Source of the DNA: Candidatus Helarchaeota archaeon | GTDB taxonomy: Archaea; Asgardarchaeota; Lokiarchaeia; Helarchaeales; RDOG01 | Length of the DNA stretch: 22,205 nt | Direction: 5' to 3' | Assembly: GCA_029838215.1 (NCBI GenBank) | Contig: JALGVI010000049.1 | Span: 1 to 22,205, forward strand | Part shown: in pieces, positions 1 through 22,205 of the stretch | Position numbering within the stretch: the first letter of the stretch is position 1 | How the letters are laid out: the number at the start of each line of letters is the position of its first letter | Program-made: the position numbers and the translations under genes | Notes under the pieces: model-generated | The model's database searches: none | The model's input: only the letters and a program-made list of their open reading frames with translations | Told to the model about the DNA's origin: nothing

Positions 1-38
1 TCTTCAGTTACCCCCACGAAGTTATCTTCGTTAGGCAT
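1..38 (-). CDS. 5' end of a gene running off the left edge (MPNEDNFVGVTE...), product unknown
   Basis: ATG at 38-36 on the minus strand, open frame to the window edge, preceded by an AT-rich intergenic region. Only 12 codons are visible. Confidence 0.35.
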   Translation of the reverse strand, partial: MPNEDNFVGVTE

Positions 39-189
39 TAGTTTAATTATATATGAAATTTGAAATAAAAAAAAATCGGTTTTTTCGAGTTTTTTATCGC
101 GAAAAAAAAAGAAATTTCAAGCCGATTGCAGGATTCTGGGCAAAGAAATTCGGTAATATTTAGATGTTCTAAAAAAGTGAGTTAATTCT

Positions 190-203
190 AAAAAGAAAAT
201 AAA
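190..203 (-). terminator. Putative archaeal oligo(T) terminator of the hps-panE-mfnA operon
   Basis: Minus strand reads TTTATTTTCTTTTT a few nt after the mfnA stop at 210. A further T9 tract lies at 102-110. Confidence 0.35.
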
Positions 204-209
204 GGAGTT

Positions 210-1412
210 TCACGTTCGTGCATATACATGAAATGGTGTTGGTTCGGGAACTAATTTGTTTGTGATTTTTTCCAGATCGAAGAGGAATTTTTCAACATGG
301 CATTCTTCAACGTGTGGCATGACGACAATACGTATCATGTCGGGGAATAGACCAACAGCCCAACCCCTGCGACGTAGTTCCTTGTCAATCTTATAAATAT
401 TATAAACATCCGAAGTGAATCCGACAACATTCATGACCGGGTTTCGCACGAGTCGAACACCATCGATTTCATCGATCCCTCGAGCAACGAGGTTCGTGAT
501 ATTCATGCATTTTTTAACGATCTCTCTATATCCTTTACGACCGAGATGCTTCATCGTAGCCCACATGGCAATGACGCTGGCACCTGACCTCGTGCCCACG
601 ATGGTTGCCTGACGGATGTGTCCTCCTGCCAAATATGGAATGTCGAAATAACTCGTCCCGATCACTTCGCTATTGCGAAAAATTATTCCGCCCGCAGGAA
701 TGGGACCAAGACCCATTTTATGGGGATCAATTGTTATCGATCTCACGCCTTCAAACGTGAAGTCAAAATCCCGAATGTCATGTCCGAGTTCTTTCAGAAA
801 GGGAATCACGAATCCACCAAATGCAGCATCGACGTGAAGGTGGATGTCATTATCAATTGCCAAATCAGAAAGAGCTTTTACATCATCAACGGTTCCTAGA
901 GAAGTCGTGCCAGCAATTCCTACCAAACAAATGGTATTTGGAGATATGGCTTCCTTGACGGCTTCAATATCTACACTATATTCTTCATTCAATGGAACCT
1001 TAACGATCTTCAAGCGCATTAGGTCTGCGGCTTTGTCAAAGCTCGCGTGTGCCGATTCGGGGACGATGATTTCATTTTTCGTATTGTAATAGTGGCGATG
1101 GTTTCGTGCCGTGCGGACGGCAATTAAATTGGCTTCAGTACCACCAGTTACCAGATAACCAACGGCTTCAGGATTGTGAAGGAGCTTTCCTATCATGCGG
1201 ATGGCATCTCGTTCCAGCGACCAAGTGCCGACCCACAAGCCGGGATCGCCCAAGTTCTTGTCAAGGTGATGAGTATAAATGGTATTCGTAAATCTAAGGG
1301 GTTTCGTGCACATGCTACCAAGGATCTTTCCTGAAGAATAGTTCATGTCATTCCCTAGAATGCGGTTAATTCGTCGTAGGATTTTTTCTTGGCTTAAACC
1401 TTCTTCTTTCAT
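210..1412 (-). CDS. mfnA: Group II PLP-dependent decarboxylase, MfnA type (L-aspartate/L-tyrosine decarboxylase)
   Basis: Motifs KILGSMCT, NLGDPGL, GGTEAN, AHASFDKAA, GIAGTT, HVDAAFGG and SITIDPHKMG (PLP lysine), plus GTRSG. The 400-aa length is typical of archaeal MfnA. It sits next to panE. Confidence 0.9.
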   Translation of the reverse strand: MKEEGLSQEKILRRINRILGNDMNYSSGKILGSMCTKPLRFTNTIYTHHLDKNLGDPGLWVGTWSLERDAIRMIGKLLHNPEAVGYLVTGGTEANLIAVRTARNHRHYYNTKNEIIVPESAHASFDKAADLMRLKIVKVPLNEEYSVDIEAVKEAISPNTICLVGIAGTTSLGTVDDVKALSDLAIDNDIHLHVDAAFGGFVIPFLKELGHDIRDFDFTFEGVRSITIDPHKMGLGPIPAGGIIFRNSEVIGTSYFDIPYLAGGHIRQATIVGTRSGASVIAMWATMKHLGRKGYREIVKKCMNITNLVARGIDEIDGVRLVRNPVMNVVGFTSDVYNIYKIDKELRRRGWAVGLFPDMIRIVVMPHVEECHVEKFLFDLEKITNKLVPEPTPFHVYART

Positions 1413-1426
1413 TGTTTTTCCTTCTT

Positions 1427-2347
1427 TTAATTGTTTGCTCGTTCAATACCTTTTATGAGCGCAGTAATCATCTGGTTTAAGGGTGTCGGCACGTTTACGC
1501 GCTTGCCCATTCGAACGATAGCGCCATTGATGTAATCTATTTCAGTCGGTCTTCTTTTTTCAATGTCTTGTAACATGCTGTTCCTATTTTTAAAAGTCTT
1601 TTGACACACTTCGATTGTTTTTTGTAACGACTCTTCCACAGAAAGAGAAAGACCGTAAGCTTTAGCCACAAAGACGGCTTCTTCAATTAATTTGCTCATT
1701 ACATCCAAAAGTTCGCCATCTTGTAAATGGCCGTTCTGCAGACCTGTTATGGCACCAAGTGGGTTTATTCCGACATTAACCATTATCTTTTTCCAAATGA
1801 GTGATTCGATATCATCAGATATCGTTGTTGGAAATCCACTCTGGTTGAAGATTTGTTGAATTTCATTCAAGATTGGTAAACGTGCTTGAGTCAAGGAACC
1901 AATAGCAGTTTCTCCCTGACCCGTATGCTTGACGGTACCGGGTTTTATTACTAACGCTCCATTAGTGGTGGTTCCCCTGATAATTCGTGAATTGTCCCCT
2001 AACACGTCACTTGCAATATCTTCGATTCCCAACCCATTTTGCAAGCATAACAAAAAAGTCGCTTCGGTAAAAAGTTTCCTTGCATCAAGGAGAGCTTGTT
2101 TCGTGTCATATGCCTTGACAGTCAAGATAACAAGATCCGCGGGTCCAATTTCCCCTGCATCAATGCAAGCATGAATATTCTTGACCAAAACGTTTTTTGA
2201 AAGTCCTTCGATTTGCAAACCTTCTTTTTGAATGGCTTGCATGTGAGATGAGCGCCCGATGAAATGGACACGATTATCCGTATTATGAGCGATATAACCA
2301 CCGAATAGAGAACCTATAGCTCCTGCACCCATGATCACGATATCCAT
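1427..2347 (-). CDS. panE: 2-dehydropantoate 2-reductase (ketopantoate reductase, ApbA/PanE)
   Basis: N-terminal Rossmann motif GAGAIG, then LTVKAYD, LQNGLG, WKKIMVNVGINPL (catalytic Lys), SMLQDIEKRRPTEIDYING (catalytic Glu). Confidence 0.93.
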   Translation of the reverse strand: MDIVIMGAGAIGSLFGGYIAHNTDNRVHFIGRSSHMQAIQKEGLQIEGLSKNVLVKNIHACIDAGEIGPADLVILTVKAYDTKQALLDARKLFTEATFLLCLQNGLGIEDIASDVLGDNSRIIRGTTTNGALVIKPGTVKHTGQGETAIGSLTQARLPILNEIQQIFNQSGFPTTISDDIESLIWKKIMVNVGINPLGAITGLQNGHLQDGELLDVMSKLIEEAVFVAKAYGLSLSVEESLQKTIEVCQKTFKNRNSMLQDIEKRRPTEIDYINGAIVRMGKRVNVPTPLNQMITALIKGIERANN

Positions 2348-2356
2348 GCTTACCTT

Positions 2357-3676
2357 TCACCCGATGACTTTTTCCCATTTCTTCAGTTTCAATACTTTCG
2401 ATAACGTGGAGCCACGTTTGATCTCTTCCCGAACGCGATTTTCATTTTCAAGCACCATCGCAGCCCGGTTGGCGATCTCTTGAGCTTGCTCCTTAGGAAT
2501 CACGATGACCCCACAATCATCCCCAACGACCCAGTCTCCAGGGCTTACCTTCAATCCTCCACACGTTATTTCGATATTAACTTCACCAAATCCTTTTGGT
2601 TCCCCTGCATTAGATTTGACATGCCGGCTGAAAGCCGGAAATTTCATCTCTCGAATATCATCAACATCACGAATTGCACCATCTATGACGACTCCTGTAA
2701 CACCTTTTGTCTTGCAGGACCAACTTGCCAACTCGCCCCAAACAGCAATGTCTCCGCCCGATTCATCTATAACGATGACGTTTCCTTTTTCTGCTAAATC
2801 TATAGACTCAACAGGTTTTGACCAATCACCATTATAACACCGCACGGTTATGGCACGACCCACGAGCTTAGAACCTTCCCACACGGGACGAATGCCTTCC
2901 ATGCACGGAGCGCGATGCATTGCATCACTTATGTTTGGCGTGCTTACCATTGAGAAGACGCGGAACAATTCGTCTTCACCGTATTTCCTCATCAATTTCG
3001 ACTTGATGGGTTTTCCTGTTTTCATCGTTTCCTTGAGAGCACGAGTTGCTTCTTCACAATTCTCCGCAGCCGTGATTGCATGCCCAACAATGAGAATATC
3101 GGCTCCTGCTTCGATCCCGAGCGGTGCGGTCTCCGTGTTTATTCCGCCTGCCATCGCTATCTCAGCATTCACGACGACTTCAGAGATTTGCTTGGTAATT
3201 TCGATGGGATTCATGCCCTTGACTTGTTGATCGATTCCCACGTGAATGCAAATGATATCAACACCCATTCGTTCCAGGGCAACGGCACGCTCGATAAAAT
3301 CGGAAACGTTTATCAAATCAACCATGATGCGGGCACCATACTGCTTGCCAGCTTTCAGGGCTTCGAGAATCGTTGAATTATCACTCACGCCCAAAATAAT
3401 GACGATATCCGCACCGCTTTTTGCCGCCATCTCGACTTCTATGCCACCGACATCCATTGTTTTCAAGTCTGCAACAATCACTTTGTTTGGAAATTCCTTC
3501 TTTAATGTACGAACTGCATTCATGCCTTCGCTTTTAATGAGAGGCGTGCCAACCTCGATCCAATCCACACCGCCAGCTACCGCCTCACGGGCGATTTGCA
3601 CGGCACGATCGAGGTTCATCAAGTCTAAAGCAACTTGTAACTTGGCTTCATTCATGTTTATTTTTTCGTCGCTCAT
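2357..3676 (-). CDS. hxlA: 3-hexulose-6-phosphate synthase fused to a C-terminal RraA/HMG-aldolase-like domain
   Basis: HPS barrel motifs LQVALD, IEVGTPLIKSEG, ADLKTMDVG, HVGIDQQ, AGGIN. RraA-like motifs STPNISDAM, GRAITVR, VWGEL, DGAIRDVDDI, PGDWVVGDDCGV. I prefer the ATG at 3676 (upstream GAAGGA) over the track's TTG at 3715. Confidence 0.88.
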   Translation of the reverse strand: MSDEKINMNEAKLQVALDLMNLDRAVQIAREAVAGGVDWIEVGTPLIKSEGMNAVRTLKKEFPNKVIVADLKTMDVGGIEVEMAAKSGADIVIILGVSDNSTILEALKAGKQYGARIMVDLINVSDFIERAVALERMGVDIICIHVGIDQQVKGMNPIEITKQISEVVVNAEIAMAGGINTETAPLGIEAGADILIVGHAITAAENCEEATRALKETMKTGKPIKSKLMRKYGEDELFRVFSMVSTPNISDAMHRAPCMEGIRPVWEGSKLVGRAITVRCYNGDWSKPVESIDLAEKGNVIVIDESGGDIAVWGELASWSCKTKGVTGVVIDGAIRDVDDIREMKFPAFSRHVKSNAGEPKGFGEVNIEITCGGLKVSPGDWVVGDDCGVIVIPKEQAQEIANRAAMVLENENRVREEIKRGSTLSKVLKLKKWEKVIG

Positions 3677-4106
3677 GATGGATCCTTCGTCAATTTCATA
3701 TCTACTTTTAGACAATAAACAAACGGTATAAAAAAATTTTGAAATTTCTACATAATTGAACTAGTTTCTATATAGGAATTTATCTTCTATATATTTTCTA
3801 GAAGAAATCTATAGACAAAAAATGATCATATCTACTAACAGGATCAATCTTTTTCTAATCAAGAATTAAAATACGTTCCAAAATAGAATGAAAAAATAAG
3901 AAATAAAAACGAAAACAACCAATTATCAAGAAAAAATTAGGCATTAAGAACACAATTCACTCAATTTTTAGAACGATTATGAGCATGTCTATCTATTTCA
4001 CCAATGAGAACAAAATCCCGCCTATTTCCATTTTCAGTTCTCTTAGAGGCTAACCGAGAAGACACCTTTTTATAATCTGTCTGAAGACAAGTTTTCATCG
4101 CCGTTT

Positions 4107-4490
4107 CTATTTCCAGAACAGAGATTGGCTTGAAGTTATTCTTTTTAGAGCTTCTTCCTTTGAGCAACAGATGACATCAGGTTTTCCGCCTTGGAATATT
4201 GCCTCGGTCTTCATTAAAGCTCTTTGGATCGGTGAATGAACAACAATATATGTTGGCATTATATTTTGGAAAATTCTAAAAAATGAACGCCCTTTTTCAG
4301 TAACACGTCCATTTTTAGGCAATATTAACACGTTGCCTCTAACTTTGGTTTTTGATTTTATTAGTTTAAGGTATTTAATTAACCTTTTTGCCTCAGACTC
4401 TTCAAAATAAGCGGGTAATTTCATCAAAATTGTGTTATTTTCTTCATCAATTTGAATTTTCGACATTACATTTAATGAAGGCAATTTCAA
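4107..4490 (-). CDS. Small hypothetical protein, possibly STAS/SEC14 (SpoIIAA-like) fold
   Basis: 127-aa ORF with a beta-beta-helix-beta start (KIQIDEENNTILMKL) and a C-terminal CSKEEALKRI resembling the 'F-x-x-x-EEA-x-x-WL' ending of SpoIIAA-like proteins. Alternative ATG at 4466. Confidence 0.5.
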   Translation of the reverse strand: MKLPSLNVMSKIQIDEENNTILMKLPAYFEESEAKRLIKYLKLIKSKTKVRGNVLILPKNGRVTEKGRSFFRIFQNIMPTYIVVHSPIQRALMKTEAIFQGGKPDVICCSKEEALKRITSSQSLFWK

Positions 4491-4844
4491 AACCCCACGA
4501 TTAAATCATGTATAATGGACATCTAAATAAGAATTAAACTCTCGAACCCGACTTTTTCGCCTTTACTTGATGAATCTCGATAAAAACATTCCGATTCTCA
4601 AGATTTAGTTAAATCAGATGATTTTTAAAAAAGGATCCAACCGACAAATTCCTACCAAGATCTAATATGTGTACAGCATGATTTTAAAATTTCGGTTGAC
4701 GTGATCCGATGATTAATTAGTTTTTTAAGGACGTGAAGGAAATTTCTTGTTAATATATCTTCCATAATCTAAAATAACAGAGTTTTAACTTTTTAAAAAA
4801 CGCGCCAAGAGATTCAACAATTCCGTGCGAAGGAGAAGTTTATA

Positions 4845-6341
4845 TTGTCCACGGATCAATACGATCTTAAAAAAGAAAAGAAAAAAGCCATTCCCTTGCT
4901 CCGAGATTTTGCAAGCAAGTGCACGGCTTGTGGAGTATGCCTGAGAAATTGTGTTTTTCATGACTATTCGAAAAAAGATAGTCGTAAAATAATGAAAGAA
5001 TTAAAAGAATTTCTACTTAGCAAGAAATTAGATGCAAAATTAAGTAGGAAGACTCGAAAGTTCATTTGGACGTGTGGGCTTTGCGAGCATTGCTTAAACA
5101 CGTGTCCCATCTCCGAAAAAATCCCTCGAACCCCGCTATTAATTCTTACAAGGGCAATTCTGGTAATTCAAGACAAGGCACCATTTTTCGTGAGGTTCGC
5201 ACGGAAGACGCTCTTCAGGGACATCAATAATCCGACTTTGAAAAATCTATGGCCCATCACGGCAAAATTATTCGTTCCCGAGTGGAATTCGCCCAGTGAC
5301 CCTGTCAAGAAAAAAATTCGGAAAGCCATTGAGAAAGCACGACGACTGCCAAAAAAAGGAGCCGAAATCTGTTTTTCAGGGGGATGCGGTCATACTTGGG
5401 CGGCACCAGATGTGGTCTATTCGACAATATCTATTCTAGAAGAAGCCGGAGAGGATTTCATCACCATTGGAAACCCAGAATATTGCTGTGGTGTCGTATA
5501 TGCCGTTTTGGGGTATCTCGACCTTTGGTTTGAGCAAACACACAAGGTCATGAATAATTATTTACGCTTGGAGCCGAGACCGAAGAAGATCTTGCTTCAT
5601 TGTCCTGGTTGTTTCACCAGCTACAACTTTGATCTTTCAGAATATGGCATCACGCTTCCATTTAGCCATTTAACGCACATGTCTGACCCCATGGAGATTC
5701 TAAACGTGAACGAATACATCTACAAACTGATAAAAACAAGCAAGATAAAATTGAAGGAATCAATTCCGATGACCGTGACGTACAATGACAGCTGTTCTCT
5801 GGGGCGTAGAATCGCATGGACAGGGAAAACGGTTTATGAAGCCCCACGAGATGTCCTTAATAGCATACCGGGAATTAAAATGGTTGAATTAGATCACGTG
5901 AGAGATGATGCATATTGTTGCGGGTTGATCGGGACAAAACTATTGGGACTCGGCGAGAACCTGAGCGACATGATTGGAAAAGATAAGGCATATAAAATTC
6001 AAAAAGAATTATTTCAAACAATGCTCGAAAGGGGATCGGAAAACCTTGTCGTTCCATGCATGGGATGCTCCATCGTCTTTGAGGATTCGGCAAGAATATG
6101 GGCAAAAAAATTGGGAAAGAAAATCAACGTTTACGACGTGCAAGAACTCGTCAATAAGTCAATGGGCAAGCACATTCCACGAAGATACCTTTTCATCAAC
6201 AACGCCGTTAGTCTTTCGTTACCTTATATAAAGAAAGATCTCTTCAAGGTGATCCCGCGTATTTTCAAAACTCACGCGTTTAAAGACATCTTTAGGTTCC
6301 TGAAAGACACCATCAAATATCTAATCAAAAAACCCAGTTGA
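4845..6341 (+). CDS. (Fe-S)-binding oxidoreductase, HdrD/GlpC-like: 2x[4Fe-4S] ferredoxin domain plus two CCG domains
   Basis: CTACGVCLRNC and CGLCEHCLNTCP. CCG1: GGCGH...YCCG...CPGC. CCG2: YNDSCSLGR...YCCG...CMGC. TTG start after GAAGGAG. Confidence 0.87.
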   Translation: MSTDQYDLKKEKKKAIPLLRDFASKCTACGVCLRNCVFHDYSKKDSRKIMKELKEFLLSKKLDAKLSRKTRKFIWTCGLCEHCLNTCPISEKIPRTPLLILTRAILVIQDKAPFFVRFARKTLFRDINNPTLKNLWPITAKLFVPEWNSPSDPVKKKIRKAIEKARRLPKKGAEICFSGGCGHTWAAPDVVYSTISILEEAGEDFITIGNPEYCCGVVYAVLGYLDLWFEQTHKVMNNYLRLEPRPKKILLHCPGCFTSYNFDLSEYGITLPFSHLTHMSDPMEILNVNEYIYKLIKTSKIKLKESIPMTVTYNDSCSLGRRIAWTGKTVYEAPRDVLNSIPGIKMVELDHVRDDAYCCGLIGTKLLGLGENLSDMIGKDKAYKIQKELFQTMLERGSENLVVPCMGCSIVFEDSARIWAKKLGKKINVYDVQELVNKSMGKHIPRRYLFINNAVSLSLPYIKKDLFKVIPRIFKTHAFKDIFRFLKDTIKYLIKKPS

Positions 6342-6354
6342 AAACCTGACGAGA

Positions 6355-6891
6355 TCATCCTTTAATTTTAATGACGCATCCATCTTTTGTCTTTTCAATC
6401 TGAATTTCGAAGCCAAGATCCGCTCCTTGTCCATATACTAATTCGCAAAAATAGCACGATATGTCGTCAGGAACATCGATCTTTGTCTTTTTTGAATATT
6501 TTTTGCACATTTTCCGGAACTTGCAATTCTTTAATTCAATCTGACTCAATTTTTCATCCGTGATGAGCGTGAAATCTTTTAATTTCTGAAATGGCTGCCA
6601 ATTCTCAAATATTTGCCCTCTAAATTGAGAAATTAGGAAGCTCGTCGGCATTTTCCGTATCGCAGCTAAAGCGATGGGATTATTATATGTTGAATATTTC
6701 AATTTATCATAGATTTCATATTGGAAATCGAGATATTCGCGTGGATCGATTCCCTTTTTCAAGCAAAAAGCAAAAATCGCAAATTGTTTCATGTGATAAA
6801 ACTCATTACAAATCTTTAACTTCTCTTTATAACTTATTTCTTTCGTTATTTCCTTACCGCGCTTGATTTCTGGTGCCTTTTCTTTCGACAT
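6355..6891 (-). CDS. Hypothetical protein, possible V4R/ATC-hydrolase-like small-ligand-binding fold
   Basis: 178 aa, with C-terminal Cys pattern CKFRKMC...SCYFC...DGCVIKI and terminal beta-hairpin (FEIQIEKTKDGCVIKIK) reminiscent of V4R-type domains. The family call is an inference. Confidence 0.55.
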   Translation of the reverse strand: MSKEKAPEIKRGKEITKEISYKEKLKICNEFYHMKQFAIFAFCLKKGIDPREYLDFQYEIYDKLKYSTYNNPIALAAIRKMPTSFLISQFRGQIFENWQPFQKLKDFTLITDEKLSQIELKNCKFRKMCKKYSKKTKIDVPDDISCYFCELVYGQGADLGFEIQIEKTKDGCVIKIKG

Positions 6892-7018
6892 TCAAGATTT
6901 ACCTCAAGATTCTTCAATGGTGAATTTGTTTCTATCAGATGCTTTTGTGAAAATACTCAAAATTGTTTCCAAAAAAGAATATAATACAATAATTCATGGT
7001 TTTTTTGGTGGAAGATTG

Positions 7019-8662
7019 ATGAAATCACTCGAAGAAATTTCAGGTTCTCGCCTTTACGACTACATGACGGATTTTATTAATATAGGATGGCGCCGACCCG
7101 GAACGCCCGAAGCACACAAAACTGCAAAATACATTTTAAAGCACTTTGACGAATTTGGACTTGAAGATACTCGGCTTGAGCCATTTGAAATGTTATTATA
7201 TGAGCCTACTGAATGGAAATTGACCATAAAGTGCGATTTATTACCAAATCATGAAACGGAAATTAGATGCTTTCCGTTGTGGCACACGAAAGCCACGGAA
7301 ACGGAGGGAATCGATGCAGAAATCGTGCACGTGGGATGGGGAACTCCAAAGGAATTCAGAAAATACGACGTGAAAGAAAAGATCGTGCTGGTCGAATCGC
7401 ATCGGATGATGGCATTTTATCCAACAATGGATTTTTTTCGCTCTTATGAGAAAGCCCGGCAGAAAGGAGCCATTGGACTGATTGCCATTCACGACACCCC
7501 ACCAAACACGCTTTTCGCAACATATGCGACGCGCCATCAGACGTTGAAAGATACAAATCAAGAGAGCGGAAACATACCTGGGGTGGTCATCAGTCATGAA
7601 GCAGGAAAATATCTCAAGACATTGGTTCAGCAAGGAAATGTACGGGCAAATTTAAAGTTAATTGCATCAATAAAGACGGCAATGACGGATAATTTAATCG
7701 GAAAATTGGAGGGAAAGAAAAAAGAGGAAATCATCCTTGTTGGAACGCACATTGACAGTTGGTTTGATGGTGCCATAGATAATGCGGGTGGAAACGCGGG
7801 ATTCTTGGAATTGGCAGATTACTATAGTCAAATTCCAGAGAAGCAGAGAGAAAAAACCATGATCTTTGCGGGATTTGCGGGTCATGAAGTCGGTTCGATC
7901 GGAGTGATAGAATTTGCTCGAAAACATCATTCATGGTTTAATAAAATAACGACGTATTGCATGGTCGATGGATTCGGTTCAAAAGGTTATATTCTCGAAA
8001 GTCCCGGTCGAGAACCCATGGAAACACGACTCGATGAAGCAAAGGGATTATTCACCACGGAGAATCAAGTACTTTTTAATTTTCTCTCAGACGCCGCCTT
8101 TAAATATCGATTGTTTCCGAGCATGCACGTTTCTGCAGTGAAAGGCGCATTCAGCGATTTGGGTCCGCTTGTTGCGGCGAACGTGCCGAGCATCATGGTC
8201 ATTAGCAAGGGAATTTTTTACCACACCATCCAAGATACTGCAGACAAAGTCTTGGCTTTGCAATTAGAACGAACCACGAAAGCACACGTTGAGATATTGG
8301 ATAAAATCCACCAAACGCCTTCGAATGTTATAAAAGCAGCCGATAGAAAGGGTATAAAACTTCCCACCCAACCAGATCTCAACAAGAGAGGCTCCATTCA
8401 CTTTTCATTTGACATTACACCGAATCCGATGGTAGAGGGAACGACGGCTTTGATTTATTTGACATCATATACTTGCGAAGATCGAATCATCGTAGATTTG
8501 AGATGGACACTTGAGAATGGCTACGAATTACATTCACCGATCCTACCGCAAAGGTTTGGCAAGAGCGGGCAATACAAAGTACGCCTCACGCTAATGGATA
8601 ATTTCGGCAATGAATATTTCTTGGAAAAGACGGCATTCGTGATTAAGAAAGCCAGAAAATGA
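7019..8662 (+). CDS. M28-family metallopeptidase with PA domain insert and C-terminal PKD-like domain
   Basis: RRPGTPEA (M28 N-term), PA region AEIVHVGWG...DVKEKIVLV...GAIGLI, metal-site motifs THIDSW, GAIDNAGG, GHEVGSIG, MVDGFG, YHTIQDT, and PKD-like tail (LRWTLENG...FGKSGQYKVRLTLMDNFG). I prefer the ATG at 7019 (GGTGG upstream), because the track start at 6863 overlaps the divergent gene. Confidence 0.85.
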   Translation: MKSLEEISGSRLYDYMTDFINIGWRRPGTPEAHKTAKYILKHFDEFGLEDTRLEPFEMLLYEPTEWKLTIKCDLLPNHETEIRCFPLWHTKATETEGIDAEIVHVGWGTPKEFRKYDVKEKIVLVESHRMMAFYPTMDFFRSYEKARQKGAIGLIAIHDTPPNTLFATYATRHQTLKDTNQESGNIPGVVISHEAGKYLKTLVQQGNVRANLKLIASIKTAMTDNLIGKLEGKKKEEIILVGTHIDSWFDGAIDNAGGNAGFLELADYYSQIPEKQREKTMIFAGFAGHEVGSIGVIEFARKHHSWFNKITTYCMVDGFGSKGYILESPGREPMETRLDEAKGLFTTENQVLFNFLSDAAFKYRLFPSMHVSAVKGAFSDLGPLVAANVPSIMVISKGIFYHTIQDTADKVLALQLERTTKAHVEILDKIHQTPSNVIKAADRKGIKLPTQPDLNKRGSIHFSFDITPNPMVEGTTALIYLTSYTCEDRIIVDLRWTLENGYELHSPILPQRFGKSGQYKVRLTLMDNFGNEYFLEKTAFVIKKARK

Positions 8663-8702
8663 TGTTAGAAGGCAAAATTTGAAAAAGGGCAATTAAATCA
8701 AT

Positions 8703-9110
8703 CTAAAAGAATTTTTCTGCAAATCTCGAATAATAAATACCCATTAAAAGATGCAGAAACGGTCCGGTCAAGTCTTGAATGATTTCGAGCCGAAGAATGT
8801 CGTTTCTCTTCTTGATTGTCATTTCAACGGTTCCTTCGGAAGATTTAAAGCATGTTTTTCCGGGTTTTCTCAGCACGCGAAAAATGGTATTCTTCGAACT
8901 TAAATCCCGTACTTTATCCTTGAAAAACTGGAATTTATCATCATTTAGAGCAAAGATGTCAGTTTCTCCGAGCTCATACTTCTTGACTTTCACTTGTTTG
9001 TCTTTAAAAACCAACAAGTAACGACTATTGGGCATGATCGTCCTAAATTTCCCAATAGATTCATTATTTTCATGAAAAAAAAGAAAATTGGAAACGGATA
9101 TTAGAGTCAA
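8703..9110 (-). CDS. Hypothetical protein
   Basis: 135-aa ORF, beta-rich with a hydrophobic terminal helix (PFLHLLMGIYY), co-oriented 52 nt downstream of the DUF4139 gene. The start is uncertain (TTG 9110 or ATG 9036). Confidence 0.55.
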   Translation of the reverse strand: MTLISVSNFLFFHENNESIGKFRTIMPNSRYLLVFKDKQVKVKKYELGETDIFALNDDKFQFFKDKVRDLSSKNTIFRVLRKPGKTCFKSSEGTVEMTIKKRNDILRLEIIQDLTGPFLHLLMGIYYSRFAEKFF

Positions 9111-9162
9111 ATTCGTTGAAATTTCTTAACTACCCCTTTATCATGTTTTCGCAAGAGTTTTT

Positions 9163-10824
9163 TCACGGTAGGGGAGGGTCAATTTCGAGGTCTTTCGGAT
9201 ATCGAACCAAATAACGGTATTTTATCTTCATTTCTTCAGATGGCTTTAATTCTAGATCCCATGTAGCAATTCCCAAATCGAATTTCGTTGGCTTGACTGA
9301 AAAATAGTCTTCAACATGTTTCAAGGTCGGTTCTACTTCAATATCAGCAGATTTACTGTGTGGAATGCGATCTATCAAGGTCAATTTTGTTTCTTTCTTG
9401 CGATAATTGTTGATCTTGATTTCATATACATATTCATTTTCTAATTTACCCTTGGTAATGCCTTTTTTGCCGATTTCTCGCTTGGTTAATTTTCTTTCGA
9501 CTTTCATTTCATAAGATAATCGCGTCCCGATCTTGAATTCTTCACTTGGAGATATCACTTTGATGTATGTCTCGCCCACGAAGTCTCCATCGACATAGCA
9601 CTTGACTTTTCCAGGTAAAAGGGTTAAATCACCGTTTTTGATTTTCTCTTGGGCAATTAATTGTTGATCTAGCGAACTCCAATAGAATAGACGGGACGAA
9701 CTTGCCTCGAAATCTTGGAGCAGCACGGGATGTGGATTTCCATCTGCCTTTATCTCCATCTTCTTTGGAATTTTAAAATTTTGAACGCCAAAAGAACTTT
9801 CAGATATGGAGGCGGTTTCGATAGCCATTTCAACAGCAGCGGGTTCGGCAGGGGGACTTTTAGCCATGTAATCGCGGTCCATTGCTAATTCTTCTTCATA
9901 TTCAGCAAATTCCATTTTGTCTTTCGCCTTTCTTTTCTTCATTAAAGAAACACTCTTTGCACGTATCATCGGTGGTTGAGGTGGCGGAGCATAGACGCGT
10001 TCGGAAATATACCACGGATATGGCTCGGTAATGGAAACAGGTTTGAAAGTAGCCGTGGATATTTCCAAGTTCACGTCATTCCAATCTTCAAGAGTCCTGT
10101 TGACGACATTCGCCATGTATCCGATTCGTGTTTCTTCTTCGGTTATCTGCACGTCATAGAATGGAGTCCACGATGCGTTCTTTATTTGGTAAGAAACTTG
10201 TAATTCAAAAACACCGGCACCACTTGATTCAATTGTCACGATAACGGAATAATTTTCTTCAACCCTTCGTTGCTCATCCCCTAACTTGCGAAGTTCTTGG
10301 TTCACTTTTTCAATGTCGATTACATTCTTTTCTAACTTGTCATCGATGTCATGAATGGTGGCTTGAAGTTCCGTGATTTTTTCTTCGCTCAAAGCATGAA
10401 GATCTTTCAAATTTTGGATGGAAGACTCCCCTGCAGCAAAAAACTTGGGAAATTCAGCATTGAAATTGTTGGTGATTTGATTATAATCTTCAATTCTTTT
10501 CTTATGACGATTTTTTTCCGATATAAGTTTTTTCCGTGCTTTTTGAAGATTTTTCATCGTTTCGCGTAATTCATCCAGTTTTTCATGTCCAGTTTTTTCA
10601 ACATAATTGTAATTAACTTCCACGTCTACCAACGTGGCGTTAAAACCTTTTCCAGATCCCTTTACGCGGACACTATCTTTATCAAGAAATTTTGAGATTT
10701 TTTCGACTTTAATCTCATTAAGTCCTTTTTCTAAATTGATTTCACCTGAACGCGTGACACGAGCACCGTCCAGAAAAACGGTAACGTCAGCGATGTCCGT
10801 TTCTACAACTTTGTTTTCGCTCAT
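9163..10824 (-). CDS. DUF4140/DUF4139 domain protein (MuiA-like, TIGR02231-type conserved hypothetical)
   Basis: N-term IADVTVFLDGARVTR...LDKDSVRV, long coiled coil, VSYQIKNASWTPFYD, VVNRTLEDWNDVNLEIST, LLPGKVKCYVDGDFVGET, C-term YEIKINNY...LIDRIPHS...WDLELKP. ATG at 10824 preferred over 10899. Confidence 0.85.
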   Translation of the reverse strand: MSENKVVETDIADVTVFLDGARVTRSGEINLEKGLNEIKVEKISKFLDKDSVRVKGSGKGFNATLVDVEVNYNYVEKTGHEKLDELRETMKNLQKARKKLISEKNRHKKRIEDYNQITNNFNAEFPKFFAAGESSIQNLKDLHALSEEKITELQATIHDIDDKLEKNVIDIEKVNQELRKLGDEQRRVEENYSVIVTIESSGAGVFELQVSYQIKNASWTPFYDVQITEEETRIGYMANVVNRTLEDWNDVNLEISTATFKPVSITEPYPWYISERVYAPPPQPPMIRAKSVSLMKKRKAKDKMEFAEYEEELAMDRDYMAKSPPAEPAAVEMAIETASISESSFGVQNFKIPKKMEIKADGNPHPVLLQDFEASSSRLFYWSSLDQQLIAQEKIKNGDLTLLPGKVKCYVDGDFVGETYIKVISPSEEFKIGTRLSYEMKVERKLTKREIGKKGITKGKLENEYVYEIKINNYRKKETKLTLIDRIPHSKSADIEVEPTLKHVEDYFSVKPTKFDLGIATWDLELKPSEEMKIKYRYLVRYPKDLEIDPPLP

Positions 10825-10958
10825 TTTTTCCACATCATAATTTTTAATTTTATAGAACTGAAAACCGGCTCGTTCCTCTTTACAATAAAAAGAAATCATT
10901 CCTATTCGTTTTTAATCTTCAGATGGAAGTTATACAAGTAATAATCAAATAAAAATTT

Positions 10959-12809
10959 TTAGATTAAAGCAGGGGGGTTTTTGAGATCAAGCTTCTCTTT
11001 AATGGAATATTTTGGAACGATACGCACCGTTTTAAATAAGCCAGAAATGTTTTTACCTTCGGTTATAAACTTGAAATCAATTTTATTTTTATCTGTTGTT
11101 AGAAATTTGGTGATTTCCACGCGATCTGATTCCCAGCAGACCGACTGGACGGGCTTGTCGTTTACAGAGATTTCCATGGCAGAAGTTAATCCATTGAAAT
11201 CTAAAAAGAAGCGATAATGATCATTTGAAAGTGGAATTTCAATTGAATTTGATGCGATATAGATGTGATTATTTAATTTCTTTGTTTTTTTTCGGGATTT
11301 GCTTAATTTTTGAGATGAAGGTCGGATTAACCATTTATTTAAAAAATCTAACGGTTGAATCATTTCATTTTTCTTAAAGTGATAATATTTTTCATTTATT
11401 CCGATAAAGACATCGGGCATTGATGAATATCCAATGAGATCTCCTGTTTTCGAGTTAAAATCTTCAACGATCATGTTGGTTTTCGTGATGTGAAGTGAAG
11501 GCACCTCTGGAATGAGTTGTATCATGCGAAATTCGTGAGGCAAGAACTCCATTGAAAAAGAAGTCTTTCCACTCAATTCTGAAAAAACCTTGAATTGTTG
11601 AATGAGCCCATCTTGAACTCCCCAATTGAGAAGATTGCCAACGCCATCCAAATTGACTTTAATGTCATTAGTTTTATTCGTCCCATTTATTAAAATGACG
11701 AATGTAGATGACCCTAATGAGAAAATATAATTTTTAAAATGTCGCTTGATGCGAACGAGCTCATTAATTTTTATTGCGGGATCGTGAAATCGATTTAATA
11801 AATCTTCAATGTAAATCTCGGCTTTGACTTCAGAAGATATTTCATATGGAACAAAGAAGAACAGCTTGTCTTGCGTGTCAAAATGAGCACTGGGGCTTCT
11901 GTAACGATAGAATAAGTCTCCGAAAAATTCGTGCCTCATTTTTGCGATGTACCTTCGTTGCATCCTTCGTCCTCGCTTGAGCGGAAAAACCGCAAACACG
12001 AAAATGCCATTTTCGGTTATTGTTTTCAAAACATTTAGCAATTCTTCGGATTGCTTGAAATGCGATAATAGGATGAGAGCATCGAGTTTTTGACCGTTAT
12101 ATAGCAACCCAGATTCATCGAACTTCGGGGTCGATTTCAACAAATCGGCTTCGGGGATGAATTCATGATCGAATTGCAAATGAAATAATGTTCTCGAAAC
12201 GGTCAATACTTCCGAAGTGATATCCCGAATTTTGGTTTTGGGATCAATTTCAGATCTCTTGACAATGTCAGGAACAACAAATCCAATCCGTTTCATTCTT
12301 TTTGGTTGCAAGGAAAAAAATAAACCCAATCTCGAAAACAATTCAGTGAATCGAGGATATTGCCGAGTGCTTGACAATTGTTCGAATACAGAAAGATCGA
12401 TACAATAGTCTTTTAAAGTGAGAAAAGTGCCAAACGCCTTATCATCAAATTCCAACTTCGAGTTCATGAAATACTCGGAAAGTGCCACAAAATCGGTCAT
12501 TAAAATGTAAGGATAAGAATTTTTGGAATTTTTGGTTGCAAGCCATGTCAGCTTTTCAAGGAGAGCGGCCGCGTCTTTGGTTTTTGAAAGTGGAATGTCA
12601 TGCACGAATATTGGTGCGGGTTTCGCCCCTTTTTTTAAGGAGGAATATTTAGATTTCAGGGTCTTTAGCGGTTGAGAAAAATCCAAGAATCGCGGTTTCA
12701 ACTCGGAAGAAAACTCTGAAATATTCACGAACTCTTGTCGAAGCTTGTCTAATTCTGTTTGCGATATTTTTCTCACCAAAACAGATATTTTAATTTTTAT
12801 ACATAACAA
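10959..12809 (-). CDS. Hypothetical protein resembling the non-catalytic C-terminal two-thirds of GH106/GH2-type glycoside hydrolases
   Basis: Middle segment LFHLQFDHEFIPEADLL...LLYNGQKLDALIL resembles the GATase-like domain. C-terminal FLDFNGLTSAMEISVNDKPV...W...VEITKFL...N...SGLFKTVRI resembles the galactose-binding jelly-roll. Recognised by pattern only; start codon uncertain. Confidence 0.6.
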   Translation of the reverse strand: MLCIKIKISVLVRKISQTELDKLRQEFVNISEFSSELKPRFLDFSQPLKTLKSKYSSLKKGAKPAPIFVHDIPLSKTKDAAALLEKLTWLATKNSKNSYPYILMTDFVALSEYFMNSKLEFDDKAFGTFLTLKDYCIDLSVFEQLSSTRQYPRFTELFSRLGLFFSLQPKRMKRIGFVVPDIVKRSEIDPKTKIRDITSEVLTVSRTLFHLQFDHEFIPEADLLKSTPKFDESGLLYNGQKLDALILLSHFKQSEELLNVLKTITENGIFVFAVFPLKRGRRMQRRYIAKMRHEFFGDLFYRYRSPSAHFDTQDKLFFFVPYEISSEVKAEIYIEDLLNRFHDPAIKINELVRIKRHFKNYIFSLGSSTFVILINGTNKTNDIKVNLDGVGNLLNWGVQDGLIQQFKVFSELSGKTSFSMEFLPHEFRMIQLIPEVPSLHITKTNMIVEDFNSKTGDLIGYSSMPDVFIGINEKYYHFKKNEMIQPLDFLNKWLIRPSSQKLSKSRKKTKKLNNHIYIASNSIEIPLSNDHYRFFLDFNGLTSAMEISVNDKPVQSVCWESDRVEITKFLTTDKNKIDFKFITEGKNISGLFKTVRIVPKYSIKEKLDLKNPPALI

Positions 12810-12873
12810 AGGAATTTAAACGATTTTGAATATCCAATTTCATCCTAAAACATAAAAAATCGGAGAAATCAGC

Positions 12874-13302
12874 GTGAAGTTTGCCATTCGTTCCTTTAAA
12901 ATGGAAGAGTTAGATGAGATCCTGCGAGTATATGAATCAGGCTTCAGAGAAATTACACGGAATCTCAAAAAAGATGTCGAGAATTTTAGGAATGAGTTGT
13001 CACAAGCAATATCATCAGATTTGCCCGGAAATCTTTTGGTTGCCGTTTCGGGTGATAAGATCATCGGATTCGCAAGTTACGTGAAAAAAGATCATTGGCA
13101 TTTTGGCCCGATTGCCGTGCATCCAAGCAAGCAACGGCAAGACGTGGGGAAATCTTTGCTTGAAGAATGCATTCGTCGAATGAAATCTGAAGGAGGAGGG
13201 AGAGTGACTTTGATAGTACAAAAGAAAAATAAAGAAGCTCTGTCATTATATGAAAAAATGGGCTTTCGCATCACGAGTCATGTGATGGAAAGAGAGCTAT
13301 AG
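12874..13302 (+). CDS. GNAT family N-acetyltransferase
   Basis: IIGFAS strand, IAVHPSKQRQDVGKSLL (motif A, with Asp at the first Gly position), VTLIVQKKNKEALSLYEKMGF (motif B). Confidence 0.88.
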   Translation: MKFAIRSFKMEELDEILRVYESGFREITRNLKKDVENFRNELSQAISSDLPGNLLVAVSGDKIIGFASYVKKDHWHFGPIAVHPSKQRQDVGKSLLEECIRRMKSEGGGRVTLIVQKKNKEALSLYEKMGFRITSHVMEREL

Positions 13303-13314
13303 GGAGTTTCTTGC

Positions 13315-14220
13315 TTACAGGTGCTTATTTAACCATGAAATTATTTGAGAAAGCAGCTCCGTTTCTTTTTTCGTAAAAACGTGACCGCCTTTTTCAAATA
13401 AGATGTACTGATCTGGAGTGAGGTTGAAGAGCCGAACGTTTGCATGAAATTGTTGAACTCGCACGATGGTATCATCCTTGCAATGAGCGAGAAATACTTT
13501 TGCATTGACGGATTTTCCTTTTAATTGCCTCGCAGGAGAAATTAAATCATTTTCTGAATCCGTAAAATTCGCTCCTTTATATAAATGAAGGAGATGCTTG
13601 TAAACCCACCGCCATGCAGAATGCATCATCTTGATTCCTTGTTGAATGTCATTCATTGCAGCCGTGGCAATAACGACCTTGACTAAAGGATGTGTTGTTG
13701 CCCTGGCTAAAGCGAGCGTCCCTCCCATGGATTGCCCGATCACGGCAATGCGGTTTGCATCAACGTCATGTAATTGCTCTAAATATTTTATAACTTCATC
13801 AAGATCTGAATAAATATGCTTGAACTTGTCGGGATCTTTAAGATTCGGACCGCCCTTGATGCGAGATGAGCCGTGTGCATATTGATCATAACCGAAGACC
13901 AAATATCCCTGCAAGCATAAAGCATTGATTAAATATGCGAAATCTCGCCGTGCCTCGTTTACGTACCCGTGTAACAAAAGTACCGTTGGTGCGGGTTTCT
14001 CCAAATCCTTCAGATTGTAGCGATATGCCGCTAGTTTTTGGTCTCGAGAATGAATCGGAATGAAAAATTTGGATTCTTCGATTTTTTCAGGGATGGGAGC
14101 AAATTTAAATCGTGATGCCTGCGAAAAGAATCGCACGATATAGCCCGTGATGACGACAATAGTAATGAAAAGGATCAGATATGACAAGGAATGACCAAGG
14201 ACAAAGGCAAGATTTGACAT
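13315..14220 (-). CDS. Alpha/beta hydrolase with N-terminal membrane anchor
   Basis: Hydrophobic N-terminus (LSYLILFITIVVITGYIV), LLHGY oxyanion motif, YDQYAHGSS, nucleophile GQSMGG, HCKDDTIV (Asp), GGHVF (His). ATG at 14220 follows GGTGG. Confidence 0.87.
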   Translation of the reverse strand: MSNLAFVLGHSLSYLILFITIVVITGYIVRFFSQASRFKFAPIPEKIEESKFFIPIHSRDQKLAAYRYNLKDLEKPAPTVLLLHGYVNEARRDFAYLINALCLQGYLVFGYDQYAHGSSRIKGGPNLKDPDKFKHIYSDLDEVIKYLEQLHDVDANRIAVIGQSMGGTLALARATTHPLVKVVIATAAMNDIQQGIKMMHSAWRWVYKHLLHLYKGANFTDSENDLISPARQLKGKSVNAKVFLAHCKDDTIVRVQQFHANVRLFNLTPDQYILFEKGGHVFTKKETELLSQIISWLNKHL

Positions 14221-14399
14221 GAAACCACCAAAATTTAATTCGCAATACATTTGAAAAATACGAGTTAAAGAATATTACTCCGTCAAAAAACCTTAAAAGT
14301 CAGTACAGGAATACTTAAAACAAGTTAATAACATCATGATTTTCACTACTGCTTCCGTGTTTTTATTCTCGACTTGCGAATGAGAGAGTTTGGACAATT

Positions 14400-16379
14400 T
14401 TGGAAAAAGAATTACATAAAAAGGTCATTGAAAGCCTGAATGATATTGAAGGAAAGGTCGCAAGACAGAAAGCATTACAATTTATAAGAGATAAACAAGA
14501 GGTGCTCAAGGACAACTCGGATTTAATGCATCTTAAATTTACGTTGAAAAGCCTTGAGAAGAAAAATCTTTTTAATTGGAAGAAATTAATTGCTAGTTCT
14601 GTAAATAACTTGAAGGCTAATGGTTGCTACGTATATTTTGCTCAAGATGGAAAAAAAGCCTTTAATTACTTGAAAAAGATTATTCCCGGAAATCTGGTCG
14701 TCAAATCCAAGACAAACACGGGGAAAGAAATTAACCTCGTCAAGAATTTAGAAAGAATGGGATTTGAAGTAATAGAAACGGATTTAGGGGATCGCATCGT
14801 CCAGTTGGATGGTTCTGAGCCATCTCACCCTCTCGTGCCTGCGCTCCACATCCCTAGATCCAGAATAATAACGTTATTTGACACCGAAGGAAAATCTTCG
14901 GAAGATTTGACTGCAAGAGAAATCGTGGATTTGGCAAGAGAGCAGATTCGATCGAAGATACTGGAATCAGAAGTTGGAATCACAGGTGCCAATGCGCTCA
15001 CGGCAGATGAGGGTCTAATCTGCTTGATCGAAAATGAAGGAAACCAACGGCTCATCACCAGCTTACCGAAAAAACACGTCGTGATCACGGGCATTGACAA
15101 GATCGTGGAAAATATTTCGGAAGCCACGCTAATTGCAAAGGTTGCAGCGTTGTTTGGTTTGGGCGAAAAAACCGCGGGATACATATCATTCCTGAAAGGT
15201 CCATCTCGAACGGGTGACTTAGGATTTGAAATTATTGAAGGAATGCACGGTCCAGAAGAGGTTCACGTTATCATATTGGACAATAAAAGATCAGACATTC
15301 TTGAATCATCATACAGTGAAATTCTATTTTGCATAAGTTGCGGAGGTTGCGTGAACTATTGCCCAGTATACGAGCAAGTGGGAGGAATTTTTGGTTCGGG
15401 AGGAGGCGGTCGTGGAGCAGTCTTTATTGGTCTAACCAGAGGACTTCGGGATGGATACTTGGCAGGTCTTGATTTATGTACGGAATGCGGGGAATGCGTT
15501 CAATCATGCCCAACGTCAATTGATGTCCCAAACTTGATAATAAAAATGAGAAAAGAAGCACGAGAAAAGAAATTGACAATAAAACACCATGATGATATCA
15601 GAAATCAAATTATTAATGAAGGAAATCCTTTTGATAAAAAGGATCTTCGCTCTCAATGGTTCAAAAAGCAGAAAATCCACGTCGATCAAGACGCAAAACG
15701 ATTATTTTATGTTGGTTGCATGGCTTCATACAAGATCCCTGACCAAGCAATCCACGCAATGAAGCTAATGAACAAGTTGAACATCAGCTTCAATTACCTG
15801 TTTAATGAAGAGCCGTGCTGCGGAGGAATATTAAAGAGAACGGGTTACGTGCCCGAATTTGAAAATCAAAAAGCAAAAGTAAGGGATATTCTCAAGCAAT
15901 ATTCTGAAATAATTGTTATTTGTCCCGGGTGTTATAGCACCTTTCACTCATTTTACAATGATTTCTTTGAAATAAAAGGAATCCGAGTCAAGCATCTTAC
16001 CGAAATCTTACCACAATACATACAGCACTTTGAACACGGAAAAGAAACTCTAACCTATCACGACCCTTGCCACTTGGGAAGACACGGCAGGGTTTATGAT
16101 AGCCCACGACAGGTCTTGAATAAGGTCGGAAATCTTGTTGAAATGAGATTTAATAAGGAGCGTTCCTATTGCTGTGGAGCAGGCGGAGGTTGCGTGTCCG
16201 CATTTCCAGAAGTAACCAAGCAAATTTGTAAAACGCGTCTCAGCCAAGCACACGAAACAAATGCAAATTATTTGATCAATACATGTCCATTTTGTGAGTA
16301 TAATTTCAAAGAAACAAACTCAAGCAGGATAAAAATAACTTCACTTCAAAAATACCTGTCTACAAAATGCCTGAAATGA
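14400..16379 (+). CDS. LutB-like LUD/4Fe-4S protein fused to two CCG (LutA/GlcF/HdrD-like) domains; putative Fe-S lactate-type dehydrogenase
   Basis: VVKSKTNTGKEI, ETDLGDRIVQL, PSHPLVPALH, GITGAN, ENEGN, GIDKIV, GPSRTGD, HGPEEVHVIILDN. Fe-S motifs CISCGGCVNYCPVY and CTECGECVQSCP. CCG motifs GCMAS...CCGG...CPGC and YHDPCHLGR...CCGAGG...CPFC. Confidence 0.88.
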   Translation: MEKELHKKVIESLNDIEGKVARQKALQFIRDKQEVLKDNSDLMHLKFTLKSLEKKNLFNWKKLIASSVNNLKANGCYVYFAQDGKKAFNYLKKIIPGNLVVKSKTNTGKEINLVKNLERMGFEVIETDLGDRIVQLDGSEPSHPLVPALHIPRSRIITLFDTEGKSSEDLTAREIVDLAREQIRSKILESEVGITGANALTADEGLICLIENEGNQRLITSLPKKHVVITGIDKIVENISEATLIAKVAALFGLGEKTAGYISFLKGPSRTGDLGFEIIEGMHGPEEVHVIILDNKRSDILESSYSEILFCISCGGCVNYCPVYEQVGGIFGSGGGGRGAVFIGLTRGLRDGYLAGLDLCTECGECVQSCPTSIDVPNLIIKMRKEAREKKLTIKHHDDIRNQIINEGNPFDKKDLRSQWFKKQKIHVDQDAKRLFYVGCMASYKIPDQAIHAMKLMNKLNISFNYLFNEEPCCGGILKRTGYVPEFENQKAKVRDILKQYSEIIVICPGCYSTFHSFYNDFFEIKGIRVKHLTEILPQYIQHFEHGKETLTYHDPCHLGRHGRVYDSPRQVLNKVGNLVEMRFNKERSYCCGAGGGCVSAFPEVTKQICKTRLSQAHETNANYLINTCPFCEYNFKETNSSRIKITSLQKYLSTKCLK

Positions 16380-16404
16380 TGATTTGGGACTTAAACCTTG
16401 ATAA

Positions 16405-16428
16405 GAAAAATGAAAAAATAAAAAAATT
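16405..16428 (-). terminator. Putative oligo(T) terminator of the GTPase-longin operon
   Basis: Plus strand A-tracts (aaaaatgaaaaaataaaaaaa) directly follow the 16429 stop codon, giving T-runs on the coding strand. Confidence 0.4.
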
Positions 16429-17373
16429 CTATTCAGGGTCTTTGACTTCTCTTTTAACCAGGCCCTTCAGTGCTTCATTGGCATCAGCAGTTGCTTTCAT
16501 GTAGAGCATCAGGGCCTTGACTTTTGCCAAATATTCCTTTTTCTTGATTTCATAATAATCTCGGGTCGTATCAAATTTCGTGAGCTCCGTTGCCACCTGC
16601 GCAGCACGCTCAAAATGCATTGCTGTTTCGTTGATCAAGTTTTTCTTCAGTGCTTTTATTGCTTTTTCTTCCAGTGCCATTACTTCATCCTGCATTTTCG
16701 GTATCTTGCGAAACATCTGTGATTTATTTGAGAATTTGGCAAAAAATTCTTCTTCCTTGATCTCTTTAAATAACTCCGCGGCTCTCTGATAATATTCTGC
16801 CGCTTTCGAGTGGTCTTTAGTTTTTAATGCATTCTCTGCCTGTTTCAGGGATTCCGCCAGTTTAAAAGGCACTTCATCGGCTTTCTTGAGGAGAGATTGT
16901 GCCTCTTCAAATTTTTTCATGTCCAAGAGTGTTTTTGCACGTTCACTAATCTGGTCGCGAATCTGTGAAGCAGAAAAGGTGAGACCTGAATCAGAAATGA
17001 TTTCCGTTTCATAAATATCTTTGATCAATTCAATCAATTTGGGATTGTCTATGCTATCCTTGATTTGCGGTTCTAATTTCCGTAAAATGTAGAAGAAATC
17101 ACTTGCCGCCTCGGTCACGTTTAACAATAAAAGAAGAATGATCCGCCTGACGGTGTTCTTTTGCTTGAACTGGAAATAATAAGAACTGACATTCGCATCT
17201 TCAACCTGAATTGAAATTTCACCTTCAGGAGGTTCCTTTGCAGTATGCATCATGAATGCTTGCATTGGCAAATCAGAACTGATTTCCAACGTTTCGGGAT
17301 ATTTTAATTTGATCACGGGACCAGTCATCTTGTCCCAATCTATAATAACCATTCCACGTGGCATGTTACTCAC
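16429..17373 (-). CDS. uDENN/longin-like N-terminal domain plus alpha-helical (TPR/MIT/SNAP-like) repeats
   Basis: The N-terminal GMVIIDWDKMTGPVIKLKYP matches the 'hydrophobic-F/W-D-x3-G-P-x5-P' start of uDENN/NPRL2-type longins. The C-terminal half has three A-x3-L...A-x3-Y/F-x2-AA helical units. The GTG start overlaps the GTPase stop (GTGA). Confidence 0.7.
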   Translation of the reverse strand: MSNMPRGMVIIDWDKMTGPVIKLKYPETLEISSDLPMQAFMMHTAKEPPEGEISIQVEDANVSSYYFQFKQKNTVRRIILLLLLNVTEAASDFFYILRKLEPQIKDSIDNPKLIELIKDIYETEIISDSGLTFSASQIRDQISERAKTLLDMKKFEEAQSLLKKADEVPFKLAESLKQAENALKTKDHSKAAEYYQRAAELFKEIKEEEFFAKFSNKSQMFRKIPKMQDEVMALEEKAIKALKKNLINETAMHFERAAQVATELTKFDTTRDYYEIKKKEYLAKVKALMLYMKATADANEALKGLVKREVKDPE

Positions 17374-17912
17374 TTTTTCTTAATTTTTTCAAGAATTTTC
17401 TGAACGATTGTCTGGAACATCAAGTCGACATTCTGTCCGGTCTTTGCAGAAGTCTCCACATAATCCAAGCTCATTTTTTTAGCGTACTTTTCGGCTTCTT
17501 CTTTAGTAACTTCAAGATTGGATTCAAGATCCACTTTATTTCCCACTAAAAGACCGATCTTGACCTTGGATTTATTCATTTTCTGATAATCTTTATTCCA
17601 CGTTAAAGAGTTTACAAGAGTCTGTTTATTCGTGGTGTCGAATACCAAGATATATCCAAAAGCACCTTCATAGAAGATCTTGCGGAATGCTGCAAATTTA
17701 GATTGTCCAGCAATGTCCCAAATGTTTAACTTGATATTTTTATCGCTAAGAGATACAAATTTTTGCGAAACTTGGCAACCTACAGTAGGAATATAGAGCT
17801 GTTCGAACCTCTGCTCGGTATATCTCAGCATTAACGTGGTTTTGCCCACGCTCGGATCGCCAATCACGCATATCTTCCAAGTATAATTCGTCTTTTGTTC
17901 CACGATGATCAC
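17370..17912 (-). CDS. Rab-like small GTPase (Ras superfamily)
   Basis: G1 GDPSVGKTT, G2 YIPTVG, G3 WDIAGQ, G4 NKVD, G5 ETSAK. RabF-like KLNIW, FYEGA, LVFDTT. No C-terminal Cys. Confidence 0.93.
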   Translation of the reverse strand: MIIVEQKTNYTWKICVIGDPSVGKTTLMLRYTEQRFEQLYIPTVGCQVSQKFVSLSDKNIKLNIWDIAGQSKFAAFRKIFYEGAFGYILVFDTTNKQTLVNSLTWNKDYQKMNKSKVKIGLLVGNKVDLESNLEVTKEEAEKYAKKMSLDYVETSAKTGQNVDLMFQTIVQKILEKIKKK

Positions 17913-17956
17913 TCTTTTTCATGCTTAATCTTGTAAAAAATCAGGGTTTTACTCAC

Positions 17957-17980
17957 TATAAATAGAATTTCTATTATAAA
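17957..17980. promoter_or_regulatory. Palindrome AATAGAA-T-TTCTATT flanked by TATA-like boxes upstream of the Rab-like GTPase
   Basis: Perfect 7-bp inverted repeat at 17961-17975. TTTATA-type elements on the minus strand lie at both flanks, about 45-70 nt upstream of the GTPase start. Confidence 0.35.
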
Positions 17981-18125
17981 TAATAGATTCTCAAGTTGAT
18001 GAAATAAAAAATCTTGAATTTCATTCACGGACTTTTTGAAGGACTAAAATTAAAATAACCATCATGAGGTAAGATTGTTTCTCTGAATTGAATGCATTTT
18101 TTCGTGAGAAAAAGGTGAAGAAGAT

Positions 18126-18317
18126 TCATTTAGGACCCGCGGCATAAAAATAGTTCTGTTGGTTGTCAATAAGTAAGTAATCCTTGCCATTCTTGTATAT
18201 TACTTCAATGCCCTTCGATTCAGCCATTTCTTTAAGATCTTCCAACGAAGAAAGATGAAAATCGGCTGCTTTTTGCATGTCAAAATACGCCTTCTTTACA
18301 TTGATTATAACGACCAT
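18126..18317 (-). CDS. Small hypothetical protein (63 aa), paralog of the upstream gene's C-terminal domain
   Basis: ATG start 15 nt after the upstream stop. It aligns without gaps to residues 57-115 of the 18333 ORF with 20/59 identities (counted by hand). Confidence 0.7.
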   Translation of the reverse strand: MVVIINVKKAYFDMQKAADFHLSSLEDLKEMAESKGIEVIYKNGKDYLLIDNQQNYFYAAGPK

Positions 18318-18332
18318 TTTAATCAGCTGGCA

Positions 18333-18662
18333 TTATTCTTTGGAGTAATACCACACCCAGCGGTTGTCCTTAAAGAAATACCGTTTCTTGTGGTGATATA
18401 TGGCTTCAATTTTTAAAAGCTTGGCTAAATCAATCATATCTTGCAAATTTTCTAACTGAAAATCGCACTTCTGATCGGGACTCCAAAGCATCTTCTTGAC
18501 CTCTATGATTTTAGGGAGTCCTTCTGTAGTCAACCCGGATTCATCCTTTGGTTTTATCTTGTCTTCCTTCTTATCGTTTTTCTTCTCTGTTTCTTCTTCA
18601 ATATCTACTTCAACTTCGTCCTTAGATTCTTTTTTCTTGTCGGTAATTTTTACCACTTCCAT
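18333..18662 (-). CDS. Hypothetical protein: charged low-complexity N-terminus plus ~59-aa domain shared with the downstream gene
   Basis: E/K/D-rich N-terminus, then KIIEVKK...DFQLENLQD...IEAIY...Y...DN...YY. ATG at 18662 preferred over TTG at 18680. Confidence 0.72.
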   Translation of the reverse strand: MEVVKITDKKKESKDEVEVDIEEETEKKNDKKEDKIKPKDESGLTTEGLPKIIEVKKMLWSPDQKCDFQLENLQDMIDLAKLLKIEAIYHHKKRYFFKDNRWVWYYSKE

Positions 18663-18706
18663 TTTTGATTCGGAATTCAATTAAGAATTCAATTTAAATG
18701 AAATAA

Positions 18707-18719
18707 TTTAAAGCTTTAA
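18707..18719. promoter_or_regulatory. Perfect palindrome TTAAAGCTTTAA, candidate back-to-back TATA boxes of a divergent promoter
   Basis: 12-bp palindrome at 18708-18719, in the short intergenic region between divergent genes (18662 minus, 18748 plus). Confidence 0.3.
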
Positions 18720-18747
18720 GTAAACGTTCCATTCTTTAAATGAATCG

Positions 18748-19476
18748 GTGCTTCACGTGTCGTTGTTCACAAATAAGGGAAATCCTGTCGAACCAAAACC
18801 GGCTGCATCTGTATTGATAATTCGTTCCACGGATGCATCCTTGGAAGTTTTTCTCATCAGACGAAATCCAAAAATGAAGTTTCTTGGCGGATATCATGCA
18901 TTTCCCGGCGGAAAAATCGAACCGGGGGATATTTCCGAAGAAGCATTTTCACGTTGTCGAGGAATCAACCAAGAGGAAGCAAAACGCATTTTAAACGAAA
19001 AACGCGATAGGACAAAACATCCTAATGCACTTGGTTTTTGGACCGCCTGCATTCGGGAAGTTTTTGAAGAAACGGGTCTGCTTTATTGTTATGATGACAA
19101 AGGAAATTTGATTCAATACAATTCAGAAGCCAGAAAAAAGCGGTTTCAGCAGTATCAGGTAGCATTAAACCAGAAGGAACTGAAAATAAGCGACATCTTG
19201 ATTCGTGAAGATTTATATTATGCCGTGGATCAGTTTAATCATTTCAACCATTTTGTCACGCCCGATTTATCGCCAATCCGGTTTGACACGCATTTTTTCA
19301 TTGCAAGATTGATCTTAAATCAGGAGATTAATCCTTCGCGTGGAGAGATCGCCAGCTCAGAATGGATGACACCCCAAGAAGCATTAAGGAGATATAAGAA
19401 GGGAGAAATTAAAATGATCCTCCCGCAGATATCCTGCCTAAAAAAATTGGCACGTGGCTCTTTTCAACTCAGGTAA
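18748..19476 (+). CDS. NUDIX hydrolase, Nudt19-like (split Nudix box)
   Basis: PAASVLIIR, VFLIRR, FPGGKIEPGD, then a 41-residue spacer before REVFEETG, and TP...RFDTHFF. Start GTG at 18748 or 18757. Confidence 0.85.
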   Translation: MLHVSLFTNKGNPVEPKPAASVLIIRSTDASLEVFLIRRNPKMKFLGGYHAFPGGKIEPGDISEEAFSRCRGINQEEAKRILNEKRDRTKHPNALGFWTACIREVFEETGLLYCYDDKGNLIQYNSEARKKRFQQYQVALNQKELKISDILIREDLYYAVDQFNHFNHFVTPDLSPIRFDTHFFIARLILNQEINPSRGEIASSEWMTPQEALRRYKKGEIKMILPQISCLKKLARGSFQLR

Positions 19477-19808
19477 GGAATGACACAAAGAAACACGAAT
19501 TCATCTGAACTCTCGTTTTTATAACCGTGCGACTCGAAAGGTGCGATGAAAATCACATCTCCTTCCTTTACAGGAACATCGTTCGCATTATCGTCAATTA
19601 AAGTGCCTTCTCCTTTCAAGACGAAAATTTCGTGTTCTTCAGGATGTGAATGAAATCCTATAACGCCACCAGGCAGGATCTTGAAACGACGCATGGCAAA
19701 ACGACGTGCACCGTCTTCTTTTGTCAATAACCATTGGATGGTCGTATTTTTTGATTCATACATGGTAACGTCTTCTTCTACAACGTCTTTATAATCCTTT
19801 TTGATCAT
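19464..19808 (-). CDS. Cupin domain protein
   Basis: Metal-binding cupin motifs FHSHPEEHEIFVLKGEG and GDVIFIAPFESHGY. Its 3' end overlaps the convergent NUDIX gene by 13 nt. Confidence 0.88.
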   Translation of the reverse strand: MIKKDYKDVVEEDVTMYESKNTTIQWLLTKEDGARRFAMRRFKILPGGVIGFHSHPEEHEIFVLKGEGTLIDDNANDVPVKEGDVIFIAPFESHGYKNESSDEFVFLCVIPYLS

Positions 19809-19968
19809 TTAATCACGTCATCAAAATAGTCCCGATTTCTAACAACCAATAACAAGCTCAAGTTAATTGAAAATGGCATTAACTAATAAATGATATGTTA
19901 AAAACGTGAAAACCTTCTCATTTTTATAAGATCAAGAAATATGTGACGAAAAGACTGGAGATGTTTTC

Positions 19969-20775
19969 TTGTTTCATACGATATATCTAATTAATGAAGC
20001 GGGCATTTGCATCTACGAGCGGCATTATGTCGAAAATAAACTCGATCCCGATTTGGTTACGGGGTTCATGAATGCCGTGGGATCTTTCGCCAAAGAGGCA
20101 TTCTTAAGTGGTCTACAATCAATGGAACTTGAGGACAATAAAAGACTCATCTATGGAATCGACTCAAAGAATCGTCTCCTTGCGGCAGCATTAGCAGATC
20201 AAGTAGATCATCCTAAATTACAGGAAAGAATCCTTCAACAAGTCATTGAAGCTTTTTTACACGATTACGAGCAAACATTAAATGATGTCGTGAAGCCAAA
20301 AGTTTATGAGGGGTTCACGGAAAAACTCGATAAGATCATTAAAAGAAGGGTTCGCAAACGGGGAAAACTTCAATTTGGTCTTGCGTGCGGTCTAAGTCTC
20401 CTTTGTGTCTTTTTACTTGGAGTATTCATGAGTCCATTATTGGATGTTCTGAACAATACTCCTTATAGCATATTGGCAATTTTCATTTTCATCCCTCCCC
20501 CATTGGTTAGCGGTCTTGTTGCGGGAAATCGCAAGAATGGGATTATTGCAAGCACTATAACGCTAATACCATTAATACCACTGTTATTGACTTCAGAGCC
20601 GAGATATTTGGGTCTATTATTTATCACTTTCGTGATAATGTTGCTGATGATCGGAAGTTTATACGTGACTCTCGGCATGCTTACGGGTTTTCTCATCGAG
20701 AGGTTTTATCTTTATCCAATACCTGCAAATCTTGAAAAAAAAGCTGAAAAACATCAGAAAATAAAATCGACCTGA
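19969..20775 (+). CDS. Longin-domain protein with C-terminal ~4-TM membrane domain
   Basis: N-term IYLINEAGICIYERHY...DPDLVTGFMNAVGSFAKE...LQSMEL...LIYG...LAAALAD follows the longin (sedlin/sigma-adaptin/MON1-like) pattern. Hydrophobic segments at about aa 134-158, 165-185, 190-208 and 213-243. TTG start after GGAG. Confidence 0.75.
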   Translation: MFHTIYLINEAGICIYERHYVENKLDPDLVTGFMNAVGSFAKEAFLSGLQSMELEDNKRLIYGIDSKNRLLAAALADQVDHPKLQERILQQVIEAFLHDYEQTLNDVVKPKVYEGFTEKLDKIIKRRVRKRGKLQFGLACGLSLLCVFLLGVFMSPLLDVLNNTPYSILAIFIFIPPPLVSGLVAGNRKNGIIASTITLIPLIPLLLTSEPRYLGLLFITFVIMLLMIGSLYVTLGMLTGFLIERFYLYPIPANLEKKAEKHQKIKST

Positions 20776-20961
20776 TTTTCATTCTGTACCGATTATTTTT
20801 CAAGCAATAATACGAATTTTTCCCGAATTTTGAGCATGATATGAGTTTTGCGACATCTAAAAGAAATTAAATTTATGGAATATCTCGCATGTCAGATAGA
20901 AATCAATTTAAAAAGAAAATGCAAAAGTGAAAGACAATCTATAAACACGTGGTGGAAATCG

Positions 20962-22205
20962 ATGAAAACGATGAAAAAAGAAACCATCATGAAAATACTC
21001 ATCATTCTCGGCGTCGCCATGATGATCGGAGGTCCCGCCGTAAGTTTTTTTACATCGCTCAGCGGCGTTAAAATGACACCGATTTCATATCAGACAGAGG
21101 ACGGCGTGATTTTGAGTGGAATGATCTATGAACAATCGCTTTTCGGTCCATTTAGTCCCTCTGGTCAACACTCGACGGCTCCGTTGATCGTTACTCTCCA
21201 CGGCATCAATTGCAATTTTCAGTTCATGAATCAAATAAACATAGAGCTGGCACGGCACGGATATGTTGTCCTGAGTTTTTCGCAGCGCGGGCACGGCTTG
21301 AGCACGGGAGAGAATACGTTTATAGGTCTTGAAGTAATGGACATGCATAATTTCACGACTTATGTTCAAGACAATTATGCAAGCACGTTCAATATAATGG
21401 CAAATAGCGTTGCATTCATTGGACACTCTCTTGGAGCTTATACTACGGCTTGTTCTTCAGCACTTCCATACAGGTCGGGAACCTACGTAAACGCATCAAT
21501 CCCCATTGCCTGTGGCTCTAACATTTCAGCATTGATCAATGAGCGAGTTCCAATTCCCCAAATCTTGCTCTACATGATGGGTTGGAAAGTGAATATCAAG
21601 GATATAAACGAAGCAGAGATTCGATCCCCGCTTTATTACATTAATTCTTCGATGTATGAAAATTGGACAACGAATTTTTTGGCGATAAATGGAGAATTTG
21701 ATGAATTCTTCACTCAAGATGAGCAAAAAGAAATGGTCGCCGCCGCGGCATATGGAAATTCTACAAGAGCGGATGAGATTCAAGAAGGTGTCGTTTATGG
21801 ATGCAATGAAGTCTTGGGAACAATACCAGATAGAAATAATTCCCGGAAATACACGATGATCCCCGGTGTGGAACATCTCATGGAATGTTTCGTTCCTGAA
21901 ACAACTAATGAAATCATAACTTGGCTTGATTATACTTTCTACGGGACGGTCTATCCCATTGAAGTGGGTCAACAATTCCTCAGATTGGGAGGAGGTCTCA
22001 TCGGAGTATTCGGCATGCTCATCGCACTCCTGCCGTTGATTTCGTATCTCACGATTGCCTTAAAAACGCGTAAGGAAGACGAGTTCTCAAGCGAGGCTTT
22101 AGAATTATTAAATACGAAATCTTTTGTCAAGTGCTACGGCAGTTATTTCATTCCCACGATTTTGGTCGGCGGTGCGGTTCCGTTAATCATCTTGGGACTA
22201 CAGGG
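20962..22205 (+). CDS. Membrane-anchored alpha/beta hydrolase with C-terminal TM region, 3'-truncated by the window edge (absent from ORF track)
   Basis: Translated by hand: MKTMKKETIMKILIILGVAMMIGGPAV (TM/signal), TEDGVILSG, VTLHG, ELARHGYVVL, QRGHG, nucleophile GHSLG, INGEFDE, PGVEHLME, then hydrophobic GGGLIGVFGMLIALLPLISYL. No stop before 22205. GGTGG lies upstream of ATG 20962. Confidence 0.87.
   Translation, partial: MKTMKKETIMKILIILGVAMMIGGPAVSFFTSLSGVKMTPISYQTEDGVILSGMIYEQSLFGPFSPSGQHSTAPLIVTLHGINCNFQFMNQINIELARHGYVVLSFSQRGHGLSTGENTFIGLEVMDMHNFTTYVQDNYASTFNIMANSVAFIGHSLGAYTTACSSALPYRSGTYVNASIPIACGSNISALINERVPIPQILLYMMGWKVNIKDINEAEIRSPLYYINSSMYENWTTNFLAINGEFDEFFTQDEQKEMVAAAAYGNSTRADEIQEGVVYGCNEVLGTIPDRNNSRKYTMIPGVEHLMECFVPETTNEIITWLDYTFYGTVYPIEVGQQFLRLGGGLIGVFGMLIALLPLISYLTIALKTRKEDEFSSEALELLNTKSFVKCYGSYFIPTILVGGAVPLIILGLQ

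Follow-up and report, generated by a model that had tools for sequence, protein, structure and literature searches.

Ketopantoate hydroxymethyltransferase (PanB, EC 2.1.2.11, PF02548) forms ketopantoate from 2-ketoisovalerate and a C1 unit donated by 5,10-methylene-tetrahydrofolate. To our knowledge, the older comparative-genomics literature has left the source of ketopantoate in PanB-less archaea, including methanogens, unclear. The control genomes of Methanosarcina acetivorans and Methanocaldococcus jannaschii, in which PPS is present and PanB absent, agree with this gap. PanB itself has been found to work without folate, joining free formaldehyde to 2-oxo-acids, among them the one derived from valine (PMC7611260).

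Two other groups of proteins are relevant here. HPS, the enzyme 3-hexulose-6-phosphate synthase, occurs in archaeal Fae-Hps (NF009833) and Hps-Phi (NF041755; solved chain 9LJ9) fusions, and in a family named 'bifunctional hexulose-6-phosphate synthase/ribonuclease regulator' (NF005442, PRK07028). A literature search found no paper tying this HPS-RraA fusion to pantoate or ketopantoate synthesis. Among RraA-like proteins (PF03737), the HMG/CHA aldolase of Pseudomonas putida (3NOJ) uses a catalytic Arg-123, a metal-binding Asp-124 and a metal-site Glu-199 (PMC5065237). According to literature cited in that paper (its reference 21), homologues bearing such motifs are likely aldolases.

Genomic locus of the HPS-RraA fusion

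The window, i.e. the whole stretch analyzed, comprises 22,205 nt from Candidatus Helarchaeota archaeon (GCA_029838215.1, contig JALGVI010000049.1, positions 1 to 22,205). Three co-oriented genes are listed as ORFs on the minus strand: the HPS-RraA fusion (2357-3676), panE (1427-2347) and mfnA (210-1412), separated by gaps of 9 nt (2348-2356) and 14 nt (1413-1426). The original prediction had described this trio, a DGAIRD Arg/Asp pair in the RraA domain and the lack of panB in the window. The ORF coordinates confirm the arrangement, and the DGAIRD motif occupies residues 332-337 of the ATG-start fusion protein. Each gap contains a purine-rich, Shine-Dalgarno-like stretch. The fusion ORF (2357..3715) is open from a TTG at 3715; the ATG at 3676 is the likely start, since homologues at 60-87% identity begin at this ATG, and yields a protein of 439 aa. 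As read from the sequence, an AT-rich segment with a TATA-like run precedes the fusion gene (3716..3760, minus strand) and is a putative promoter region, and a T-rich stretch past the mfnA stop (150..209, minus strand) is the likely end of the operon.

The panE gene encodes a ketopantoate (2-dehydropantoate) reductase of 306 aa with ApbA and ApbA_C domains, and mfnA an MfnA-type PLP decarboxylase of 400 aa, presumably an aspartate decarboxylase supplying beta-alanine. Both proteins score above the curated cut-offs (TIGR00745, 287.7 bits vs 141.35; TIGR03812, 491.4 bits vs 299.4). The three genes probably constitute one operon that provides both halves of 4'-phosphopantothenate, pantoate and beta-alanine, with the fusion in place of the missing PanB.

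The genome measures 3.62 Mb, with a completeness of 94.3% and contamination of 6.2%. PanB was found in it neither by PF02548 nor by tblastn with an Asgard PanB, and the fusion protein is likewise without a PF02548 match. The rest of the pathway is present: in addition to PanE and MfnA in the window, PoK and PPS are encoded on separate contigs, and IlvD is available for ketoisovalerate. A search for hexuloisomerase returned a tandem-SIS protein of 422 aa alone (99.7 bits vs a cut-off of 160), which counts against replacement of PanB by the fusion.

The genome encodes a second HPS, as do most of the fusion-bearing Asgards among those listed; in this genome it is a Fae-HPS fusion. The HPS-RraA fusion is thus not the housekeeping RuMP enzyme here. 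This bears on a rival account, in which the fusion is a RuMP enzyme making pentose phosphate, its aldolase domain scavenges toxic formaldehyde with pyruvate to give 4-hydroxy-2-oxobutanoate, ketopantoate comes from another enzyme, and the absence of PanB reflects lifestyle or the type of C1 carrier. We consider this account unlikely, in part because the Fae-HPS protein already disposes of formaldehyde onto H4MPT; further evidence on both sides comes from gene neighborhoods and distribution (see below).

Conserved catalytic residues in both domains

The fusion covers model positions 2-428 of 430 of NF005442 with 654.2 bits (cut-off 593) and combines OMPdecase/HUMPS (PF00215) and RraA-like (PF03737) domains in one chain. 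The HPS domain (residues 12-213; 3038..3643, minus strand) reaches 227.3 bits with TIGR03128 (cut-off 200) and matches the solved HPS structures 9LJ9 (E=1e-63), 3F4W (5e-40) and 3AJX (7e-38). Residues E41, D70, K72, D75, H145 and D149 are invariant in an alignment of 14 homologues. From what is known of KGPDC/HPS structures, we assign these to the Glu, D-x-K-x-x-D and His positions that serve metal binding and catalysis in barrels of the OMPDC suprafamily.

The RraA-like domain (residues 246-392; 2501..2941, minus strand; PF03737 at 3e-48) is followed by a C-terminal tail (residues 393-439; 2360..2500, minus strand) that is helical at 395-420 and 425-438 according to the AF2 model and is nearly invariant across the 14 homologues, which stem from five phyla. 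The pTM of this model is 0.55, too low to fix the domain orientation, so neither the orientation nor a tunnel between the domains can be read from it. The best solved relative of the C-terminal domain is the HMG/CHA aldolase 3NOJ (E=1.8e-23). G314, E315, R336, D337, K361 and E410 of the fusion correspond to Gly-101, Asp-102, Arg-123, Asp-124, Lys-147 and Glu-199, and are invariant or nearly so among homologues. E410 is located in the tail and, in the alignment to 3NOJ and 3K4I, matches the metal-site Glu-199 of 3NOJ. The HMG/CHA-type motif is represented by R336-D337, the acidic E315 located 21 positions before the Arg, and E410. The swap of Asp-102 for Glu and the lack of a clear counterpart of Asn-71 in the 3NOJ alignment count against the PanB-replacement reading. 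Aldolase equivalog scores are not reached (NF006731, 128.1 bits vs 179; TIGR02798, 113.9 bits vs 304.5). Judged by sequence comparison, the domain shares its fold and mechanism class with the HMG/CHA aldolase but is no orthologue of LigK or HMG aldolase.

The invariance of the aldolase catalytic residues across phyla argues for catalysis rather than regulation by the RraA domain. It is very improbable that the annotation is correct, i.e. that the second domain is an RraA-type ribonuclease regulator and its order with panE and mfnA coincidental. No RNase E is known from archaea, the fusion conserves residues of aldolase catalysis, and the gene order is repeated in different phyla. A regulator is favored by the name that NF005442 carries in NCBIfam and by the fold common to E. 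coli RraA (1Q5X, E=4e-9), yet the RraA equivalog models remain far below their cut-offs (NF006875, 63.5 bits vs 136; TIGR02998, 37.1 bits vs 241).

Known RraA-fold aldolases take pyruvate as nucleophile (PMC5065237), which also fits the scavenging of formaldehyde with pyruvate. YfaU, a class II aldolase, gives a mere 2-3% product with the 2-oxo-acid derived from valine, which is branched at C3, whereas KPHMT catalysts convert the same acid to 24-36% product (wild type 36%, two variants 34% and 24%; PMC7611260 Table 2). Given the pyruvate habit of these aldolases and the poor yield of YfaU, acceptance of ketoisovalerate by the RraA domain is not a given.

Gene neighborhoods and distribution relative to PanB

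Among 96 fusion loci, MfnA is the commonest neighbor (21 loci), and PanE directly follows the fusion on the same strand in 13 loci from several phyla. The fusion-panE-mfnA arrangement is therefore more than chance. Three Asgard genomes show the order PoK>PPS>fusion>PanE>MfnA, and a Nezhaarchaeales MAG shows PoK>fusion>PanE>PPS>MfnA with CoaBC. A Hecatellales locus reads fusion>PanE>CoaBC, and in a further locus a split HPS>RraA>PanE adjoins PPS and CoaBC. A class-IV aminotransferase gene (IlvE-like, valine to ketoisovalerate) is located one to two genes downstream in 5 loci and is found in 6 in all. In the four Desulfobacterales loci examined, the gene immediately upstream of the fusion encodes a 6-phospho-3-hexuloisomerase (TIGR03127, 171 bits vs a cut-off of 160). 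In PanB-positive Asgards, PanB sits in PoK/PPS/PanE clusters (three loci), the same functional slot as that of the fusion. Co-localization with panE, mfnA, pok and pps, a check proposed with the original prediction, is thus borne out in several archaeal phyla and extends to coaBC.

Many fusion loci in Thermoplasmatota, Archaeoglobi and methanogens are without CoA genes nearby, which favors the RuMP account. That account, however, leaves unexplained why the fusion is embedded in operons with PoK, PPS, PanE, MfnA and CoaBC in at least four lineages. It also calls for another source of ketopantoate, and no further uncharacterized gene was found to recur in the fusion operons in the neighbor survey.

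Across 567 genomes, 300 carry only the fusion, 222 only PanB, 4 both and 41 neither, and PPS is also missing in at least 16 of these 41. The counts include related genomes that are not independent, so Fisher p-values overstate the anticorrelation. Fusion only, PanB only, both and neither are found in 22, 161, 2 and 16 Asgard genomes (n=201), in 109, 33, 1 and 8 Thermoplasmatota (n=151), in 111, 28, 0 and 12 Halobacteriota (n=151), and in 58, 0, 1 and 5 genomes of one bacterial order (n=64). The fusion is hence present in about three quarters of Halobacteriota (111/151) and Thermoplasmatota (110/151) and in 24/201 Asgards. PPS-positive genomes without fusion and PanB are rare (6/181 in Asgard, 2/144 in Thermoplasmatota). 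The anticorrelation with panB, which had been put forward for testing across archaea, is strong in all four samples.

No HPS other than the fusion is present in Thermoplasmatota, and genomes of this phylum with PanB are without any HPS; the anticorrelation there is consequently confounded with the presence of the RuMP route, a point in favor of the RuMP account. The bacterial order speaks against it, with PanC in 63/64 genomes but PanB in 1/64, and the fusion in 59/64. The in situ exchange of the two genes is likewise left unexplained by that account. Within one Asgard genus, the fusion (genome G175) and PanB (G112) occupy the same position between Ras-like and Rag-like GTPase genes, with MfnA and IlvE orthologues on either side and flanks that are 55-81% identical. 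The same exchange between orthologous flanks is seen in G151 and G050. Fusion and PanB thus replace each other in situ within one genus, a comparison that goes further than the checks proposed with the original prediction.

One of the four double carriers (G136) encodes fusion>PanB>PanE adjacently, which could also mean that both proteins cooperate. This adjacency and the in vitro use of free formaldehyde by PanB (PMC7611260) would suit a fusion that takes part in pantoate synthesis as C1 supplier only, delivering formaldehyde to a pterin carrier or another transferase. The RraA domain would then serve otherwise, e.g. in regulation or in oxaloacetate decarboxylation, which the name of NF006731 also assigns to RraA-fold enzymes. 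A role confined to C1 supply is nevertheless quite improbable: of the 304 genomes with the fusion, 300 lack a PanB that could take the C1 unit, another candidate transferase is absent from the fusion operons, and the catalytic residues of the aldolase are those kept invariant across phyla.

Comparative genomics therefore backs the reading that the HPS-RraA fusion stands in for the absent PanB and makes ketopantoate, which we regard as likely. At the genomic level, the role as PanB stand-in given in the original prediction is supported by operon context, PanB anticorrelation and in situ exchange.

Proposed ketopantoate synthesis and comparison with known systems

In the proposed pathway, fructose 6-phosphate would be converted to hexulose phosphate by hexuloisomerase, and the N-terminal domain would release formaldehyde from D-arabino-3-hexulose 6-phosphate, leaving ribulose 5-phosphate. 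The C-terminal RraA-fold domain would act as a divalent-metal (class II) 2-oxo-acid aldolase: with 2-ketoisovalerate bound, Arg336 would assist in enolate formation, and addition of the enolate to the formaldehyde would yield ketopantoate. PanE would reduce ketopantoate to pantoate, the MfnA-type decarboxylase would supply beta-alanine, and PoK and PPS, encoded elsewhere in the genome, would complete 4'-phosphopantothenate. We infer which substrates the aldolase domain uses, in which direction the HPS reaction runs, and whether one domain hands formaldehyde directly to the other. The reading is supported by gene content, operon context, complementarity with PanB, in situ displacement and the catalytic residues that both domains conserve.

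More generally, the fusion may well be the missing ketopantoate synthase, independent of folate, in methanogens, in many other archaea that lack PanB and in some bacteria. It would draw its C1 unit from hexulose 6-phosphate and pass formaldehyde internally to an aldolase of RraA fold with ketoisovalerate as an accepted substrate. If so, CoA biosynthesis in archaea would lose its last gap, and the C1 unit of a vitamin would be drawn from sugar-derived formaldehyde, not from a folate or pterin carrier. A widespread 'ribonuclease regulator' annotation would be corrected, and much of the 'RraA/MenG-like' family would gain its first physiological role outside aromatic catabolism. Biocatalysis would also gain a compact enzyme that hydroxymethylates branched 2-oxo-acids without a cofactor. 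Since Methanosarcina acetivorans carries the fusion and is genetically tractable, the idea is directly testable.

The resemblance to PanB is one of functional analogy, not membership, as there is no relationship in sequence or fold. Complementarity in genomes with the rest of the pathway and a shared slot are found for the fusion, as for a PanB analogue. The proposed product is the same, both occupy one position in PoK/PPS/PanE clusters and, within a single genus, one chromosomal slot, and divalent-metal enolate chemistry is proposed for both. The fusion differs in its two domains, in the proposed co-product ribulose 5-phosphate and in the proposed C1 donor, sugar-derived formaldehyde, which contrasts with methylene-tetrahydrofolate in PanB.

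The HMG/CHA aldolase is similar to the C-terminal domain in the retained counterparts of Gly-101, Arg-123, Asp-124, Lys-147 and Glu-199. Its retro-aldol/aldol chemistry on 4-hydroxy-2-oxo-acids belongs to the same reaction class as that predicted for the fusion. Unlike this enzyme, the fusion has Glu for Asp-102, a fused HPS and scores below the equivalog cut-offs; its context is CoA biosynthesis instead of aromatic catabolism, and its proposed nucleophile is ketoisovalerate instead of pyruvate.

Archaeal Fae-Hps and Hps-Phi share the HPS domain and a like design, with HPS joined to a formaldehyde taker (Fae, onto H4MPT) or a supplier of hexulose phosphate (Phi). In the fusion, the partner is an aldolase in a CoA-operon context, and formaldehyde would enter a 2-oxo-acid, not a pterin carrier. 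The fusion is a full-length member of NF005442/PRK07028 above the cut-off; the family name, however, gives the second domain no metabolic role and does not include the proposed ketopantoate synthesis. E. coli RraA has the same fold as the C-terminal domain, but what aldolase activity needs, the acidic-x20-R-D motif and a counterpart of Glu-199, is retained in the fusion.

Operon structure and the pathway gap in the genome

The three genes of the putative operon are encoded on the minus strand, with the HPS-RraA fusion (ORF at 2357..3715) followed by panE (1427..2347) and a gene for an MfnA-type PLP decarboxylase (210..1412). The most likely start of the fusion is ATG 3676, the point at which homologues with 60-87% identity also start. 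The upstream in-frame TTG 3715 is an unlikely start, as it is located in or beside an AT-rich, TATA-like stretch and the homologues begin at the ATG. In family scans, the fusion protein reaches 654 bits with NF005442 (cut-off 593) and 227 bits with the HPS domain model TIGR03128 (cut-off 200), and contains both PF00215 and PF03737. PanE scores 288 bits with TIGR00745 (cut-off 141) and the decarboxylase 491 bits with TIGR03812 (cut-off 299). The intergenic gaps of 9 and 14 nt both carry a purine-rich SD-like stretch, and a T-rich run follows the stop codon of mfnA, the last of the series, which fits a three-gene operon. ORF calls and family scans thus confirm the gene order, common orientation and gap lengths as originally described, and the DGAIRD motif reported for the RraA domain was found in the fusion sequence.

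According to the original prediction, the fusion could make ketopantoate from ketoisovalerate and HPS-released formaldehyde, in place of PanB. The genome containing the window (3.62 Mb, 94.3% complete) was searched for panB, and none was found: there is no match to PF02548, a profile that detects PanB in 11 control genomes with the same search, and tblastn with an Asgard PanB query returned nothing. PoK, PPS and IlvD are all encoded, so that the means for ketoisovalerate and for the conversion of pantoate to 4'-phosphopantothenate are present. Ketopantoate formation is the only step of the route without a gene in this genome. The fusion is its only RraA-like gene.

Several other genes of the window were recorded. 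Together with the best hits, the genes around the operon, a Ras-family GTPase gene among them, place the organism within the Asgard archaea, near Helarchaeota. A Ras-family small GTPase gene (PF00071, 163 bits) overlaps by 4 nt with the gene of a 314-aa helical, coiled-coil-like protein (16429-17373 and 17370-17912, minus strand). A LUD-domain, 4Fe-4S and double-CCG fusion protein is encoded at 14400-16379 (plus strand). A second Fer4/CCG protein, HdrD/LutA-like, is found at 4845-6341 (plus strand); the presence of its relatives close to the HPS-RraA fusion at two loci (L045 and L098) is probably coincidental. A DUF4140/DUF4139 protein (9163-10899, minus strand) has as its neighbor a 616-aa ORF (10959-12809, minus strand) for which Pfam gives no match.

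Catalytic equipment of the two domains

Both folds were set by sequence matches to solved structures. The N-terminal domain matches the solved HPS chain 9LJ9 (E=1e-63), and E41, D70-x-K72-x-x-D75, H145 and D149 are invariant. In four Desulfobacterales loci, a 6-phospho-3-hexuloisomerase gene scoring above its family cut-off is located directly upstream of the fusion, which supports hexulose 6-phosphate as the predicted substrate of this domain. The genome of the window, by itself, yielded no clear hexuloisomerase; its sole candidate is a 422-aa tandem-SIS/PHI-like protein (G000, contig C40, L124:1318-2586), which at 99.7 bits for TIGR03127 stays under the cut-off of 160.

The best solved relative of the C-terminal domain is the HMG/CHA aldolase 3NOJ (E=1.8e-23), for which Gly-101, Asp-102, Arg-123, Asp-124, Lys-147 and Glu-199 are described as essential or metal-binding (PMC5065237). 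In the alignment, Gly-101, Arg-123, Asp-124 and Glu-199 correspond to G314, R336, D337 and E410 of the fusion, and Lys-147 to K361 if a shift of one residue is allowed, whereas Asp-102 is replaced by Glu (E315). Across 14 homologues from five phyla, these six positions show no or almost no variation. The domain falls far short of the cut-offs of the true RraA regulator models and does not reach those of the LigK/HMG aldolase equivalogs either. Retained catalytic residues combined with scores under all equivalog cut-offs point to a catalytically equipped member of the RraA-like fold with a specificity of its own.

The metal-dependent PanB adds the valine-derived 2-oxo-acid to free formaldehyde, a reaction that YfaU, another class II aldolase, performs poorly according to the same table (PMC7611260). 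Given the poor performance of YfaU, the prediction hinges above all on whether the RraA fold would accept ketoisovalerate. In the AF2 model of the fusion, each domain is confident (mean pLDDT 87), and the pTM of 0.55 is too low to support a tunnel or a particular inter-domain geometry. The proposed mechanism is plausible but unproven.

Genomic neighborhood, distribution and exchange with PanB

To characterize the genomic context of the fusion, 96 loci were gathered (80 from named genome records, 23 from Asgard genomes) and the neighboring ORFs were clustered. MfnA is the commonest neighbor (21 of the 96 loci). PanE is found nearby in 15, in 13 of these directly downstream on the same strand. 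Next in frequency come a pantoate-kinase-like GHMP kinase (7 loci), PPS (PF02006) and a class-IV, IlvE-like aminotransferase (6 loci each), and CoaBC (3 loci). Three Asgard genomes encode the operon PoK>PPS>fusion>PanE>MfnA. A Nezhaarchaeales MAG carries CoaBC followed by PoK>fusion>PanE>PPS>MfnA, a Hecatellales MAG fusion>PanE>CoaBC, and an ENA scaffold (L130) a split HPS>RraA>PanE beside PPS and CoaBC. Operons of this CoA type cover all steps from ketopantoate and aspartate to 4'-phosphopantothenate, and no other recurring uncharacterised gene was found in them. The anticipated synteny with PanE, MfnA, PoK-like kinase or PPS, in some loci along with CoaBC, therefore holds in Asgard archaea, Nezhaarchaeales and Hecatellales; the surroundings are mostly unrelated in Thermoplasmatota, Archaeoglobi and methanogens.

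A search with the C-terminal domain for standalone RraA proteins yielded mostly pieces of fused genes on short contigs. Three matches are located on long contigs, namely the split pair in the CoA cluster of L130 and two that look like truncated gene calls. In 11 Thermoplasmatota loci (L011, L014, L016, L021, L023, L025, L027, L029, L039, L068, L079), the gene immediately after the fusion encodes a protein with DUF362 and 4Fe-4S ferredoxin domains; a gene of the YaaH family and one for a class I tRNA synthetase often come next. The DUF362 protein was considered as a substitute for PanE and ruled out, since PanE is encoded elsewhere in five such genomes.

The fusion (full-length matches to NF005442) and PanB were scored on the same genome samples. 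Among 201 Asgard genomes (at least 85% complete), 2 encode both, 22 only the fusion, 161 only PanB and 16 neither. The corresponding counts are 1, 109, 33 and 8 for 151 Thermoplasmatota, 0, 111, 28 and 12 for 151 Halobacteriota (at least 90% complete), and 1, 58, 0 and 5 for 64 genomes of one bacterial order around a Desulfobacteraceae MAG, of which 63 encode PanC. Taken together, 4 of the 567 genomes have both, 300 only the fusion, 222 only PanB and 41 neither, in line with the predicted anticorrelation; as the genomes are related and not independent, the very small Fisher p-values overstate the case. The four genomes with both genes are a weak point for a replacement. Much of the 'neither' class consists of genomes without any such pathway: PPS is also absent from 10 of the 16 Asgard and 6 of the 8 Thermoplasmatota members. 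PPS is present in all 110 fusion-bearing Thermoplasmatota and in 23 of the 24 fusion-bearing Asgards. The control genome of M. acetivorans likewise combines the fusion with PPS and lacks PanB. A standalone RraA-like gene in two PanB-less Asgards (G009, G020) was rejected as evidence on pantoate, since PPS is absent there too and the protein resembles generic LigK-like aldolases.

The complementarity is thus repeated in each of the three archaeal phyla and in the bacterial order. In Asgards, the pattern switches from genus to genus inside a family (f3, f4) as well as within a single genus (g9). The in-situ DISPLACEMENT in this genus, between genomes G175 and G112, is the strongest single result. 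G175 has the order small ORF, MfnA, DUF2100, 230-aa gene, Ras-like 596-aa gene, fusion, Rag-like GTPase and IlvE. The order in G112 is identical, with orthologues 55-81% identical to those of G175, and PanB occupies the slot of the fusion. The same exchange is seen between G151 (fusion) and G050 (PanB), and PanB of PanB-positive Asgards is likewise found within PoK/PPS/PanE clusters. Ras-like and Rag/Gtr1-like GTPase genes flank the PanB/fusion slot in Lokiarchaeia loci.

The Asgard genome G136 encodes PoK>fusion>PanB>PanE in one row (L104, contig C376, genes 2652-7067). The adjacency of fusion and PanB either represents a transitional state of displacement or hints at cooperation of the two. 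G172, a further probable transitional state, also has both genes, each at a locus of its own. In the fusion tree, which otherwise broadly tracks taxonomy, the sequences from G136, G172 and G175 group as sisters. The bacterial members branch from within the archaeal ones, which suggests that the fusion is old in archaea and was passed to some bacteria. The fusion of a Dehalococcoidia MAG (L049) is placed inside the Asgard clade next to that of G133 (L084), and sequences from Desulfobacterota and Firestonebacteria nest near Altiarchaeales. These placements indicate probable archaea-to-bacteria transfer or, for the single Dehalococcoidia case, bin contamination.

Operon context, phyletic complementarity and in-situ displacement all speak for the pantoate interpretation, and the fusion rather likely supplies ketopantoate in place of PanB.

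Relation to RuMP enzymes and known fusions

The question arises whether the HPS-RraA fusion is just a RuMP enzyme. In the Thermoplasmatota sample, it is the sole HPS and the PanB-positive genomes lack any HPS; the fusion may serve pentose synthesis there too. The genome of the window has a second HPS in the form of a Fae-HPS fusion (559 bits with NF009833, cut-off 274; G000, contig C130, L109:572-1819). Most fusion-bearing Asgards listed for the Asgard sample likewise carry another HPS, its frame being 395-461 aa long. With a second HPS present, HPS-RraA would here be an extra HPS dedicated to another role.

A full-text literature search found no paper tying the HPS-RraA fusion or RraA-like proteins to pantoate, and in a 2024 survey of fusions in archaea, Hps-Phi alone is named. 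The family is already named (NF005442) and its building blocks are known kinds of enzymes; the novelty thus lies in the proposed physiological role of a variant, not in a new kind of enzyme. The partner of the HPS in Fae-HPS is the enzyme placing formaldehyde on H4MPT; in HPS-RraA, the partner is an aldolase. The genome of the window therefore contains two HPS fusions, each with a predicted formaldehyde-consuming partner.

What the first reader, a model, noticed from the sequence alone, without database searches (positions are those of the whole stretch)
16429..17912. Rab-like GTPase translationally coupled to a uDENN/longin + helical-repeat protein: candidate archaeal GTPase-GEF module
Seen: the GTPase stop overlaps the partner's start (GTGA at 17370-17373). 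The partner begins with a uDENN/NPRL2-type signature (IIDWDKMTGPVIKLKYP) and ends in three helical repeat units (e.g. AENALKTKDHSKAAEYYQRAAELF and AIKALKKNLINETAMHFERAAQVA). Established: eukaryotic DENN and longin proteins (DENN family, MON1-CCZ1, TRAPP subunits, NPRL2, C9orf72) act as GEFs or GAPs on Rab/Rag/Arf GTPases, and Asgard genomes encode both classes. Inference: this is a cognate two-gene switch, with the repeat region as a scaffold or effector arm. It would be a prokaryotic precursor of Rab regulation. I cannot tell whether this specific pairing is already described.
Basis: partly seen in the sequence, partly recalled or inferred. Interest (0 to 1): 0.8.

Follow-up and report, generated by a model that had tools for sequence, protein, structure and literature searches.

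The report
Asgard GTPase–longin regulator gene pair
An Asgard (Helarchaeota-like) archaeon encodes a Rab-like GTPase followed directly by a protein whose front half has the fold and key motifs of the eukaryotic NPRL2/FLCN/C9orf72 GTPase regulators, which gives a matched switch-and-regulator pair to test at the bench, although proteins of this general kind have already been described in Asgard archaea.

Summary
On the minus strand a 180-aa Ras/Rab-like GTPase (17370-17912) is followed by a ~311-aa protein. All relatives start at a conserved Met-Pro, so the partner most likely starts at the ATG at 17364, 5 nt after the GTPase stop, and not at the overlapping GTG. The partner's N-terminal 128 residues model confidently as a longin domain. 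Its best solved eukaryotic match is NPRL2; the overall top match is an Asgard longin. It carries WDxxxGP, the GTPase-contacting motif of C9orf72 and the longin GAPs, plus an invariant Arg at the start of strand 5. The C-terminal half is six helices, TPR-like by sequence and MIT-like by shape. The GTPase-then-partner order is kept in all 13 distinct orthologous loci despite unrelated flanks. It is absent from the 21 members of the sister clade, which also lack WD, GP and the Arg. The GTPase's nearest paralogues in the same genome are fused to folliculin-type longins. I read this as a cognate GTPase-regulator module, more likely a GAP than the proposed GEF. Binding and activity are untested. The kind is published (Liu 2021; Traffic 2025), so this is a new variant.

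The parts
17370..17912 (-). Rab-like small GTPase gene (180 aa, GTG start). It has G1 GDPSVGKT, a switch I Thr in YIPTVG, G3 DIAGQ with the catalytic Gln, G4 NKVD and G5 ETSAK. The tail is basic (KIKKK) and has no C-terminal Cys.
   Evidence: Pfam Ras, E 7.6e-48. Best PDB sequence matches are Rab2A, Sec4, Rab14, Rab8A and a Thorarchaeota Rab. Motifs are invariant in 13 orthologues.
17365..17369 (-). 5-nt spacer GTAAC between the GTPase stop (TGA, 17370-17372) and the partner's conserved ATG. The alternative GTG at 17373 would overlap the stop.
   Evidence: Sequence. Homologues all begin at Met-Pro. The equivalent gap is -1 to 21 nt in 10 loci of the same order.
16429..17364 (-). Partner gene (311 aa from the ATG, stop TAG at 16429-16431): longin domain plus a six-helix TPR/MIT-like domain.
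   Evidence: ORF list. Homologues at 58-66% and 33-35% identity in Helarchaeota/Lokiarchaeota-labelled records. AlphaFold2 model with pLDDT 95.3.
16981..17364 (-). Longin domain (residues 1-128), topology beta-beta-alpha-beta-beta-beta-alpha-alpha.
   Evidence: Model secondary structure. VIA-align Z 13.1 to the Lokiarchaeota longin 8yqg, 12.8 to NPRL2 (9o5d_D), 12.2 to Lst4, 11.7 to DENND1A and 11.4 to a folliculin-complex chain (6nzd_H), each over 110-126 residues. In the ESM Atlas the nearest non-Asgard clusters are NPRL2, Avl9/DENND11 and C9orf72.
17317..17337 (-). W10-D11-K-M-T-G15-P16 (WDxxxGP), spanning the end of strand 1 and the start of strand 2.
   Evidence: Conserved in 12-13 of the 13 GTPase-linked orthologues. 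W is absent from all 21 unlinked clade members, and D, G and P occur in only 2-3 of them. The spacing equals C9orf72 W33-D34...G38-P39. The GP motif is described as specific to GAP longins (PMC12290439). Mutating W33/D34 abolishes ARF1 GAP activity (PMC8213707).
17143..17148 (-). R73-R74 at the start of strand 5. R74 is the candidate arginine finger.
   Evidence: R74 is invariant in the 13 linked orthologues (RR, QR or ER) and present in 1 of 21 unlinked members. Equivalence to the FLCN/NPRL2/SMCR8 finger is not shown: in hhalign the folliculin-type ARG aligns 4-5 residues earlier.
16441..16971 (-). C-terminal helical domain (residues 132-308): six long helices forming three hairpins.
   Evidence: Models. 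The profile matches consensus TPR proteins (E 6e-11), Tom70 and HOP. Pfam TPR_2 scores 18 bits, below its cut-off of 27.
16489..16710 (-). The last three-helix bundle (residues 219-292), MIT-like in shape.
   Evidence: An exhaustive VIA-align search ranks the S. solfataricus Vps4 MIT domain first (2w2u_B: Z 12.3, rmsd 1.3 A over 71 of 74 residues, 20% identity). 14 of the top 30 rows are MIT domains. Pfam MIT scores only 15 bits against a cut-off of 30, and on a different stretch.
17955..17986 (-). Inferred promoter region upstream of the GTPase. It holds TATA-like TTTATAAT (17973-17980) and TTTATAGT (17955-17962), the first lying inside a 16-nt palindrome CTATTATTTATAATAG (17971-17986).
   Evidence: Read from the sequence. 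This is inference only; no archaeal promoter tool was available.
16405..16428 (-). T-rich tract directly after the partner's stop codon (AATTTTTTTATTTTTTCATTTTTC on the minus strand). It is the inferred end of the two-gene transcript. The next gene is convergent.
   Evidence: Sequence and ORF layout. That oligo-T tracts terminate archaeal transcription is established knowledge; it was not tested here.

Best explanation
This is a two-gene transcription unit that encodes a Rab-like molecular switch and its own regulator. The regulator's longin domain binds the GTPase through the end of its beta-sheet, where W10-D11, G15-P16, the C-terminus of helix 1 (F37, M38, H40) and R74 meet. It most likely accelerates GTP hydrolysis, acting as a GAP with R74 as the arginine finger next to the GTPase's own catalytic Gln70. 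It may act as a homodimer that combines in one chain the C9orf72-type WD contact and the SMCR8/NPRL2-type Arg. The C-terminal TPR/MIT-like helical domain is a docking arm that ties the switch to a third, unknown component. Shown: the gene order and its conservation, the folds, the motifs, and their correlation with linkage. Inferred: binding, the direction of regulation (GAP), the role of R74, dimerisation, and the ligand of the helical domain.
For: 1. Ras-family GTPase with an intact G1-G5 and the catalytic Gln, invariant in 13 orthologues.
2. The partner's N-domain is a confident longin model (pLDDT 95.3). Its best matches are a Lokiarchaeota longin (Z 13.1), NPRL2 (12.8), Lst4 (12.2) and NPRL3 (12.0). 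The nearest non-Asgard Atlas clusters are NPRL2 (three clusters), Avl9/DENND11 and C9orf72.
3. The WDxxxGP spacing is identical to C9orf72 W33-D34/G38-P39. The GP motif is reported as specific to GAP longins and absent from DENND, TRAPP and adaptin longins. C9orf72 W33/D34 contact ARF1 and are needed for GAP activity.
4. GTPase directly upstream on the same strand in all 13 distinct orthologous loci, with gaps of -1 to 21 nt in the same order and 12-134 nt in family f7, and with unrelated flanks.
5. W10, D11, G15, P16, F37, M38 and R74 are conserved only in the GTPase-linked clade. The 21 members of the unlinked sister clade keep the architecture but lack these residues.
6. The 10 cognate GTPases of the same order form a clade. 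Its nearest paralogues in the same genome (C143, C86, then the two on C52) are all fusions of a folliculin-type (PF11704) longin to a GTPase. Three of the four carry both GP and an ARG/KRG motif; the fourth has GP but no Arg.
7. Established precedent: the prokaryotic co-operonic partner MglB is a GAP for MglA.
Against: No binding or activity data exist. Linkage and motifs change together on a single branch of the tree (98/96 support), so the correlation is one evolutionary contrast and not many. Sequence-level membership in the GAP-longin families is not shown: there are no Pfam NPR2, Folliculin or C9orf72 hits. hhalign against Asgard folliculin-type longins gives 63% probability with the broad family profile but only 2.9% with the linked clade alone. 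In that alignment the folliculin ARG aligns to K69, not to R73/R74. Z-scores for GAP-type longins exceed those for DENND1A/B, SNARE, TRAPP and adaptin sigma longins by only 1-2 units, so the fold alone does not separate GAP from GEF. I had no model coordinates, so the proximity of R74 to the WD/GP site rests on longin topology. Eukaryotic longin GAPs work as heterodimers with extra domains that are absent here.
Confidence: 0.45

Rival explanations
1. The partner is a GEF. Its longin domain acts as an exchange platform for the Rab-like GTPase, as in Mon1-Ccz1, TRAPP or DENN proteins.
For: Most characterised longin platforms are GEFs (stated in PMC10933270 and PMC12290439). DENND1A and DENND1B uDENN domains also match (Z 11.7 and 11.2). 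One homologue gives a faint Pfam uDENN hit (E 0.076). Liu et al. proposed GEF function for an Asgard Rab-like GTPase/DENN module.
Against: There is no core DENN domain. The GP motif is reported absent from DENND and TRAPP longins. The conserved Arg and WD motif track with GTPase linkage, and WD/GP and the Arg finger are described as hallmarks of the GAP longins. The best eukaryotic structural neighbours are NPRL2, Lst4 and NPRL3.
Confidence: 0.2
2. The partner is a non-catalytic effector or adaptor. It binds the GTP form and uses the TPR/MIT-like domain to recruit another machine, with no effect on the nucleotide cycle. Alternatively it needs a paralogous longin partner to act.
For: The helical domain is a typical protein-docking module. 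The unlinked sister clade keeps the same architecture without WD, GP or Arg, so the family has a function that does not depend on those residues. Eukaryotic longin GAPs are heterodimers of a catalytic and a non-catalytic paralogue. The same genome holds 10 further genes with this N-domain.
Against: An invariant Arg together with a WDxxxGP cluster that appears only alongside GTPase linkage is more than a plain effector would need. The GTPase's nearest paralogues are fused to Arg-bearing folliculin-type longins.
Confidence: 0.25
3. The two genes are neighbours without a functional tie. Adjacency is inherited by descent in a GTPase-rich genome.
For: The genome has about 70 small-GTPase genes. The linked loci form one clade, so adjacency could be a single historical accident.
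Against: The order and the tight spacing persist over long branches (partner identity falls to about 25-33%) while both flanks are replaced. Clade-specific conserved residues coincide with linkage.
Confidence: 0.07

Closest known systems
Eukaryotic longin-domain GAP subunits: NPRL2 (GATOR1), FLCN, SMCR8/C9orf72
   Same: Longin fold, with NPRL2 the best solved eukaryotic match (Z 12.8 over 124 residues; Atlas). GP motif at the start of strand 2. WD motif with the C9orf72 spacing. A conserved Arg near the strand 4-5 turn. Association with a small GTPase.
   Different: No DENN, TINI or C-terminal NPRL2 domains; the tail is TPR/MIT-like instead. No sequence-level Pfam match. The client is Rab-like, not Rag or Arf. 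It is a single small protein, probably without the large heteromeric complex. Arg equivalence is unproven.
Asgard FLCN/SMCR8-type 'GP motif' longins (Traffic 2025, PMC12290439) and the longin-GTPase fusions seen in this genome (PF11704 hits on contigs C143, C86, C52)
   Same: Asgard longins with a GP motif and an Arg before strand 5. They are tied to the GTPase subfamily closest to the window's GTPase. GP aligns to GP in hhalign.
   Different: Those proteins reach the Pfam Folliculin cut-off and have a D-x-x-A-R-G loop; the window protein does not. They are fused N-terminally to the GTPase, whereas here the regulator is a separate downstream gene with an added helical domain. The paper left the client GTPase open and suggested Arf-related or Rag.
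Asgard operon of a LAMTOR1-like Roadblock protein, a Rab-like GTPase and a DENN-domain protein (Liu et al., preprint 10.1101/2020.10.19.343400)
   Same: A Rab-like GTPase gene conserved next to a DENN/longin-superfamily regulator gene in Asgard archaea.
   Different: There is no Roadblock gene beside the pair in any of the loci read. No DENN domain was found in the partner or at family cut-off anywhere in the genome. The module has two genes and is limited to one clade, not most Asgard archaea.
MglA-MglB (bacterial and archaeal Ras-like GTPase with a Roadblock GAP)
   Same: A prokaryotic small GTPase encoded beside a Roadblock/longin-superfamily regulator that acts as a GAP (established; summarised in PMC10933270).
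   Different: MglB has the Roadblock topology with an N-terminal helix and supplies no Arg finger. The window protein has longin topology, and its GTPase is Rab-like, not MglA-like.
MIT domains (Vps4/CdvC, calpain-7, LIP5/Vta1, NRBF2) and TPR repeats
   Same: Residues 219-292 superpose on the archaeal Vps4 MIT domain at 1.3 A over 71 residues. Many MIT domains fill the top of an exhaustive fold search. The first helices match TPR consensus by profile.
   Different: The Pfam MIT score is far below its cut-off. Z 12.3 falls in the range that helical bundles can reach by common arrangement (tool note). No ESCRT genes lie nearby, and no MIM-binding evidence exists.

Membership tests
Ras superfamily, Rab-like small GTPase | G1-G5 nucleotide-binding motifs and a family-level sequence match | tested here: met
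   Pfam Ras at 162.6 bits against a cut-off of 21.6. GDPSVGKT, T in YIPTVG, DIAGQ, NKVD and ETSAK are invariant in 13 orthologues. The best PDB matches are Rabs.
Ras superfamily, Rab-like small GTPase | C-terminal Cys motif for prenylation (eukaryotic Rabs) | tested here: not met
   The protein ends ...EKIKKK with no Cys, and the orthologues likewise. It is therefore Rab-like and not a eukaryote-type Rab.
Longin domain fold | beta-beta-alpha-beta-beta-beta-alpha-alpha topology with no N-terminal helix | tested here: met
   Model elements E4-11, E15-22, H32-40, E49-54, E57-68, E71-81, H87-104 and H110-125, with pLDDT 95.3.
Longin domain fold | Structural match to solved longin domains over most of the domain | tested here: met
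   Z 10.4-13.1 over 107-127 residues to 8yqg, NPRL2, Lst4, FLCN complex chains, DENND1A/B, VAMP7, Sec22b, Ykt6, TRAPP and adaptin sigma longins.
Longin GAP class (FLCN, NPRL2, SMCR8, C9orf72) | GP motif at the start of strand 2 (PMC12290439) | tested here: met
   G15-P16 are the first residues of strand 2. G is invariant and P is kept in 12 of 13 linked orthologues.
Longin GAP class (FLCN, NPRL2, SMCR8, C9orf72) | WD contact motif five residues before GP (C9orf72 W33-D34) | tested here: met
   W10-D11 with the same spacing, WDxxxGP.
Longin GAP class (FLCN, NPRL2, SMCR8, C9orf72) | Catalytic arginine finger beside the GP motif | tested here: inconclusive
   R74 is invariant in the linked clade and, by topology, sits at the same end of the sheet. 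hhalign places the folliculin-type ARG 4-5 residues earlier. No coordinates were available for a superposition.
Longin GAP class (FLCN, NPRL2, SMCR8, C9orf72) | Sequence-level family match (Pfam NPR2, Folliculin, C9orf72-like) | tested here: not met
   No such hit for the window protein or 9 relatives, even at E up to 10. PF06218 finds nothing in the genome. PF11704 finds other proteins.
Longin GAP class (FLCN, NPRL2, SMCR8, C9orf72) | GAP activity toward the client GTPase | not testable with these tools
   Needs a biochemical assay.
DENN-family Rab GEFs | Core DENN (alpha/beta) and dDENN domains after the uDENN/longin domain | tested here: not met
   Residues 132-308 are all-helical. There is no Pfam DENN hit in the protein or above cut-off in the genome.
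Roadblock/MglB | N-terminal helix before the first strand (alpha-beta-beta-alpha-beta-beta-beta) | tested here: not met
   The model starts with strand 1 at residue 4. A Roadblock structure ranked only 43rd in Foldseek, below the longins.
TPR repeat proteins | Sequence match to TPR profiles | tested here: inconclusive
   The family profile hits consensus TPR proteins at E 6e-11 and Tom70 at 4.5e-06. 16 of 72 family members hit Pfam TPR_2. The window protein scores 18 bits against a cut-off of 27.
MIT domain | Asymmetric three-helix bundle matching solved MIT domains | tested here: met
   2w2u_B at Z 12.3, rmsd 1.3 A, 71 of 74 residues. 14 of the top 30 rows are MIT domains. This is similarity of fold only.
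MIT domain | Sequence-level Pfam MIT match and binding of ESCRT-III MIM peptides | tested here: not met
   PF04212 scores 15 bits (E 0.09) against a cut-off of 30, and on residues about 171-206, not on the best-fitting bundle. Peptide binding is not testable here.
Asgard Roadblock + Rab-like GTPase + DENN operon (Liu et al.) | Three-gene layout with a Roadblock gene and a DENN-domain gene | tested here: not met
   The upstream genes differ between loci (UFM1-ligase-like, FTR, NMO, radical SAM, small ORFs), and none is a Roadblock gene.

The most novel reading that the evidence does not exclude
The partner is a minimal, single-polypeptide ancestor-type longin GAP. It would combine the C9orf72-type WD contact and the SMCR8/NPRL2-type arginine finger in one chain and act on a Rab-like GTPase, not on Rag or Arf. 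Its tandem MIT-like domain would couple that switch to ESCRT-III-type filaments, giving a direct prokaryotic link between small-GTPase signalling and membrane remodelling.
Probability: 0.1. Interest if true: 0.85.

Novelty: new variant of a known kind. Interest (0 to 1): 0.55.

Why it matters
Asgard genomes hold dozens of small GTPases and dozens of longin/Roadblock proteins. Tran et al. (PMC10933270) note that in the cultured Lokiarchaeon these genes are generally not in operons, so individual GTPases cannot be matched to regulators from the genome layout. The Traffic 2025 study (PMC12290439) found GAP-type motifs in Asgard longins and asked which GTPase they act on. This locus offers a concrete answer for one family. 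It is a small, soluble-looking pair (180 aa and 311 aa) with a conserved operon, clade-specific candidate catalytic residues, and a natural negative control in the unlinked sister clade that lacks them. That makes the question of whether longin-domain GAP activity predates eukaryotes directly testable with two recombinant proteins. If the client is truly Rab-like, it would also bear on whether the Rag/Arf specificity of FLCN, GATOR1 and C9orf72 is ancestral or derived.

Tried and rejected
- Complex prediction of partner (72-row alignment) plus GTPase (13-row alignment) with GTP and Mg: no verdict (ipSAE 0.23 and 0.28, mark 0.32; controls not run). I do not use it for or against binding.
- Sequencing-run search on 16300-18200: no RNA holder listed and only two DNA runs with small word shares. 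No reads were laid, so it gives no evidence on expression.
- Pfam on ten N-domains at E up to 10: only chance-level hits plus uDENN at E 0.076 for one homologue.
- Profile searches of the whole-family alignment and of the N-domain alignment against PDB sequences: no longin protein found. The hits were TPR proteins for the C-terminal part and chance hits for the N-domain.
With A1, the genome scan gave two loci and the metagenome scan two near-copies of them.
- Search for longer, fused forms of the N-domain: none found, which the tool itself calls weak evidence. Long family members carry TPR or TrmB-type winged-helix domains and no GTPase.
- Homologue search with the folliculin-type longin region of the C143 fusion protein: it found only itself.
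- hhalign of the linked clade alone against Asgard folliculin-type longins: probability 2.9%. I do not claim sequence homology to PF11704.
- I considered and rejected identity with the Liu et al. three-gene operon, because there is no Roadblock gene and no DENN domain.
- I considered and rejected the two small upstream ORFs as part of the module. They are not next to the pair in the other loci.
- The sigma-70 promoter/terminator scanner was not used because it does not cover archaeal promoters.
Full report
**What is in the sequence**

On the minus strand, ORF 17370-17912 (180 aa, GTG start) is followed by ORF 16429-17373 (314 aa from a GTG). The first ORF is a Ras-family GTPase (Pfam PF00071, E 7.6e-48). 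Its best matches among solved structures are Rab2A (4e-38), Sec4, Rab14, Rab8A and a Thorarchaeota Rab (2e-33). It has all five G motifs, including the catalytic Gln of DIAGQ. It ends in a basic tail with no prenylation Cys.

The letters GTGA do span the GTPase stop. However, five close homologues and nearly all of 72 aligned relatives begin Met-Pro. The real start is therefore most likely the ATG at 17364, 5 nt after the stop. The pair is flanked by an AT-rich region with TATA-like elements upstream and by a T-rich tract followed by a convergent gene downstream. I read this as a two-gene unit. That reading is inference; no RNA data were found.

**The partner protein**

Pfam recognises nothing in the N-terminal half and gives only sub-threshold TPR, MIT and COG4_N hits in the C-terminal half. 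An exhaustive HMMER search found 80 clusters of relatives. The N-terminal 120 residues also occur alone or joined to other C-termini.

An AlphaFold2 model built on 72 sequences is very confident (pLDDT 95.3, pTM 0.78). Residues 1-128 have the longin topology beta-beta-alpha-beta-beta-beta-alpha-alpha, and six long helices follow.

- Foldseek ranks NPRL2/NPRL3 chains of GATOR1/SEAC first, then a Lokiarchaeota longin, Ykt6, Fuzzy/Inturned, Lst4, DENND10 and DENND1B.
- VIA-align gives Z 13.1 (8yqg), 12.8 (NPRL2), 12.2 (Lst4), 12.0 (NPRL3), 11.7 (DENND1A) and 11.4 (a folliculin-complex chain), against 10.4-10.8 for SNARE, TRAPP and adaptin sigma longins.
- In the ESM Atlas, the nearest clusters outside its own Asgard family are NPRL2 (three clusters), Avl9/DENND11 and C9orf72.

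There is no sequence-level support for it.

**Motifs**

The quoted signature contains W10-D11-x-x-x-G15-P16 at the strand 1-strand 2 turn. A 2025 study defines a GP motif at exactly this place as specific to the GAP longins (FLCN, NPRL2, SMCR8, C9orf72). It reports the motif absent from DENND, TRAPP and adaptin longins, and also found it, together with an Arg finger, in some Asgard longins (PMC12290439).

C9orf72 has W33-D34 and G38-P39, the same spacing. W33/D34 contact ARF1 and are needed for GAP activity. [quoted passage not shown]

The window protein also has R73-R74 at the start of strand 5. By longin topology, the strand 1-2 turn, the C-terminus of helix 1 and the strand 4-5 turn lie at the same end of the sheet. 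This is inference, because I had no coordinates.

**Synteny**

The same genome has 11 genes with this N-domain and about 70 small-GTPase genes. Three of the 11 sit next to a GTPase gene. Across 400 genomes of the phylum, proteins with the same longin-plus-helical architecture occur in nearly every genome of the class, for example 134 of 135 in family f6.

The GTPase lies directly upstream on the same strand in every close orthologue: 13 distinct loci from the window's own order and from family f7. The gaps are -1 to 21 nt in the own order and 12-134 nt in f7, and the flanking genes are unrelated. It is absent from all 21 more distant members.

W10, D11, G15, P16, F37, M38 and R74 are conserved only in the linked set. 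H40, S61, L81 and E85 are shared by both sets. A maximum-likelihood tree puts all linked proteins on one side of a 98/96 branch. The correlation of motifs with linkage is therefore a single evolutionary contrast: clean, but not replicated. Family f7 has both types, so they are paralogous subfamilies.

**The GTPase side**

The ten cognate GTPases of the own order form a clade (support 96). Its sister group (97) in the same genome consists of the GTPase domains of C143_13738 and C86_36709. The next group out is C52_4229 and C52_5380.

All four are fusions of a folliculin-type longin to a GTPase. C143 and C86 reach the PF11704 cut-off. All four have a GP motif, and three of the four have ARG or KRG before strand 5. 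The f7 GTPases were not resolved with them in this quick tree.

So this GTPase lineage is habitually coupled to a GP-motif longin, either by fusion or, as here, by an operon. Profile-profile comparison of the two longin families aligns GP with GP. It gives 63% probability with the broad profile and only 2.9% with the linked clade alone, and it does not align the arginines. I leave homology and Arg equivalence open.

**The C-terminal domain**

Modelled alone, it is again very confident (pLDDT 96.1). Its profile matches consensus TPR proteins, Tom70 and HOP. An exhaustive structural search ranks the Sulfolobus Vps4 MIT domain first (Z 12.3, rmsd 1.3 A over 71 of 74 residues, 20% identity). Fourteen of the top 30 rows are MIT domains, including the tandem MIT of calpain-7 over 127 residues.

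The tool warns that helical bundles can reach such Z values by common arrangement. The Pfam MIT score is far below its cut-off, and no ESCRT genes lie nearby. I call the domain TPR/MIT-like and treat an ESCRT-III link only as the novel case.

**Mechanism and comparison with prior work**

The best-supported reading is a cognate GTPase-regulator module in which the longin end bearing WD, GP and Arg engages the switch. A GAP is more likely than a GEF, and the helical domain serves as a docking arm. Binding and activity are untested. The one complex prediction gave no verdict.

The kind is known. Liu et al. described NPRL2-like Asgard longins and a Roadblock/Rab-like GTPase/DENN operon. The Traffic paper described GP-plus-Arg Asgard longins. 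MglA-MglB is the classical prokaryotic precedent. This module differs in four ways: its architecture (longin plus TPR/MIT-like domain, no DENN), its two-gene layout without a Roadblock gene, its Rab-like client, and its restriction to one clade. It did not appear in the literature I could search. I rate it a new variant of a known kind. Its value is practical: Tran et al. stress that Asgard GTPases usually cannot be matched to regulators from gene order, and this pair can be.

Noticed in passing
window 19969-20775 (+): A 268-aa protein has an N-terminal region with a faint Fuz/MON1/HPS1 first-longin hit (E 0.067) followed by a hydrophobic, probably multi-pass membrane C-terminal half. The Atlas places it only with Asgard hypothetical-protein clusters. 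It may be a membrane-anchored longin/Roadblock-like protein 2 kb from the GTPase pair.
   Followed up: partly
window 18126-18317 (-) and 18333-18680 (-): Two tandem small ORFs (63 and 115 aa) just upstream of the GTPase share a C-terminal ~56-residue domain (36% identity, E 3e-11) with no Pfam family. Similar small ORFs sit beside the NUDIX gene, not beside the GTPase pair, in locus L003.
   Followed up: partly
own genome G000: C143:13738-14784, C86:36709-37800, C52:4229-5272, C52:5380-6441, C74:19428-20735: These are folliculin-type (PF11704-like) longin domains with GP and ARG/KRG motifs. Four are fused N-terminally to Rab-like GTPase domains that are the closest paralogues of the window's GTPase. 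The two on C52 are tandem genes, and C52_5380 has lost the Arg (AISG).
   Followed up: partly
own genome G000: C49:35275-37752 and C83:24410-29401: Other paralogues of the partner's N-domain also sit next to GTPase genes. A 129-aa longin-only gene lies 88 nt downstream of a 666-aa GTPase-containing protein. A 327-aa paralogue lies just upstream of a 200-aa GTPase, in a stretch that holds three further GTPase genes within 3 kb.
   Followed up: no
partner residues H40 and S61 (window about 17245-17247 and 17182-17184): His40 (66 of 72 sequences) and Ser61 (63 of 72) are nearly invariant across the whole superfamily, including the clade that lacks WD, GP and Arg. No explanation was found.
   Followed up: no
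window 17971-17986: A perfect 16-nt palindrome, CTATTATTTATAATAG, overlaps a TATA-like element upstream of the GTPase gene. It could be a regulator binding site or a by-product of AT-richness.
   Followed up: no
window 9163-10899 (-) and 10959-12809 (-): A DUF4139/DUF4140 protein lies next to a 616-aa ORF with no Pfam family. The rest of the window is metabolic: PLP decarboxylase, ketopantoate reductase, an OMPdecase-RraA fusion, LUD/CCG iron-sulfur proteins, hydrolases, GNAT, NUDIX and cupin.
   Followed up: no

Follow-up and report, generated by a model that had tools for sequence, protein, structure and literature searches.

Two adjoining genes on a Candidatus Helarchaeota contig (JALGVI010000049.1; the window analysed is 22,205 nucleotides long) raise the question of whether a small GTPase and the protein encoded beside it form a switch with its own regulator and, if so, in which direction the regulator acts. 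Asgard genomes encode small GTPases by the dozen and more than a hundred roadblock/longin proteins, and we know of almost nothing that ties a given Asgard GTPase to a given regulator. Tran et al. state that GTPase and longin genes do not generally share operons, so that the two are hard to match (PMC10933270). A 2025 survey of longin GAPs reported Asgard longins that combine a GP motif with an arginine and raised the question of their GTPase client (PMC12290439). The present locus suggests a client for one longin family, in the form of a conserved, small and soluble two-protein pair that can be assayed directly.

Layout of the locus and its GTPase

An open reading frame analysis of the window placed both genes on the minus strand at 16429-17912 (Table 1). 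A TATA-like box, the GTPase gene, the partner gene and an oligo-T tract follow one another in a compact unit, and we propose a single transcription unit as the best explanation. The preliminary description had the GTPase stop codon overlapping the partner start. The tetranucleotide GTGA is indeed present at 17370-17373, but every partner homologue opens with Met-Pro, corresponding to the ATG at 17364, the fourth codon of the GTG-started frame. We therefore take this ATG, not GTG 17373, as the start. The junction thus becomes TGA, 5 nt and ATG, so the overlap is probably absent and the genes are probably tightly coupled without it. In a junction comparison of 10 loci, a purine-rich GGTGA/GGAGG-like motif was found 5-9 nt before ATG-CC(N) in all of them; GTGAG in the window matches these Shine-Dalgarno-like motifs in position and is a candidate for the same role. 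Neither the two small paralogous ORFs that precede the GTPase gene nor any other neighbouring gene is conserved with the pair, and the module was defined without them. A search of sequencing runs returned no RNA run and two DNA runs from sediment and hydrothermal vent metagenomes, in which the share of matching words was small, and is uninformative on expression or habitat.

Table 1. Features of the two-gene unit. Positions are those of the window; partner residues follow the 314-aa numbering (GTG 17373 start).
Feature	Position	Strand	Remarks
TATA-like box, candidate promoter of the two-gene unit	17957..17962	-	TTTATA in minus-strand reading, ~45 nt 5' of the GTPase start; read from sequence
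Rab-like small GTPase	17370..17912	-	180 aa from GTG 17912; 177 aa from second GTG at 17903
Gene junction	17365..17373	-	GTPase stop TGA (17370-17372) inside GTGAG; candidate SD-like site 5 nt before partner ATG
Partner protein	16429..17364	-	311 aa from ATG 17364; 314 aa if from GTG 17373 (16429-17373)
Longin domain, residues 4-128	16990..17364	-	Order beta-beta-alpha-beta-beta-beta-alpha-alpha (DSSP on AF2 model)
W13-D14-K-M-T-G18-P19 (WD-x3-GP)	17317..17337	-	End of beta1, turn, start of beta2
R76-R77, candidate arginine finger	17143..17148	-	Directly before beta5; invariant in GTPase-linked subfamily
Helical arm, residues 135-311, six long helices	16441..16971	-	C-domain model pLDDT 95.7
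TPR-like by sequence, residues ~152-203	16765-16920	-	TPR-type sequence matches
MIT-like three-helix bundle by shape (last three helices), residues 222-294	16492-16710	-	VIA search
Oligo-T tracts, candidate archaeal terminator	16400..16428	-	Directly 3' of partner TAG stop; read from sequence

Judged by its motifs, the upstream gene encodes a complete Ras-superfamily switch. The Pfam Ras model matches over the full length (7.6e-48), and the protein contains G1 GDPSVGKT (17838-17861), the switch-I T43, G3 DIAGQ (17703-17717), G4 NKVD (17529-17540) and G5 SAK. Its best solved relatives are Rab2A, Sec4, Rab14, Rab8A and Thor-Rab (4e-38 to 2e-33), the best 60 solved-structure matches are all Rab/Sec4/Ypt-type plus Thor-Rab (4e-38 to 9e-31), and homologues carry the NCBI name Rab family GTPase. 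The original assignment as Rab-like was thus borne out by the Pfam match and the nearest solved structures. By eye, KLNIWDIAGQ and ILVFDTT resemble what we take to be the RabF2 and RabF5 motifs, the remaining RabF1-F5 motifs being partial. The window GTPase ends in a lysine-rich tail without cysteine; among the 10 paired GTPases, none has a prenylatable cysteine within its final 10 residues. The catalytic glutamine and all G motifs are retained by the GTPase of every pair, as would be expected of a GAP substrate.

Conservation of the gene pair

The pairing recurs far beyond chance and constitutes a conserved two-gene module. A same-strand GTPase gene lies directly upstream in each of the 10 distinct family members with the motif set described below or a degenerate form of it (P0011), at a distance of 0-22 nt in nine loci and 258 nt in one. 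The flanking genes differ among these loci, whereas the pair itself persists even where protein identity has fallen to 20-37%. Pairwise identities of GTPases and partners are correlated across pairs (r = 0.92), a value reached by none of 5,000 permutations. In a quick tree, the partner-adjacent GTPases then known (8/8) fell into one 45-member clade (SH-aLRT 96); P0096, found later, is a ninth partner-adjacent member, and clade member P0121 (L081) has no partner. The pair is distributed over Helarchaeota-type genomes and a few other Promethearchaeota, and close kinship inflates every one of these counts, all pairs coming from one order-level group plus a few relatives. A synteny survey had been proposed in the preliminary description; with the pairing kept at 10 distinct loci amid changing flanks, the claim of a conserved two-gene module is upheld by gene linkage, and physical binding remains a prediction.

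An initial search for related loci with a narrow alignment had found two genome loci. The first expectation, that the whole longin-TPR family is GTPase-linked, was ruled out by a survey of the phylum: about 50 longin-TPR relatives lacking WD, GP and RR (49 loci in the survey) had no GTPase within 1.5-2 kb. The linkage claim was therefore narrowed to the WD-GP-RR branch.

Longins and GTPases are also associated elsewhere in the same genome. Two proteins fuse a longin of the Folliculin Pfam type to a Ras domain, and downstream of a paralogous longin-TackOD1 gene lies one for a Ras GTPase. The Pfam Folliculin model matches three other proteins of this genome.

Longin domain, motifs and helical arm of the partner

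The AF2 model of the partner (pLDDT 93.9) consists of an N-terminal longin domain and six long helices. DSSP assigned E7-14, E18-25, H35-44, E52-57, E60-71, E74-84, H90-107 and H113-128 to the former, with pLDDT >90. The Foldseek comparison proposed earlier returned NPRL2/Npr2 chains of GATOR1/SEAC as best matches (E 6.6e-4, rmsd 3.6, 136 columns), and VIA-align gave Z 11-13 to the Loki longin 8yqg, NPRL3/NPRL2, Lst4, DENND1A/B (Z 11.6-11.9), FLCN and Sec22b. Alignments of 108-129 residues with Z 10.7-13 to many solved longins identify the modelled N-domain as a longin fold, whose nearest matches are longins of GAP complexes and the Asgard longin. The Z scores do not tell GAP longins from DENN, SNARE, sedlin or adaptin longins, all of which lie at 10.7-13; Fuzzy-Inturned and the uDENN of DENND1A/B are also among the structural matches. 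Neighbours of the N-domain in the ESM Atlas are led by NPR2 and further comprise C9orf72, DENND11, archaeal longin-GTPase fusions and Heimdall Folliculin-like clusters. In a language-model atlas search the score of 0.84 was below the useful range, the first cluster being 19% NPR2.

The Pfam NPR2, Folliculin and C9orf72-like models did not match the partner at E <= 1, nor did whole-genome scans at E <= 10 give a match for its gene; the blank for the C9orf72 model is uninformative because that model matched nothing, controls included. NCBIfam gave no match to the partner. Searched against PDB sequences, the N-domain profile found no solved longin, and the whole-family and N-domain profiles returned only TPR chains and a chance histidine-kinase match.

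Two other assignments were rejected. Membership in the MglB/roadblock group would call for the order alpha-beta-beta-alpha-beta-beta-beta, and the model opens with two strands and has no N-terminal helix. The uDENN/NPRL2-type N-terminus claimed at the outset stands as far as the quoted string, the longin fold and the NPRL2/DENND1 neighbours are concerned, but the partner is not a DENN module because the cDENN and dDENN lobes are missing: its C-terminal 180 residues form six TPR/MIT-type helices and no alpha/beta DENN lobe.

Within the longin domain, WD-x3-GP is invariant in six close homologues, and W, D and G are at least 90% conserved over 30 N-domains. A GP motif combined with an arginine finger is described as a signature specific to the GAP-type longins C9orf72, SMCR8, FLCN and NPRL2; it occurs in some Asgard longins, and the GP motif is missing from DENN, TRAPP and adaptin longins (PMC12290439). 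G18-P19 corresponds to the definition given there, beta2 beginning at residue 18. The spacing is that of human C9orf72, W33-D34...G38-P39 (PMC12290439), in which the W33G/D34K mutant has lost GAP activity (PMC8213707). SMCR8 R147 is likewise required for GAP activity, the two longins cupping the GTPase (PMC8213707).

The R76-R77 pair is lost in relatives without a GTPase neighbour. It may be equivalent to NPRL2 R78, FLCN R164 and SMCR8 R147. VIA pairs model positions 3..135 with positions 5..160 of NPRL2 chain 9o5d_D, a register of +2 that would bring R76 close to NPRL2 residue 78, provided that no indels precede it. The pair lies at the start of beta5, a strand that should adjoin the end of beta1 in the longin sheet. 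Variants of the motif set exist: the GTPase-linked P0011 branch has GA in place of GP and YR in place of RR, and the small protein L013 has WD-x3-GP without RR and without a GTPase neighbour, on a contig of only 2.6 kb.

Three helical repeat units had been claimed for the C-terminus. The strings quoted are present and a helical-repeat arm is confirmed; the AF2 model has six long helices over residues 135-311. By sequence the arm is TPR-like: TPR_2 matches 25 of 44 family members (best 1.9e-7; P0002 scores 18 bits against a cut-off of 27), and the family profile matches consensus-TPR chains at 4e-6. The helices are longer than canonical TPR helices. By shape, the exhaustive VIA search was led by the archaeal Vps4 MIT domain 2w2u (Z 12.3, rmsd 1.3, 71/74 aa), although helical bundles can attain such a Z by chance. 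On sequence grounds we rejected MIT membership, as the Pfam MIT model scored 15 bits against a 30-bit cut-off (E 0.09) and on a different arm segment. Similarity to SNAP/Sec17 was weak (phmmer E 0.13, rmsd 11 A).

Direction of regulation and comparison with known systems

We tentatively read the partner as the cognate regulator of the Rab-like GTPase and as a GAP of the FLCN/NPRL2/SMCR8-C9orf72 type, an assignment with a little under an even chance of being correct. In the proposed mechanism, one transcription unit would supply a Rab-like molecular switch together with its own regulator. The longin domain, most likely as a homodimer, would probably bind the GTP-loaded GTPase at its switch face. 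It would grip the GTPase with the WD-x3-GP turn while Arg76 or Arg77 entered the nucleotide pocket as an arginine finger beside Gln70 of the GTPase, so accelerating GTP hydrolysis, and the TPR/MIT-like arm might tie this GAP activity to another protein or site. A complex prediction with two partner copies, GTPase, GTP and Mg gave ipSAE values of 0.26 and 0.30, short of the 0.32 mark, and, being uncontrolled, speaks neither for nor against binding.

Several observations count against the GAP reading. MglB functions as a GAP yet lacks an arginine finger. None of the NPR2, Folliculin and C9orf72 models matches the partner, and its N-domain profile matches no solved longin; the P0011 motifs are degenerate, L013 has the motif without a GTPase, and the Z scores are non-discriminating. 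Longin/roadblock platforms are, in addition, more often GEFs.

The preliminary description had indeed proposed a GEF, whose longin platform would cause GDP release by prising the nucleotide pocket open, as Mon1-Ccz1, TRAPP and DENN proteins do. Most characterised longin/roadblock regulators are GEFs (PMC10933270), the structural matches include DENND1A/B uDENN and Fuzzy-Inturned, and a GEF was predicted for the Asgard operon of roadblock, Rab-like and DENN genes by Liu et al. (bioRxiv 10.1101/2020.10.19.343400). However, the partner has no cDENN/dDENN, the part of DENN proteins that performs exchange, DENN, TRAPP and adaptin longins have no GP motif (PMC12290439), and the invariant RR together with WD is closer to the GAP set. 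GAP is the better guess because WD-x3-GP and the invariant RR are the features given as specific to GAP longins (PMC12290439); these motifs suggest that the GTPase is switched off rather than on. GEF is consequently not the best-supported label, and we consider it unlikely.

An effector or adaptor function appears to us equally unlikely. Here the GTP-bound GTPase would recruit the partner, whose arm would bring a third protein, for example an ESCRT-III-type or peptide-motif-bearing one, or the partner would fix the GTPase in place or in a single nucleotide state. Helical repeat of a peptide-binding type makes up more than half of the partner, the wider longin-TPR family occurs without a linked GTPase, and RomRX is reported as an effector and not a GEF in a recent MglA study (PMC13408092). 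Such a function does not account for the restriction of invariant WD-x3-GP and RR to the GTPase-linked branch, and strict one-to-one operons with a switch are rare for effectors. Merely co-transcribed neighbours, co-inherited in one lineage and never in contact, are very improbable: shared ancestry alone can preserve adjacency in pairs from one order-level group plus a few relatives, and the interaction is still a prediction, but the flanks are reshuffled around a pair intact to 20-37% identity, the spacing is operon-like with an internal Shine-Dalgarno-like site, and the same genome holds independent longin-GTPase fusions and a second longin/GTPase pair.

If the GAP reading with an arginine finger is true, the catalytic mechanism of FLCN, GATOR1 and C9orf72-SMCR8 is older than eukaryotes, and a homodimer with a Rab-like substrate might have been its ancestral form. 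A more elaborate version is improbable as a whole: a homodimeric prototype in which one copy offers a C9orf72-like WD-GP surface and the other an SMCR8/NPRL2-like finger to the operon-encoded Rab-like GTPase, the MIT-like bundle coupling to ESCRT-III-type proteins. Were the partner a GEF or an effector, the pair would still be one of the rare archaeal cases in which genome context backs the assignment of a partner to a GTPase.

Among prokaryotic systems, the bacterial MglA-MglB pair likewise joins a gene for a small, Ras-like GTPase to that of a small roadblock/longin-superfamily regulator, and MglB forms dimers. MglB has the roadblock order of helices and strands and no arginine finger; the partner differs in its longin order, its candidate finger and its long helical arm. 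In the DENN-family Rab GEFs (uDENN-cDENN-dDENN), uDENN resembles the partner longin, and the cDENN and dDENN lobes have no counterpart in the partner. Many of the best VIA rows for residues 222-294 are MIT domains, the domain type of Vps4/CdvC, LIP5/Vta1 and calpain-7; unlike these, the arm is indicated as TPR by sequence profiles.

With C9orf72-SMCR8(-WDR41), FLCN-FNIP2 and GATOR1 (NPRL2-NPRL3-DEPDC5) the partner shares the longin fold and a GP at the start of beta2, with C9orf72 also a WD three residues before GP. The conserved arginine probably lies on the same sheet edge, and the known or presumed client is in each case a small Ras-superfamily GTPase with a catalytic glutamine. In contrast to C9orf72-SMCR8, where WD-GP and the arginine reside on two subunits, one small polypeptide carries both. 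Also unlike the eukaryotic longin GAPs, the partner has a TPR/MIT-like arm and no C-terminal domain of DENN or NPRL2 type, shares an operon with its presumed client, which is Rab-like rather than Rag/Arf, and has no sequence-model match.

Further parallels come from Asgard archaea. The operon of a LAMTOR1-like roadblock, a Rab-like GTPase and DENN described by Liu et al. is also a conserved neighbourhood joining a Rab-like GTPase to a roadblock/longin-superfamily regulator; here there are two genes, no DENN, no LAMTOR-like gene and a narrower distribution. The 'FLCN/SMCR8-type' GP-motif longins (PMC12290439) and NPRL2-like longin fusions (bioRxiv 10.1101/2020.10.19.343400) share with the partner an Asgard origin, the longin fold, probably the arrangement of GP plus arginine, and fusion to unrelated C-terminal modules. 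The 15 Asgard sequences of PMC12290439, whose sources include a Helarchaeota study with samples that also contain P0008, may or may not include the partner family. ArfR or Rag proteins as partners of Asgard GP longins were left open there, and neither report names a client GTPase or gives genomic context for these longins, whereas the conserved operon described here points to a Rab-like client.

Gene organization and the GTPase

The preliminary description placed the start of the longin partner inside a GTGA overlap with the GTPase stop codon. The tetranucleotide is present. However, because every partner homolog begins with Met-Pro, matching ATG 17364 in the window, and a purine-rich GGTGA/GGAGG-like motif precedes the partner ATG by 5-9 nt in 10/10 compared loci, the junction is better read from sequence as TGA, five bases, ATG. 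The window counterpart of this motif is GTGAG, which contains the GTPase stop codon. Such a junction is typical of an internal gene in an archaeal operon.

Features of the window and of longin-GTPase loci elsewhere in its own genome (G000; L015, L016 and L023 are loci)
Feature	Location	Strand	Remarks
GTPase ORF	17370-17912	-	180 aa; 177 aa from second GTG at 17903, the form on record
Partner ORF	16429-17373	-	314 aa; adjoins GTPase ORF
Last three partner helices	16492-16710	-	residues 222-294
TTTATA box	17957-17962	-	~45 nt before GTPase start
Oligo-T runs	16400-16428	-	after partner stop
Tandem small ORFs	18126-18317; 18333-18680	-	63 and 115 aa; upstream of GTPase
Hydrophobic protein	19969-20775	+	268 aa; ~2 kb from GTPase
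Genes downstream of pair	13315-16379		LUD/4Fe-4S/CCG lactate-utilisation-type protein, alpha/beta hydrolase, GNAT acetyltransferase
Two-domain ORF	2357-3715	-	452 aa; OMP-decarboxylase/HUMPS-family and RraA-like aldolase domains
DUF4139/DUF4140 protein	9163-10899	-	578 aa; adjoins 616-aa protein
616-aa protein	10959-12809	-	no match in family search
Longin-Ras fusions	G000:C86 (L016 1252-2340); G000:C143 (L015 1264-2307)		363 and 348 aa; N-terminal longin by Pfam Folliculin, C-terminal Ras-family GTPase domain
Ras GTPase with C-terminal zinc ribbon	G000:C143 (L015 322-1227)		precedes one longin-Ras fusion
Longin paralog-TackOD1 fusion	G000:C83 (L023 1492-2472)		327 aa; WD-x3-G with R-K; Ras-family GTPase directly after (L023 2390-2989)

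The Ras-superfamily domain of the GTPase is full-length (Pfam Ras, 7.6e-48); its G1-G5 motifs are intact and the catalytic glutamine is present. Its closest solved relatives are Rab2A, Sec4, Rab14, Rab8A and a Thorarchaeal Rab (4e-38 to 2e-33), which bears out its earlier designation as Rab-like. As a C-terminal cysteine is absent and the tail is lysine-rich, we class it on sequence grounds as Rab-like only, lacking the prenylatable C-terminus of true Rabs.

The genes around the pair are ordinary metabolic genes, with two small ORFs of no assigned function upstream. These tandem ORFs are mutually paralogous (36% identity over 56 aa, E 3e-11), have no Pfam match and are absent beside the pair in related loci. 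The 268-aa protein combines a strongly hydrophobic C-terminal half with an N-terminus that weakly matches longin domain 1 of FUZ/MON1/HPS1 (E 0.067), and is possibly a longin/roadblock-like protein anchored in the membrane. The genes directly downstream are shared only with the contig of the closest relative (L001 5978-9488), and at four loci (L003, L004, L009 and L081) a gene for a formyltransferase (FTR) lies close to the pair or the GTPase. Both look like lineage synteny outside the module.

Fold of the partner

No curated family scored above threshold for the partner. The AlphaFold2 model, computed from an alignment of 44 relatives, was confident (pLDDT 93.9). Residues 4-128 follow the longin order beta-beta-alpha-beta-beta-beta-alpha-alpha, and a short lower-confidence linker leads into six long helices reaching residue 311. 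The preliminary description had proposed a uDENN/NPRL2-type N-terminus, and Foldseek against the PDB indeed ranked NPRL2/Npr2 and NPRL3 chains of GATOR1/SEAC on top (E 6.6e-4, 136 columns, rmsd 3.6). Next came a Lokiarchaeal longin, FLCN-FNIP2, DENND10, Fuzzy-Inturned, Lst4, DENND1B and C9orf72-SMCR8. Re-alignment gave Z scores of 13.0 for the Loki longin and 11-12 for NPRL3, Lst4, DENND1A, Npr2 and NPRL2. Because SNARE, sedlin and adaptin longins likewise reach Z 10.7-11.1, the predicted longin fold is secure while Z alone leaves the subclass unsettled. Beyond the partner's own archaeal clusters, the nearest ESM Atlas models were eukaryotic NPR2, C9orf72 and DENND11, archaeal longin-GTPase fusions and a Heimdall cluster partly carrying the Folliculin family.

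The helical arm, modelled alone at pLDDT 95.7, is TPR-like by sequence in its first half (TPR_2 matches in 25/44 family members; consensus-TPR chains at 4e-6). Its last three helices are closest in shape to MIT domains, which account for about half of the 27 best-ranked rows in an exhaustive structure search, led by an archaeal Vps4 MIT domain (rmsd 1.3 A, 71/74 residues) at a Z of 12.3 that lies within the chance range for helical bundles. Given this Z, and a MIT sequence model that reached only 15 bits and in another segment than residues 222-294, we treat the resemblance as no more than a lead. The arm's probable ligand is another protein, which, given the MIT-like shape of the model, could be of ESCRT-III type.

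Two motifs stand out in the longin domain. W13-D14-x3-G18-P19, which runs from the end of strand 1 through a turn into the first residues of strand 2, and R76-R77, where strand 5 begins, are invariant in six close homologs. In the wider class (30 N-domains), conservation of W, D and G is 90% or higher and the arginines are limited to one branch.

Conservation of the pairing

Word-based and exhaustive searches yielded ~80 representatives of the partner family. In the close branch (loci L001-L006, L009/L011 and L037, the last equal to L005; from Helarchaeota MAGs, one "Lokiarchaeota" MAG and metagenome contigs), every contig that reaches far enough has a same-strand homolog of the window GTPase directly upstream of the partner gene, amid otherwise differing neighbours. 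P0011, a 25%-identical family member, is linked likewise, as is locus L080, reached from the GTPase side, across a gap of 258 nt. In the GTPase tree the eight members then known as adjacent all fell within one 45-member clade; the adjacency of P0096, from the same clade, was confirmed after the tree was built, and P0121, a member of a GTPase sub-branch, has no partner gene beside it. Pairwise identities of GTPase and partner co-vary over ten pairs (r = 0.92), which shows joint inheritance, short of proving contact.

Linkage followed the motifs. All members with the full WD-x3-GP and RR set (9/9) are GTPase-linked, counting L080, whose RR precedes H-L and so escaped the search pattern. Linkage extends to the degenerate P0011 type (W-D, G-A, Y-R) but not to members without the WD/GP/RR residues. 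The longin-TPR architecture occurs in 89/301 genomes surveyed across the phylum, and the ~300-aa family is near-universal in two families of the same class (66/68 and 7/7 genomes), usually in two or three copies each. None of 49 longin-TPR survey loci (L031-L079) has a GTPase within 1.5-2 kb, and WD, GP and RR are absent from them too. Because the loci are kin, these counts are a pattern and not a statistical test. The pair is confined to lineages of Helarchaeota type and a small number of other Promethearchaeota.

The window's own assembly (3.6 Mb, 170 contigs, 94% complete) encodes a single full-length partner gene; in seven additional paralogs the N-domain is joined to a different C-terminus. 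Two longins are fused to Ras domains, and domain fusions are classical evidence of two kinds of domain acting together. The TackOD1 locus is a second longin/GTPase pair, in reversed gene order.

Function and comparison with known longins

We consider it likely that the GTPase and its partner form a cognate switch-regulator module. Motif evidence favours the partner acting as a GAP on this GTPase, for which we see about an even chance. On the same evidence the GEF activity first envisaged for the pair is less likely, and a non-catalytic effector or adaptor role equally so.

Asgard longins like NPRL2, FLCN and SMCR8, and versions of them fused to other domains, were described earlier (PMC12290439; Liu et al., bioRxiv 10.1101/2020.10.19.343400), as was one Asgard operon of a Rab-like GTPase with roadblock and DENN proteins (Liu et al., bioRxiv 10.1101/2020.10.19.343400). 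In MK-D1, according to Tran et al. (PMC10933270), GTPase and longin genes generally lie in separate operons. The client GTPase of Asgard GP longins was left open in PMC12290439, which gives no genomic context. In the searchable open literature, neither the longin-TPR protein nor its operon with a Rab-like GTPase is described. On this basis the partner is a candidate GAP-type longin of novel architecture, its putative client assigned through conserved gene order.

A GP motif at the same structural position as in the partner, beside a catalytic arginine, is common to C9orf72, SMCR8, FLCN and NPRL2, is also carried by a set of 15 Asgard longins, and is absent from FNIP2, NPRL3 and the DENN, TRAPP and adaptin longins (PMC12290439). 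From strand topology and an NPRL2 alignment register of +2, we infer that R76/R77 may correspond to the known arginine fingers. The WD-x3-GP spacing of C9orf72 (W33-D34 and G38-P39, quoted in PMC12290439) is identical to that of the partner. In C9orf72-SMCR8 the two longin domains jointly cup the GTPase, and GAP activity is abolished by the W33G/D34K mutant and by SMCR8 R147A (PMC8213707). Whereas that complex divides these features over two subunits, the partner unites them in one chain, which makes a homodimeric arrangement plausible.

What the first reader, a model, noticed from the sequence alone, without database searches (positions are those of the whole stretch)
16429..17912. Rab-like GTPase translationally coupled to a uDENN/longin + helical-repeat protein: candidate archaeal GTPase-GEF module
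Seen: the GTPase stop overlaps the partner's start (GTGA at 17370-17373). The partner begins with a uDENN/NPRL2-type signature (IIDWDKMTGPVIKLKYP) and ends in three helical repeat units (e.g. AENALKTKDHSKAAEYYQRAAELF and AIKALKKNLINETAMHFERAAQVA). Established: eukaryotic DENN and longin proteins (DENN family, MON1-CCZ1, TRAPP subunits, NPRL2, C9orf72) act as GEFs or GAPs on Rab/Rag/Arf GTPases, and Asgard genomes encode both classes. Inference: this is a cognate two-gene switch, with the repeat region as a scaffold or effector arm. It would be a prokaryotic precursor of Rab regulation. I cannot tell whether this specific pairing is already described.
Basis: partly seen in the sequence, partly recalled or inferred. 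Interest (0 to 1): 0.8.

Follow-up and report, generated by a model that had tools for sequence, protein, structure and literature searches.

The report
Asgard GTPase with dedicated longin partner
In one branch of Asgard archaea, a Rab-like molecular switch gene is kept next to one particular longin-domain gene, which gives a rare matched switch-and-partner pair to test in the lab; the partner looks more like a docking adaptor than the exchange factor first proposed.

Summary
Window 17370-17912 (-) is a Rab-like GTPase without a lipid-anchor motif. Window 16429-17364 (-) is a longin domain (AlphaFold pLDDT 95; nearest folds Npr2/NPRL2-3 and a Loki longin) followed by 56-residue three-helix repeats that resemble MIT domains. 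The order GTPase-then-partner is kept in 19 of 19 loci of this partner clade (Helarchaeales and one other Lokiarchaeia family) while the flanks change. It is absent at 21 loci of paralogues with the same architecture. Four proteins picked by motif alone all had a GTPase upstream, and one genome has two such pairs. One orphan GTPase was found. Corrections: the GTGA overlap is probably stop codon plus ribosome-binding site (homologues start at ATG 17364). The partner has no DENN lobes, so a DENN-type GEF is not supported. It has the GP/WD loop of longin GAPs and a clade-diagnostic Arg74, but no Arg at the canonical finger position, which related GTPase-fused longins do have. Best reading: a cognate, non-catalytic GTPase-docking longin adaptor; GAP and GEF remain open. 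Binding is not shown. I found no description of this pair. It is confined to Lokiarchaeia, so not demonstrably ancestral to eukaryotic Rab regulators.

The parts
17370..17912 (-). Rab-like small GTPase, 180 aa; G1 GDPSVGKT, switch I YIPTVG, G3 DIAGQ with catalytic Gln70, NKVD, SAK; basic C-terminus, no prenylation cysteines
16429..17364 (-). Partner gene, 311 aa from the probable ATG start (314 aa if GTG 17373 is used): longin domain plus MIT-like helical repeats
16984..17364 (-). Longin domain, residues 1-127 (b1 4-11, b2 15-22, a1 32-41, b3 49-54, b4 57-68, b5 71-81, a2, a3)
17317..17337 (-). b1-b2 loop with Trp10-Asp11 and Gly15-Pro16 (WD...GP, as in C9orf72 and GAP-type longins)
17143..17145 (-). 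Arg74 at the start of b5; invariant in the GTPase-paired clade, absent at this position in 84 other longins; 5 residues C-terminal of the finger position of fused longins
16870..16971 (-). Partial repeat unit 0 (residues 132-165, helix hairpin)
16702..16869 (-). Repeat unit 1 (residues 166-221, three helices, MIT/TPR-like)
16489..16701 (-). Repeat unit 2 (residues 222-292), three-helix bundle most like Vps4 MIT domains
17365..17374 (-). GTPase stop codon inside a GTGAG Shine-Dalgarno-like element, 5 nt before the partner ATG
   Evidence: sequence; similar elements in L003 and L022; function inferred
17956..17980 (-). Two TATA-box-like elements 45-70 nt upstream of the GTPase start (candidate promoter)
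   Evidence: sequence; inferred, untested
16406..16426 (-). Oligo-T tracts right after the partner stop (archaeal terminator-like), facing a convergent gene
   Evidence: sequence; inferred, untested

Best explanation
The two genes form one transcription unit and a cognate module. Shown: conserved adjacency, longin fold, repeats, and the Arg74 signature. Inferred: the GTPase docks on the a1/b1-b2-loop face of the longin (probably as a dimer, as in other longin platforms), with the WD/GP loop and Arg74 forming the contact patch. The longin does not supply a canonical catalytic finger, so it acts as a nucleotide-state-reading adaptor, or as the holding half of a GAP in the manner of C9orf72, whose Trp33-Asp34 hold the GTPase while SMCR8 supplies the finger. 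More speculative: the MIT-like arm grips a helical peptide of a third protein, such as an ESCRT-III tail, and supplies the localisation that the unlipidated GTPase lacks.
For: Pair kept in 19/19 loci with unrelated flanks. Absent at 21 paralogue loci. Four motif-picked proteins all had a GTPase directly upstream and a motif-less control had none. One genome has a long and a short pair, each GTPase grouping with GTPases of the same pair type. Arg74 in 14/14 paired vs 0/21 unpaired paralogues and at that position in none of 84 other longins. No Arg 11-12 residues before the end of b5 in the paired clade (0/14), against 17/18 in GTPase-fused longins, two of which pass the Pfam Folliculin cut-off. 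Fold closest to Loki longin 8YQG (Z 13.2), Npr2 (12.0) and GATOR1 (11.6). C-terminal unit matches archaeal Vps4 MIT (Z 12.1, rmsd 1.3 A over 71 residues) and many other MIT domains. The genome encodes Vps4 and two ESCRT-III proteins. C9orf72 role from 10.1101/2021.04.13.439632.
Against: Paired versus unpaired is one split on the tree, so Arg74 and pairing are not independent observations. Other longins also sit beside GTPase genes sometimes (2 of 10 in this genome, 2 of 23 loci elsewhere). One genome (82% complete) has an orthologous GTPase with no partner. WD is common in unpaired longins (60/84) and GP occurs in 16/84. C9orf72 is not the closest fold (Z 8.8). MIT evidence is below thresholds: Pfam E 0.09, profile probability 50-70%, Z under the 13 caution level for helical bundles. 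No ESCRT gene is near any pair.
Confidence: 0.4

Rival explanations
1. The partner is itself a GAP (probably a homodimer), with Arg74 acting as a shifted arginine finger on the extended b4-b5 hairpin and GTPase Gln70 as the catalytic glutamine.
For: GP motif typical of GAP longins. Closest eukaryotic folds are GATOR1/SEA subunits. Arg74 is the one residue that marks the paired clade. Gln70 is invariant in 15/15 paired GTPases and is His in the orphan GTPase (a single case).
Against: Arg74 lies in strand b5, not in the b4-b5 loop where known fingers sit. It aligns 5 residues after the finger of the folliculin-like fused longins. It could be a structural partner of Asp11.
Confidence: 0.25
2. The partner is a GEF of the longin-dimer type (Mon1-Ccz1, TRAPP, BLOC-3).
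For: Longin dimers act mainly as GEFs (PMC10933270). Absence of a finger is compatible. DENND1A uDENN scores Z 11.5.
Against: No DENN lobes. The GP motif is reported absent from DENND and TRAPP longins. Mon1/Ccz1 and TRAPP folds score lower (Z 8.5-10.2).
Confidence: 0.15
3. The genes are co-transcribed for one pathway but the proteins do not touch, or the adjacency is inherited without strong selection.
For: Single clade. Background adjacency of longins and GTPases in genomes with 50-70 GTPase genes. Paralogues keep other conserved neighbours, such as two coiled-coil genes and a SAM hydrolase. Orphan GTPase in G124.
Against: All other neighbours turn over while the pair persists down to about 25% partner identity. 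The pair was duplicated as a unit. The nearest GTPase relatives are covalently fused to longins.
Confidence: 0.2

Closest known systems
Eukaryotic longin GAP complexes (GATOR1 NPRL2-NPRL3, FLCN-FNIP, C9orf72-SMCR8)
   Same: Longin fold nearest NPRL2/3; GP motif; WD just before it as in C9orf72; a small GTPase as likely client.
   Different: No DENN lobes, no canonical finger, MIT-like arm, no second longin gene in the unit, Rab-like rather than Rag/Arf client.
Asgard GP + Arg-finger longins (PMC12290439)
   Same: GP motif, Asgard origin.
   Different: Those have the finger and no known client; this one has a genomically assigned client but no Arg at the finger position.
Asgard Roadblock + Rab-like GTPase + DENN operon and NPRL2-like longins (Liu et al., 10.1101/2020.10.19.343400)
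   Same: Operon joining a Rab-like GTPase with a longin-superfamily gene; NPRL2-like longins are abundant in Asgard.
   Different: No Roadblock gene, no DENN domain, narrower range; this architecture and pairing are not mentioned in the passages read.
Asgard longin-GTPase fusion proteins (PMC10933270)
   Same: Longin and GTPase functionally joined; the fused G domains are the closest relatives of this GTPase.
   Different: Here the two are separate genes and the longin belongs to a different family (profile match 85-89%).
Vps4-type and tandem MIT domains (Vps4, calpain-7, LIP5/Vta1, Atg1)
   Same: Three-helix bundle; helix-3 signature aligns with Asgard Vps4 MIT.
   Different: Below family thresholds; units joined by continuous helices; fused to a longin; ligand unknown.
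MglA-MglB of Myxococcus
   Same: Prokaryotic small GTPase with an adjacent regulator gene of the longin/roadblock superfamily (operon arrangement from own knowledge).
   Different: MglB is a roadblock dimer and MglA a different GTPase family.

Membership tests
Ras-superfamily small GTPase | G1-G5 motifs and profile match | tested here: met
   Pfam Ras 162.6 bits vs cut-off 21.6; motifs conserved
Eukaryotic Rab family | C-terminal prenylation cysteines | tested here: not met
   No C-terminal Cys in 15 paired GTPases
Eukaryotic Rab family | RabF1-F5 motifs; grouping with eukaryotic Rabs | tested here: inconclusive
   F2, F4, F5 recognisable, F1 and F3 diverged (motif definitions from own knowledge); no eukaryotic rows in the trees
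Longin domain | b-b-a-b-b-b-a-a fold | tested here: met
   Model pLDDT 95.5, pTM 0.89; Z 13.2-10 to longins; no Pfam longin hit by sequence
DENN-domain GEFs/GAPs | cDENN and dDENN lobes after the longin | tested here: not met
   Residues 128-311 are helices only in a confident model
Longin GAPs (NPRL2, FLCN, SMCR8, Avl9 type) | GP motif before b2 | tested here: met
   Gly15-Pro16; 13/14 in the clade
Longin GAPs (NPRL2, FLCN, SMCR8, Avl9 type) | Arg finger in the b4-b5 loop | tested here: not met
   0/14 at the loop position; the conserved Arg is in b5; no Folliculin or NPR2 profile hit
Longin GAPs (NPRL2, FLCN, SMCR8, Avl9 type) | Longin dimer and GAP activity | not testable with these tools
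   Needs biochemistry
MIT domain | Three-helix bundle of MIT geometry | tested here: inconclusive
   Top match Vps4 MIT, Z 12.1, rmsd 1.3 A, many MIT rows, but under the helical-bundle caution level
MIT domain | Pfam PF04212 score over cut-off | tested here: not met
   15 bits vs 30; profile match to Asgard Vps4 MIT 50-70%
MIT domain | Binds ESCRT-III MIM peptides | not testable with these tools
   Needs binding assays
TPR repeat | 34-residue period | tested here: not met
   Period 56 (Pro166 to Pro222); TPR hits are short and under cut-off
Asgard Roadblock-Rab-DENN operon | Roadblock gene and DENN gene beside the GTPase | tested here: not met
   No conserved third gene; partner lacks DENN lobes

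The most novel reading that the evidence does not exclude
The partner is the finger-less, C9orf72-like half of an archaeal heterodimeric longin GAP whose catalytic half is the folliculin-like finger longin fused to the sister GTPases, and its MIT-like arm ties this Rab-like switch to ESCRT-III. That would be a prokaryotic split longin GAP and a direct GTPase-to-ESCRT link.
Probability: 0.1. Interest if true: 0.85.

Novelty: new variant of a known kind. Interest (0 to 1): 0.55.

Why it matters
Asgard genomes hold dozens of small GTPases and longins, but which regulator goes with which switch is unknown. Tran et al. note that MK-D1 GTPase genes are generally not in operons with longins, which makes matching difficult (PMC10933270). 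A 2025 survey asks which GTPases the GP-motif Asgard longins act on (PMC12290439). This locus supplies a small, soluble, genomically matched pair with a diagnostic residue to mutate, so GAP, GEF and adaptor can be told apart in a few assays. The limit: the pair is confined to part of Lokiarchaeia, so it shows what archaeal longins can do rather than the direct ancestor of eukaryotic regulators.

Tried and rejected
Complex prediction (two partner copies + GTPase + GTP + Mg) gave no verdict: 0.31 against a mark of 0.32, controls up to 0.44; not used as evidence either way. Sequencing-run search: no RNA holder listed. Pfam, NCBIfam and PDB sequence searches do not recognise the N-domain. NPR2 profile: no hit in the genome. 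The idea that Arg74 is the NPRL2/FLCN finger was tested by register and set aside as the main reading. TPR/SNAP reading of the arm: only short or sub-0.9 leads; not excluded as a distant kinship, since MIT resembles TPR. GTPase trees: one origin of paired plus fused GTPases is neither shown nor rejected (AU p 0.77; paired alone p 0.66); the family-f7 GTPases are unplaced in the larger tree. The GTPase-partner identity correlation (Spearman 0.76) is expected from vertical descent and was not counted. A metagenome pattern scan gave only two near-duplicate loci; one attempt failed. Five literature searches on Asgard longin/GTPase/MIT/operon terms found no description of this pair; most subscription papers and the asCOG supplements were not searchable, so prior mention is not excluded.

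Full report
Observation. The window carries a 180-aa ORF at 17370-17912 (-) and a 314-aa ORF at 16429-17373 (-). The first is a Ras/Rab-like GTPase (Pfam Ras E 7.6e-48) with intact G1-G5 motifs and Gln70, and no C-terminal cysteines. The second has no significant family hit. Close homologues are named Ca. Helarchaeota, so the host is most likely a helarchaeon (inferred). All full-length homologues start Met-Pro, i.e. ATG 17364, five bases after the GTPase stop. The GTGA overlap is therefore probably a stop codon inside a ribosome-binding element. Residue numbers below count from this ATG. TATA-like boxes upstream and oligo-T tracts downstream suggest a two-gene transcript (inferred).

Partner anatomy. 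AlphaFold gives pLDDT 95. Residues 1-127 have longin topology. Best structural matches: Loki longin 8YQG Z 13.2, Npr2 12.0, GATOR1 11.6, DENND1A uDENN 11.5, folliculin complex 10.2, C9orf72-SMCR8 8.8. The Atlas search returns Asgard clusters, NPR2 proteins (TM 0.80) and longin-GTPase fusions (TM 0.82). Residues 128-311 are helices only, so there are no DENN lobes. The helices form a hairpin and two three-helix units with period 56 (unit 1 vs 2, 95%). Unit 2 matches archaeal Vps4 MIT (Z 12.1, rmsd 1.3 A), and residues 160-289 match the tandem MIT of calpain-7 (Z 11.8). The weak full-length sequence matches in the PDB are Vps4 MITs (E 0.1-0.6). A profile of Asgard Vps4 MITs aligns at 50-70% probability against about 1% for reversed controls. 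This is MIT-like, not established MIT.

Conservation of the pairing. The strict orthologue profile hits 10 of 161 genomes of the class: own genome, f1 1/1, f2 2/3, f3 2/2, f7 4/4, none of 150 in f4-f6. All ten have the GTPase directly upstream, as do four database homologues. Flanking genes differ between lineages. Paralogues with the same longin-plus-repeat architecture, usually two per Lokiarchaeales genome, have no GTPase within 1.5 kb at 21 loci. As an out-of-sample test I picked four proteins by motif; all four had a Rab-like GTPase 0-12 nt upstream, and a motif-less control did not. One genome has both a long pair and a short, 214-aa pair, and each GTPase groups with GTPases of its own pair type. 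That makes 19 loci. Against this: one 82% complete genome has an orthologous GTPase with no partner; other longins are also beside GTPase genes in 2 of 10 cases in this genome and 2 of 23 elsewhere; and paired versus unpaired is a single split on the tree. No orthologue was seen outside the class among 400 genomes.

GEF, GAP or adaptor. A recent survey links the GP motif plus an Arg finger to GAP-type longins and finds both in some Asgard longins with unknown clients (PMC12290439). Fingers lie in the b4-b5 loop. In C9orf72-SMCR8, C9orf72 holds the GTPase through Trp33-Asp34 while SMCR8 supplies the finger. The partner has WD and GP, but these are not specific: 60 and 16 of 84 other longins have them. 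Arg74 is specific: 14/14 paired, 0/21 unpaired paralogues, and absent at that position in the other longins aligned. It lies in strand b5. The genome has 52-67 GTPase-domain ORFs; the closest relatives of this GTPase are about 350-aa longin-GTPase fusions, which group with the Helarchaeales pairs (87/95, 95/94). Their longins have an Arg-Gly loop in 17 of 18 cases, and two pass the Folliculin cut-off. Profile alignment puts Arg74 five residues after that finger, across a short deletion. So the partner lacks the canonical finger although its own genome encodes finger longins. I therefore rank a non-catalytic docking or adaptor role first (0.4), a GAP with a shifted finger second (0.25), no direct contact (0.2) and GEF (0.15). 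That the two genes are functionally linked is much more likely, about 0.85-0.9.

Comparison with what is known. Longin-GTPase coupling in Asgard is known as fusions (PMC10933270) and as a Roadblock-Rab-DENN operon (10.1101/2020.10.19.343400); longins fused to ESCRT-related domains are also described (PMC10936438). This pair differs in architecture, has no Roadblock or DENN part, and was not found in the literature searched. It works like a longin GTPase platform but fails the membership tests for DENN proteins and for canonical longin GAPs.

Verdict. A real, conserved, lineage-restricted two-gene module, a new variant of a known kind. Its value is that it makes an openly stated question, which GTPase an Asgard longin serves and how, directly testable. 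Interest 0.55.

Noticed in passing
G000 C52:4229-5272, C86:36709-37800, C143:13738-14784; L087-L105; L176: Widespread Lokiarchaeia family of about 350-aa fusions of a GP + Arg-Gly finger longin (folliculin-like) to a Rab-like GTPase: candidate self- or trans-GAP GTPases and a direct answer candidate to the client question in PMC12290439. The tandem copy C52:5380-6441 has lost the finger Arg. Possibly more interesting than the finding itself.
   Followed up: partly
G000 C74:19428-20735 (-): 435-aa protein with a GP + ARG finger longin (Folliculin over cut-off) and an unexamined C-terminal part; not among the Rab-like GTPase hits.
   Followed up: no
L086:1034-1573: Orthologous GTPase without partner gene, with the G3 Gln replaced by His.
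   Followed up: partly
L026-L028, L030-L034, L037, L040, L041, L045: One paralogous longin-repeat subfamily keeps a conserved neighbourhood: two co-oriented 130-165-aa coiled-coil genes of unknown family upstream, SAM hydrolase and NUDIX-like genes downstream.
   Followed up: partly
L055/L085: Two tandem GTPase copies in front of one partner gene.
   Followed up: no
window 18126-18317 (-) and 18333-18680 (-): Two tandem small ORFs sharing a 56-aa domain of unknown family (36% identity); not conserved beside other pairs.
   Followed up: partly
window 19969-20775 (+): Second longin-like protein in the window (weak Fuz_longin_1 hit, E 0.067) with a multi-pass hydrophobic C-terminus.
   Followed up: no
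alignments A4/A5, His40, Ser61, Glu85: His40 is invariant across the whole WD-longin superfamily alignment, with Ser61 and Glu85 nearly so; role unexplained (structural or ligand-binding).
   Followed up: no
G128 C10:180665-181120; G000 C155:60966-61646: Stand-alone MIT proteins, including a tandem MIT in a 278-aa frame.
   Followed up: no
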